A DNA stretch of 64,000 nucleotides from Stylophora pistillata (GCF_002571385.2 NW_019218423.1:1-64000), one strand, 5' to 3'; shown: positions 1 through 64,000, counted from the stretch's first letter. Numbers and translations are program-made. The notes: a model not told the origin generated them from the letters alone.

Positions 1-385
1 TCTGAATAAGGCGAGGCCGCCAAGCCACACTCGTCATGAGCCGTCACGCAATGCAAACAAAACATTCTGAACAAGTGTTTAGACAAAGTCCTCCTTTAAT
101 GATCAAAACATGGGCGATTCAATGCAAACTGTTTTTCCGCCCTGTTGAATTTTACCAGCTTTACTCAAAACGGAGAGATGTTGATTGCTCTAATTGATGA
201 GTTTCTCGAGCTTATTTCCTTGGAAAATTTCAAGTAAACACAATGTAATAAGGCTAGCTTTTTTAGTGTTGAAAATAATTGAGTCATTTTTCAAAACAAC
301 CTGATCTCGATTGAAACGAACTCCTTCAATTGCAAATTTGACCAGCGATTCAGCTTTTTTTGATTATAACAAGAGTAAAAACACT

Positions 386-1517
386 CTATTGCGATCTTCA
401 CCCGAAAAATTCTAATTTTAAAATTAGTCAACTCATTCACTGCTTGTCATCATTAGTTAAACTGAACAATAGTACAATTTGTGTCCGTTTCATCGATCAA
501 AACAGAAAGTTATCTATCTGGAAGAATCGAAAGTGGAGTCATTAAGTGTTCACTACTGTTCCTCTTTCCGGATGACACAGCAAAATACATTAATAGGTCG
601 TTTTGCTTTCTCTTTCGTGTCTTTCTTGAACAGAGCGTAATCAGTAGGGTTGATGGCATAGTTTAAAAAAAGAAAAGGTATTTAAGATTTTTGATCATTA
701 CATGTTTGTTTGTTCTTTGGAATATAGGCACAAGACTACATCACAAAGCAATTGTGCGGGTTAGAATGAATAGGCCGATAACAAATCCAATCACTTTCAC
801 TGAAGACTTTTCCCCGCTTTTGAACAAATATCGATGATTAAAGCAAAGTTGCTTTATTAAGATGCGCATGGCAAGTTCGTGCTTGTAAAAAAAAAAAAAA
901 ACATAAAAAAAATCGAACCAAAGAAAAATACAAGACCTCATAACGGCTGGAACTCTAAGCCATGTCATAATGTGGAGAAAAACAGCAAGAATTTTAAGTG
1001 CCCAGGAAATGAAAATCGTCAATACTCATTTGATATGTGAGTTGATGGAACAGATTACTTAGGTTACAAACAAAAATCGGAGAATGAACATAACCTCATT
1101 TTAGAGCAAAACACCTTGAGGTGATCCTGGATTATATTTATAATTTCATTTCTCAATTGTCGACGCCTAATTCGAGAAACGTCTAATGAAAGCTTAGACA
1201 ATACCAAAGATTTTGAACTTCTCAGACAAGCTGAAAAAGTTGTTTCACTTTCTCTGATTGGCGTTGTAAATGCATTTTGTCGTATCCTTCTTCATATCCC
1301 GTTGTTAGAGTCGCATTCAGTTTTCACTTCGCAGACGAAAAGCGGGGGGAAAGCACTCCACCCAGCACAGAAATCCGCAATAGTAAGAGAAACTGTAAAA
1401 GCGTTGGTTTGGTTCTAAGCCGCCGTCTGCTGCAAACAAGGAAGATGATAAATCCATTTCCAGTTATGGCCAGAATGGAAAAAAAAAACAGCCAAGAATC
1501 CAAAACCAGGTTTCCAT
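386..1517 (-). pseudogene. Degraded class-A (rhodopsin-like) GPCR pseudogene, copy 1
   Basis: Minus-strand fragments match the GPCR at 8109-8978: start METWFWILG at 1517, ILAITGNGFIIFLVCSRRRLRTK, and LCFNHRYLFKSGEKSSVKVIGFVIGLFILT (~741-880). The 3' flank (~85-400) is homologous to ~7780-8130. Multiple frameshifts, deletions and insertions. Confidence 0.85.
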
Positions 1518-1554
1518 TTTGTAATCAAAGAGTGGTTTTATTCAGAAAGACGGT

Positions 1555-2066
1555 AAACATATTTGTGCACGATCCTTCTAGTAAAGAGCACTACTTAGGC
1601 AATAGTGAAAATCAGACCTGAAAAAATTCAGGCATGTACGGGATTCGAACCACTGACCTCTGCGATATTAGTGCAGCGCTCTACCAATACAGCTAACAAG
1701 CCAACCGTGGGAGCAGGTCATTAAATTAGTCCGACATAAACCCGTAATATGATAAATCAAACACAAAGAACATATGAAATTTATAGATCTGAACTGCGGT
1801 TATAGGAACGTATTTGTGCACGATCCTCGCAGAAAAGAGTACTATTTAAACTATAGTGAAAATCAGACCTGAAAAAGTTCAGGCCTGTACGGGATTCCAA
1901 CCACTGACCTCTGCGATACTCGGTGCAGCGCTCTACCAATCCCGTACAGGCCGGAATTTTTTCACTATTGCTTAAATAGTGCTCTTTATTGCGAGGATCA
2001 TGCACAAATACGTTTCTATAAACAAAGTTCAGAGATATGAATTTCACATATTCGTTGTGTTTGATA
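1555..2066. mobile_element. tRNA-derived SINE-like repeat cluster (one minus copy plus an inverted pair)
   Basis: Minus strand of ~1630-1705 reads GGCTTGTTAGCTGTATTGGTAGAGCGCTGCACTAATATCGCAGAGGTCAGTGGTTCGAATCCCGTAC (A box, B box GGTTCGAATCC). 1755-2066 folds back on itself. Same family at 40288-40567. Confidence 0.8.
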
Positions 2067-3541
2067 CTGTAAACACTAAAAAAAAAGAAATTAATGAAAA
2101 ACAACTCAAAGAGAATCTTAATCCCTGAATCAGCTGGCTGGTGCGTAAATTCGCATTTAAGTATTTTTGTTTTTTTGGTTTATCGGAGACCAATGACGAG
2201 TAACGATGGAGACTCTGTTGCTGTCTTGAAAATGACTGTTCGTTAAATCGTTATTGTGTTTTATAACAAGTGTATGGAAATTCGGCCTTAAAACAAGTCA
2301 GAATTAACGTTTTGGATGTCTTACTCTTGTAACAGCTCTGTCCAGCATTGGTATGAAAAGTTATTTCATACTGAGCATTACATAATACCCCCTAACATGT
2401 CATGAATTTCCTGTTTGAGGAATACCAAAGTTCGATTAATTCTATACTAACGCAAATAATATTGGTATATATATGCAAGTAACCGAGAACTTCTCTCTTT
2501 TCGATATTCGGGAAAGTTATCAGAAAGTGCAGTAAAAATCGTGATAAAAAATATGTAAAACGTGGAAGGAAGTTGAAAATTTATCCTCGTTTGTCATCTT
2601 ACATAAAATGTAAACAATAAATGCGAAGCTAAAGAAATCAGAAAGAAGCTCATTGCTTTTTATTTAAAAAAAAAAAAAACACCCCCGATGGTTACGCCCC
2701 CTACGTAAACGCAGGGGAAAAACCATTGTTTGAATAGTTTAGAAAGTTTCGCAAAATGCGTCATTTAAAAATCTTTCGCGGGCAGTCGATAAATAAACCA
2801 TTATACGCACGTAATTGCGAAACAACTGAAGAGGGTGTCGGAAGGAACCTAATACTCTTTATTAGAGACAATAACTTGCTCTGTTCACACCTGTTTGGTG
2901 TGGCAATCGATCATACTTTCGATCATTTTGGCGGTGCTTTTTAATCTAGCGTCCAGTCACGGTTTTACCCTCTGTATATGGCATGTCATGTTACATCTCA
3001 CCTGCTTTGCTACCAAAGGAAAGATAACTACCTTCAATTTAATTCTAAACGCTCTAAGACCAGCTTAACACATTAAATTAACGACCTCTCTTTTGAAAAG
3101 GTGAAATTATTCATTTTCAAACTAAGTAAACCGAACTTATCTAATAATCATTTAGAACTCCTAATTTGCAATTCATCATGGCAGGTACATTGACACTATG
3201 CTTGGAAGCATTTCATTTCCAGCGTCACCCGAATTCGGCAGACTTTGTTGATTTGTGTAACATTAACAGTGAGCGCATGTTCAATGACATAATAGATCGT
3301 AACGGGATGAAAAATGTTCAGAAAAAAATTTTCTTAAACAGACAAAAGTAATACAACAAAAATCTAGTTGAATAAGTTCATTCTTTAACGGTTCGATTAC
3401 TTAAACACGATTAAATTATAATCCGAACTCAAATTAAATGTATAGGCTTTATTTGTATTAAAACCAAATGAATTACTTTCTCTTTAAAGCTCCCGCGGCT
3501 TTCCAAAGAAACTTTTCGGTGATCAGACAACACCTGACACA

Positions 3542-4412
3542 NNNNNNNNNNNNNNNNNNNNNNNNNNNNNNNNNNNNNNNNNNNNNNNNNNNNNNNNNNN
3601 NNNNNNNNNNNNNNNNNNNNNNNNNNNNNNNNNNNNNNNNNNNNNNNNNNNNNNNNNNNNNNNNNNNNNNNNNNNNNNNNNNNNNNNNNNNNNNNNNNNN
3701 NNNNNNNNNNNNNNNNNNNNNNNNNNNNNNNNNNNNNNNNNNNNNNNNNNNNNNNNNNNNNNNNNNNNNNNNNNNNNNNNNNNNNNNNNNNNNNNNNNNN
3801 NNNNNNNNNNNNNNNNNNNNNNNNNNNNNNNNNNNNNNNNNNNNNNNNNNNNNNNNNNNNNNNNNNNNNNNNNNNNNNNNNNNNNNNNNNNNNNNNNNNN
3901 NNNNNNNNNNNNNNNNNNNNNNNNNNNNNNNNNNNNNNNNNNNNNNNNNNNNNNNNNNNNNNNNNNNNNNNNNNNNNNNNNNNNNNNNNNNNNNNNNNNN
4001 NNNNNNNNNNNNNNNNNNNNNNNNNNNNNNNNNNNNNNNNNNNNNNNNNNNNNNNNNNNNNNNNNNNNNNNNNNNNNNNNNNNNNNNNNNNNNNNNNNNN
4101 NNNNNNNNNNNNNNNNNNNNNNNNNNNNNNNNNNNNNNNNNNNNNNNNNNNNNNNNNNNNNNNNNNNNNNNNNNNNNNNNNNNNNNNNNNNNNNNNNNNN
4201 NNNNNNNNNNNNNNNNNNNNNNNNNNNNNNNNNNNNNNNNNNNNNNNNNNNNNNNNNNNNNNNNNNNNNNNNNNNNNNNNNNNNNNNNNNNNNNNNNNNN
4301 NNNNNNNNNNNNNNNNNNNNNNNNNNNNNNNNNNNNNNNNNNNNNNNNNNNNNNNNNNNNNNNNNNNNNNNNNNNNNNNNNNNNNNNNNNNNNNNNNNNN
4401 NNNNNNNNNNNN
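3542..4412. other. Assembly gap (N run)
   Basis: Run of Ns; ORFs spanning it are artefacts. Confidence 0.99.
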
Positions 4413-4719
4413 AAACAGTAGAGTCTCGCTAACTGCACGGCAGTTTAGTACTATTGCTAAGACTATAACAACTGGAATGGTCCAAGCATTTGCTGAACTG
4501 CTCCGGCCGCTGGAGACAGTATCCAAGAAAAGTCACAAATTTGATGTTAATGTGTTTAATAATCGCAAGATTCACAAGGTCTTCGCACAATCACGGTCAA
4601 TCTAACTCTCTCGTTCAGTAGATTCGAATTAACAACTTAAAAGGGTGGGCAGGCTCCCAATAATAAGCACGTGCTTCCCTTGTCACGGGTTACATGATTA
4701 CGTAATATGTGCCCCAGTC

Positions 4720-5086
4720 CCCGACAAACAATAAAAATCATATGGTAAACGCGTCTGCGCGTCATAAAAGTCAAGTAACCTAACGACCCAGGACTAGACT
4801 ACACAAGTTTGTCACAGGCGCTTACACAAACAGCAACCTTAAAAAGTCCACCCCTTTGGCCATGAAGGCCTTAGGGTCGCATCCAATTGTCTTCTCGCAG
4901 ACGAAAAGTGACGGAAAAGGAATCAACCCAGCACAGAAGTCCGCCACAGCAAGAGAAACTATAAATGCGTTGGGGGGTTTTGGTTCGAAGCCGCCGTCTT
5001 CTGCAAACAAGGAAGACAATAAAGCCACTTCTGGTCGTTGTCAGGATGGAAAGAGACCAGCCAAGAATCCAAAACCACGTTTCCAT
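4720..5086 (-). pseudogene. Class-A GPCR pseudogene fragment, copy 2 (TM1-TM3/4)
   Basis: METWFWILGWSLSILTTTRSGFIVFLVCRRRRLRTK, then a frameshift to NAFIVSLAVADFCAGLIPFPSLFVCEKTIGCDPKAF; paralogous to 8109-8978. Confidence 0.85.
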
Positions 5087-5984
5087 ATTGCGATGTTCAA
5101 GTGACATGCGCAGAAGCATACACTCTTTCCGAGACTTGTCACGCTCGACGGCCATTATGGTAATATCAGTGAGTTGAAGAATTCTGCGTATATTTTGCAT
5201 TTAAATCATGTTTATGCAAAGCAAATGCTCATGAAAGTGAATTTCTTTTACTGAGGAACCTTAGGTGATCTTTTGTAAATGTAAAAGTGCTTGTACGACG
5301 AAGCGCAAAGAAAATAGTTCTCGTGGGTGCCCGTGCAAAGGGAGAAACGTGCTGTGTACGGATGAATGTAAATGTGGAACAAGCAATAAACCTTGCAGAA
5401 ACAGGGTATGCATATAAAGTTCAATACACGCATATAAAGTTGTATACATTCACTTCTTTTGTGCCTCGAATGTCCAAAAAGCTTACGAAATAATTTGTGT
5501 ATTGCCTTTCTTCAGGATTCGAACGAGCACTGAGTCGTCATCTGCCTAAATTTTTGAAAGCCGTAGAGTTCGCCTGAGGCTTACGTGTATTCCAATTATA
5601 ATGTGTAGTAGAATAAGCATCTGCCTCACAAATGCTACAAATGTCTGTGATATCTGGCATTATTTTATTTTCCTATCATTAAAATCGCTGTCGCTGAATG
5701 GTTCATAACCTGCATCAACTTTTGCCCGCAGCCACAACTTAAATGTCTTTTCTTCCACATAAATACGCTTATGGTTCCTCAGTCACGCTTTCTTGTATTG
5801 CCCTCTGTCTTCAACCTTTCGTTTCCGCCCTGAGATAATGCGTTTACCGCCATGTCCGGATCCTCCGCTAGACGCCATTTTGAATTTGTGAATGCAACTT
5901 GAAAAAGTCAGGATGACTTTTTCAAGTTTCGATCGGCTACATGAGAATACGCAGACCGTGAACGTGTCCCTTTAAGAACAAATA

Positions 5985-6657
5985 CAAGACCGCAGTTCCT
6001 CAACTACAAAGCATGCTCTTCGGCCTTACTGGAGAAACTTGAGCGTATTCACGCACGAGCTGCGCGGCTAATCTATAATCTGCGCGGCAAGTCGTTTATG
6101 GTTGTTTCAACCATAAATGACTTGAGAAATCTAAAGGGTTGGTCTCCCCTTTCCCACTTCTACTCAAAAAGGATCCTATCAATAACTGACAAATCATTCG
6201 ATGGGCTCAATAATGATCTACTTAATAAACTAGTTACAAAAAGTGCCCAAATGTATGGCCTTAGAAAATCCTTGAACATAAATGTAACAAGACCAAAAAC
6301 TGAAACAGGACGATTGAACTTTAAACATAGGGCTGCCATTGCTTGGAATAGCCTCCCGGACAGCATAAAGGAGACGTCCAGCCTTGAAGCTTTGAAAGAA
6401 AAACTGAAGAAAAACAAACTGATCTTGAGCAGTATATCTTATTCAAAGGAATCTTCATCAATTACGAATAAGGACGATATTTATACATATTTTTGAACTA
6501 ATTATTGTAATACTAGTAACTTCTATATATATGTACATATTTCTATATCTTAATTAAGTGTAAAGTTTTAAATTAGTTAGCAGGTCTACATCATGGACTT
6601 TAGTCTTCCTTACTTAGTAACCTGCTTTATCAAATAAACCATGTATGTATGTATGTA
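5985..6657 (+). mobile_element. 5'-truncated non-LTR retrotransposon (L2/CR1-type) 3' end
   Basis: ORF2 C-terminus (LERIHARAARLIYNL...YGLRK...RAAIAWNSLPDSIK), 3' stem AGCAGGT...ACCTGCT, AATAAA and (ATGT)n tail; related to 42440-43849. Confidence 0.85.
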
Positions 6658-7360
6658 GCATTTGAAAACACCTGGTCATGTTATAATGTCAATAAGGCCA
6701 CTCTTACCATTAAGTCAACAGCCTCTATTCCTTCAATGAAGTCAATGAAATAAAGGAAGGAAACTCATCTCAGGGGAGGCTCGCTCGAAGGAAACATAGG
6801 TGCAACCCTTTTTACTAATTGATGAAAATCGCTCATTGTCCGCGGTGATATTTAAACCTTTTTAATGAACAGCTAGAAACTAATTTCTAAAGATAACTAA
6901 ATAAGGGTTTTGACAAGCTATCTCTGACAGATTAAAGACATTGTCAGGGCTTCTTTTGTTGCCTCACAATAAGATTTTTGTGTAACTAAAATATTGAAGG
7001 AAGGATGGAGGGCGAAGGAATTCTTGATCATGAGAATTCCAGACAGTCTCGTTTTTCATTTTCTACATGGAAAAAGGAAAAAAAAAAACTGCAAAGCTGC
7101 GGATAGCAGTAAGGCTGTCACCGAAGAAGCAGAATTTTTTGGCTCAATTTACAGCTCTTTTTTCCTTTTGGTTTTGTTTGCAAAGCGTTTCTTAATTAAT
7201 AAGTAAACGTTTGCATTTTAATTGCAGGGGTGTTTATGTCAATTGCTATCTGCGTTTGTTAAAATTAATAATATCAAACACCAAACCCTTTTTGTCCTGT
7301 TTCGAAAACATATTTAGGAGTTCAACGTTCACCCCTTTTTTCCTCACTCGGTCTTGAGAA

Positions 7361-7574
7361 TTAACGCTTTAAACCCTTATTTTGCTATAAATATTCTCCA
7401 TGCTCTTCTCTACACATTTTGCTGTAGCACTGACAAAGAGATTTTGTTTATCAATCAAGAGCTTCCTTGGTAAACGTTCATTTCCTTCATTCTCAACAGC
7501 TTAGTGTTTGATGCAGCTGTGATACTGTAAAGAGAATTTGACGCCAGCCCAGTCTTAAGGTTCTGAGGGTTTAA
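7361..7574. mobile_element. Degenerate TTAA-bounded (piggyBac-like) MITE
   Basis: Begins TTAACGCTT and ends AGGGTTTAA; similar elements at ~15085-15305 and ~23553-23753. Confidence 0.45.
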
Positions 7575-8108
7575 CACAGCACATTCAAGTTGCTTGTTTG
7601 CCAGAAATTGTTCCTTTAAACAAACCAGCTGATTAGAACGGACAAAAAAAATACAACTCATTTGCAATTTAACTCGGAATGGTACTTACTGTACTTATTT
7701 GCTTCATTTGCATCATAGATAGACATACTCTACGAAGCGAATATCTTCCCGAAAAGGTTTTATTTATACTGTTTAAACGAAGTCCTCCTTTCACTTTTGA
7801 AAACATGTGCACATTTTTAAGGAAAACTCTTTATTCCTCTCAGTTGAATTTTACCAGCTTCACTTAGAACGGCCGGAGAGATAACGAGTTAGTGATTAAT
7901 CTAACTGCTAAGTGCTCGCTTAGGCTTGTTTCCTAAAAAAAAAAAAATTAAAGGCAGCTTAATAAAGTTGGATATTTTAACACAACACAAGAGGACAATT
8001 TTTCCAAATAAACTGATCTCAATCGACATCAACTCAAGAACTCCGTTTTAATTTGCAATCTAACTCAGCGATACAACTTTATTCCAATACAGCAAGAGTT
8101 GAAACACT

Positions 8109-8978
8109 TCACTGCGATCTTCGCCCGACACAGCGAATGCATCGTTTTATTTCCTCTTTCATGTCCCTCTTGAAGAAAGCGTAAGCAACAGGGTTCAAGG
8201 CAGAGTTTAAAATGAGAAAAGATATTTTAAATTCTTTATCATTACATGGTTTTTTGTTATCCGGAATTTGTACAAGAGTACATCGCATAGCAATTGTGTA
8301 GGTTAGAATGAAGAGGCCCATAAAAATTCCCATCACTTTCACAGCCGACTTTTCCCCGCTTCGGAACAGATATCGATGATTATAGCGGAGTTGCTTGGCT
8401 AAGGTGTGGGCGGCTCGTTCTTGCTTATAAACAACATGAAACATTGAACAAAATCAAAAGATGAGACCACAGGACGCCAGGAACTCGAAGGAGATCATGA
8501 TCATTATCCCAAAAGATTTCAAAGAAAATGAATCGTTGTCTTTAAAAGCGAGCCATCTTAGAACATAAGGAAACACAACAAGAATTGAAAGTGTCCAAGA
8601 AATACAAATCATCTGAGAGACACGTTTGCGCGTCCTGAACAATAAGTATTTGAGAGGCTTCACAACAGCAATGTAGCGATCCAGGACTAAACTACATATT
8701 AAGTTTGCTGCAGACGCATACGCAAAAAGCCACCTCAAATAATGCACTCCGTTTGCTCTAAACGCTTCGGGGCAGCATCCCGTTGTCTTCTCGCAGACAA
8801 AAAGTGAGGGAACAGCAATCAACCCTACACAGAAATCCGCCACAGCAAGGGAAACGACAAACGCATTGGTTTTGGTTCGAAGCCGCCGTCTGCTACAAAC
8901 ACGGAAGATAATAAATCCATTTCCTGTAATGGCCAGGATTGAAAGAGGCCAGCCAAGAATCCAAAACCAGGTTTCCAT
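8109..8978 (-). pseudogene. Intronless class-A GPCR (amine/adenosine-receptor-like orphan) with one in-frame TGA in TM5
   Basis: TM1 GN, TM2 SLAVAD, TM3 DRY, TM4 W, TM7 NPVAY. The two ORFs are in the same frame, separated only by TGA at 8456-8454 (..SCGLIF*FCSMFHVVYK..). AATAAA about 25 nt after the stop. Confidence 0.85.
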
Positions 8979-9202
8979 TATGATGATGATAGAAGATTGT
9001 TTCATGCCTATGTTAACCAACTGACTTGGGATCAGAATCCTTGAAGCACCTGCAGGTTGATTTAATTTCGTCTTTGAAAAATAAAGAGCATTGACATTGC
9101 TTGTCGCATCTTTCGACGCCTTAATTTAAATACACCCGAGGCAAACTAACTGTCAAAGAACAATGGCATATGTTTTTGCCTTTGGATAAATTTTTGCTTT
9201 TA

Positions 9203-10092
9203 CAGTCAAACTAAGTGAAGCGTACCCCTCAGGATTACATCAATGATTTGATTATTTGAATATTGAACCCGCTAATCGTTTCACTGAGGAGCGCAATAAC
9301 GAATTGAATATTTGAACACGGAACCCGCTAACCGTTTCAAGAATGCAATAACGGATTGATTATTTGAATATTGAACCCGATAACCGTATTCGTTTTGAAA
9401 AGGCGCGGATCATTGTTCAAATCAGAAGTCCATTTCTGATTGGATTATGCGAACACGTAATGATGGATCAGAACTATTTCAACATGGCGTCAGACATGGG
9501 GGGAAAGGTGAGTTCGAGTGTCGTGTAGAACTTCTTGTAAATGTCGTAAATGGAATGTTATCGAAAACTTTTTTCGCATATTTACATCTTGACGAACTTG
9601 TAGAAATTTTTGTGTGTATTCATGGTCGAAAAAAAGGGCTAACGCTCGAAAGGTCAGCATTTGTAATCGTTACGGTGGCCAATTTACCATTTCAACTTTA
9701 TTGATATATCCAAATTATTTCGAAATAAATAGTTTACGGGCGAAGCCATCGCAAGACTTTTTTTATTTCGTTAATATTTGCGATCGACTGTTTTCGCAGT
9801 GTTTTTACAGTTTGTTCATTTCCAGGATTCCTCGTCAAATAGCACAATCTTATTGGACTTCAGAAATGGACTTCTAATTTGAACAATGATCCGCGCCTTT
9901 TCAAAACGGATACGGCTATCGCGTTCAATATTCAAATAATCAATTCATTATTGCATTCGTGAAACGGCTAGCGGGTTCAGTAATCAAATAATCAATTCAT
10001 TATTGCATTCTTGAAACGACTGGCGGGTTCAATATCCAAATGATCAATTCATTAATGTAATCTTGGGGGGTACGCTTCACTTAGTTTGACTG
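9203..10092. mobile_element. Foldback/MITE with ~240-bp inverted arms, TA TSD (Tc1/mariner-like ends)
   Basis: ta-CAGTCAAACTAAGTGAAGCGTACCCC...GGGGTACGCTTCACTTAGTTTGACTG-ta; arms ~9203-9440 and ~9860-10092 contain ~50-bp subrepeats. Confidence 0.88.
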
Positions 10093-10104
10093 TAAAGATA
10101 AATA

Positions 10105-10163
10105 TGTTAATAGGACGAACTATTACATCGCTCGCAGCGCCCGTGGGCAAAATGAAGCGAATC

Positions 10164-10197
<34 letters not shown>

Positions 10198-10579
10198 TGG
10201 CCCATCTTGCCCGCTCGGGATTGCCCGTGTTGATCCCGCGCATGAAAAAAATTGAATTAAAGCTGCGTTCGTAATTCTTGGGCAATTTCGGCGATGGAAA
10301 CACAAAAAGTGGCAGAAGATAGTAAAAAAAAAAAAAAGAAAGAAAACAGAAACGACTCTCGTGAGTTTGGTGTGCTTCAAACACAGTTGGCTTTCTTTCC
10401 TGGCTCTCGAAGTAAACACGTCATTCTTAATTCTTGATAAAGCGAAATGTTTTTGCAATATAATAAATACTTTATTGACCAAGCTTGTTCCCGTCAAGAT
10501 GGCTGGATGTTAGCCTCGATCTCTTTTCGCATTTTTATGGACCTCGACTTCGTCTCGGCCTATAAAAATGCAAAAAAGC

Positions 10580-10615
<36 letters not shown>

Positions 10616-10640
10616 CGGCCATTAACGCATATATATTGAC
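10105..10640. repeat. Interspersed repeat (non-autonomous element)
   Basis: Internal hairpin CCCGAGCGGGCAAGAT..ATCTTGCCCGCTCGGG and TCAAGATGGCTGGAT..ATCCAGCCATCTTGA inverted motifs; no credible ORF. Confidence 0.55.
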
Positions 10641-12456
10641 TTGATAACTGTATGCACAAAATGAAAACTGGATTCCAGAATATACTTTAAATCTTGCTCA
10701 CGATTGTTAGTTGAACATTTAAAATCACATATGAAGGGTCTTGGAGTCAAATGATTAGCCATAAAACGGCAAAAAGTTAGCCGTTAGGCGTAAAATTTGA
10801 CAAAATCTAACAGTTAGACGTAAAAGAGGTGACCGTGAAAATTTTCTTAGATGCCTGGTCTTGTGGCCAAGTGGGAAAACAGAAAATTATTATTTGATAT
10901 CAACCCAACAGGAGCTCCTTCTTGAACTAACCATGTTGCTTGACTCTGATGGTATAAATGAGAAAGTAAATTTATCTTTAAAACAATGGAAATCTAATCG
11001 TTAACTTTTTCGTGTGTAGCATCTTGTACTGTTAGCCGTAAAACAGTCAAAATTTTTACTGTTAGCCGTATAATCAACACCCCATTGAGATCTTCAATAT
11101 AGTGCTGCATCTCCGTTCGCCTTCCCTCTTTCTGCCGGATAAATCCAAAGAAAATTTTGGTACAAGTTCAGTCTTTTTCTGGTTCCATGAAATAAAAAAA
11201 AAGAGTCTTTAGATTAATCTAGTTAATCTTCAATCAAAAGCCTCAAAACACCTCACAATTACGTCATTAGCCTTCATTTAACTTACTCTTGCTAATAATT
11301 TTCACAATGTTGAAAAAATTTGCGAAATTAAAAAACATGCGAAATTTTATTCTATAATCGAGTTCAACTAATGGTCCATTATTTTCTCTTGAATGTACTA
11401 AATTTCAGCGTCCCTCCTCCCTACCTCCTTTGCCCCTGAGAAATTGATCTAAAAAGCTGTGCAGTGTACGGTAGTTGGCGGGTACGATGAAATCATAACT
11501 TACATACATATGGAGTGCATATCTTTCATTATGAATGAGCGCAATAGAATATAAAGTGTTTAAAAATGGAAAGATCATGGTTATGACGTTTATACGCGAA
11601 AATACACCGAGGAAATTTATTTAGTTTTCAGTGATCAGCTGGTTGTAGACAACAACAGCAACATTAACAACAATATTAATTAATGATAATATCAATGTAT
11701 TAATAATAAGTAATATTTCTCCCCTCCAAGTTAGCTATGATATCCTTTCGCCCCAGTTTCCCAACAACCACATCAGAACTAGCGGATTAAAGGCCGGCCG
11801 TGAGCTGAAACTAATGGATTGATGTACCGATAAGCTTATAAATTCCAAACGGTCTAAACAATGTCTCTTTCTGAATACTGCAACCCCGCAAGCCTGTGCT
11901 TCCTGTTTCATCTCACGTTCCAATCTTTGGAAGACTTTCTCGGACAGCAACAACATAAGAAAGCTGGCATGAAAGTGCGGAATAATTGAAGGAAATTTCG
12001 CATACAAAAGTAAGCAACCCTAGTCGTTCCTTCCTGCTTTACGCTACATGTGTAAGGAATGGAATGGCAATAATCTCGTTAAAAAAAAAAAAAAAAGCCA
12101 TATGGTCATTCATTTCAATCATGGAGTTTACCCTGGTTTCCTGACCCTGTTAGTTTCATAAAAAAAAAATACAAAGCAACATTCCTTTCTTTCTGTTGTT
12201 TTGGATAGCCCGTAAAATCTCAGCGCTGTGTAGGGAGCGTGGAGTCAAAACAGGCCTACGCTGGTTTACGATGTCTACTGCGCTTAAATTACATGAGTGG
12301 GTTTTGTCATGCGATGAAATGCCATCCCGGATATTCAGCTCACGTAGTTTCACGTATAGAATATTCTCTTCATATAAAATACGAGGTGGCCTGTCGCGTA
12401 TACTTTCATAGTGCTGCACGCGGCTGAAACAAGGAGTTCCTATCACTGATTGCACC

Positions 12457-15400
12457 ATGAGGATTTTGCTGTCGGTCTTGATGCTGATTGTTGCTCTTGG
12501 TGCAGCCAGTGGTGCAAGATCAAGAAAATGGAAGAGGAAACAGTTTGTATCTAACAAAAAACCATCAGGTAACAAGCCTTTCCTAATTGTCTCGTCTCAG
12601 ACCAGCACTAGAAGAAAAATAATGCAATCTTCTGAAGGAATGAACAGATTCGTTGTATGTTTCCTTCGTGACGTGAGTACAACAGTAATCGATCACATTC
12701 AATGCAGTTCGCTTGCGCAACAGAGGTACTTGAAAAAGTAAACACCGATAACTCTATCGTTTAGTGGCAGTCTTCTTTGAAAACTGCTTGAAACTGGCTG
12801 GTATTTTCGAATTCGTAATATTCTGATACGTGAGACGGACGAAAGCGTTGTTCGCTCTCAGCCACAAAGTTTTTTGAAGCAATTACGATAAAATAGAGCA
12901 CAACGGGGAAATAATCTATCGGTGAGAGGCGCAGCTGAGAAGAGTTGGTTGAAAGAAAATAACTGGACTCTACGTGGACATGGCTCCATTTTCTTTGTTG
13001 CACACGAAATATACGAGTGGGAGAAAGGAAATAAGAGGCGTTTCCGCATACGTCAGAAACAACGTGTACCTTGTTCAGGTAAGGTTCGCACAGACACCAA
13101 GTACTCATCTATTCTTTCCCCCTTCTTGGCTAAAAATTGATTCGGAACAAAAACAAAAAAAAAAGCACTCGAACAAAAACTGAAATCACTTTGTGTCGTT
13201 GCTCGATTATTTCCAATTGCAATCAATCATCACCCAGTAAAATAAGTTGGCAAAAGTCCACACTTCAAATAAAGAAGTAAATCTGAAGGACAACGCCGAA
13301 CAAACAAAATAAGCTCGCCTTCGAACCAATTTAATTTGTCCGGCGAACATGTCACCTTAAAAAACTGAAACTCTTCAATAATTTTAACCGAATCATGCAC
13401 ATCTCCTTACTCTCAGGTGATGCCAAAATTGCCTGTACGATAATTTCAACCGCATCTCACACATCCCCCTACTCTCAGGTGATGCCAAAATTGCCTGTAC
13501 GATAATTTCAACCGCATCTCACGCATCCCCATACTCTCAGGTGAAGCCAAAATTGCCTGTTGTGCTCTTTTAGGAATGATGGGAACGACGAATGCACTGA
13601 GAAGTAAAAGGCTGGAGATAGCGCGTATTGTTTGAAAATCTTGCAATCTCGTCAATAGGGAAGAGGGCGATGATAGGATCGGTGGAGGGATTGAGAAAAG
13701 TGCCTGTTTAGAAAGCACTTACGCAGCTCCGGATACTTCTCGATATTTCACCAGGGTCGAGACATAATTTATCGCGGCATCTTCATGATTTTGACATTGT
13801 TCATTGGCACGCGCTCTGCATGTGATGTTGCTCAATCTGGAAACATATGGATTTAGTTTCAAATAGGGTCATTACATATTGAATTACGTAGAAAACTGGA
13901 CTTCGAGCTCTTTGTTCTATTTGTGTTCATGAGACCCAGACATCTAAGTTGAAACAGCTGTCCAAGGTCGCATCTTGGCTGTCAGCTTGATCTTGAACTA
14001 TATAGCATTGTTTTACATGTGTTAGGTTTTCTAACGTAAGATCAGTGGTTGCTTATTATAGTTAAAAAAGCACAGAGTAAAATGGTAGGGAATGAATAGT
14101 GTGAAGATGGAGAAGTAAAAATAATGGAGAAGTTTAAAAGATGGTCGAGGAAAGAAAAAAAATGGGGATAAAGTTTTCAGGTATGAGGGCTTGATAAAAA
14201 CTCGTTTCCAGTGCTTCTCCCTCTTCCTCGCCGATTTGAGCAAGGGCGGGGCGACAAGAAGAGTGATTTTGGAAACGAGGTTGTGCTCACACCAACCCAA
14301 GTTGCGGGGAATAAGTGATAAATTCCTTTTTATCATCATTATTTCAGCCTCAACATGCTTCCTAGCGAACTGTAAGAAATGTCATAGTAATCAGTTTTCA
14401 TGTGCCGAGTGTAACCGTGGTCATGTCAGGGTCCAAGTACCTCTGGGGTATGCCTGATGGAGGCAATGTCCTCCTGGTTTTCAGAAAGTCAAAGGAACAT
14501 GTGTAGAGAAACAAGGTTAGCATGAAATTACCACTGAAAGAGAAGAACACAAGGCCATAAGTTAACTAGTAAAAAGCAGCAATGAGCATCTATTCAAATG
14601 TACCTCAAAGCGATGAGCCTACTGCGCCTTGAAACGTCGTACAGTGTTTTCTGAGGACTACTCGCCGTAAAGTCGCTTCACTTTTTTTTATGTTCTGCAT
14701 TCATTCTATTATGAGTGCCCTATCTCGTGGTCTCAGATCCCTGGATTATAAATGTAAATCATTGCTATATATTAAATAGTAATCTGATAGTTATGAAAGG
14801 CTATGGACCTTAAATGGATTTTTTCTTTTTTTTTTTATCAGATTGCCCCAAAAACTGCGAGAAATGCTCCAACAGGTTTTCTTGTTCCACATGTGACAAT
14901 GGATATGCACTATTAAAAAGATTTATTTTCTCGCGCTGCGTCCAAAAATGCCCTAGAGGATACAAGAAAGTGATGAACCGTGAAGGTGGGAGCAAGTGCG
15001 TGGAAGGTACGTTTTCAAACCTCGTGTTCCAATTCCAGCTGAAATGAGATATTTATCAAAAATTTTGGTCTTATTTTACTTTTCTTAACCTTCTCATTCC
15101 CAAGGTCTCACTAGTGGTTATTCTTACTGCGTGCCCGGCAATTCCTATGATGTCACATCTAATCGGAGACTTTGTTATTGGATCAATTAATTATCCCTTA
15201 ATTGAGATTCTTTTTCTTCGCTCTCACACTTGACTGCTTGATATTGAAGTGTTATTGTAAGGGGAAATTTTCTTTTGGTCGCTCTCGGGAGTCAAAAAAG
15301 GGTTGGAAGAGAGAGCGTCTAATATCCCTCGGCAGTGAAAGACATTTTAATTATCTCATTGTCAAACACGGTGCACACAACGCAATGTATCTATTGGTAC

Positions 15401-15811
15401 TAAACTGCAGTTATTCACAAAATAATCCATCTCATTACTGCGTTTCCCTCTCTTTAGCGTGCTCCCAAAATTGCAAGACGTGCCAAAACAAATTCTCCTG
15501 CTCCGTATGTGAAGGTGGTTATTCTCTGTTCCGAGGCTTCGCTAGTCTGGAGAGTCGCTGTCTTTCAAACTGCCCAAATGGGTATAAGAAAGAGATGAAC
15601 CCCTCAGGTGGATACAAATGTGTCAAAAGTAAGTATCTGACAGTGTCAGTCAAGCTTCCCTATCTTTCCCTCTTAGGATTATATCTATTTAGTTCTTTAC
15701 TCCATGAACTTAACACACACACACACACACACACACACTTATGATTGATTTCTATCACTCATGGTCATGGGTGTTTGTTTTTTCCGAGGGTCACACACAC
15801 ACACACGCACG

Positions 15812-15854
<43 letters not shown>

Positions 15855-18414
15855 GTGTGTAACCCTCGGAATAAAGCAAATACCCATGACCATGAGTGAT
15901 AGAAATCAATCATAATTATCATTGCGTTCAATTTCAGAGTGTACATCAAATTGCAATAAATGCCGAACCAGATTTTCCTGCGCTGTATGTGAAGATGGAT
16001 ATTCACTTTTTAGCTTGCGGATGATTAATCGTTGTGTAAAGAAGTGTCCAAAGGGTTACAAACCTGAGGGGAGCCTTACAAGCGGACTTAGATGTACTAA
16101 AGGTGGGTACATTGTTCAGTTCTGTAAAGGATAATAATCCTGGTAGGTCGCTAATCGTGTGGTAGAGCGTCCTGTAAATGCAAACTGGAATTTATTCTTT
16201 TCCTATAAGTGTGGGTGAAGGAATCGTTACGTCATGGGACTGCAATTAAGCCAGAAGTTTCGGCCAATGGAAGTGCTAGAGGAGTTGACAAATATTCACC
16301 GAAGTGGCGGTAGATACCACTTGCTAGTCACTTCCGAACTAGCCAATCAGCGCGTGCGAAAAGTACTATTATTCACCTCTACATTTGTGGTAGTCTTGGT
16401 ATTCTTATTAACATTATCATCATCTTTATTACTATCATTATTTTTATAGTTATTCTTATTCTAGTTTAGAATATCACCTTTGATGGAAGTAGGTAGACTA
16501 ACACGAGGCTAATGAATCTATATAAAGGGGGTAAGTTTCTAAAAAAACTGAGATGATGCGTCAGTGGGGGAGTACAATAAGGTTCGTTACGGAGCGCATG
16601 GCGAATTGATCATTCGCTCTGACGAAGGGCTAACGCTCGAAACGTCAGCTATGAAACTCTTTATGGTGGCTAATTTACTTTATCGACTCAGTTGATGAAC
16701 TTGAAAATTAAAATGAGGCTAAATTGGAACTGCAGTTACTCTTTCACTCAGTATTTGCCGCAGTCCTCTTTCACCGGTTTGGGATTTCGATCACAAGTCA
16801 TTGTTTGTGATATTTGAGAACGTTGACTCTCAGTCAGGAAGAATAGCATACATCTTAAAAAGCTTCTTTCCGTTATTTCACTCGTTTCATGCTTCAATCT
16901 TTTATCTTCTTTCTTCTCTTTTCGGCTAAGTAGAGTGTCAAGTACCGAACTGTGGATCCTGTCCCAAACGATGGGGAGTGTTTCAACGACCCAACAGATG
17001 TGAAAGATGCAAGCCTGGCTACTACAAATTAACAGCTGGTAATAAACCGTGGCAGCAGCACGACTTTTGCTTCTCTCACTGCCCCTCCGGTTACATGAAA
17101 AGTGACAAGAAGGGTGTTCCTGAATGCGTGAAAGGTGTGTGAAGCAAACGGGCTAACATTATTACGTAAGGCGATATGCCACACTCAGTAGTTGGAAATA
17201 TTACCTAAATAGGATCAGTGATAGGGAACAAGACAGAACAACTTGTAGGCTGCTTCACGAGATTATAATCTGCAATTCACCCCAAAGCTGCCTCTTACCT
17301 CTTTTGAGTATCACAGCAGTTCTATTCTATTTGAGTATCACAGCAGTTCTATTCTTCAGTGTCTTAGCAAGGAGCACAATGAGCGAAACATAGTGAAGGT
17401 GAAATCGATCAAGTCCCCATCATAACGAGTCTAGAGGCGTCTAAATGATACACATTCTCCCAGAGCATTCTTAGATCGGTCAGAATTTTTCAGTTGAGTG
17501 AGTCCGTTGTTTACCCATTTGGTCCATGAGGCCCGATAATTAACAAGCACTTTAGCTAACTTTCCAAGTGCTGGCCTTTGGTTACCTTTTAATTCATAGT
17601 AGGTGTGGCTATAAAAACAGAGGCCCCCACTGAGCCAACAACTGAAGAGCCAACAACTGAAGCGCCAACAACTGAAGAGCCAACAACTGAAGCGCCAACA
17701 ACTGAAGAGCCAACAACTGAAGCGCCAACAACTGAAGAGCCAACAACTGAAGCGCCAACAACTGAAGAGCCAACAACTGAAGCGCCAACAACTGAAGAGC
17801 CAACAACTGAAGCGCCAACAACTGAAGAGCCAACAACTGAAGCGCCAACAACTGAAGAGCCAACAACTGAAGCGCCAACAACTGAAGAGCCAACAACTGA
17901 AGCGCCAACAACTGAAGAGCCAACAACTGAAGCGCCAACAACTGAAGAGCCAACAACTGAAGCGCCAACAACTGAAGAGCCAACAACTGAAGCGCCAACA
18001 ACTGAAGAGCCAACAACTGAAGCGCCAACAACTGAAGAGCCAACAACTGAAGCGCCAACAACTGAAGAGCCAACAACTGAAGCGCCAACAACTGAAGAGC
18101 CAACAACTGAAGCGCCAACAACTGAAGAGCCAACAACTGAAGCGCCAACAACTGAAGAGCCAACAACTGAAGCGCCAACAACTGAAGAGCCAACAACTGA
18201 AGCGCCAACAACTGAAGAGCCAACTACTGAGGAGCCAACAACTGAAGAGCCCACCACCATGTCTAACTCGTGGACTACCCCAGACACATTCAGTACCCCT
18301 GGACCCACTTCCGCTGAGCTGACTACGACCGAGCTCTTCACGACTGAATCTTTCACTACTACCGAACCAACCGATACACCTGAACCAGGCATTTTCATAG
18401 ACTTTTGGCCTTAA
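12457..18414 (+). CDS. Gene A: secreted furin-like (FU) Cys-rich repeat protein with acidic mucin-like tail (~599 codons; in-frame TGA in exon 2)
   Basis: Exons 12457-12568, 14348-14515, 14842-15006, 15458-15628, 15938-16102, 16931(or 16934)-17134, 17600(or 17603)-18414; all introns GT-AG, phase 1. Signal peptide MRILLSVLMLIVALGAASG, basic RSRKWKRK, five C-x3-C-x2-C..C-x2-C..C-x3-CP-x-G[YF]..C repeats, (TTEEPTTEAP)n tail. TATAAAA at 12373, AATAAA at 18601. TGA at 14455-14457. Confidence 0.85.
13379..13560. repeat. Tandem repeat, 62-bp unit, ~2.9 copies
   Basis: ACTCTCAGGTGA(T/A)GCCAAAATTGCCTGT recurs at 13409, 13471 and 13533, in intron 1 of gene A. Confidence 0.9.
15712..15915. repeat. ~53-bp inverted repeat interleaved with (CA)n microsatellites
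   Basis: 15739-15791 is the near-perfect reverse complement of 15861-15915; (CA)n tracts at 15713-15738 and 15792-15850. Confidence 0.85.
16610..16654 (+). ncRNA. Minimal type I hammerhead ribozyme motif (Penelope-like element repeat)
   Basis: TCAT-TC-GCT CTGACGA A GGGC TAAC GCTC GAAA CG TC/ AGC-T-ATGA: intact core CUGACGA/GAAA/UC, helix II with tetraloop, palindromic ACGT helix III, helix I pairing. Confidence 0.75.
17632..18258 (+). repeat. Coding minisatellite, 30-bp unit (15-bp subunit) encoding TEEPTTEAPT
   Basis: 19 identical copies of ACTGAAGAGCCAACAACTGAAGCGCCAACA at 17641-18210 plus degenerate flanking units. Confidence 0.97.
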
Positions 18415-21376
18415 GTTTCCTTTTATCCAGTTGCGATTACCTCATGTTTTTACTTCTGAAAGACAACTTTAAGTGAACATAGCTAACATGTAAGCGATTT
18501 TTTGGGCTTGATTTTTATAGTTATTGTGTGTGCTTAGTTTTTGTTTGTATTGAAGAGATTTCGGATTTTATATCTACAGTATGGGAAGACAATACGGTTA
18601 AATAAAAAATAAGTGTGGATTCACCACTAGATTAAAAATTAAGGTCATGAGAATAAAGAATTAAAGAACTCTTGACTTAAACGAAGTTCTCGTCAGTACA
18701 TATGGAACGTATACAGACGGCATGTACAACATGCATACAGATGTAAGGGTGTAAAAATGGGTATAATGAATCTAACGCTCGAGAGGATTTTAGCTGGTTT
18801 GATGCAAAATTAAAACAGATAATATTTCTAGTAAAGATATGGAATCCGTGGTCCTCTGGGTTACAGCAAGTTATATCCCAACCACCCCCCCTCCCCCCCT
18901 CTCTCATTTTCTGCCGGATATATATTTTCATTTTCTATCAGACTACCACGTCTTGGTATGTGTGGTATAATTGTTTTTGAAAGGTCAAATTTTGCAATAT
19001 ACAGGTAATAAGTGAGGGCACAGTTTATCCAGTTCTATCCTCTTCACAAACTGTCATTCCCAAAATCATCAAACGGGCCTATACATTGCACTGGCCATCT
19101 TTTTTCAGACCGGCTAATTTTCTACTGACCCAGTACCAGGCTAGGCTTGATGACCAGCCACTGTTCGAGAACCTGAGCCCGCGGGGAGAAACGAAAAAGA
19201 CCGGACTCGAGAGGGTGACAGAAAGGCGTTCAGTTGTACCGTTGCACTTATGTCCCCTTATTGTAGCTATGTTCCCTGACGTAATGTGATACAGTGGCCA
19301 ATCATACCCTGCGATCTATCCAGCTAAACGCGGCTTGGGACTGGTTAGGAGACTCCGTTGTAGTTGTCTTCAAGCAAAAGTACTTATTCAAGGGGGTCGG
19401 GATAAGTGGAAAATTTTCCTGTATTTTCTCGTACCAACGGATGAACAAGCTTCTGCTAAAGTCAGGAAAACTTGCTATCCGCATTTCATCGCGAACCAGA
19501 TCACTGGGCTCTCGCACACACATTACTTCACGGACTCCTTGTATGGCTTTGGCGGTCACGTCGCATTATCGCCTTCAAATTACCAACCCTAACCATAAGC
19601 ATTATCGCGCCTTAAGTATTTCGCTCCATTTCACTGACTCAATGGCTGGAAAAGACTAATTTTCTACCTTAAAATACCGGAGCCCACTACATTACCGCAG
19701 GGTACGTATTTATTTACTTTGAATTAATTTCATAATAAATGTCAAACAAAATTTTCAAAGTAAGGCTGTGATCTTTTTCTCTGTAAGCTATCTTTAATGA
19801 CAGAAACAGAACCTTCTCGAAACGAGTCTACCTTCAAATCGTAAGACAAAGTCTTAAAATCTTTCAATAGTGCTCACATTGTCTCAAATTGAAAAGGGGG
19901 TGAGGGCAGACACTTTGGTAGTCTGGCAATTTGATCCTAAAAAAGTGTAGTATGTGTAAAGGAAGTCTAAACCTGTTAAATGCGTTCTAAAAACAACTGC
20001 TAATCGATTTTCATTCAAGAATGTACTGAGCAACCCTGTGGATGGAGAACGAGTGGGGCTTTTCAAATAATTCAAAAGATCCTTTCATTACTGTACTGAT
20101 ATAAAATATCTGAGTTTTTAATTTCTGCTTAAGAGGTTTATCCGGTGCTTTTCCACAGGAAATATGTCAACCCTTGTTGATACATTAGACTTTTGTCACC
20201 TTTATTACGCATCAACCATTTTTATCACTGGAAACAACATGCATGCGTCGATGAAAGTTTGAAGTTGTTTATGAAGCCCAAAGTATAACTTGTTACATGA
20301 CCTTGGCTATAGTAATGTACGGTTTATATGACGATGCATAAAAGCTAAAATGGCTTCGAGTTGACATCAAGACTTAATTCCTTGCTGAGTTGTTTTGTCC
20401 CATGTTGTTCGAAACAAAAGAAGGAGTTTTTATAAACCAGTCCAAAAGGTTCAAGCGGGTAACACTGTCACTTTTGCTTTCACCTTGTTGTTTTCTTTTC
20501 TTTCTTTTTTCCTCCTTACGACATTCTCCAATTCAGGATTGACGTGTAAATTTGCGAGTTTTGCAGCTTCGCCCTAGCTCAGATCCAGCTGATTTTCATT
20601 TCATCAACGTCTATGATGAAAATCTATCTTTGATTGATTAGGCGCCAGACATTAGCTATTTGTGAACAGACTAAAGACGTCACACAACAATGACGTAAAC
20701 AGCGGGCACGTGATCACCCTCCAAGATAAGCCAGAAGCACGTGGCTAAAACGGAAATGACTGAATCAGGGGTAATGAGTAGTCACTGAGGAATGTGTTGA
20801 TGTGCAAATTTAACGATGATTAAAAAAAAAGTCGACAGATGAGGTGTTAGGTGAACAACACCCACGGCATTGGACAAAAATAACTGTTCTTGTTCGTTTT
20901 CCTTTAATTAGGCATGCGTCCTCACAGCTTCAACCTCAGTAAGCTGCATTAAGATTTCCAAGTTCAGAAGGTAGTTTAGTTGAGTCCGGAAATCGCAACA
21001 AATCAAACAGTTCATCAGTCTAGTTTGGGATGATTTCTGGGATGTCCTGAAAGTTTCAGCACTTCAAGTGTTTCATGCCAAAACATGAGAAGCGTCAAAC
21101 AGGTTTTAAAATCTGAAAATGATTACCCACTCATCAGGGAAAAACTGCCAAATCGTGTTTATTGAGATACTAATGGGCATAGGAAACTTTGACCTTCAGC
21201 TTGATACCAGACTGATAATAACCATAACAGGTATGACAGCAGCTTTCCTTTTGTATTGTTCTCTGAAACAAAGCCGGTTTGTCTGTACAGGTTTGGTGGG
21301 TCAAGGCAGCGAAATTCCGAAGACAAACCAGAATCATCAGGAGTTTGGAGCGTTTAGAGGCTTTCATCGTATCGTC

Positions 21377-24300
21377 ATGAAGAAGACGTTTTTGGTTCTG
21401 TTAGGCATCGCCATCGTTCTTCTTGCTACAGCCGAGGGTAGGAGAGGTCGAAAGCGAGGAGGAAAAGGTAAAGGAGGCTTTTCTCGGCCAAACAAAAAAG
21501 GTGAGACCTATAAATCAAAACTTGGAATAACCCTCATTACGCCAATTAGAAAAGGAAGATTAAGGATACTCAACCTCTGTCAATGTAACGTTTGTAAATT
21601 TTATCCTGAGCTAGTTTTTTGTCTTTAGGTTTTGTAAGCCTACGCTACAGCAGCAATATTGCGTTTCCGTCCTACAGGGTTCGCGCATTAGGAATCTGTC
21701 TATAATTCTTGAGGATATTTATTTGCCTGATTCGGATATTGACCTTTCTATGCTTTCTTTGTGAATTTCATCTACCGAAAGGGCAAAGCCTTGCCTCAGA
21801 GTCTTGGTCTGAAATTAGAAATAACAGCCGATACGTGATAGGTTTCAGATTTACGGTCAGCTGAGGCGTTTAGCCACGCAGACAGCGAAAAGAATAGGAT
21901 ATTGAAATTACTTTCCCTTTGGGCTGAAGCGGAATCTCATGAAACAAAAGCTGATATAATTTGCTGTACATATTCGCTTGTATTAAGGAATGCTGCTAGA
22001 GAAAGTGAGAGAAAATCAAATTGCTGAATGAAATGAACGTTCTGATTTTTTTTAATCCAGCTTGATGCCCTATTTTAGGATTGAAACTTGAGCAGAGCCA
22101 TCTTTAATCTTGATGTTGCAGCGTCTAGTAACAACCTTACATCCGACGTTCTTTTATGGGTTTCTCCATTTCTTTAAGTCGGTTGTGTTGCGCGTGTTCT
22201 TTCTCGGGCAATTAATATAAGCACATCTCAAAAATTTCCACGATTCTCAATCAAATGTAGGGACCATGGATGATCAGCAATTGTACAACGTGATGCGCTC
22301 ATAACACGTACTTCATTATAATGCGCCAGTGAGAAGATTCAGACAATGGGGCCATTATCTATATATCTGGTGTTGAGGTCCGTTTCATTGTCCAAGTTAT
22401 TATTTTCATTAGTTAATTTTCATAGGTGCACCCCATTCGTTTATTTCGTCTTCTAACTTGTGGACGGTTTGTGTTATCTTATACTCAACTAGCCTGTACC
22501 AAAAACTGCAATATTTGTGACCGAGAAGGAACCTGCCTCGAGTGCGATGACGGATTCGCTAAAGTCACTTTCCCGAAACGATCTAAGACAGTCTGTGTTC
22601 CTTGCAGCAAACGAGGAAAAAAGACTGCTCTGAATGGAGACATGTCCAAGTGCCCTCCAGGTGAGCAAGTTTGTTTCAAGTAGTCAGCAGCTTTGTGCGG
22701 TCAAAGATTTAAAAAAGGGGCTAGCTGTGAAATGATCGAAGAACAATCGTCCCCATTACTCTTGTAGCCTCCCAAGCGGCGCCTTTTGGACTTGCAAGGA
22801 ATACATGAAGAAACTAACGAGAAAAACAAGAAGGCCGCCTTAGCTTATGCAGCCACATGTGTTTGTTATTATGGTTATTATCATCGTTTCTGGGTGAGGA
22901 TACCCAGAGTTTTTATTGGCAGTTTGCTGTCATTACACCGCTGCTCAATAGATGGGCGTCAGTGGCCGTGCGAAAGGATCTAGCAGAGATCACCTCTGAT
23001 CCTTTCTCCTTCGTAGTGGCCCTTTTGCGCTACACCCCATAGAACTAATGCAAAGGAGACCACTCTGACCACGGGTTTTGACGCAGTTTTTCGTGTCTCT
23101 ATTTATTGCTCTCCACCCTTGATTCCTTTTTTTTTTCCACAGAGAAGAACAAAAAGGGACTGCTCGTATTTCACCATTCCTAAGCGTCTTGACCCTGACC
23201 TTCATAGAAAAAGTCAGAGAAGTGTATACTGATTGTGTTTTTCAACTTTTAGTAACTACGACAGATCCTTCGCTGAGCTGTCCGCAAAAGTGCTCCAGCT
23301 GCAAGAATGGAGCGTGCCTTGTTTGCGAAAGTGGTTTCGCTTTAGTCACTGGACGTAAGAATAAAACAGCTTGTATTTCCTGCGCTACTGGGAGAAATGG
23401 TAAAAGGATAGACAAATCACAATGTGGCTCAGGTAATTCCTTGTTGTACAATTGTGTGCATGATAGTGTTTTATTGTTCAGTTCTGTCAAGAGGGCCATG
23501 AGGGCTCTGCGCAACTCTGAGATGGTGCCTAACTCCGGAAATATTGAACATTTTCATTCCCAAGATCGGATTGTTAATTCTCCCCTTAAGCTGCTACACA
23601 TTTCCTTGTAAATTAGTGACGAGAATTTGGTATTGGATCAAGATAACATCTTGGATAATTAGGTATAATTTCTCATTACATGCTTGGTGGGTAATGTATG
23701 AATTTTATTTGGAGAATTTATTTGTTAGTCACTTCTGGGAGTAAAAGGATTAATTGCTTGTCACTTTTCAATCTTTTTTCAGAAAGTTGTGGGAAAAACT
23801 GTCTAACATGCACAAACGGAACCTGTACAGAATGCGCAAACGGTTTTCAACTGAACCAAGACAAGAATATGTGCAAAAAGATAAAAGGCAAGTTTAACGT
23901 AACTGTTCGCATTGAGTACTTGTACTCCTTGAAATGTACTGAATCCTTCACGATGTAACCTGTTTCTGTCTCATCAAATTTTCAGTTTTACTCAGATCCT
24001 GTTTTTATTAGCTTGAGTTATCTTAACTCAGTATAAATAAAAAGAATAAATGATTAATTTGAGGAACAAAGAGAATAAAATTGTGAGAAACACCTACATA
24101 AAGTAGACCGCTGGGGAAAGGAACTAATTACTAGGGGAATGACTTCAAAATAAATATTTAACAGAATGGATACATGTTCAGGGGCGTAGCCAGGATTTTT
24201 CAAAGGGGGGATCACAGAGGCTACTCACCAGATTGTCATGTCGACCTCCCCGCCGTGCATGTTTTACTTAATGTTACAGTTTTGGGATGAGTAGTGAGAG

Positions 24301-25775
24301 TAAAGTGGACAGGCCAAGATATTGTGATGACGTTTTCACCACCTGAATATTGTAGGTTGTTTGCTTAAAAGAAGGCCTACCAAGGTGGGGTCACGGGCAC
24401 CCCAGGCCCCCCCCCCCTGGTTACGCCCTTGATGTTACATTCAGACCTTTTACCTTAAGTATTTCAAGATTTCCTTATCGATCTCTTCCATCTTTACCTT
24501 TCAGGGCGTAAAATTGCGCCTAATACAGGCGCCAATGCGACTAAATTTTTAACTTTGGCGACCAAATCCTGAAAATTAGTCGCCAAATTGGCGACTAGAA
24601 TTTCTAATCACACCTTACCTAGAGATCTAATGATTGTTGAAAATTTGTAAAGATAAATCTGCAGCAAAGTTCCTCGTTAAGCTCGTTTCCAAAGCGCAGC
24701 ACATGCACGATGTCGAACGTAAATCTTCCGTCACTAGACGCCATCTTGAATTTAGGTAACCCATAAAGTTGTATATAATCCATTCTAGTGTCCTCTTTGT
24801 AGCTAGTGCGAATTTAGCGGGCTCGTTTTTGATGTTTGTATGACTGTATCACTATGATATGATAAATCTAGTACAGTGACAGGGTAAAAAACTTTTTTTG
24901 TGTGAGTGTGTCATAATGGGCACCAACTTTTTGGAATTGGCTACCACTTTAAAATATTTAGGAGCCAAGTGGCTACCGGAAAAAGGTGAATTTTACGCCC
25001 TACCTTTATTATTTGTTTACAGATTGTGGAAAGGGCTGTAAGACATGCGTATCAGGAGTTTGCTCCGGTTGCAACGAGGGCCTCGTTCTCGGCCGTAAAT
25101 CAAGAAGATGTGTGAAAGCTTGTTCAAGAGCAGACCCCAACTATAAATCGCAAGCCTGTGAAGGAAAACGTAACGAAAAAGGACGAAAAAAGAAGCGAAA
25201 AGGCAAGTTGATTTCATTAAATTATAAGGAAGTTATAAAAAACACGTTTACGCTTGCTCAATGCAACCCTTCCCATACCTTTTTTTTTTTACCCCTTCCC
25301 CATTTTGTTAGCTTCAATCCCTTATTGTATACCACATCTCCTGGGTTTGACGTAAATATTTTATGAACGATCGCGAACATGTCGTTTAGTTTGAGTGCAA
25401 GCCCTCTTAATTGGTCGGTGGGATTCTGTAACATTTAAAAAATAAATAGATAAAAGGCAATTCTTGAAAGGTAGCTCAACATTCTCTACCGATCACAAAG
25501 TTGCTTACTATTCGAAGTTTTCAACAGGTTTCAGGTCCAATTTTGAGTCAGGTGTTTTAACACATTGAAACTCAACGAAGTTGTGTGTAAATGACGTACA
25601 ACAATCAATATTCACCTGTTTATAATCTGATTTCCTTTGTTCATGTAACTTTGTGAGTCTTGGGCTTAAAGCAAACACTGAGTGGTATTTTCTTCTCTGA
25701 TAAACAGGAGGCAAAGGAAAACCAAAGCGAAAGAGACGACCGAACCCAACACAGCCCACTGCAGAGCCACACTAA
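21377..25775 (+). CDS. Gene B: secreted furin-like Cys-rich repeat protein with polybasic N- and C-terminal segments (~274 aa)
   Basis: Exons 21377-21500, 22493-22660, 23253-23432, 23783-23887, 25023-25202, 25708-25775; all phase 1; donors of introns 4 and 5 are AG/GCAAGT. Signal MKKTFLVLLGIAIVLLATAEG, RRGRKRGGKGK, four Cys repeats (third has 6 Cys), tail KGRKKKRKGGKGKPKRKRRP. AATAAA at 26322 and 26334. Confidence 0.85.
24179..24431. mobile_element. MITE with CAGGGG TIRs and 5-bp TSD (ATGTT)
   Basis: atgtt-CAGGGGCGTAGCCAGG...CCTGGTTACGCCCTTG-atgtt. Confidence 0.85.
24502..25002. mobile_element. MITE with CAGGG TIRs and 5-bp TSD (CCTTT)
   Basis: ccttt-CAGGGCGTAAAATT...AATTTTACGCCCTA-ccttt. 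Confidence 0.82.
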
Positions 25776-27218
25776 TATATCCTCACCCCAAATTGCGTGT
25801 GTTCAAACGCTCGCGAAGTGAAAATCTTGTTTTTACCAATTTAATTCCTTCTGTAGTGTATTATCGGATTTGTAATGGTCGGGCGTTTCCATCTGTTTTT
25901 ATCTTATTCCCCCAGGATAGTCCAAGAAAATTCGTAAATAGCAAAATCAACCAATTGTTCCTGGCATTTTATTTTTCTGCATTACTGTTTCTCCCGGCTT
26001 TAACCTTGGCAAAATCCTGTCCACATGCTACCCTATATTATGTTTACGAACATGTAATCAAGGATCAAAACTTACAAACATTAGACACTATGTGACGGGG
26101 GTTGCATTCAAGCGTTTGAACACAAAATTTGGTAATTTGTTCAATTTTGTCTTTTTCACTTTTTTTTTTTTTTGTGTAACTTTGTAGAATTTTATGCCGA
26201 GTGCTTGACACATCTCGTTTTAGTATGAATTGAATATAGAACTGGCGATGATATAGAGAGTTCATCGAAACTGTACAAAGTGTGAGTACAGTTAGGGCCG
26301 TGTCAAATATTTTGTTCTTTTAATAAAGCTGTTAATAAAGTAACCATGGTTTGGTTGTATTACTTTTCGCAAATGGTGGGAAATTCGCTCGTGTTGAAAT
26401 CCGGTACATCCTAGCAATTCTAATGGGTGTCCATTTAAAGTGATGACCCTTATTTAGTTTAGAGACTCACAAGATTGCGCCATGTAGGGACAATGACTCT
26501 TTTTTAGACCATCAGGATAACTTTAACCTCCCATGTGTGCATCCTTTCTCATTTTAACTGAAAGCAAACAAGCACTAAACTGTAACAAAAAATGGCGTAC
26601 AAATATCTGAATTAGCTTTAAGGTCATCACAATAGTCCGTAGTACATTGTAGATCTGCCTCATGAGCAAAACTCCTCACGAATTGATTTCAATTTGGTTT
26701 TTTTTTGTAAGGAAAATTAGAAACAAATAGCCATTTGCAAAATGGAAAGTGAGAGAACAGAAAACATAACTACGCCACAACGAAATAATTACGTGATACA
26801 AAGTATTTCGTGTTGCGTGAAAAGTGAAATATATGTGTTTCAAAATGGCTGGTTTCAGATTCCATCATCAGACGCCCATTTACCTGTGGAAAGTGCTTCA
26901 GTCCTCAAGTCAGATAGCTCTCATTTTTAACCGTTTAAATCGGCACCTTTCAAGGACATGCCGCACCCCTCCCCTCATGATTCACTCCAACAACCATCAA
27001 TTACAAAGTTGAAGAGCAAGTACGTGTCCAAAAACTGAGTGTTAACGCGAGGTTCAGCAAACACGGAAGAAATCTTCGGCTTCCATAAAAAAATGCGCGC
27101 AAATGCAAACCGTGTTACAGTGTTGGTATCTTAATGACATCATTGTAATGCGACTGCTTTCAATTTCATGAAAGGAGTGTTATTGCCAGTTGACAAGTGC
27201 AATGTAAGAAAGACAATA

Positions 27219-27461
27219 CAGTCAAACCTGTATATATGAAGAGGTCACCTACGGGGAATGGCGAGTAGAGATTATTCTTAGTTTTATTTGATTTGCTTTG
27301 ATTTAGTTCCGTTTAAGGGACTGCTATATATACAGGTGGATGACGAAATAAACAAGGTGACCACGACCGCTTACCATGAGAAACACTTTGTAAGGGGAAA
27401 AAAATTCGGAATAAAACAGAATGAATACTTAATAAGGTGCCACTTAAGACAGGTTCGCCTG
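27219..27461. mobile_element. Tc1/mariner-type MITE, TA TSD
   Basis: ta-CAGTCAAACCTGT...ACAGGTTCGCCTG-ta. Confidence 0.7.
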
Positions 27462-27991
27462 TATTACGATTTATCAGTGGAGTAATGCTACTTAAAGTTT
27501 TTGACCAACCGTTGCTTGACCAGTCAAAAAGTGTCAATCATGTTAAGTGCTGTATTTTGTGTTTTTTTTTCGAGTTGTACTTGCTTGCCTGATGACATTC
27601 TCAGAAGAATCATTTCTACAAGTTCAGGAAACGATGGAACCGTGACAAATGTGATCATACATCTGATAATTAGATTATATCCTTCGAAGTTTCTATGACG
27701 GAAATAATGCTGCGAAAACGTGTATGCTTTTACGAGGGCGTTCAAATCTTGTATGACATCACCGAAGGAAATTTCGCAAGAGGCACGTATCAAAGAAGAG
27801 ATATTAAACCTGCCGTTTTCCGGACGTGATATGGCAAGAGCCAATAGACATGTGCGAGTTCTATTGTTTCTGGATAATTCGCGTATAAACGATCTCAAAT
27901 AACACGACAACATAAAAAGGGATACCATTCCGAGCAGAAGCATATTAGATCTCCCCGCTTTCTTGGTCGTAACTTCAGCGAACGCATAATT

Positions 27992-30948
27992 ATGAAGGGC
28001 GTTATGGTGGCTTTCTTGCTGTTCGCCGCGGTACTCCTTTTCGTTACGGTTGATTCCAAAAGGGGCGGAAAAGGGGGTTCAAGACGGAAGAACGGGATAA
28101 GATCGGGCACGAAAGGTTAGTTTGAAATCCAACTAAAAATTTCTTTTATGTAACGAGTGAGTATTTTGTTGCATATTGCGTAATTAGAATTATAAAAATC
28201 CTTATTCAATCAAAGGTGATTTTCCTTGTTCTTATTCATATTTTACAGAATTAACATGTCCCAGAAACTGTTCAGACTGCGAGGAGGGTGTATGTCTAGA
28301 GTGCGACGACGGTTTTGCGCTGAAAATGTTGCGCAACAACAGAACAGGATGTATACCGTGTGGCCGACGTCTAAAAATGAAGGATCCTGATTTATACCTC
28401 CAACAATGCAGCACCAGTACGTTTAAAATTAAGTCATTCATAGCCAAAGTCTGAGCATTCTACATGTAAAACTCAACCGTTAAACTTTCTTTGAAAGATT
28501 CGTCAGCCCAACAATATACTTATATCTCATCAAACACCCTTTATATATCTTGCTTCAAAAAAAGCCTCGACCATAACATGCACGTCACAAAGACTTATTT
28601 ACAACGGTATAATTCTTTACACTTGTCTGATAATTTACTTTGATAAGTCGATCACTTTATTGTACATCCCGGGAATATGTCGCTTTAATATTTTCCTCCA
28701 TTTGTTGTTATTTACTCAGATTGTACCAGAAACTGTTCAGTTTGGGATAAAGGGAACAACCAAATGTGCAATCCTGGATTCTTCAAAGTTCAAACGAGAA
28801 TCTTAAAAAGAACGGTCTGTGTTCCTTGCGGTCGTCTAATGAAAAGAGTTTGGCCAGACGTTTTCGTGAGGGAATGCACAGAGTCCGGTGAGTAGGTCAT
28901 TTAAATCAAACGAGGTCATAGTCCAATGCGACCCTCACAAGCCTCTTTTTTTCCCCTTATGACCTGACTGGGTTTACGCGTGTTCTATGGTGCATACGTA
29001 TAGACGCAAGAGGTGAAAGTTTTGCCCACTGACCAGATATTCGATTTTTCTTGGCAAATCTTGGCCATTTAGCTCGGTGCAAGCTGTTGAAACCATGAAA
29101 AGCTAATAAGGAAACAAAAGCATACGATTGCTTTTTGAAATGATTGTTTTGCGCCGAGCTAACCTACCAGTTGAACTTAAAATCTTGGCTTTAAAGCAAA
29201 GGAAAAATGCAGTAAAGGGCCTAAACAAATATGGATTACATAGGAATGGAGCGTAAGGTATGGGTCGCACTTGGGCAAAGTTTTCAACTTTGCCGGCAAA
29301 AAAAAACACAGAAAATTTGAAACCGCAACCGGAAAGCAAACTTTTGGTTTTAACTATCAGGGTCGCACTAGGTGAAAAAAATGTCAGTGATGACACTTTG
29401 ATAAACCAGACACACGTTTATCGACGTGCTATGGGGAGAGAGCAGTGAGCTGAAAAAGGAAAACAAACGTTAAAAAAATGCGTCCCGTTGAAGCATTGTT
29501 AATAACGATCACGGTGATGCTTATTCTTCTTATTCAGTTAAATCACGAGCACTTTTTTGTCTTTCGTATGATCTATGAAAGATGGGTTAACGCCTGTTTA
29601 ACTCGAAGATACTAGCTTATCCCTTAGCTGCTTCAAATTCGAGATTAAATAAAGTATATGTATGTATGTATGTATCGACGTCAGCGAAGATTACTTCGAG
29701 CGCCATATGCCTGATCAGTTCCGTGACCAGTCGAGTTGTTTGCTGTTTACTGACAGGTGATGACAGTTACCGCTGTGATAGCTATTGTTTAGTCCGAGTT
29801 TTCCGAAATCTACCTGCCCCACCCAAGCACTACGGCGTCTTTGATATTTTGGCCGGTTTTCAAAGTTTTTTTTCGAACTGGAGTTAGGGTCGCATTAGGC
29901 AATGTGCCCCGATGACAGATTTTTACGCCAAAGTGACCACATTCACACCAAACTTTGCCAAGTGCAACCCATGCCTAAATTGACGAACCTGGGCAGACGA
30001 GTGAGGTGTGCTATATTTTAACACTGTAGGTTGTGGACGAGGATGTGCTAACTGCACCTCCCCAGGCCTCTGCACCGAATGTGAAAGAGATCAAAAGCTT
30101 TTTACACCACCAGGCAGTAACATCACAAAATGCGTAAGGAGATGTCCGCCATTCTACAAGCTGAAGAAAGGCGTGTCTCCTCCTAAATGCGAATTCCAGC
30201 AAAAAGGAGGAAAACCAAACAGACCAAACAGCAGTAAGTGACTGTTTCAATATTGATTTGAGTAAAGAATTTAATTATAGAGATGTGCTCGCTAGATTTG
30301 TAAATCAATATGAATATCAGCCCTATTCGACGGTACTGCGAAGAAATGCCAAAACATTTGCGTACACTCGACTGACAGTAAGCCAAATTTTCCTTCAAAT
30401 ATGCACATTAATTCCAAGCTTTTTCTCTTTTAGAGTGTGTTAGAGGCTGCGAGCAATGTACACTGGAGGGAGTTTGTAAGAAGTGCTTTGTAGAGTTGCA
30501 ATTGTTAAAACTACGCGATCGCACAATTTGTACCAGAAGATGTCCATCAACTTTGAGAACATATTTCGACCCAGAAACCAACACTAAGATCTGCAGGAAA
30601 CCGCGCCGTGGCAAAAAAGGTAACGGAGCAAAATGATAGTAACAGCTTTCTCTTTTTCTTTTTAATATAAGAAAAGTATTGATTGAAATACGAAAAATAG
30701 GTAGATTTTTAACCCATTTCTATACAAGCATCATTCCGTAGACGACGCAACTAGTTCGCTCGGATCCAGTTTTAAAACTGACATAGAAAGTATTTGAAAA
30801 CTTCTCTTTTACGATCTATCTTACACTTCGATTTGTTTTGTTAATTTGAATGAATTTTCCAGTATTAAGGCTATATGCCAAGCATTTTTCCTGTTCTTTT
30901 ACTTTATTCATAGGAGGAAGAAAAAATCTATCACAGTCTGACAGTTAA
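27992..30948 (+). CDS. Gene C: secreted furin-like Cys-rich repeat protein with basic termini (~294 aa)
   Basis: Exons 27992-28115, 28249-28416, 28720-28887, 30030-30233, 30434-30619, 30914-30948; all GT-AG phase 1 with continuous frame. Signal MKGVMVAFLLFAAVLLFVTVDS, KRGGKGGSRRK, four Cys repeats, tail RKPRRGKKGGRK. AATAAA at 31211. Most exons are missed by the ORF track. Confidence 0.85.
29257..29975. mobile_element. PIF/Harbinger-type non-autonomous element, TAA TSD
   Basis: taa-GGTATGGGTCGCACTTGGGCAAAGTTT...AAACTTTGCCAAGTGCAACCCATGCC-taa; contains a short AATAAA(GTAT)n LINE-like tail at ~29648-29676. Confidence 0.82.
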
Positions 30949-31908
30949 GGAGCAGGCCTTACTCTAGAAAAAGAGTTTTATGAGATTTATTCAGAAGTCA
31001 TTTCATAAAGCGAGATCGAAGTTGTGTGTGTTGTTGTTGTTTTTTTTGCAAGATGATAAAACTGACTTATCAATTGCCTCACTGATAAAAGTTGCCATGC
31101 AAATTTCGTTGGCGGTCTTAGTTACTACCAGAGGAATGTTAGCGTAAAGTTTAATGTAGCAAAATTTAACCTCCTCGCTTGTTGTTTTTTGTTTGATTAA
31201 AGTAAAACTCAATAAAAAGTTTAAAAACATATCGATAACATGTTAGCTTAAAAGTTTTTTTTAAATTTATTTATTTCTTACTTGTTTTGTTTTACTATAT
31301 ATATACATATTTGTTCCTGCAGGAGATTTGTCCAAGATTTGTTGACATTTGAGTCAGCTTTGGAAACTCTACAGTGGCCAATTTACACAATAAACTCAGT
31401 TGTTTAAAGCAAAATTACACTGTAACTATGTTGTGCTATGTTTGTGCCATATTATGGGCAACATAAACCATATGACTAGCTGAATACGGTTGTGTTTGTT
31501 GGCAAGACCCATCGCTAACCATAGCAACATTGTTCGAGAGTTTCCTGGAGTCACCCTCTCTGGTTACGTTATAAAGAAGATGGCGTGACACAAATTAGTA
31601 ACGCACGCTTGGTTAATCCAGTATTCTGTAATCTTTTCGAAGCTTTTCCTAATGCCATTCTATGGGTAAAATTTCCACCTGGAAATAACGGAAAATAAAT
31701 ACGGTATTCTCTTCAAGAATTTATCCGTATCCACACGAGGACATAAAAGGTCATGTTGTAAAACAACGTGGTGGGCACAGTCCGTGTAAGTCAGTCCCAT
31801 TCTAAAGGAATTTATCCGCTTCCAGCATATTTCCTATCCCCTATTTACCGTAGAAATTCCATCCAGTCGATATTTGTTGGGTCATAACTGCTGAATACAC
31901 AGACCAAG

Positions 31909-32118
31909 TCATAACAGCTTTATAGGATTCTTCTCTCGAGGCAAATGATGTCTGGTGTAATCGTTCTTCAGCACTCTGTTTGGCTGTCGTTCCAGAGTTG
32001 TTTTTATGTCTTTAAGTGGTTGCCTTGTGCAGACGATAGTAATGATCCATAATGTCACGAACAGGAAAAATAAAAGCGCAGAAATATCAATCGCAGTAGC
32101 TAAATCGAGAGCGGTCAT
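31909..32118 (-). CDS. Small single-pass (type III) membrane protein, 69 aa, unknown function
   Basis: MTALDLATAIDISALLFFLFVTLWIITIVCTRQP: one TM then basic residues; aligns without gaps to the N-terminus of the 34008 gene. Confidence 0.6.
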   Translation of the reverse strand: MTALDLATAIDISALLFFLFVTLWIITIVCTRQPLKDIKTTLERQPNRVLKNDYTRHHLPREKNPIKLL

Positions 32119-32555
32119 GTTGACAGACGAAGAACGGTGTATTAAGTAGGAGCGGCTACCAAGCTCCCACATTGCGTGACTTGAAGTAGGCTTACATAAC
32201 ATCTCGATTTATGAACAAAGTAAACGATAGATATCGATCTAAATATCTTTTATTGAGTAGCGTCTTAAAAAGATCTTTCAAGATCTTATCCTGATCTCAA
32301 ATTTGAAAACAAAGCAAATTTAGAAAATAATTTGCTTTGAGACTCACATGGCATCACCATAACAACGGAACCGTAACGTAAGTACATCATGCCTGTCAGT
32401 ATCAGTAATCATTAAGAGAGGCTGTCGCTCGTTAGTTCAACGCTAAAGTTTTTGTTAGAACTGTAAGACAGGTCCAATGCATTGAGCAGCTTTTTCATCT
32501 CCTTTATTCCCAGTTTATAGCTGAAACTTTGGCCGTGTTAACATGGGACGTGGCC

Positions 32556-32930
32556 ATGGACCATCAAGACGAACCGAGGTCTCTAAGACGAAGAATTATG
32601 CGCAACAGCCTATTCATTTTTGTCGGATTTGTTTTGATTATTCTTTGCTTCGTTTTCTTGGGAATCGCACAGCAGCGCCAACATATAACCTCAGGACACT
32701 GTAGCCACTGTTACAGTAAAAATGCTCCCAAGATATTTCGACTTTTAGCAGCGATTTGTTTTGTAATTGGTTCGACGATAATGACAATTTTTTGGTGGCA
32801 CATCAGAGTAATGAGAAGTGCGTTGATAATGCGCCAAAGACGCATCGAATTGGAGGGATTATTAGAAAACCACAATCAAACAGGCAGAAGAACATGCAGA
32901 GCATCTCTTGGAAAGAGAAACAGCGGTTGA
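32556..32930 (+). CDS. Small two-TM membrane protein, 124 aa, unknown function
   Basis: Two hydrophobic helices (SLFIFVGFVLIILCFVFLGIA; LLAAICFVIGSTIMTIFWW) flanked by Arg-rich segments, loop with HCSHC; ATG context GCCATGG. Confidence 0.6.
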   Translation: MDHQDEPRSLRRRIMRNSLFIFVGFVLIILCFVFLGIAQQRQHITSGHCSHCYSKNAPKIFRLLAAICFVIGSTIMTIFWWHIRVMRSALIMRQRRIELEGLLENHNQTGRRTCRASLGKRNSG

Positions 32931-34007
32931 AAATTTATAACACGCTTATGGATTTTGGAGAACGTGACGAAAATCACACTAATGATTTCGAACGTACAGA
33001 CGTTAACCACCCAATTAGTCATTAACTGATGTATGCATACTTGCGTATGTTTCGACGTGGATGCTATGAAACGCCTTATTAGTTTATATACTTAGAACTA
33101 ACCCTCTTAGATCAAGCATTGTTAAGTTCAAAGTTGTTTACCACGGACATTGATGTAGATCTAAAGCTTGGCAAGTGTAACATTTTGACTTCTTTGTTTG
33201 TATCCGTTACATAAGTGGAGCATTCGAACGAGAAATACTGGAATCCTTACAGAATTTCCATTTTTCTGTTTGTCCTATACGCGTGACAGATATAGTATTT
33301 CCTTCTCCGAGCAGTTGATGTCAAGAGCCGTAATCTGTTGTTGATTAGTCAACAACGAAATAGCTACAATCGTCGTAAAAGTAAAGTTTTATTTTTAGGT
33401 GAATTTTTATTCACTTTTCCTGAAGGACAAGTGCACAGACAGAAAAAAAAGGAATTTTGAAACTCTGCGATTAGGTTAAAACTCGAGAATACCATTAAAA
33501 ATATATAAACATTTTATTTACTGATTTATAATGTAAGAATTAAAGAGATTATCATAACCGAGTTGGAATGCTTTTTGTTGTTGTTGTTTTGTCGTTTGCG
33601 TATTTGTTATTGATCTATCAAAATTTCCTCATATAAAATAAATCTTAAATAACTGAAGCGCGTTCTCTCGAATACTCGTGCGCGGATCTCGCGGGATTCT
33701 GGTTCTCGCCGCCGATCAAGCGTGACGTGAAATAAACACGTTTCAGATTTCAATAAAGTCAGACAGAATTTTGCCACGCTCCCAAACGTTCGACTCTCAA
33801 CGAACATTTGTGTCTTTTAAAAACGATATCATTCTCTTGGATCCATCTTCCAGTCCAATGGAATCTGACCAATGATTTTTCTGACAACTGCGAACAGTCA
33901 AATCATCTTTTGGATGAATTAATGGATATGGAAATTTGCGATCATAACTCTTAAATTATCAATAGGGAAGAGAGACTAGAAGTTACGCGAACATTTCAAC
34001 GTAAAAA

Positions 34008-35991
34008 ATGATTTTAGCGGATGGGACATTAGCCATCTATATTTCTGCCGGCCTAGCTGGGTTTCTCGCACTGCTATGGTGTTGTGCTATATGCGTTTGC
34101 AAAGGACCTTGTCGATCACTCGACGAACCCGTGAAATCACCCTTTGAAATGCATATGGACCCTGCGTCCAAAGACACGGCATTACGAAACAAGTACGAAG
34201 TGTATCACTATCATCTGATGGTAAGTCATGGAACATTTTAACTGACTTGGTGTTTATTTCTCATAAAAAATTTCTTCAAATATCCTTTTCCAAAACGAGA
34301 AGAAATTCGCGTACGTATTCGAGAGATCATCGCGATAATGTTTATTTTATCTGATAACATTTTAACTTATTCTCTCGGTGTGATGTTATAGTAGACAATA
34401 TTCTCAGACAACACTAATGCAAATTCGTGTTGAACGCTGCATGTCATATCACCAATTCTTTCCCAGAGAAAATGTTGTAAAAGCAAACACTTTTACACAT
34501 GAAAGATCTCGGCTAAAATCAAAAGCTTGCTTGTAAATGATTCCAAAAAGTCTAAGCGACGACAATTAGAGCTTTGAAATGTCATAAAATTAGACAGCGC
34601 CGGAAGGCACATGTTTTTGTAGTTCAATTCAAGCGTAACATCGTGCTTAACTTGCTCCCCTTTTTAAAATCATTAAAATATAAATGAGATATATAGTGGG
34701 CAGGGAAGGTTCGAGTTCCGGAAGCAAAAAAACAAAAAAGGCGAAAATGTATTTTGTATTTAATCAAGAATAATTCGGTCCATCAACCTTGCCTAAAATG
34801 TTTAATTTTGGCAAAATGTTGTCACGGTAATGGACATCGAACTGATGATCGCTTTTGCCAGAGCAAACAACTAATAACTTGCAGGAATCAGTTGCTTGTT
34901 ACTTTTTTTCCGTGACATAGAATTATAATATAGTTTACATAAAAACATCTGTTTAGAAGTCTTAAGGCATTGCATGTGTGATGCATTTCAATCAATCAAT
35001 AACTGCTCATTTTCTTACTGATTGGTCTGGATACAGGCATCCCTTCAAACCAAATGATAGGAAATAGGTACGTTAGCTTTAGGGTTTTTTCATTTTTTTT
35101 CCCCTAGTTTTTTCCTTCAATAATCAAAGTACACAAAAGCTTTGAGAAGAAGTAGTAGGAGAGCATGTAATGAATGAGGGCGGTTCCTTCTAATTTTTTT
35201 CAAACATCTTCATTCCACTATGGATTGGAAAGGTGGGGTAGCCTTTCGACTCTGTCATGCACAGGGATCTGAAATAATTATTAATTACAAAATAGCAAAG
35301 GTAAAAGGATTGGCAGAGGGTACTCTTTAATGTACCGGAATCTGAAATAATGTAAGACTACCCATGTAGCAGATGTTAGAAACATTGACCAACTATGACA
35401 CGTGAGGGGCCTAATAATAAGTTATTGGTACATTGCTGACAAGGAAGCAAAGAAACATATTTAAAATCAAATATTAATATTCTCAAGCCGTTAACGATCT
35501 GCACAGGATTTGTTCAATCGTTTTCGATAAGATACGACATCATTGTAGTTTTATCCTGAGTACAGTTGGAAACGATTGTTCATTTTTTCCAATTTTCAGC
35601 CTAAAGAGAGTGATTTTAGTTTTAACGTGATCAAATGATGTCAATTTTTCTTTAGACACCAAAAACACCAACTCAACAGCACCAAGTTTTGCTGCCTCCA
35701 CAACTGGTTCCCACACCGATTTCACAGGCAAGTGGATCACCGATTGCATTTGACTTCGGAGCTGTCTTAAAAATGCAAGCTGCGGACAAGGCGAACGCTA
35801 AAGGAAGAGATCGCCAAGTCAGGGATCCGTTGATAGATAAAGAACAAGGAGATTCTTCGTCTGATTCAAATAATGAGAACGTCAAACTAAAGAGATTGAA
35901 CACGATTAAGGTGGATGTACAAAACATCGACGACCAAAAATCTGACAAGCCTCTGATACAGCAGGACAACCTTCGAGATGTTGTTAACTGA
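34008..35991 (+). CDS. Two-exon type III membrane protein (~182 aa) with Cys-rich juxtamembrane segment and disordered cytoplasmic tail
   Basis: Exon 1 34008-34220 (donor ATG/GTAAGT, phase 0), exon 2 35656-35991 (TTTAG/ acceptor, same frame as ORF 35689-35991). TM AIYISAGLAGFLALLW followed by CCAICVC. Confidence 0.75.
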
Positions 35992-37933
35992 TTGTGATGA
36001 CATCATGAACAGTTTCTTCGGTGCTTGTGGTTAAGAAAGTTGTCATCATAGATGAAAGGAATAATTAGATAGCAAAGTGCCTTGAATTGGTGAGAAACAA
36101 AAAGAACTGCTAGCTTCATGTATTGATAATTCCTAATCTACTTGTTCTTAAGAATTACAAGGATCAATGTTTAGGCGGCCTTATGCTTGTCACCGATGAA
36201 GGCCTTCGTTTGAGCGGACGCTTCTATCCTGATTTGAAAATACGCAAGAAATGCTGCTTTAAGGATTGAAGTTTTTTCTCATTCAAATGCGAAATATTTA
36301 TTTTTCACGATTTGATATGTTCAATTAAAAAAATTTCGCTATTTTAGTATCAGTAACTTTGGAAAAATAATTATATTTACGTAGACGGCGCGAGTGCGAT
36401 ATGTGCCGCTTTGTCGCTCAGTTTTGTCTATTTTTTTTCCTGTTTTGTTCACTATGAAGTGCATATTAGCTGTATCCCTTCAAAAAATGAATTCTCCACT
36501 CTTTTACCGCCAAACTTAGTTTTTGAAGTTAATGCACCTCGAGGGTAAGCGTTGCACGGCCCGCCAATTGTCAAAGTTTACTTTTAACACCCTCTAAATA
36601 TAGACCGGTAAATGATGAAAGACCTGTTTAAGTAAGTAAATAAAACAAAACACTTGACTCTGTTTGGTGGCACAAAACATGTTAGGCCCAGCAAGGGTTT
36701 CCAGAGTTACAGGACACGGACTTCAAAAGGGATTTCTCCACTGAAACTGAACAACTATTCTTAGTGGGGTACCGGCTTCAAAAGACGATCTAAATGACGC
36801 CGTGGAGGAAACAGTTCGAAGACAGTCGCCACCCTTACACCAGGCCCCTTACCTTTTAGTCCGCCCGTATGTTTGTCTGCTGAACAAAAACGAAATTTCC
36901 CAGTCACGGCCGCGCAGCAGAGCCCAGACAACTCAAATGGTCGGGACTCACGAGCGAAGTCTATGTAAACCACTATTGTGATGGAGCTTCCTAATAAAAG
37001 ATTGTTATTATTAAGTCCTAATGCCGGTGCTACTACTAACACTACCTTGTAAATTACAAGAGTTGTGTGTCTCGGTTTATAGAGTATGCACAATAATTTG
37101 ATCCTAATGGAAGATATGGGAAATTAGAAACATCAGTTATAGAGAGAACAGTGTCTGTTTATAACCAGTAAATTCCAGCGTAGTGCCGGCTTCAAAAGAC
37201 TGTCATTTTGGATCTAAATGGTATACATCTTTGCTTTCGTAAAATAGAAATACACCCCTTATCGACATCGCTCGAACGTGGACCGGTTCTCAATTTGTCA
37301 GTGCCTATAGATGTCTGCAAGCACCACGCCGACAACGATTGTGACTATATAAGCTGTGTGACGGCACTAAAACCTCCATTTCTCGTTTTGTAAGACAAAC
37401 ACCTGGTGTAATGTGTCTACATACAATAACTATAATAACTAATTTATTAGCTAACACTTGTAACATAAACTACTTGTGTAGTGAGTGTATTCATCCACCA
37501 ACAGTTATAATGATATATATCTGGGAAATGTCCTGATAAAGTGTGTGCAGGCATCTGATCACAATTCTAACTATTTCATCAAGCAATGTAACAATTTTAG
37601 TACTAATTCCTTACTCATTTACAGTTGCGTTTGCTCTGGTTAACGTAATGGAAACACGCTGTTTGACTGAGTATCAGCAAGAACTGAAACCAAAATACGG
37701 CTGTAACCACAATGGCTAATCAGTCCAAAGACTGAGGAACAAAGACGCAGAAGTACTCAACGTAATCAAGCACAAGAAAGGGTGATCGATAACATCACAC
37801 TTGGTTTAAGTTGTACATCTAATTTGGAAAAAAAAAGTGGTGCGAGCTATCTGGATCAATCACAGAATGAAATGAAGCAAAAGCACCGCAATCCTAGATT
37901 TATTTCCTCAAGAAACTGAAAGTTGCTCCGTAG

Positions 37934-40900
37934 TCAGGGCTGGGTTGCAAGTCTTATCAGCAGTTTAAGTCCCGCGGGACGGACCGTCAGCATTGGCACG
38001 GCTTCAACTTTACACTCGGGAGCCTCACTGACCGAAAATTTCTTCAACAAAGTCGCCAATATCACCTTCATTTCCATCAAGGCAAATTTGTATCCAATGC
38101 ACATGCGCGAGCCCACCCCAAATGGAATGTGTGTGTAAGGCTTTACACCTGCTCGGTCCTCTGAAAACGAGAAAAGAAAACTTAAGGACTTAACAGAGGA
38201 CTCAACACATGACAAGGTCTCAACCAAAAGCCTCAGTTATAAAGCCATCAATAAAACTAATACCTTTCTCATCGAATCTTTCAGGATCAAAGTCGTCAGG
38301 ATTTGGCCAAAATTTGGAAGTTCGCTGTAATTCATCAATGGGCAATATTATAACTGTATCCTTGGGAATCAGATATCCCCCGATAGTGATATCTTCAATT
38401 GGAGCACGGCCAGTCACATTAGCAGGGGGGTGGCGCCGCAGCGCTTCTTTAATGACTTTTTCAAGGTACGTGAGCCGTTCAACTGCATCCCATGTCATCT
38501 CAGTTCCACCACGTAACACAGAGTTTATTTCTTCTCTCAGTTCAACTTGGATTTGAGGCTTCTTTGCCAGCTCATAGAGGGTCCAGGCAAGAGCAACACT
38601 AGTTGTCTCGTGACCAGCCACCATAAAGGTGAACACCTTAAAAAGGAAAAAAAAAACAGTTGAAAAGATTTATAAAGATAATAAAATGACCTATATTACC
38701 GACCTATATTACCAACAACAATTCCAATCTCAAACCTTGCAATGTAGATGAAGAGAACCTGCAGGGTTTATGCTAGAAATTCAGGCCAAAGAGTGCACAG
38801 TCAGGGACCCCTTTTTCGATTTTAGGGATAACAACAACAACAACAACAATCTTTATTTATTCTAAATTCTAATGAGAAAGGCATTTGAAACAGTTAAAGA
38901 GGCTATTAAGCAGCTCTCATATTATTCTTGTTGACAAGTATGTTTTTACATACTTTAATTATTTTTAAAAAATGGTTTAAGAAAAAGGAATTAATTACTG
39001 GACACAATACTTTTGATGCTTATTTGTAACTTTATGTTTTTTTAGGTCACTTCAATACCGGCTCCCAATGAGAGAGAGTTATTTCATTCCATTCATCATG
39101 AAAATGGTGCAATAACCTCAATCTGCAATTCAGTATTGTCCAATAATTCAAGGAATGTAATTTCTGCACCTGACTCCTCAACTCCTCATCGTCCATGACT
39201 GAATTTGTTTCCTGATCATACATGTCCATCAGAACATCTAGAAGATCTTTTTTCTCTCTCACAATTCCAGCTTTTTTCTCTTTGCGACGCTCTTTGATCA
39301 CCTTTTGAAGAGAAAAAGGAAAAAGACTTGATACTCCTAGTAATTTTACAAAAAAATTTAACTGTTTCTTTGCCTGCCTAATTAACAAGAGAATTGGGCT
39401 GACTGAGGTAAAAAAAAAAAAAAAAAAGGAAATGATTTACTCGTTAGGGTTGTGCAGTTTTCTAGTGATATCTATTGCTTGAACAAAGAAATTAAACATA
39501 CATTAATTTCATTATTTGAAGAAAAATTTGCAAGCTCCAGGAGCTATTATTTGAGGCAGGCATTTTGTAATTTATTCCCTTTAAAATAACATTAAGATGA
39601 CAGAAAAGCATTGTTTTCGTCTTTAATATTTTGTATATATCCTATTATTTAAAAATAAGGAGTGTTGGTGCACCCTAAATTAGCTAACTCTGGGGTGGTA
39701 AGCAAACTACTCAGCTCTAGGATGCAAAAGATCAACAATATTTCGTGATGGTATGATATTTGGCTATATGGTCTTAAAAGAAGTAACCTGTTTAGGTCTA
39801 GTCACATAGTGCCTGTAAAACTTTTCCAATCTTGTTTATTATAGGTACTCTTAACCGGTATGTCAGTCGAGAGTCAGTCGATACTCAACAGATACATTGC
39901 AATACTCTGTTGACACTCAGTCGACAGTCAGTTGATAGTTAATAGATGGTAGGTTGACAACCAGGTGATAGTTGGTTGATATAGCGACCAACTATTGGCT
40001 CAGTGTCAGTTGCTATGTGGGCCAACATACCTATTTGCTGATATATCAACTGACTATTGACAGTGTTGACGGACATATCAGTTGAGCATCAACCAACCCT
40101 CAAGTGATATATCTTTTGATGTTCCGGCCCAGAATACCTACAATAAACATGATCCAACTTTTCAACAAAAGGAAAATTTGGCCCTCTCGGGATCACTTAG
40201 GGTGGTCTTGTCACAAAATGGGTTTGGTTTGAGCTTTCCATCAAATGTGAAATTTTCCAAGAACTATAATACCAGCATTTTTAATTTACGTATATGTGCA
40301 CGATCCTTCGCAGTAAAGCACTATTTAAGCAATAGTGAAAATCAGACCTGAAAAAAATTTCAGGCCTGTACGGGATCCTCTGCGATACTAGAGCGCTGCA
40401 CTAGTATCGCAGAGGTCAGTGGTTCAAATCCCGTACAGGCCTGAATTTTTTTTTTCAGGTCTGATTTTCACTATTGCTTAAATAGTGCTTTACTGCGAAG
40501 GATCGTGCACATATACGTTTCATAACCGCAGTTCATATATATGTATTTCATATGTTTGTTGTTTGATTTTTAATTTAAGAAATAATAAGGGAATGTTCAT
40601 GAAAATTAAAGTAATTATGTGGCAAGACTCACAAGTACTGTGAAATTGAAAGTGAAAATAAAAACCCTGTAATATATTCACAGGATAATGAAAAGTTGAG
40701 CAATGATAGTCTCCAGGAGTTCTACTCATATCCACTGGGAAGTAGGGCAGGGATTTCAATAAGAAATTGCTCAAAGCAAATGGGCACCACTCTTTCCTAT
40801 TTAAAGTCACCAGTGTGCCAATATTTTTCAACAATATGCTTTATATTGATAAAAATACATTATTTTTTGCCAATTAATCATTCATGTTGAGTGGTATACT

Positions 40901-43900
40901 TTAAAAAAATCCTTAATACAATTTTTGAAAGGGGACTTATTTATTGCATCCAATAATAAGGATGTTCTTAAATTTGTTAAGCAGTGGAAAAATTGCACTT
41001 TCTCTTGCTCCACAAATAGAACTCTTTCAAGATTTTTATACGAACTGTTCCCCGTCACATGTTTATTAATCTTGTTGGATAATTTTAATTGATGTAGCCT
41101 CAAAGGCTACAGATAGGGTTAACCAGATCAAATTCACCTCTACCTTGAAACAAAAAACTGTGTATTAATTGAAGCAGCTCTAGGCAACCATTTTATACTT
41201 ACATCTAATACTGTATTGTCAGCTATCTCCTTAGCAGTCTTAATTCTCCTGTTTTCACTTGTTGGTAGGTACTCAAAAAAGGGAATAAAGGTCTTCCCGA
41301 TGAGTTGTCTAAAACTCATTCCACTAATGACCATATCCACTGCTTCAGAAACTTTGCTCTCCCCTGCTAAGACAGTGTTAAAGTTGTAACCAAATGCAGA
41401 TTGACCGATCACATCCAGAGTTAAATGTGTCAAATCATCATGAACTTCAACAGGATCTTTCAGCTTGGTTGACCATAGCTGGAAGTAGAAGAAAATCACA
41501 TGAAAGTTGGAGGATAATGATTATTAGATATTAAAACAAAGGCTTAAGCAACTTTCAATTGTGTTCAACAAGAAGGCATACATGATAAATCTTTTATATG
41601 GAGGGGGGCATTGGGGCCTCTGGGAAACCACAAAACCAGAGGAAAAAACCTCCAAAACCGAAAAACCGACAAAAGAAGGCAGCATAACTGAAAACCGCAT
41701 GCAAACCTGATAAAACCGCTACATTTTCACCTTTAAAGGGGTCGAAAAGGAGAAACCGAAAACCGCGTCAGAGTTTTCATGAAAACTGAAAACCAAATGC
41801 AAAAACACGTAAAATCCGCAAACTGCTCTGACCATCAAAACCGAAAAACCAAACCTTTTTGGCCGAAAAACCGATTCAAAAAACAGTCAAAACCACAAAA
41901 CCGAAAATCCCAAAGCCCCCCTCTATATACCATGTACATGTTTGTCTAAAGAATCTAAAAACATACGTTATTAACAATCATAATTTAAAGTATATTAGCT
42001 TGTTGAAAAAAAAATTATGCTTAATCACTCACCTTAACAAGGTTATCAACATTTTCTATGAAGATTCCCAAAAATCCTTTCAAGTACTTGGAAGTAAATG
42101 CAGGACCAATCATTCTTTTTTGTCGAGCATGTGCCTTGCCATTGGATGCAAACAAGCCAGTGCTTATACTTGGAATATTTCTTGCGACAAAGTCAGGTCT
42201 GTAAAATTTATGGCTATTGCTAGCCACGAACTTGATGAGCTCAGGATCAGGTATATGTAGTAAATAGCCATCTACAGTATAGTCAAATAACAAGAATTAA
42301 ATTCAATCTTCTTAACATTTTTTCTCATGATGTTACATCATTTCTGATACAGATTGCAATGTCACCACCATGTTGAGTAACTGCTAAGTAATGATGTAAC
42401 TGCTAAGTAGTATGTAATTCATTTGATAATCATATGATATCCAATGGTATATTCTTACAGATAGACAATGGGGATTTAGGAAGGGCTACTCAACGGAGAG
42501 CCTCCTCCTTCATCTCACTGAGTACTGGGGGAGTGCCCTGGATAGAGGCCATAAGGTTGGAGTCTTATTCATTGATTTCCGCAAAGCTTTTGATTGTGTC
42601 GACCACAGTATTGTTACTGAGAAACTCAAGACTGCTGGCTTGGTAGGTGATATGTGGAAATGGATCAATGACTATCTCTCCAACCGTGTGCAAGGGACTA
42701 GTGTAAGTGGGTCTAGATCTGATAGAATCCCCATTAGAGCTGGGGTCCCTCAGGGATCCTTACTGGGACCAAGACTGTTTGCATCTTATGTTAATGACCT
42801 CCCTGAATCTATTACCAGTGGAGAAGTCTATATGCATGCTGACAACACCACAATATATGTAGTAGGGAATACTGTTGATGACATAACAACAGTGTTACAG
42901 GCTGTTTGGACCAGGTTAATTCCTGGTGTCTTAGTAACAGACTGATTCTACATGAAGGTAAATCCGAGGCAATGGTCTTAAGTACCACCCCCTTCATAGG
43001 TCCTTTGAAACAGCTGAAGCGGGGTGCGGACACCATTTGGTATGTGTCCTCCACCAATTTCCTTGGGGTTACAATTGATGGTAAACTCCGTCTTGGTCTC
43101 AGCATGTTGCATTGGCTAGATCTGCATTTAATGCCATAAATTTCCTATCTACATCTATCTTGGAGACTTTTTACTATAGGATAGTTATTCCAAGTGTTCT
43201 GTATGGAATTGTGAATTGTGGGTCTGGACCCAAGCTTAAAGATCTAGAAATGATTCACATCAGGGCTGCTAGGCTGATTCATAAGTTACCAAATAGTTTT
43301 AAGGATAGTGATGTACTTTCTAAGGTTGGTTGGATGCCTTTAGCGTATTTTTATAAGCTCCATATCTTAACTATTACATATAATGCTTATTATAATTTAG
43401 GGCTGCGGGAAATTAATTGTTTGGTGACCAAGAACTCTAACAGCTATAACCTAAGGAAATCCCTGAATGTTGTACTTGTGATAGGCCCAAAACCGAACTG
43501 GGTCATAGGTCCTTTACACATGCAGATCTAAGAGCTGCAGTAGCATGGAATGCGCTACCAGATAATCTTAAAGATTCTCCAAATTTATCTATTTTTAAAT
43601 ATGACTTAAAACAATCCTAGCAAACTGTCATGAATATTAATTTTGAAAAGGGAGGTAATGTTGTATAAAACATGAAACCAAATTTTCACTATTACTAAAA
43701 TTTTATGGTTTACTTAATTTATTCAAGTTATAAATTGTATCATATTTGTATTTTAAATAATTATAGACTAATTACTTTAGGCAGGTCCACATCAGCTGTA
43801 AAGTTGCATACATTTTGAACCTGCTTTATCGAATAAAGTTATGTATGTAAGATTGGTTGGTTTTTCTGTTATTTTAATCTCTCATGAAGCCATATCTTCC

Positions 43901-44443
43901 CATGACTTTTAACCCCTTGACAGTGAACTCACTCTGCGTTGCCATTACTGAGTTCAGTGATGGAAGTATTCAGGCCATATCTGAGTGACCCTGGAGGTGA
44001 CCACACATTCAATGATGATACATTATAGGGCGCATTTCGACCAGGGCGTAGGGAAATTAAGTCTTAAATGTCATTTTGAACAATGCGTGATTCGGGTATG
44101 CATGATTAAATTATCTATTCACGCTAAAACATGACCACAGAAGTTTGGTAATGTATCACATTACTGCTGCCTCTTGTATTTCAAATTACGCACCTTTCCC
44201 AACTCCATAACCTAGATGAACGACGAACATCGGTCCATGTTTTTCACTCCAAGAGCGTAGCACTTCCAGTTGATTAGATTGGAGGAAAGTTAAAACATGG
44301 CCGATCAATGGCCACCTGCCTGGAGGGCTTGGAATCTTCTGTAGCGGAGACAACTTCTCTTCCACGAATTTATATGTAAGCCATAATATCAATGCTGCGA
44401 ATGGCAACAGCAAAATAGAGCCAACATTAAGTGAAAACTCCAT
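37934..44443 (-). CDS. Cytochrome P450 (microsomal, clan 3/4-like), 498 aa, 6 exons
   Basis: Exons 44443-44194, 42271-42033, 41478-41203, 39301-39170, 38636-38264, 38160-37934 (1497 nt, frame continuous). N-terminal TM plus PSPPG, AGHETTS, EALR, PERF, heme motif FGVGSRMCIG. Confidence 0.95.
39855..40095. repeat. Degenerate repeat with CAGTCGA/TCAAC subrepeats (probable MITE remnant)
   Basis: Repeated TCAGTCGA/GTTGA motifs in P450 intron 3. Confidence 0.4.
40288..40567. mobile_element. Palindromic tRNA-derived SINE-like repeat
   Basis: 40288-40391 is the near-perfect reverse complement of ~40400-40518 (one internal deletion); the plus copy has B box GGTTCAAATCC; same family as 1555-2066. Confidence 0.88.
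41595..41928. mobile_element. MITE with GAGGGGGGC TIRs and internal (AAAACCG)n subrepeats
   Basis: TATATGGAGGGGGGCATTGGG...CCCAAAGCCCCCCTCTATAT. Confidence 0.75.
42440..43849 (+). mobile_element. 5'-truncated, frameshifted L2/CR1-type LINE (RT domain plus 3' end) in P450 intron 1
   Basis: IDFRKAFD, WINDYLSNRVQ, GVPQGSLLGPRLF, HADNTT (YADD-like), 3' stem GCAGGT..ACCTGC, AATAAA plus (ATGT) tail. Confidence 0.92.
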
Positions 44444-45655
44444 ATTTAAGTGATTGCGTGCGCTTTACTTCGATGTTGGTATTAGTTTGCAGTGTCATGA
44501 GCTTGTGAAACTAATAAGTTGCACAATTGGTGTAGTTTTGTTTGTTGTTGATATTGATCAGGGGTGGGGTCAGCTGGCCTGACATAAACTTTAGGCGTTA
44601 TCCTTTTTCATCATCCATATATTTTTTTAATATATAGTTATGTATTTTGAGAGGAACAGGAGCTATGAGTTTGTTATCCATCAGAATTAAGCTGTAAATT
44701 ATTATTTATGAAGTTTCATTTGTGATACCATCAGTCTTACATGATAATGGAGCTACTCTTGTAGACGTCATGCATTATGCGGTGCTTGCGTGACTTGATT
44801 ATTACTTCCAAATGTTGTAATGACTTTTTGGAGTAATTAAGAACTGAGAACACAATCCTTTTTCGTTCGTTGTACTCCCGCGGTAATCCGGGTCAGGATG
44901 AGTGGCTATGCGATTTGAGTTGCACTCAAATCCTTCATTCTCTAAAGCAAAGTGTCTTTGGGGTCATTAAACATAACGGTTGCGTGACTAAGCATTACAT
45001 CGCAATGCTTTCCATATTATATTGACTCTAATAACTTCAGTCAGAGTCAGTGTTATGACAGTCAGGGGGAGGGGGGACTAAAGTGAGCCAACAAAGCAGG
45101 GGAAAATGGGCAGGCTCAGCACAACGAGTTTCTTTCAAAATAGTATGGGAGGGGCTATAGGCCCCCTTGCCCCTCCCTCTGCGCTGCCCCTGTTAACTGT
45201 TATTTGTTGTTTCGACTGTACTGTACTGAATAACACATAGCTTTTTATCTACTAGCGCTTTATCGCTCTTATCGACTCTTGTCGCCATCTGTTCTCTGAC
45301 AGACAGTGAGAAAAGGGGGTAGCCTAACAGTAGGTTTGTTGTAATAAAACACAATGGAATAAAAACACGGATCTGCCTTGTCGTTAAGAATTGAACTATA
45401 CAAGTGGATTAATACGAGGACAAGTAAATTACTTGCATCTCGACTTCTATACATGATAGTTAACGCAAGGTTTGCCTTCATCGAATATTGCATGATCAAA
45501 GTCTCAGGAGCTTATAACGGTTAATGCTAAAAAAACATATGTTCAAGGAGACATCAGCAGAAAAGCATCGACCCAAATACCAGGAGATAGGCAGCTAAAT
45601 CGGAGCTCTTGTGGGAAGGAAATTGCATTAGAGATTGGCCTGTTTGGGGAGGGCG

Positions 45656-45821
45656 TAGGCCATTTCCGAATTACCTTTGACCTCTTTTTCAAAACGAGGC
45701 CTGGTGCTCAACCATTCTTGTGAAAATGAGTTTAATTTACAAGTGAATAAAGACTTTTTATCATATGAAAGGATGAGCACCTGGACTCGCTTTGAAAAAG
45801 AGGCAATTCGGAATTGGGCTA
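45656..45821. mobile_element. Short palindromic MITE
   Basis: TAGGCCATTTCCGAATTACC..CCTCTTTTTCAAA versus TTTGAAAAAGAGGCAATTCGGAATTGGGCTA. Confidence 0.7.
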
Positions 45822-47029
45822 TTACCCTAATCCCCGATTAGAGGCAGAGGAGAAAACTGAAAGCAGTAGTTAGTGTGTACCCTCGTGCCAGGCAAAGGAA
45901 TCCATTTTTCCCGTCTATCAATGTCTCGTAAGAGTGGGATTACTCAATCGCAGCGTCTGCTGCAGGAGAGGTAACAACTCCTAATAAGGCGAAGGTCGAA
46001 GTCCACTGCTATCAAAAACAATGCGGTGCAGAATAAAAGCAGGGTTGAAGAGGATGTAGTGTGTATGGTCCTAATTAGTGATTGGAAACTCTCAGCAAAA
46101 AAAAACAACCCGTGTTTGTATAAAAACAATATGGGTGGTGCCGGCTTTGACAAACTTTATCTCACTTCAGGGTTTGCATCGCTCGGCTTTCGTGAGATAA
46201 CAACAAAATTTTTCGATTGAAAAATACATTAAATATAAGGCTAAATTTACTACTGAAGTAAACCTTTTGCTATTATCAAATTGTCCGTTTTGTTTGTCTG
46301 TTTTTTTAAGGGGGGGGGGAGGGGGGAAATTGGTGCAGGTGGCTATAAAATGAGTATATTTGGAAAATTAGAGACTGGTTTCCCAGTCCTGTAAGATTCC
46401 TCAGTCGAGATTCAGAGACGGTTCGTACATAAAGTAAGTTCCGTTTGACAGTTAAAATTGAGCTGCTGTGTTGACGGTTAAGAATAAAAATTTGTCCTTT
46501 GTATAGGCCGTTTGACAACCGAACGTTTGACCCCGTTGAGATCCTCCAACAGCATTGACTGGACGACTGTGTAACTTAAGGCACGTGGTACGAGCTCTCC
46601 ACTTCTTCCTCCTCTATGGTCATTTGAATGTGATTAAGATGAGTTCACGTTTTAAGTTATCTTTTAATATCTCTGAACACCTATGATGAAACAACTTGTG
46701 AATAAAAATAGCTCGCGTTTGCCAACCATGAAGTATTCTGTATCCACTGATTACTGATGTGTCGTATTTGCCGCAGCTTTTAATTACGGTAAACTAAAAT
46801 GGCACCAGGTGTTTATTGTTGTCACCCTTTCTTAATCTAGTTAGGGGGGGGGGGGTCCAAAAAGGGGTCCAGAAGGGGGGTTCACGTTTTGTACCGTCCC
46901 CAAATTTTCTGCAACAGTACCTGATTGGTGCAAGATACGTTATAATAGCGCTTGCGTAAATCATCATGACACCGCAATTTTATCAAATTTTGAACTATAG
47001 TTTCTCGATTTTCAGTGTGGACTAGTATA

Positions 47030-50000
47030 ATGATATCGTCTTTAATTGGCGTTGTTTTTGTGGCATGGCTCGTGTACAAGTTGTTTAAAGACGAGTTTAC
47101 TTCTTTCGGAAAAATTCCCAAACCTGGCGGATCTTTTCCGGTATTTGGTCATGCGTTGACATTTTTACGGCAGGAAAACCATACGAAATTGCTGCAGGAT
47201 TGGAGTGAAAAATACGGACCAATTATCCGTTATAGTCGAGGTTTTGGTAGGTACCTTGCTTGAAAGTTTTTTAGAATTATCCACTGCATCCTATTACAAT
47301 TATTATAAAGGGATCAACAAGGCCCTTTTCTTGAGCACCACAATATACCCTCAGGCTGGTGAACACTGTCTTGATGTGTTGAGATCACCGAATTTTGACA
47401 AGTTGTCACTTTTCTCACCTTCATTAGAACATGTCGAGCCGCTAGCTTGTATATTTTGGCCAAATCATTTCTGAGTGATTTGGGATCGCCTGCACGAGTG
47501 ACCTTTGGAGATTTCAAACTTGAAGGATTTGTATTATATTTGCTTCAGCCCCCACTTTCAAATTTATCGATCGAACTAATTTGACCCACCTGGTACCTTT
47601 TTCTTCTAACTCCCTGTTTTTAAGAGATCGTAACATCATTGAACCCGTTCGACTAAAAATCAAGAACTGAACCGATGATCGACCTAACTGCAAAATGATA
47701 TAGAGGCATTAATTTTTTACAACTTAATCACGATCGAGAGATAATCGTTGATCTAAACACGTCATTACCAACAACAAACTCTTTCTCACAGTACAGGTTC
47801 ATCAGTAGCCTCAGCAATCAATTATTTGTGCACTCTTACATTTTAGTACACTTGACCCAAGGAGTGAAAAATTTCAATGGCACTTTTTAGTTGACCTTAC
47901 CTCTCCCTTTGGCTCTGTCTTAAGACCTAAGTTTGTTTAAAGTTCATATAATCAGACCATTACTCATTGCTGGTGTATATTGTGGTAAATAAGGGAGAAA
48001 CTAACTACAATTTGATTTAAATCGATTTTATCCTCCAAAAGTTCGTTTCCGTAAAGGAAGCCTGAAAGATCTCTGTATTCATTAACTTCCCTCTCAATTC
48101 AGGAGGATTGGCAAATAAAAAAAAAATCTATAAACCCATTTAAAATTTCCTGTTTATTGAAAAAAGTAAATTTATAAATAAAGATTACCTCCAGGATATC
48201 AAGCAGTGATCAAGAAAACTCTACAAATTTAAGTAACATCCCTTCCACCAGTTGTGTTAAGTGGCCATCTGAAAGTATTCATGAACTAATACATTCTTGG
48301 GTTGTTGAAATTTTTTTATGTTTACATCATGTACACCTTTTAATTAAATCATTTCTTCTAGGGAACTCCAGAATCCTCTTGTCAGATCCTGAGCTGATCA
48401 AATATGTCTTGGTGACAAATGCAATGAACTACAGACGCTCAGAGTTTGTGCAACAAATTATACCCAGCATTGGCAATGGTTTATTTTCCTCCAATGGGAA
48501 GGATCATGCATTTCAACGGAAATTGATCACCCCAGCATTTCATTTTAACAACTTAATTGGAATGGTTGAACATTTTAAGGATGTTGCTCAGGATTTAGTA
48601 CAGGTGAATCTGAATTTTACATGTTGAACTTAACATCTTGAATGAAAAGATCCATCGATAACAGCTTTACAGGCCTGTCAAGTTACCATGACTTTTGAGA
48701 AATGGGGCCTTTGTCTGAGAACAGGTTTGGACTTTAAAGGCTAGTTCTGAAAAAGGGACAAGGGAAATCACATTAATTTTATTGATTTTTAAACTGGGGT
48801 CTGGATTTGGGGAAACTTGGGAAGTACCCCCATCTGAGACTGAATTGTAAGGAGTACCCAGCTTCTGCTGGGTTCCGAGGATAAGTGTGGTATGTCCCTG
48901 CTTAATAAGACACCACCTTTATATCAAACCCTTGGCATTGTATCTGGTGATATATCACCATCTCATTGGCTTGAGGTTAGTTTGATAATCAAACCTTGTT
49001 TCCAGAAGACTCAGCATTTGTCTTCCAAGCAGCTCTTGTTTGATGGCCGTGAAGTTAGGCAGATCGGAAAAACAGTGACTTTTCAATTCTGACAGGTATA
49101 ACGTATTATTTAGCCAATGTACGGTTGCGAATTATTGACATTTGTGACAAGCTGTAGGCGCAGAAGAAAATTTAGTGGTGAACAATAAAAACAATAGAGT
49201 GTTTATGTCTCAGAACTATCGGTCTGATAGTTCCTCGACAGAAACACTCTATTGTTTTAAATGGTGATCAATTAGTACTAATCCCTATCACAGTAAAAAT
49301 GTTGCTGAAATGGCTGTTGCATATCCTAGAACTTCCTTCTAGTGTGAATATTCTTTAGAGATGTGATGAAAGGTCTTGAATGCTTTTTTGCAGCTTTGGA
49401 CAGAACAGGTAAACAGCTCAAATAAAGGAGTCTCCGAGGCTTCCATCTCTACAGATTTGAGTCATCTTACATTGGATATCATCGGGAGATGCGCCTTTGG
49501 GTATAATTTTGACACAGTGCTGTCAGGGGAAAGTGAAGTCTCGACTGCATTCTCTGAAGTTGTTTTAGGAATCAATTTTGCCCGAGTGATGAGACAGAAT
49601 CTTATTCCATTTTACAAATATCTTCCATTTTCTGACAATGTAAGGGCAAGAAAATGTCTGGAACTGACAGATGAAACTGTTCTAGAGGTAAGGTGTGGCT
49701 GAATTTATTACCTTTAAACTTGAAAGACATATGCAGGCACTCTTTGAGAATCAAAATAATCTACTGAGTCATAAATTGTACATATCTAAGTTTATGACTA
49801 CCATGTACTGACAAATAAAACATGGGAAACTTGGACACATGTATAATGTTAATCAAGATGAATGAGTGTCAGAAGCCTCAACCAATGGCAAATACCTAAT
49901 GCAAGATAACTGCAATTGATAATAATTATAATTATTATATTTAGTACTAGTTATGCTTTTAGTGATAATTTTAAACAATTGAGGATTGTGAAACAACACT

Positions 50001-51420
50001 ATTTAAACAGAACTGAAAAGAAAGCTTACATAATTCATATTAAATTGTAACCTTGTCTTCATTTTTGAATTACCTAGTTCAACACCTAGTAAATTCATTG
50101 TTTTAATTTGATTTGGTAACTGTCCATTGGTTAGTTTTTGAGCAACCTTATGTGTCTTATTCAGTTGCAGCAATTTGAACATTAGTGTACCAGTCAGATT
50201 TCAAATGTGTCACAACTTCAGTCACCACTTCTTTTGTTGGATTTATGAAGCTGATCACTAAATTGTGTCATGGCCCCTGGCCAGTATTTTACTGATTCAT
50301 AAGTTTCACTTGACCATGTTACTTTACATCTCATTCTTAGGAATTCAAGTAGGACCAGTTTCTCTTAATTAAGGAATGTAACTATAGGCTCCCCCCTTCC
50401 CACCCTTTGTAAAGGAATACCTTTTTTAGCCAATGGGTTATCTATTTTGCACCTCAGCTGTGCCTCAGACATTTCTGTTTCAGTTATGTCTGAAGTTGTT
50501 CAACCACCTCCTCACCATATTTGTTTAATTGGCTGTATGTTCTTTTGACCAAAACTTAAAAGTTGCTGATATGGCCTGAGATGTAGTCTGCATTTCCTTT
50601 GCCCCTAACAGATAATTAAGACAAGGCGTAAAGAGAAGAAAGAAGGAGGAAAGGTGTCTTGTAAACCAGACTTGCTAGATCTCTTAATGGATCAGTATGA
50701 TGAAGACACTGGCTCTGGCATGGATGATGAGCTTCTCCGAGCTCAGGTATTCACTTTCATGTTAGCTGGTCATGAAACAACTAGTGTATCCATGGTGTGG
50801 ACTTTGTATGAACTTGCCAGACATCCAGACATTGCTGAAAAGATCCGCAACGAAATTAAACTAGTTATGCAGGAATCATCAGAAATGACTTGGGCAAAAC
50901 TGGCAGAGATGAAGTTTCTTGGTAATGTCATTAAGGAATCTCTCCGGATTCATCCTCCAGCTTCTGCAGCAGTACGTGTTGCTAATAAATGTGATGTGAT
51001 TGGTGGGTATGAAATTCCCAAAGGAGCCAATGTAGCTCTTGGTATTGATGCTGTACACCATTCACCAAAGTATTGGAGAGATCCTCATGGTTTTAACCCA
51101 CAGAGGTTTGATGAAAACGGTAAGATTGAGGCATAAATTTCTCTCTTTTTTTATTTGCTCGTTTGCTTTTCTTTCATGACTGCTCCTGCATAACAGGAAA
51201 TATAAGCAGAGGAATTATGAGGAGAGTTATGTTATGGTTCTTGAGGCAGACTGAATGTGAGCCAAGAATTGAAAGATAGGCCTCCATCTTTATCACACCT
51301 ACCCAGAACTTTTAATTTCAAGTCCTTTAGTAATGCGGTTCACATCACTCTGAGACCAAATCTGTACATTAGAACATCTTTTAATACACTACCATACTGA
51401 ATTGTACTTTTGCTTGTTAC

Positions 51421-51462
<42 letters not shown>

Positions 51463-52375
51463 GTGACTTGATTTCCGTAGAACAGTGCTCAATACATACA
51501 AGTAGTAATCCCCTGAAAAGGGGGCGACCACGAAACGGGCTTGTAGGGATGAACTTGTAGTTTACTTGTCTTTTTCCTCCCACAATATATACTTCGCTCT
51601 ACTTCTATGTATTGAGCCCTGTTCTACGAAAATCAAGTCACACTTTATATGTATATATATATATATATATATAAAGTATTTTAAATTAAAATATTGCTTA
51701 GCAACATCAAAACCTTTGTAAGTGATGTATTCCTGCAAAGCTAGTCAACTCTACCAACGACCATGTTAATTACCAGTTACCAAGATTATTATTAACTGTT
51801 TTTTTTCCTTTTAATGTTACTAATATCTCAGTTTATGAGGTTAGACTGAACATTCCAAGGCACCCCCTTCCCTTTCCCCCCTTCCTGTCAGGCACAAGGC
51901 TCTATATTCTCCAAGGAGGCAAGTTTGTAACCCAAGAATTAGCTAACAACTTACAGCAGTACCCTTTAGAGTAAAATTGGTCATTCACATAGGATAATTT
52001 CGGTTTTTTTTTTTTTTTTGCAAAGCCAATGGTAGATGATTTGAGGACTTAATTCATACAAAGATAGCAAATTAGCACAGGCTATATATATCTGAAAGAA
52101 GGGATGTTGTAGAATTGCACTGATTAGTATTGTGTTTCTTTGCAGATGAAAACTATCAGTCACACCATCCATATGCATTCTTGCCATTCACCGCTGGTCC
52201 TCGCTCGTGCATAGGGAGTAAGTTTGCTATGGTAGAGATGAAAGCTGTGTTATGTACTTTACTACGACACTTTACATTTGAAGAAATTCCAGGATTCACC
52301 GTGACGCCAATCATTCGATTGACAACTAGGCCAGATCCACCTTTGCAGTTAAGGATCAGAAAGTTGATCAGTTGA
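47030..52375 (+). CDS. Cytochrome P450 (microsomal, clan 3/4-like), 496 aa, 5 exons; paralogue of the minus-strand P450
   Basis: Exons 47030-47246, 48362-48603, 49394-49687, 50612-51119, 52146-52375 (1491 nt, frame continuous). TM plus PKPGG, AGHETTS, ESLR, PQRF, heme motif FTAGPRSCIG. Confidence 0.95.
49187..49258. repeat. ~72-bp hairpin palindrome in P450 intron 2
   Basis: AAAACAATAGAGTGTTTATGTC..GAACTATC versus GATAGTTC..GACAGAAACACTCTATTGTTTT. Confidence 0.8.
51424..51673 (+). mobile_element. Penelope-like remnant: ~50-bp inverted repeats around a hammerhead-like motif, inside (TA)n
   Basis: ~51456-51505 inverted at ~51599-51648; between them ATCCC CTGAAAA GGGG GCGA CCAC GAAA CGGGCTTG TA/ GGGAT (51508-51550); (TA)n on both sides. 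Confidence 0.7.
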
Positions 52376-52572
52376 CTGATGCTTCCATGAATTATTGACT
52401 TTCTATTATTTTTGTTTGTTTGCATATTGCTTGGTTGGTAAGATATTTGCTTCATCATGTGACAAGCATGTCCAATTAGTCAGTACATTAACCGCATTTT
52501 TTGAAACTATACGTTTGGGGTTTAGTTTTGATCATGTTACAAGAGACTACCTAAGCTCGAAAGTATGCTCAT

Positions 52573-53024
52573 AATCATCTAGTATCTTTTTTTTTTTTTA
52601 AATTTTTTTGGCATTTTACCAAAACATTACTCTCCTTACAATACACTACAGGACCCAGTTACAGTACGTTGCTTACAATAGTTTACTGAGAACACACCAC
52701 AAACAAAGTATAGTTTACAATAAACTTGATTACAGCAGATGACTTACTATCAATTACTTCCACTATCTACACGATACTCTACATTTACATTACGTAACGA
52801 CATATTACACTCCTTTCAATATGTTACATAAATTACTTACAGTACCTTAATAATAGTATATAGCAGATCAAGCCATAGGTGTTGTGCAAACCGCCCACAA
52901 TAGTACAATAAGCAATTAACACATTAATTTCTAAGGTTGAATACAAAAGGAAAAAGACAGAACGATATACAACTAAACAATTAAAAACGTAGCTAGATTA
53001 GAATTTCAAATCATCTAGTATCTT
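52573..53024 (-). mobile_element. Retroposed insertion (probable L1/Tx1-type 3' UTR) with poly(A) tail and 16-bp TSD
   Basis: AATCATCTAGTATCTT at 52573-52588 and 53009-53024 flanks 420 bp that begins with poly(T). Confidence 0.85.
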
Positions 53025-53219
53025 GTTTATCAACTGTTCTTTTGAATATTGTATTAGGTGTTTTGTATTTTAATTGCCATGCATATGTCCACTTGATTTG
53101 CATGTGTTTATTTTTTTGCTAATTAAGCTTTTCTTCTTTTCGAGAGCCGAGCTTGAAAAAAAGTACGTTTCCTATTACATTATATCATATTTAGTACTTT
53201 ACTTATCATAATTGTTACT

Positions 53220-54990
53220 ACTTTATGGAACAATCAATATGCTTTGAAAAGCTCGCCTCGAAAGTGGTTCGACAACGTTTGTTTCTCCACGTTCGCGCCG
53301 TGAATTTAAGATTTTTTTACAATTAAGAAAATCTCGCAAATTTCGTTTTCGCTCAGATATTTTTTCCGACCTTTTTACCCACATCACGAGGATCTTGTGC
53401 ATTGCTGAAATGATACGGTTTCATCTTCCCTTTGATGCTGACGAGTTCACTTTGAAGGCCACCAGGAATTGTTTGAATTTGAAGATTGCAGGGGGATGAT
53501 GGTCCATTAGTTCCTGTAATTGTGAAGCCAAGGTATTACCATATTCAACAATGTCAATTTTGCCTGGTCTAGGGCTTGTTGATAACTGAAATTTGGGAAT
53601 AAAATTTTTAAGGCTCTTTTTTGTATGGGTTCAATAGCATCAGAGGTATGCGGGAATGTCTTGCCACACTTCCGCAGCATACTCTAGGACCGATCTAATA
53701 TTACAAGTGTATACCCTAAGTCTTCTGGCGTAACTCCTGCTCGTTTCAACAACCTTAGAGCGTATAATTTTTTAGCTGCCTTGGCAGTTACATATTCAAC
53801 GTGAGTATTCCATTTAAGGTCATCTCTAATTATAACTCCTAAAAGCTTAGAAGTTCCTACTCGCTCCACTTCTTGATTTCCAATAGTTATAGGTCGCATT
53901 GCAGTAATCGAATTCTTCATGAAATTTACGTACATTTCTTTACATTTTTTGGGATTTAATTTCATCCTGTGTTCTATGCAATAATCATGGATTTCTCTGA
54001 CAACTACATCTAGTATACTAACGGAGTTTCTTGGAATAATCTCAAATGCAGTAGTGTCACCAACATACTTCGTACGCATATGCCAATTACGGCGGAGCTT
54101 GTTTATCATAACAGTAAAGAGCATTAATAATCCGAGTTTTGTTCCCACGCCACCATTGACTTGTTTCCATGGTGACAGGGAGGAGCCAACACGTACTGCC
54201 TGTATTCGGTTGGTAAGAAAGGAACGTATCCAAGAAAAACAGAGTTTGATCGATGTTGAACAATCTGAGTTCACCTAGCAATATTGAATGGTCTATGATA
54301 TCAAAACCTTTAGTAAAATCAGCAAAAAATATCCGAACAGAGCAGTTACCTGAATCAATAGCTTCGTGTATAGCTTACATTAAATAAATTAATGCGTGCA
54401 CTGTAGAGTGTCCATGGCGTGCATATTGACGTGGGTCAATAGAGTCAAACACCTGATCTAACAGTCTTTTGTTTGTAAAACCCTCTAGCACTTTTGCTAA
54501 ACAGCTTGTTAGTGCAATTGGTCTCAAGTCTGAGTTAATGTTTTGAGGAGGGCAAACTTTAGGGACTGGTGAGATAATTGACTGTTTTCAAGTGTCAGGT
54601 ACGAAACCTTCTCTCAGTGATTGATTGTAAATATCTTGAATCAATGGTGCTAATTCGGGTGCAAATTGCTTCCACAATTTGTTCGATATTCCATCCGGTT
54701 CCACCGCTTTATGTATAGACAATTTGCGCAAGTCAGATGAAACTCCCTCCAAGCAAACAAGCAACTCTGGTGGAATTACGTTGGGCGGAGTTTGGATTGG
54801 CATCAAAGGTTCGAACTCTTGGGTTATACTAGTGAAGAAATCGTTAATTTGAGTAGCTAGTTCTGCAGGACTAATGATGACGTCACTTAGGAATTGATGG
54901 TATCATTCCTGTTTACCTACCCCGTCAGAGATTTGATGTCTTTCCACCATTTCTTGGGGTTAGTTTCAGCCAGACCTTCCACTTTGTTGT
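53220..54990 (-). mobile_element. Degenerate non-LTR retrotransposon ORF2 (RT domain)
   Basis: KAVEPDGISNKLWK, DFTKGFDIIDH, WIRSFLTNRIQAV, KYVGDTT, KLLGVII, KAAKKLYALRLLKRAG; many stops and frameshifts. Confidence 0.9.
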
Positions 54991-55558
54991 TATAATAGAA
55001 GCGCTTCGCTGTTTTAATAACATATTGGACTCTATTCCGCCAGATGGATTAAAAAAAGGAAAGAAGAATTCATTTACACGCACATAGTCAAAATTGTAAA
55101 GCAGAACCACGCGTTGAAAAATTCACTAACGATGGCGAACTTTGTCAGTGGCCTGGTAACTTGTTCCATAACAAAACGGCACCTAATATTTATCCAAGAG
55201 ACCATGAACAGTTTCTCCTTTCTTGATTTAGTATAATCGGTTTTTTCCTCGACATATCCTTTTGTTTAAACTTTTACGGAAGACATTCACCTTCTACATG
55301 TACATTGTTTTGTCTCGTTTGTTTGCTTCAAAGAAAGCCCAATATAAGTCTAGCGATGTAAAGTCGCTCAGGTGCACGATGAGTACGTAGAAAGGTCATA
55401 ATTAGCAGTTTGTCCAAATTACCTCACTTTCTTAAAACATATGCCGCTTATGAAGCTTCTTCATCAGGGATGATGCTTGGCTCTGCTGCAATTGCGTACT
55501 GTTCTGACTTTTCCTCTGGCCTACCAATATCATCCCGATGAAATACGAACAAACAAGT

Positions 55559-55969
55559 TTATGTCCATCTCAAATTATTACAAGCCTCAAATGAAGTTGT
55601 CAACTCATGACCTCTTGTGTATATTCTATCAGGTTGACTTATTTCTGAGTCATTGTCGCCATTTGTGTCTGTGGAACATGTTCTACATTCTCCCCTCTTT
55701 GCACAGTTTTTAATCACTGCCACGTTCGTGTCGTTGTTATTTTTCCTGGTTGCTTCACGAAGAGGACAGGGCACTTGCCACCTGGTCATGAACTTTGATT
55801 TGTAACAATGTTCTTCTACAACGGTAATAAAAGCACCAGAGGAAGAATCTTCCATCATCTCTCCGCGAACCCGCGGGCTAAATTCACAGAAGTACAACAC
55901 CACAAGAAGTAAACAAACCAGGAATAACACCAAGCAGAAAGCAACAGACGCCGAGCTGATCTCGATCAT
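55559..55969 (-). CDS. Single-pass membrane protein, ~136 aa, unknown function
   Basis: Hydrophobic helix VAFCLVLFLVCLLLVVLYFC near the N-terminus, then a polar tail; first ATG at 55969. Confidence 0.55.
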   Translation of the reverse strand: MIEISSASVAFCLVLFLVCLLLVVLYFCEFSPRVRGEMMEDSSSGAFITVVEEHCYKSKFMTRWQVPCPLREATRKNNNDTNVAVIKNCAKRGECRTCSTDTNGDNDSEISQPDRIYTRGHELTTSFEACNNLRWT

Positions 55970-57387
55970 CGACAAGGCAATATCCGGCTTCCACCTCCAG
56001 AGTGGGCTCCTAGATTCAAGTGCATCTTTGATAGGATGGTATTACTATTTTGTTAAAATTCATATTCTATCATAGCAAACTAAAAATAATTATGAATACC
56101 TGTTCACATGTGTACGTCCCGCCTCCGTGGGTTTCAGCCTGATTGGGTCTTTGACTTACAAATTAGGTCAAAGTCAATACATGGTTAATTGACACTATTT
56201 TGTTCAAGTCCCTGGAGGCTTGTCAGGTTTGTTTACTAGCAAAAACTGAGAACAGACCAGCGCAATGCCTGGCAACTTAAATAAATTGTTAAACATCTTT
56301 TGTGATGCATCTAGGAAAAAAATCTTATGATTTTATAGGCATATATCTTAGACTGAAACAGACTATCGAAGGACATTTCATAAATAGGAGCGAGAGAATC
56401 AGATAGATTAAAAAGTAGCATTCTGAGACGGATAGAGTTATTGTGTATCTTTGCATTACCAATCGTCTTCCCTCGCCTTTTTTATTTGAAATATTTTTTT
56501 AATTACTATGACCCAGCTACCAAAAAAAATTGAATCATATTTCCCCTCTTATTTGTAAGCGAATGCAGAGATAAATTTTAACACAATAAATCTTGAAATT
56601 ATGCCTAAAATGCTTCACATCATGTAAGGCTGGTGAAGGCTCGGTTTACAATTAGTTTATACATTTTAAAAGGAAATAAAGCATGGTTCTGTTGGATTTT
56701 CTTTCTTTATCATGACGTGCATGTGGCTAACTTAAATGGGACACAAGGAAGTGACCAGTAAGCCAAAAAACGAAGAAACAGGTTTTCTTTCTCTCTCTGG
56801 CTATGGACCCATGACCTTTTGTTGGAAGCACTCGTTCGAGGCTCGTTCACCACAGGTATCCTTCTTCTACTTTTTTTTCCGTCGTCTTTGAAGCATATTT
56901 CGATAGAGTGTCGAAAACCAAAACGCGAGTATTGGGCATAACAGCCAATTAGAGGAAAGAAAAATATTACAGAGAGCCGATGAGAACTTAAAGTAAAACT
57001 GAACAAGCAAACTAGCAGAAGCGTTTCAAACGCAACTAAACCGCGATTGAATGTGAATTGCATAAAACTACTGACATAATACGGAATCAGATATTGAGAC
57101 TATGCGGACTCCTAATAAGTAGTTTTACTAGTTACCTTTTATTTTGTTTTTTATGTTTTCGGTTTAAGTGTATTTTTTAAATATTTCATAACATTATCAA
57201 AGACACTAATAATAAATTATTAAACGAAAAACTAAGTTTACTGAAACAGTAAATTCAGTTTAAAGCTATTCCCTGATAAAGCAACTGGATACTTTGAACA
57301 GAATCTTAATTAGTTTTTGAGCCCTGCATTTTTTGAAGAACACTTAAAATAGGAGGTCGTTGCAACAATGTCATTAAGTTCTTTACA

Positions 57388-58170
57388 TTAGAAATCTTCG
57401 TGGGAGGGTCCATCCTCTTCATGTTCTATAACCAGAATGTCGTAATCCGGTGAATAAATGCGAAAAGGTCCCTTGTTGCCTCTGTAGCTACATTGTTCTC
57501 CCAACGTGAGAGTACATATGTTGGTCTTCTTGTTAACTACCTGGGCTGATGAATAGGATTTCTCGAAGCTTTTTAAACCTTTTGGACTCTTATAATAGTT
57601 GATTAGATTTTCAGTATATTTACTGTTTGACTGGAGTGATAATGGCTCGTTGCTTTTCTGTTGCTGCGGGGAGACTCTACATCTGTTGCTGTATCGACGG
57701 CACAGTTTCGTTTCCGATGAATGACGCGGCTTGTTGACCCGCCTTACATCTCGAATTAATTTATTTTCACTTTCATATAAATCATTTCCATTTTCTAAAT
57801 CCACTTCCGAAACATTCAACGATGGTAAAATCAACAGCCTCTGCCGTTGCGGGGAATTTTCTTTCTCTTTATATGGCCCCGTACGTCGAAGTTCCTCGTT
57901 TTCTGATGGGAATTTTCTCAGGTGCGCATGACGTTTACTAATTTCCTTTTCTTTCTCTTTGATTTCCTTCAACCTGTTTCGGAAAATTCGATTAGTTTCC
58001 ATTTGGTCTCGCCTTTGTATGGCCATTTCTTGTCGTTGTCGCTCTCTCAGTTTAAAAGATTCATTTTTATAGCTGTCGTACAACGCTTTTCGAATGGATA
58101 AAACACTTGGATCCATCCCCAGCCGTTTGCGATAATTCTCCAACAGACCGGCAAAATAGCTGTGGTTCAT
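57388..58170 (-). CDS. Uncharacterised protein with charged coiled-coil N-terminal half (260 aa; may have upstream exons)
   Basis: 783-nt ORF in AT-rich DNA with an E/K/R/Q-rich helical segment; possible in-frame acceptor CCTCAG/ at 58201. Confidence 0.7.
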   Translation of the reverse strand: MNHSYFAGLLENYRKRLGMDPSVLSIRKALYDSYKNESFKLRERQRQEMAIQRRDQMETNRIFRNRLKEIKEKEKEISKRHAHLRKFPSENEELRRTGPYKEKENSPQRQRLLILPSLNVSEVDLENGNDLYESENKLIRDVRRVNKPRHSSETKLCRRYSNRCRVSPQQQKSNEPLSLQSNSKYTENLINYYKSPKGLKSFEKSYSSAQVVNKKTNICTLTLGEQCSYRGNKGPFRIYSPDYDILVIEHEEDGPSHEDF

Positions 58171-61100
58171 CGTGCAGCAAGCTTCAGCTTGTAAGACATT
58201 CTGAGGAACTTCAGAGCATTTGACAAAATGATGAACAGCAACCTATCCTCCCTTATGTTGAGCTGAAAATTACTGAGTTAAACCCCGCTGACAAAATCGA
58301 ATATCTTCGTTTTCATTCAAACAATATTTATGTCATATCAGCATGAGAGGACACTCGGTATCACACTTACTACCTGCTGTGTTCAATAAACAAATCTATG
58401 GAACAAGCTAAACTTCCGTCCGATCCTTTCAGTTCTGACCATAGTTAACTATGTTCTGACGCAGTTATGATTGTATGATTATGCACACCTGTTAGTCTAA
58501 ACTGACACGAGGCCAGTAACTAGGTTAATTTCACTTGGAGAATGTGTGAACTAAAGAAAACAAATTTTAGCTGTTGATTGTTTAATGTTACCTGTCTAGT
58601 GGTTTACATTCAGGTACAACAGCTACATCGAGAGTGGATGTAACATGGCTCCAAGCTGAGTTCTAGGATTCAATTAAACAATGCAGTCCTTCAAGCACCT
58701 GCCCTCAAGGACTTCTTTCAGACCACAACTCAGTGTCCAAGAGACCGAAGTATTTTAAGTTTAAGACAATTGTCGAAGTAATTTACAGCTCCTTGCAAGT
58801 ACAGTTTCAAATTTTCATTTGTATTGATGATACTTCGGTTTTGCCGTAGCAATAATCCAATGCCTTTTGTAGAAGTTGCTCACTATATTTGTTTTTGTTG
58901 TGAAAGAGTCGTGTCGCTAATTCACCGACCAAACCCCTTTTCCCGGTTTTGAGTGATATCCTTAAAAGCCTTTCCCTCTTTTTAGACTGTATATGACCTA
59001 GACACCCGCCCTGATTAAACTTCCATCCTTGGGTAACGAAAAACCTTTGGAAAATTGGAGAAAGAGCGAAACTTTGAGTCCTAGCTCTGTAGCAGGGACC
59101 CAAGATACTTCCACCGGAAATTAAAATAGTCTATGAATATATTAACATAATTATGAGGACCACTGACCTTGAATAACGGTAGCAACAAATGCGGTTGGCA
59201 ACCAGTAAGTCTTTTCGCAGCGGGCTGATGACCTACAAAAATTGGCATTCTTTGATACACTTGGGTACTACAATGCCTTAGCTAGCCAATTTGGTCCCTA
59301 AGAAATGAATTTTACCGAAAGATGCGTCAGTGAAAGTAACGAAATGGAACATGACATCGAAATCGAAGACGAGACGACAGTGTACTTATCGTGGAGTCAC
59401 TTATAGCAGTCATGTTGAACGGTTTTGCCAAACATAGGCCTCACAGTACACTAGAGTATGAACAGCAGTTAGATTATCTGTGTCAGTGGATGGAGAAGTG
59501 GAGCGATCCAGTGGTGAGATATCCTAAATTTAACGTGTAGTTGAAAGTTGTCGATGGTATTCGAACTACGCTGTTTTATTAGTTTTGAATGCATATACGG
59601 AAAATGATGTCTTTGTTTACTCAATATTATGCTGTAATTCACTTTTGCGTTTGCTTTAATACTTTCTGTTTAAGCGGCTTTTCTCGTCTGAAGAGTGCTT
59701 CATAATATTAGATAAAAATTTTGCTCAATTTACATTGTGGTCTGAGTCATCGCAACCTTTCTTTTTGGCAGAATGGAGGGTAATTAGACATGTTGGACTA
59801 ATTCTTTATAATGTGGTGTTAAATTAGTGTTACTTGCATAGTGCCAACGGGAATTAGTTTGAGCTCGAGAACGCATTTTTTATATATCCCGGCCTTGTAT
59901 AGTGTTGACGAAAATAGTCGCGCACTTTTCTACCAGTTACAAATAATTTTAAGTATAAGACATTTGAGTTCTCTTTCTAATTCCTAAACTGTTTATTGTT
60001 TATCTTTTCTATAATTAAAATTTATCTCGCGTTCCTCAGTTTCAGGATATTTTCAAGTGTGCCGAGTAAAGTTTATTTTCCGTTAATTGAATGCTGTTTC
60101 TGTGCTGTGATACTGCATTTCCTGAAGACAAAATTCATGAACTGAAAAATTCCATGTTAATTAATTTTCCATCTTACCTTACAATTTTAAAAAAGAGATT
60201 ATAAGGATAATCTGGGAGACAATGGTTCAGAATGCACAGAATGATAGGTGTTATTGTAATTCTTCATGTAGAACCAGAATAATATACATGCAAGTTATGG
60301 GCTTCTATACAGAGACAAAAGAGATAAAAAAACTTTGATCTCACACCAGCTTATGCCAACTGAATAGTTTTTTTGTGCCCAAGAAAAAAAAAACTAGTTT
60401 AACGCACCTCTCATTTTTTCTAAAAAGGCACTTGAGAAAAGAATCCTGAACCAGTCAGAGAATAGAGATGACACAGTAAATAATCATATTTTCTATAAAA
60501 TATCCAATTTTAGAGAAAAGAGCAATGTACAGCTGTAGAGGATTAATTGTGCCAGAATTTTGTAAAGGACCTCTTTGAAAATTCTGGAAACATCCTTTGT
60601 GGTTTTCTTATATCTTAGAATATAATCTTATAAAAGAGAATCCTACTGCATGCGTGTTTTCACTGCAATTTCCACCTCTCTTAAGCTTAGTGGTGCACAC
60701 ATATAGTGAGGCTCAAGCTATTTAGATACTTTGAGATCCTTTTTTTTTGCAAGAAAATTATTAATCATTGCATCTATGGATCACATAAAACTTCTTGGAA
60801 ATTACATTTTTTAAGTAACAAATCCCTCACACCAATTTGTCTCAGAATCAAGTTGAATATTATATGTTGACTTACAAATTTCAAGATATCATGTTGCAGT
60901 TGGTCAAGATGATTATAGTAGTTATAAGTTCTTTTCTGTATGTGGAACCCCACCACAACTTCTATCTTAAGCTTATTTGTAGTGTTTTGCAAAAGGCAGC
61001 ATGAAAAATTCTCTAAACTTCTATTGTTTTTAAAATTTACAACAAATTGTACAAGTTACCTTTTTTATGATATATGTAAGATCATTTTTTACATATTTTT

Positions 61101-62207
61101 TACAAATACACAAAGCTTTTCTCTCTTGTCATACATGCACATGTATATGTGTATTGTAATCGAAAACCTACTGCAACCCTTTTCTATAGAACCCCCTTCC
61201 CCTTTACTGAACCTTCTCCCTTTGAATGGTCCAAATTTATGTAACAAAAGCCCACCTATTTCATAAACCTCCAGAAAATGGCACAATTTACCCAATCAGT
61301 AATCACACACTCAGTTATTTGGACACAATATGAAAAAAACTGAAATACTGCAAGTGCCATGATTGGTCAAAAACATTATCATTTATTTCAGGAAAGCATT
61401 AGACCTCGCACTCTACCTGTTTAGTGCCATAATTACTTAGTCAGAATATTGGGACAATACTTGAAAAAGTTTTTAATCACTTGCATTGTCAATAAAAGAT
61501 GTGACACAAATGCATAATTTCTGCAGAATTATTAAGGTGGTAAAATTAGAGCATGTTCCAAATTGGTAGATAAATATGGCTATTATTACCAGGAAAAATG
61601 TTAAAAGAAACAAAAAAAAGTATTCTCATTGTAATTGTAAACTTCAGGTATAGCTACCATACTCCTGAATACATTATAAACTAAGGAAACCCTTATCTCT
61701 TACAACTGTATTCCTATTCTCTCTTTATTGAAATGCCTTATGATGTTTGTTGAAAATTAACAAATAAGTTCTGTGTGAAACTCCGAAAACTGTCAACACA
61801 AGATGTCTACCTCTAATGTGACTGAATCAAGGAAAATAGAGTAATCTGGCATGAAAATTCTTATGGCATAATGCTGATAAATTTTTGGATTTCTGGTTTA
61901 CTTACATTTCCTGATATCTCATGTAATTTGCAAAACACAAACATTGCAGACAGATTTCAGACCTGTTCGTGATTTTCTAAGTTTGACAATAAAAATAGAG
62001 ATAAAATATTCTTATAACTGAATTTACCTTCTTAACATTTGTTGCAGAGACGCAGTGTGATTGATCTCCTTCTTCCACGGTGTGATCAAGAACAAATCAC
62101 GTTTCTGTGGACAGTAAGATGTTAATTGAAATTTTGAATAATTGAATATTTTTTTAGCATTTGAAATGGTTGAGAGATTAATAAAATGAATATTTTGAAG
62201 AAAAAAA

Positions 62208-62588
62208 AACTGAACACTGATAACTTAAAGACAAATGTTACTATAAATTATGTGTAATATTTTCATTCCATTATCAGATGAAGAACTGATTCAAGTTAGG
62301 ATAACCAAAATGTTTCATTAAAGTTCTTTCTCCATTTTAATTAAGGTGGTTGAGCCAACATTACACAGAGACTTCATGTACAGTTCACTGACTTCATGTA
62401 CAGTTCACTAAACTGAATACTGAGAAGACAAATGTTACTATAAATTATGTGAAATATTTTCATTCCATTATCAGTTGAAGAATTGATTCAAGTTAGGAAA
62501 ACCAAAATGTTTCATTAAAGTTCTTTCTCCATTTTAATTAAGGTGGTTGAGCCAACATTACACAGAGACTTCATGTACAGTTCACTGA
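62208..62588. repeat. Near-identical ~180-bp tandem duplication (period ~200 bp)
   Basis: 62208-62391 repeated at 62411-62588, separated by an extra copy of the terminal ~20 bp (CTTCATGTACAGTTCACT). Confidence 0.9.
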
Positions 62589-63720
62589 ATGCATTTCCAA
62601 GAAGTTCATTCAGCCCTGTGTCAACACCACTGTGTAGAGAAGTTCATAAAAAGCTTGGGAAACCAAGATACAGAGTATGTGGGTTTTTCCAGCTCCATTT
62701 GATTCCTTTAGTGAATACCTTTATATTCTAAGATCATTATTGGTTATTTCACTACATGTATGTGAGTTGTGTTTAGAGTGGGCCAGGACTCCCAAATACC
62801 ACATTCCTCCCAACCTCAACCAAGGCCTGGTTCTCTTCCCACTTTTTATCCACTTGGTAAATTGGAATTTTTTTTTCAAACAAACAAAACAGAACAAAAA
62901 CAATTCAAACAAAATCGATATTCACAAACTTCCTTGTTTTTTCTTTTTGAAACAAAGATTTGGTCAGATAATTATTCTGTTCAACTTTAACAGTAAAGTT
63001 TTGAAGATAGTTGTTGATAAATGCAATTTAATCATCTCACTCTCGCCTCACGACATAATTTTACTTAAAGAAAAATTAAAGAGTATTGAACAAGTAATTA
63101 TAGTTAGGAATTGTTTTTTTTTTTTTTTTAAGATTCTGGGGTTTAAGATTAAATATTTCTGCTTAAAATTTCAGCTTGAAATAGTTTTCAAGTTCTTCTG
63201 GCTCAACGTGAAAGTTTTAAAGAGGATCTCCAACATTCACTTCTTTTTCGTTCTTCACTCTTACCTTTCCTCTTCATTCACTTTAGGCGTGGAAGCTTCA
63301 CCGGGTAGAGAGTGCTATCCTTCACGATGAGGTTAGCGAAACTTTGCGTACCTTACTTTAAAAAACATGCAGTCAGAAGCAGTAGGAAAATATCTGAGTA
63401 ACAAAAGCTTATTAAGGTCACGTCAAACTTTAACCGAGGGGGGCTTTTCATATACTTACAGGTGTACGAAACAAGAAACTAACGTTAAGAACGGTTAATT
63501 TCTTAGCCGGAATTGAGCTCTCGGATGTCTTTCAATTAAACAAGAAAGAATCGAAAATTCTAGGAACTTTCATCCAGTTGTTTTCTTTTTCGCTGTTGTT
63601 GTTTGGTAATACCAAACGGGCCACCTCGTGTGTCCTTTATCTGCCAATGTGCAACATGTACATGTACGGTACCCTCTAGTGTCTCTTTCTAGAAGGTGTT
63701 GTGGGAAATGTCTGGAAAAA

Positions 63721-63757
63721 ATGGCGGCAAGAGTGCTTACCAGTTTTTGTCTATTCA
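63721..63757 (+). CDS. Possible first coding exon of a downstream gene (MAARVLTSFCLF, mitochondrial-presequence-like)
   Basis: AAAAATGGCGGC start context followed by candidate donor A/GTAAAG; no downstream exon visible in the window. Confidence 0.3.
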
Positions 63758-64000
63758 GTAAAGGACTTATCCAAGTGATTTGTGATCACTTCACAGTTGT
63801 GAACCGTACCATTTATTTGTTGTTTGTTTTCTTCTCTCCATCATGAACACTTTGTTATCTGCATATTAAACAGCTGAACATTTACACCGATATAAATTAC
63901 ATCGTGCTTGATAGCACCATGACCTATATAATGAGTCTTATGAAATATCTTACTTCTTCTTCTTGCTTCATGTTTGATGCATCATTTCTGTTGTTGTTGC

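What the first reader, a model, noticed from the sequence alone, without database searches (positions are those of the whole stretch)
12457..30948. Tandem family of three secreted 'R-spondin-architecture' furin-repeat proteins with swapped charged tails
Seen: three co-oriented genes each encode signal peptide + Arg/Lys-rich segment (exon 1), one FU-type Cys repeat per symmetric phase-1 exon, then a low-complexity tail. Exon 2 is 168 nt in all three and exon 1 CDS is 124 nt in B and C, showing paralogy despite strong divergence. Established: R-spondins (Wnt potentiators acting via ZNRF3/RNF43, LGR4-6 and heparan sulfate) are signal + basic segment, FU1, FU2, TSP1, basic tail, one domain per exon, and are described mainly from deuterostomes. 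Inference: these TSP1-less 4-5 FU proteins may be an undescribed family of glycosaminoglycan-binding extracellular ligands (possibly R-spondin-like Wnt modulators) or matrix/mucus proteins, diversified by exon duplication and tail swapping. No protease domain is present, so a PCSK5-like label would mislead.
Basis: partly seen in the sequence, partly recalled or inferred. Interest (0 to 1): 0.85.

Follow-up and report, generated by a model that had tools for sequence, protein, structure and literature searches.

The report
Coral secreted R-spondin-type repeat proteins
Three neighbouring coral genes make small, secreted, strongly positively charged proteins built from the same cysteine-rich module that R-spondins use; they are real and expressed, but they are an uncharacterised coral family and not R-spondins.

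Summary
The window is from Stylophora pistillata. It carries three co-oriented genes. A is 12457-18414, B is 21377-25775 and C is 27992-30948. Each has a signal peptide plus a Lys/Arg/Gly segment in exon 1, one furin-type (FU) repeat per symmetric phase-1 exon, and a low-complexity tail.

All B and C exons, and A exons 3-6, match public proteins residue for residue. RNA joints confirm all six A junctions.

One correction: A's 168-nt exon 2 is a dying exon. It has an in-frame TGA at a Cys codon, other individuals carry 1-nt insertions, and most transcripts skip it in frame.

The repeats are R-spondin type. A 12-exon profile and both protein-level PDB searches hit R-spondin-1/2 first, with no EGFR or PCSK chain listed. 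A confident single-repeat model superposes on RSPO FU1 (Z 8.5) against HER2 (Z 4.3). The coral's true PCSK5-type repeats prefer EGFR.

The proteins are not R-spondins. They have no TSP1 domain, 3.5-6 repeats, and the LGR Phe clamp and most ZNRF3 contacts are not kept.

Orthologues were found only in robust-clade corals, with dN/dS about 0.26 and exon and gene gain and loss.

Most likely role: polycationic (+33 to +41) extracellular glycan-binding proteins, with A as a mucin-tailed variant.

No paper was found. The scan earlier reported a related six-repeat gene elsewhere in this genome (s1-775563).

The parts
12457..12568 (+). Gene A exon 1: start codon, signal peptide and Lys/Arg-rich segment (112 nt, donor GT)
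   Evidence: Sequence. Matches P0001 residues 1-37. RNA joints 12568->14842 and 12568->14348.
14348..14515 (+). Gene A exon 2: 168-nt FU exon, now a decaying exon. It has an in-frame TGA at 14454-14456 at a Cys position. Other individuals carry +1 nt at 14375/14376. It is skipped in frame in most transcripts.
   Evidence: Sequence. Orthologue P0057 has 'YACWKKCP' where the window reads 'YA*WRQCP'. Joints and insertions. No SECIS element in Rfam. The same exon is riddled with deletions in Pocillopora.
14842..15006 (+). Gene A exon 3: FU repeat (8 Cys)
   Evidence: AlphaFold model pLDDT 90.5. It superposes on RSPO1/2 FU1 with Z 7.8-8.5.
15458..15628 (+). Gene A exon 4: FU repeat
15938..16102 (+). 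Gene A exon 5: FU repeat
16934..17134 (+). Gene A exon 6: longer, divergent FU repeat
17600..18414 (+). Gene A exon 7: acidic Thr/Glu/Pro tail ending in the stop codon at 18412-18414. It holds 20.6 copies of a 30-nt unit at 17634-18251. The acceptor is a tandem pair at 17600/17603.
   Evidence: Tandem repeat with 99% matches. RNA joint 17134->17603. NCBI isoform X3 uses 17600. Tail net charge -72, pI 4.05.
21377..21500 (+). Gene B exon 1: signal peptide and basic segment (124 nt)
   Evidence: Transcript-derived 274-aa forms and the Pocillopora and Oculina orthologues start at this Met.
22493..22660 (+). Gene B exon 2: FU repeat (168 nt; second half of the CxxC type)
23253..23432 (+). Gene B exon 3: FU repeat (180 nt)
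23783..23887 (+). Gene B exon 4: half FU repeat (105 nt) with a GC donor
   Evidence: The junction 'KKIK-D-CG' is present in P0012 and P0002.
25023..25202 (+). Gene B exon 5: FU repeat and start of the Lys/Arg tail (180 nt) with a GC donor
25708..25775 (+). Gene B exon 6: basic tail and stop codon
27992..28115 (+). Gene C exon 1: signal peptide and basic segment (124 nt)
28249..28416 (+). Gene C exon 2: FU repeat (168 nt)
28720..28887 (+). Gene C exon 3: FU repeat with two cysteines lost in S. pistillata (168 nt)
   Evidence: The cysteines are intact in the Pocillopora, Oculina and Orbicella orthologues.
30030..30233 (+). Gene C exon 4: canonical FU repeat (204 nt)
   Evidence: Aligns to RSPO FU1 in the profile search.
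30434..30619 (+). Gene C exon 5: FU repeat and start of the basic tail (186 nt)
   Evidence: Aligns to RSPO FU2 in the profile search.
30914..30948 (+). Gene C exon 6: short basic tail and stop codon. It is homologous to B exon 6; both begin Gly-Gly-Lys/Arg.

Best explanation
These genes form a tandem cluster A-B-C encoding small secreted proteins. So far the family is seen only in robust-clade stony corals.

Each mature protein starts with a disordered Gly/Lys/Arg segment. A rod of 3.5-6 disulfide-locked FU modules follows. Each module is three beta-hairpins with 8 Cys, of the R-spondin FU1 type.

The FU rods are strongly cationic, with net charge +33 to +41 and pI about 9.5. B and C end in short Lys/Arg tails. 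A ends in a long acidic Thr/Glu/Pro array that is probably O-glycosylated.

Inferred mechanism: after secretion the proteins dock by charge onto sulfated or acidic glycans such as heparan-sulfate proteoglycans, mucus or mesoglea. The rigid FU rod then offers protein-binding surfaces. A would be a mucus or glycocalyx component whose cationic head can bind anionic polymers, including its own kind of tail.

Shown here: gene structures, splicing, expression, paralogy, synteny, purifying selection, fold type, and charge computed from sequence. Inferred from sequence only: secretion. Inferred: glycan binding and any partner.
For: - Gene models are verified exon by exon against NCBI and transcript-derived proteins and by RNA joints.
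- Each starts with a hydrophobic signal-like N-terminus followed by a basic segment.
- A single-repeat AlphaFold model has pLDDT 90.5 and three hairpins.
- Its best structural matches are RSPO1/2 FU1, with Z 7.8-8.5 and rmsd 1.9-2.3 A over 52-53 of 54 residues. The next match is HER2 at Z 4.3. Foldseek ranks 1-31 are all R-spondin.
- Sequence profiles hit R-spondin first.
- Charges are given and are conserved in the orthologues.
- dN/dS against Pocillopora is 0.26 (B) and 0.27 (C), which indicates functional proteins.
- The cluster order is conserved in Pocillopora verrucosa (A-B-C), Oculina (B-C) and Orbicella (A-C).
- Pfam finds no protease, TSP1, VWD, TM or other domain.
Against: - No binding or localisation data exist.
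- The full-length B model is of low confidence (pLDDT 61).
- Charge alone does not prove glycan binding.
- Cell-type expression could not be retrieved.
- Searches for relatives were limited by the tools, so absence outside robust corals is not shown.
Confidence: 0.6

Rival explanations
1. They are functional R-spondin analogues. One FU repeat binds the coral ZNRF3/RNF43 ectodomain, the basic segments bind heparan sulfate, and together they clear the ligase and potentiate Wnt signalling without TSP1 or LGR.
For: - The repeats have the RSPO FU1 fold and sequence type.
- The proteins have basic N- and C-terminal segments.
- The coral genome encodes a ZNRF3-type ectodomain (PF18212; three exons at 44, 34 and 28 bits).
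- The first of those exons is closely similar to vertebrate ZNRF3 (E 3e-15). By my count on the alignment to human chain residues 98-143, it keeps Gln100, His102 and Lys125, but not Glu127.
- A survey of 430 species found no R-spondin in Cnidaria (PMC12111769). Any ligand of the coral ZNRF3 is therefore unknown.
Against: - The LGR Phe clamp (F106/F110) is not conserved in any repeat.
- In the best alignment of A to RSPO2, the ZNRF3-contact hairpin is three residues shorter. By my position count, only the Ser48 and Arg66 equivalents match, and the Asn51 and Gln71 equivalents do not.
- Pfam's R-spondin model is passed only by S. pistillata A. B, C and the A orthologue P0057 do not pass it.
- Orthologues are seen only in robust corals, at 49-59% identity between coral families. 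A is a pseudogene in Pocillopora, and B is not seen between A and C in the Orbicella locus.
- dN/dS of 0.26 is moderate constraint.
Confidence: 0.1
2. They are structural components of mucus, mesoglea or the skeletal organic matrix with no signalling or adaptor role. A would be a true mucin.
For: - A has a 20-copy Thr/Glu/Pro array of the kind typical of mucin domains.
- RNA contigs over the A exons have high depth in one run.
- Tandem duplication and repeat-number change are common in matrix proteins.
Against: - None of the three is in the S. pistillata skeletal proteome table.
- There are no VWD, C8, TIL or CTCK polymerising domains.
- B and C are small (about 250 aa mature) and have no repetitive tail.
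- Contig depth is not a measure of expression.
Confidence: 0.15
3. They are cationic host-defence or interaction proteins, either antimicrobial or active towards symbionts or microbes. They would act by binding anionic microbial surfaces.
For: - High positive charge on a disulfide-rich scaffold.
- A lineage-restricted tandem cluster with gene and exon birth and death and moderate constraint.
Against: - At 250 aa or more they are much larger than typical antimicrobial peptides.
- There is no evidence of induction by microbes.
- dN/dS is well below 1 overall.
Confidence: 0.1
4. They are not separate genes but exons of a larger known gene such as a PCSK5-type convertase, or annotation artefacts.
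For: NCBI names B and C 'PCSK5-like'.
Against: - Each gene has its own start codon, signal peptide and stop codon in self-contained transcript contigs of about 1.2-2 kb.
- Pfam finds no Peptidase_S8 or P domain.
- The coral's true PCSK5-type cysteine-rich domain lies on another contig and has a different repeat type.
Confidence: 0.02

Closest known systems
R-spondins (RSPO1-4), FU1-FU2 module (Pfam PF15913 Furin-like_2)
   Same: - Secreted proteins with a signal peptide followed by a basic stretch.
- FU repeats share the cysteine spacing and three-hairpin fold. The match to RSPO1 FU1 has Z 8.5 and rmsd 1.9 A over 53 residues.
- Sequence profiles hit R-spondin first, and the two protein-level searches hit nothing else significant.
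- Each repeat sits on one phase-1 exon.
- B and C have a basic C-terminal tail.
   Different: - 3.5-6 repeats instead of two, and no TSP1 domain.
- No Phe clamp, and a shorter ZNRF3-contact hairpin.
- The repeats match FU1 and FU2 about equally, so there is no one-to-one orthology.
- Only A passes the Pfam threshold.
- The family is restricted to corals, whereas R-spondins are reported absent from Cnidaria.
The six-repeat R-spondin-type secreted protein reported earlier in this genome (scan finding s1-775563). It is possibly the multi-exon FU gene on contig C308 (L015), but that link was not verified.
   Same: Same species. It is a small secreted protein with one RSPO-type FU repeat per exon, and it was also judged not to be a proto-R-spondin. 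The FU exons seen in L015 are of the same type.
   Different: It is only a distant relative. An A orthologue hits one C308 exon at E 1e-3, and the B/C profile hits nothing outside this window. It lies on a different contig and is not part of this cluster.
Cysteine-rich domain of PCSK5/PACE4-type proprotein convertases (source of the NCBI names)
   Same: Tandem FU-like cysteine-rich repeats.
   Different: - No protease or P domain.
- The coral's own PCSK5-type repeats (contig C235) sit many to an exon and end in a membrane anchor.
- They hit EGFR, LET-23 and ErbB4 first (E 3e-8) and Pfam GF_recep_IV (74 bits).
- The window's repeats hit none of these.
Gel-forming and membrane mucins (NCBI name 'mucin-2-like' for A)
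   Same: A has a tandem Thr/Pro-rich array that is likely O-glycosylated.
   Different: - No VWD, C8, TIL, CTCK, SEA or TM domains.
- The array is Glu-rich and very recent, with 99% identical units.
- The orthologue P0057 has only a short non-repetitive Thr/Pro/Glu tail.

Membership tests
R-spondin | Secreted protein with an N-terminal signal peptide | tested here: met
   Hydrophobic N-termini followed by small residues were judged by inspection, with no signal-peptide predictor. Pfam finds no other domain, and no later hydrophobic stretch is visible in the printed sequences.
R-spondin | FU repeats of the R-spondin type (Pfam PF15913; FU1/FU2 fold) | tested here: met
   A scores 33.7-36.8 bits against a cut-off of 28. 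B and C are invisible to Pfam, but their profile hits only RSPO1/2 in the PDB. The 12-exon profile gives E 5e-6 to RSPO2. The fold match has Z 8.5 against 4.3 for HER2. The number of repeats is 3.5-6, not two.
R-spondin | Thrombospondin type 1 (TSP1) domain after the FU repeats | tested here: not met
   No TSP_1 hit at E <= 0.1 in P0012, P0045, P0019 or the orthologues. All exons are accounted for.
R-spondin | Basic C-terminal tail | tested here: inconclusive
   B (+12 over 37 aa) and C (+7 over 20 aa) have one. A has an acidic tail of net charge -72.
R-spondin | ZNRF3/RNF43-contact residues in FU1 (RSPO1 Ser48, Asn51, Arg66, Gln71; PMC3937510) | tested here: not met
   In the HMMER alignment of A to RSPO2, my position count matches only the Ser and Arg equivalents. 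The contact hairpin is three residues shorter. The B/C consensus matches none clearly.
R-spondin | LGR4-6 Phe clamp in FU2 (RSPO1 Phe106, Phe110) | tested here: not met
   By my reading, the aligned positions are Gln/Thr in A exon 4 and Thr/Val in the profile consensus.
R-spondin | Potentiation of Wnt/beta-catenin signalling | not testable with these tools
   This needs reporter or embryo assays.
Proprotein convertase PCSK5/PACE4 | Subtilisin-like catalytic domain and P domain | tested here: not met
   Pfam finds no Peptidase_S8 or P_proprotein domain in P0012, P0045 or P0019.
Proprotein convertase PCSK5/PACE4 | Cysteine-rich repeats of the PCSK/EGFR (GF_recep_IV / Furin-like) type | tested here: not met
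   The control is the coral's own PCSK5-type domain. It hits GF_recep_IV (74 bits), Furin-like (38 bits), and EGFR and LET-23 in the PDB. The window's proteins hit none of these.
Gel-forming mucins (MUC2 type) | VWD-C8-TIL assemblies and a C-terminal cystine knot flanking PTS repeats | tested here: not met
   A has only a Thr/Glu/Pro array. A low-complexity Extensin_1 match falls below its cut-off, and there are no VWD, C8, TIL or CTCK hits.
Giardia variant-specific surface proteins (name given to the Pocillopora orthologue) | VSP domain (PF03302) with a C-terminal membrane anchor | tested here: not met
   PF03302 scores 12-14 bits against a cut-off of 31.4. No hydrophobic C-terminal stretch is visible in the printed sequences.
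Selenoprotein (reading of the TGA in A exon 2) | In-frame UGA kept by relatives, plus a SECIS element | tested here: not met
   No Rfam SECIS between 12000 and 31500. The orthologue has Cys at that position. Other individuals have frameshifting insertions in the same exon, and the exon is mostly skipped. The exon is degraded in Pocillopora.

The most novel reading that the evidence does not exclude
One or more of these TSP1-less multi-FU proteins, or their distant paralogue elsewhere in the genome, may be the missing FU-type ligand of the cnidarian ZNRF3/RNF43 ectodomain. That ectodomain is present in this coral, and by my count it keeps three of the four R-spondin-contact residues. The protein would act as a heparan-sulfate-dependent, LGR-independent Wnt potentiator in a phylum reported to lack R-spondins.
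Probability: 0.08. Interest if true: 0.85.

Novelty: new variant of a known kind. Interest (0 to 1): 0.45.

Why it matters
R-spondin-type FU modules are known almost only from R-spondins. A 430-species survey reported no R-spondin in cnidarians.

This work shows that stony corals use the same module in a different architecture: polycationic rods of 3.5-6 repeats, with or without a mucin tail. The genes form a dynamic tandem cluster, and public annotation mislabels them as convertase, mucin or Giardia antigen.

The result corrects those labels. It gives coral biologists a defined secreted family to place in cell atlases and in mucus or matrix proteomes. It also gives Wnt evolution researchers concrete candidates to test against the conserved coral ZNRF3 ectodomain.

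The dying exon 2 of gene A is a clear example of how symmetric phase-1 exons allow a repeat protein to shed a broken module without losing its reading frame.

Tried and rejected
- Single FU exons against Pfam gave only sub-threshold hits. This was uninformative until full-length public proteins were found.
- I did not use a single FU exon as the query for the 1.84-billion-protein search, because giant repeat proteins would swamp the list. A profile of the three exon-1 peptides worked instead.
- Selenocysteine reading of the TGA in A exon 2: rejected.
- 'Exons of a larger PCSK5 gene': rejected.
- Skeletal matrix protein: no support. None of the three is in the S. pistillata skeletal proteome table, and nothing relevant is in the Acropora skeletal proteome paper.
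- Literature searches by accession, locus tag, UniProt id, product name and SRA run found nothing.
- The held cell-atlas supplements do not contain the accessions, and the atlas text has no relevant mention.
- The full-length AlphaFold model of B was too uncertain (pLDDT 61) for structural conclusions. The single-repeat model was used instead.
- Rfam found nothing in the region, so the very high-depth element in A intron 5 is not a known RNA.
- A complex prediction with the coral ZNRF3 ectodomain was not sent. That domain is split over several exons, no public protein id for it could be fetched, and I do not claim binding.
Models were checked exon by exon against public proteins.
- The N run at 3542-4412 was left untouched.

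Full report
**What the window is.** Earlier notes of this scan name the genome as the stony coral Stylophora pistillata. The NCBI names attached to the proteins encoded here confirm that. The window is contig C638 of the assembly. An N run at 3542-4412 was left untouched.

**Checking the observation.**
- A three-frame scan shows a series of cysteine-rich open segments on the + strand between 12.4 and 31 kb.
- I placed splice sites by eye. I then looked for independent gene models.
- Spliced models were to be searched exon by exon, so I never built or searched a joined sequence.
- I aligned the three exon-1 peptides by reference. A local test showed that this profile would still recognise each of them.
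- I searched the profile against 1.84 billion proteins. This returned two full-length proteins (P0001 and P0002) and several exon-1 fragments from other corals.
- Word-based searches and cluster look-ups with these ids gave the public records:
  - Gene A is 'mucin-2-like' (XP_022806370.1, isoform X3).
  - Gene B is 'proprotein convertase subtilisin/kexin type 5-like' (XP_022806374-76; PFX15533.1).
  - Gene C is also 'PCSK5-like' (XP_022806372/73; PFX15532.1).
  - The Pocillopora orthologue of B is called 'major surface trophozoite antigen 11-like'.
- A script then compared each window exon with these proteins without joining anything.
  - Every B and C exon matches with zero mismatches.
  - Every split codon gives the residue found in the protein.
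  - All internal coding exons are phase 1-1.
  - B exons 4 and 5 use GC donors.
- Exon 2 is 168 nt in all three genes.

**RNA evidence for gene A.** One read-laying run was allowed, and I spent it on 12300-17700.
- Contigs from three RNA runs give these joints: 12568->14842, 15006->15458, 15628->15938, 16102->16934 and 17134->17603.
- Minor joints are 12568->14348 and 14515->14842.
- So exon 2 is usually skipped: contig depth 5097 against 0 in X1, and 215 against 13 in X2. In X10 the two forms have similar depth (14 against 21). Contig depth is only a rough guide.
- This fits the sequence. Exon 2 has an in-frame TGA at 14454-14456. At that position an A orthologue from another coral (P0057) has a cysteine: 'YACWKKCP' against 'YA*WRQCP'.
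- Other individuals carry a one-base insertion at 14375/14376. This includes a likely DNA run, X17.
- Rfam finds no SECIS element.
- In Pocillopora verrucosa the same exon has several deletions.
- Exon 2 is therefore a dying exon that is dropped in frame, not a selenocysteine site.
- P0001, a transcript-derived protein, joins exon 1 directly to exon 3. NCBI isoform X3 also lacks exon 2.

**Are the three genes related, and are they separate?**
- B and C and their orthologues align colinearly over all six exons at about 35% identity. This includes the last exon, which begins Gly-Gly-Lys/Arg in both.
- An A orthologue aligns to the B/C profile from the first methionine with hhalign probability 99.1% and E 8e-19.
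- Each gene has its own start, signal-like N-terminus and stop in self-contained transcript contigs.
- In the whole S. pistillata assembly the B/C profile finds only the B and C exons.
- The A orthologue finds only the A exons plus one weak exon on contig C308. That exon belongs to a multi-exon FU gene. It may be the six-repeat gene reported earlier by this scan (s1-775563), but I did not verify the link.

**What kind of repeat is it?**
- Pfam recognises only S. pistillata A, and only with the R-spondin FU model PF15913 (33.7-36.8 bits against a cut-off of 28). B, C and the orthologues have no Pfam hit.
- Against all PDB sequences:
  - A hits only R-spondin-2 at a significant E-value (E 5e-4).
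  - The B/C profile hits only R-spondin-1/2 (11 of 11 rows).
  - A profile of the 12 single-repeat exons hits R-spondin-2/1 first (E 5e-6). It matches both FU1 and FU2. The only other rows are zinc-finger proteins and one weak unrelated hit, which are not FU proteins, and no EGFR, insulin-receptor or convertase chain is listed.
- As a control I took the coral's own PCSK5-type cysteine-rich domain from contig C235. It prefers LET-23, EGFR and ErbB4 (E 3e-8) and Pfam GF_recep_IV (74 bits). R-spondin scores only E 7e-3. The preference of the window's repeats for R-spondin is therefore specific and not a database artefact.
- Structure agrees.
  - The full-length model of B is poor (pLDDT 61), though its best Foldseek hits are all R-spondin.
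  - A single repeat (A exon 3, using the 12-repeat alignment) folds with pLDDT 90.5 into three beta-hairpins.
  - Foldseek ranks 1-31 for this model are R-spondin-1/2 (TM 0.60-0.80, rmsd 2-3 A). HER2 follows at about TM 0.5.
  - An exhaustive aligner gives RSPO1 and RSPO2 residues 39/40-95/96, which I take to be FU1 from recalled domain boundaries. These score Z 7.8-8.5 with rmsd 1.9-2.3 A over 52-53 of 54 residues. HER2 is next at Z 4.3.

**Why they are not R-spondins.**
- No TSP1 domain exists in any of the proteins, and all exons are accounted for.
- There are 3.5 (B), 4 (C) or 4-5 (A; 6 in P0057) repeats, not two.
- A review lists the residues that make R-spondin work: Ser48, Asn51, Arg66 and Gln71 for ZNRF3/RNF43, and Phe106 and Phe110 for LGR4-6 (PMC3937510).
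- In the alignments the Phe clamp is absent.
- The ZNRF3-contact hairpin of A is three residues shorter than in RSPO2. By my position count only the Ser and Arg equivalents match.
- The repeats match FU1 and FU2 about equally, so there is no one-to-one orthology.

**Distribution and evolution.**
- Orthologues were found in Pocillopora damicornis, P. verrucosa, P. meandrina, Oculina patagonica and Orbicella faveolata. Others came from unnamed coral transcriptomes.
- I recall the named species as all robust-clade stony corals. This was not checked with the taxonomy tool.
- The search tools could not reach far enough to say whether complex-clade corals or sea anemones have the family.
- The cluster is syntenic:
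  - P. verrucosa has A-B-C in the same order and orientation.
  - Oculina has B followed by C.
  - Orbicella has an A-type gene followed by C and then a cytochrome P450 gene. The window also carries P450 exons downstream.
- The family is dynamic.
  - In P. verrucosa, gene A is a pseudogene, with frameshifts and a Cys-to-Trp change.
  - In Pocillopora, C has a tandem duplication of exons 2-3, giving a 405-aa protein.
  - B exon 4 is a half repeat.
  - C exon 3 has lost two cysteines in Stylophora only.
  - The 30-nt tail array of A, with 20.6 copies at 99% identity, is a recent expansion. P0057 has only a short Thr/Pro/Glu tail ending in a similar 'LWP' motif.
- Between Stylophora and Pocillopora, dN/dS is 0.26 for B and 0.27 for C, summed exon by exon. 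This indicates purifying selection of moderate strength.

**Likely mechanism.**
- The mature proteins are strikingly cationic. B is +41 (pI 9.75), C is +33, and the FU head of A is +35.
- The orthologues have similar values (+25 to +38).
- The tail of A is -72 (pI 4.05) and is 58% Thr+Ser+Pro.
- With a signal peptide, no visible anchor and a rigid disulfide rod, the most economical reading is extracellular proteins that dock by charge onto sulfated or acidic glycans and present FU surfaces to partners.
- A would be a mucin-tailed variant. This mechanism is inference. No binding or localisation data were available.
- None of the three is in the S. pistillata skeletal proteome table.
- No paper mentions the accessions or names.

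**The reading that keeps it interesting.**
- A survey of 430 species found no R-spondin in Cnidaria (PMC12111769).
- Yet this coral has a ZNRF3-type ectodomain gene.
- Its first ectodomain exon is closely similar to vertebrate ZNRF3 (E 3e-15). The alignment runs to residues 98-143 of the full-length human chain. Counting along it, Gln100, His102 and Lys125 are kept and Glu127 is Leu.
- An unknown FU-type ligand is therefore conceivable, and these genes and their distant paralogue are candidates.
- I rate this at about 8-10%. The ligand-side residues are not kept, and the family looks young and unstable.
- I did not send a complex prediction. The ectodomain is split across exons, no public protein id for it could be fetched, and I do not claim binding.

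**Verdict.** It is unsupported for a Wnt role. This is a new variant of a known kind: R-spondin-type FU modules used in a coral-restricted polycationic secreted family. It is of moderate interest.

Noticed in passing
window 16463-16824 (intron 5 of gene A): This stretch has enormous contig depth in all four runs, up to about 1.5 million in the DNA-like run, with many loose ends at 16609-16652. It looks like a very high-copy interspersed repeat. Rfam has no match to it.
   Followed up: partly
window 14348-14515: This is a symmetric phase-1 exon caught in the act of dying. The reference carries a nonsense codon, other individuals carry different 1-nt insertions, and a minority of transcripts still include it. 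Those transcripts should be targets of nonsense-mediated decay.
   Followed up: yes
window 23888-23889 and 25203-25204: Two GC-AG introns in gene B share the same donor context (AAAAG|GCAAGT). Both are confirmed by NCBI and transcript-derived proteins.
   Followed up: yes
window 17600/17603: A tandem acceptor (catag|tag|) precedes the tail exon of gene A. The RNA contig uses 17603 and NCBI isoform X3 uses 17600, so the two forms differ by one residue.
   Followed up: partly
window 8454-9020 (-): An open frame encodes the first half of a rhodopsin-family GPCR (Pfam 7tm_1, E 1.6e-22) upstream of the cluster on the opposite strand.
   Followed up: partly
window 38220-38636 (-) and 50654-51136 (+): Two cytochrome P450 exons (Pfam p450, E 1e-46 and 2e-51) lie downstream of the cluster. 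A P450 gene also follows the C orthologue in Orbicella faveolata (L027), so the synteny extends beyond the FU genes.
   Followed up: partly
window 15713-15915 (intron 4 of gene A): AC and CA microsatellites flank sequences that read alike on both strands. This may be a small inverted-repeat element.
   Followed up: no
L026 (Pocillopora verrucosa) 3589-7100 and 16093-19499: In P. verrucosa the gene A orthologue is a pseudogene with frameshifts and a lost cysteine. Gene C there has a tandem duplication of exons 2-3 and encodes a 405-aa protein with six repeats.
   Followed up: partly
G000 contig C185, about 118.5-121.2 kb (L018-L020): This is a coral ZNRF3/RNF43-type ectodomain gene. By my count on the alignment to the human chain, three of the four R-spondin-contact residues of human ZNRF3 (Gln100, His102, Lys125) are conserved, in a phylum reported to lack R-spondins.
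   Followed up: partly
window 21263-21376: NCBI isoforms of gene B start 38 codons upstream of the conserved Met, in an open 5' leader. That start would bury the signal peptide. Transcript-derived proteins and all orthologues start at 21377.
   Followed up: partly
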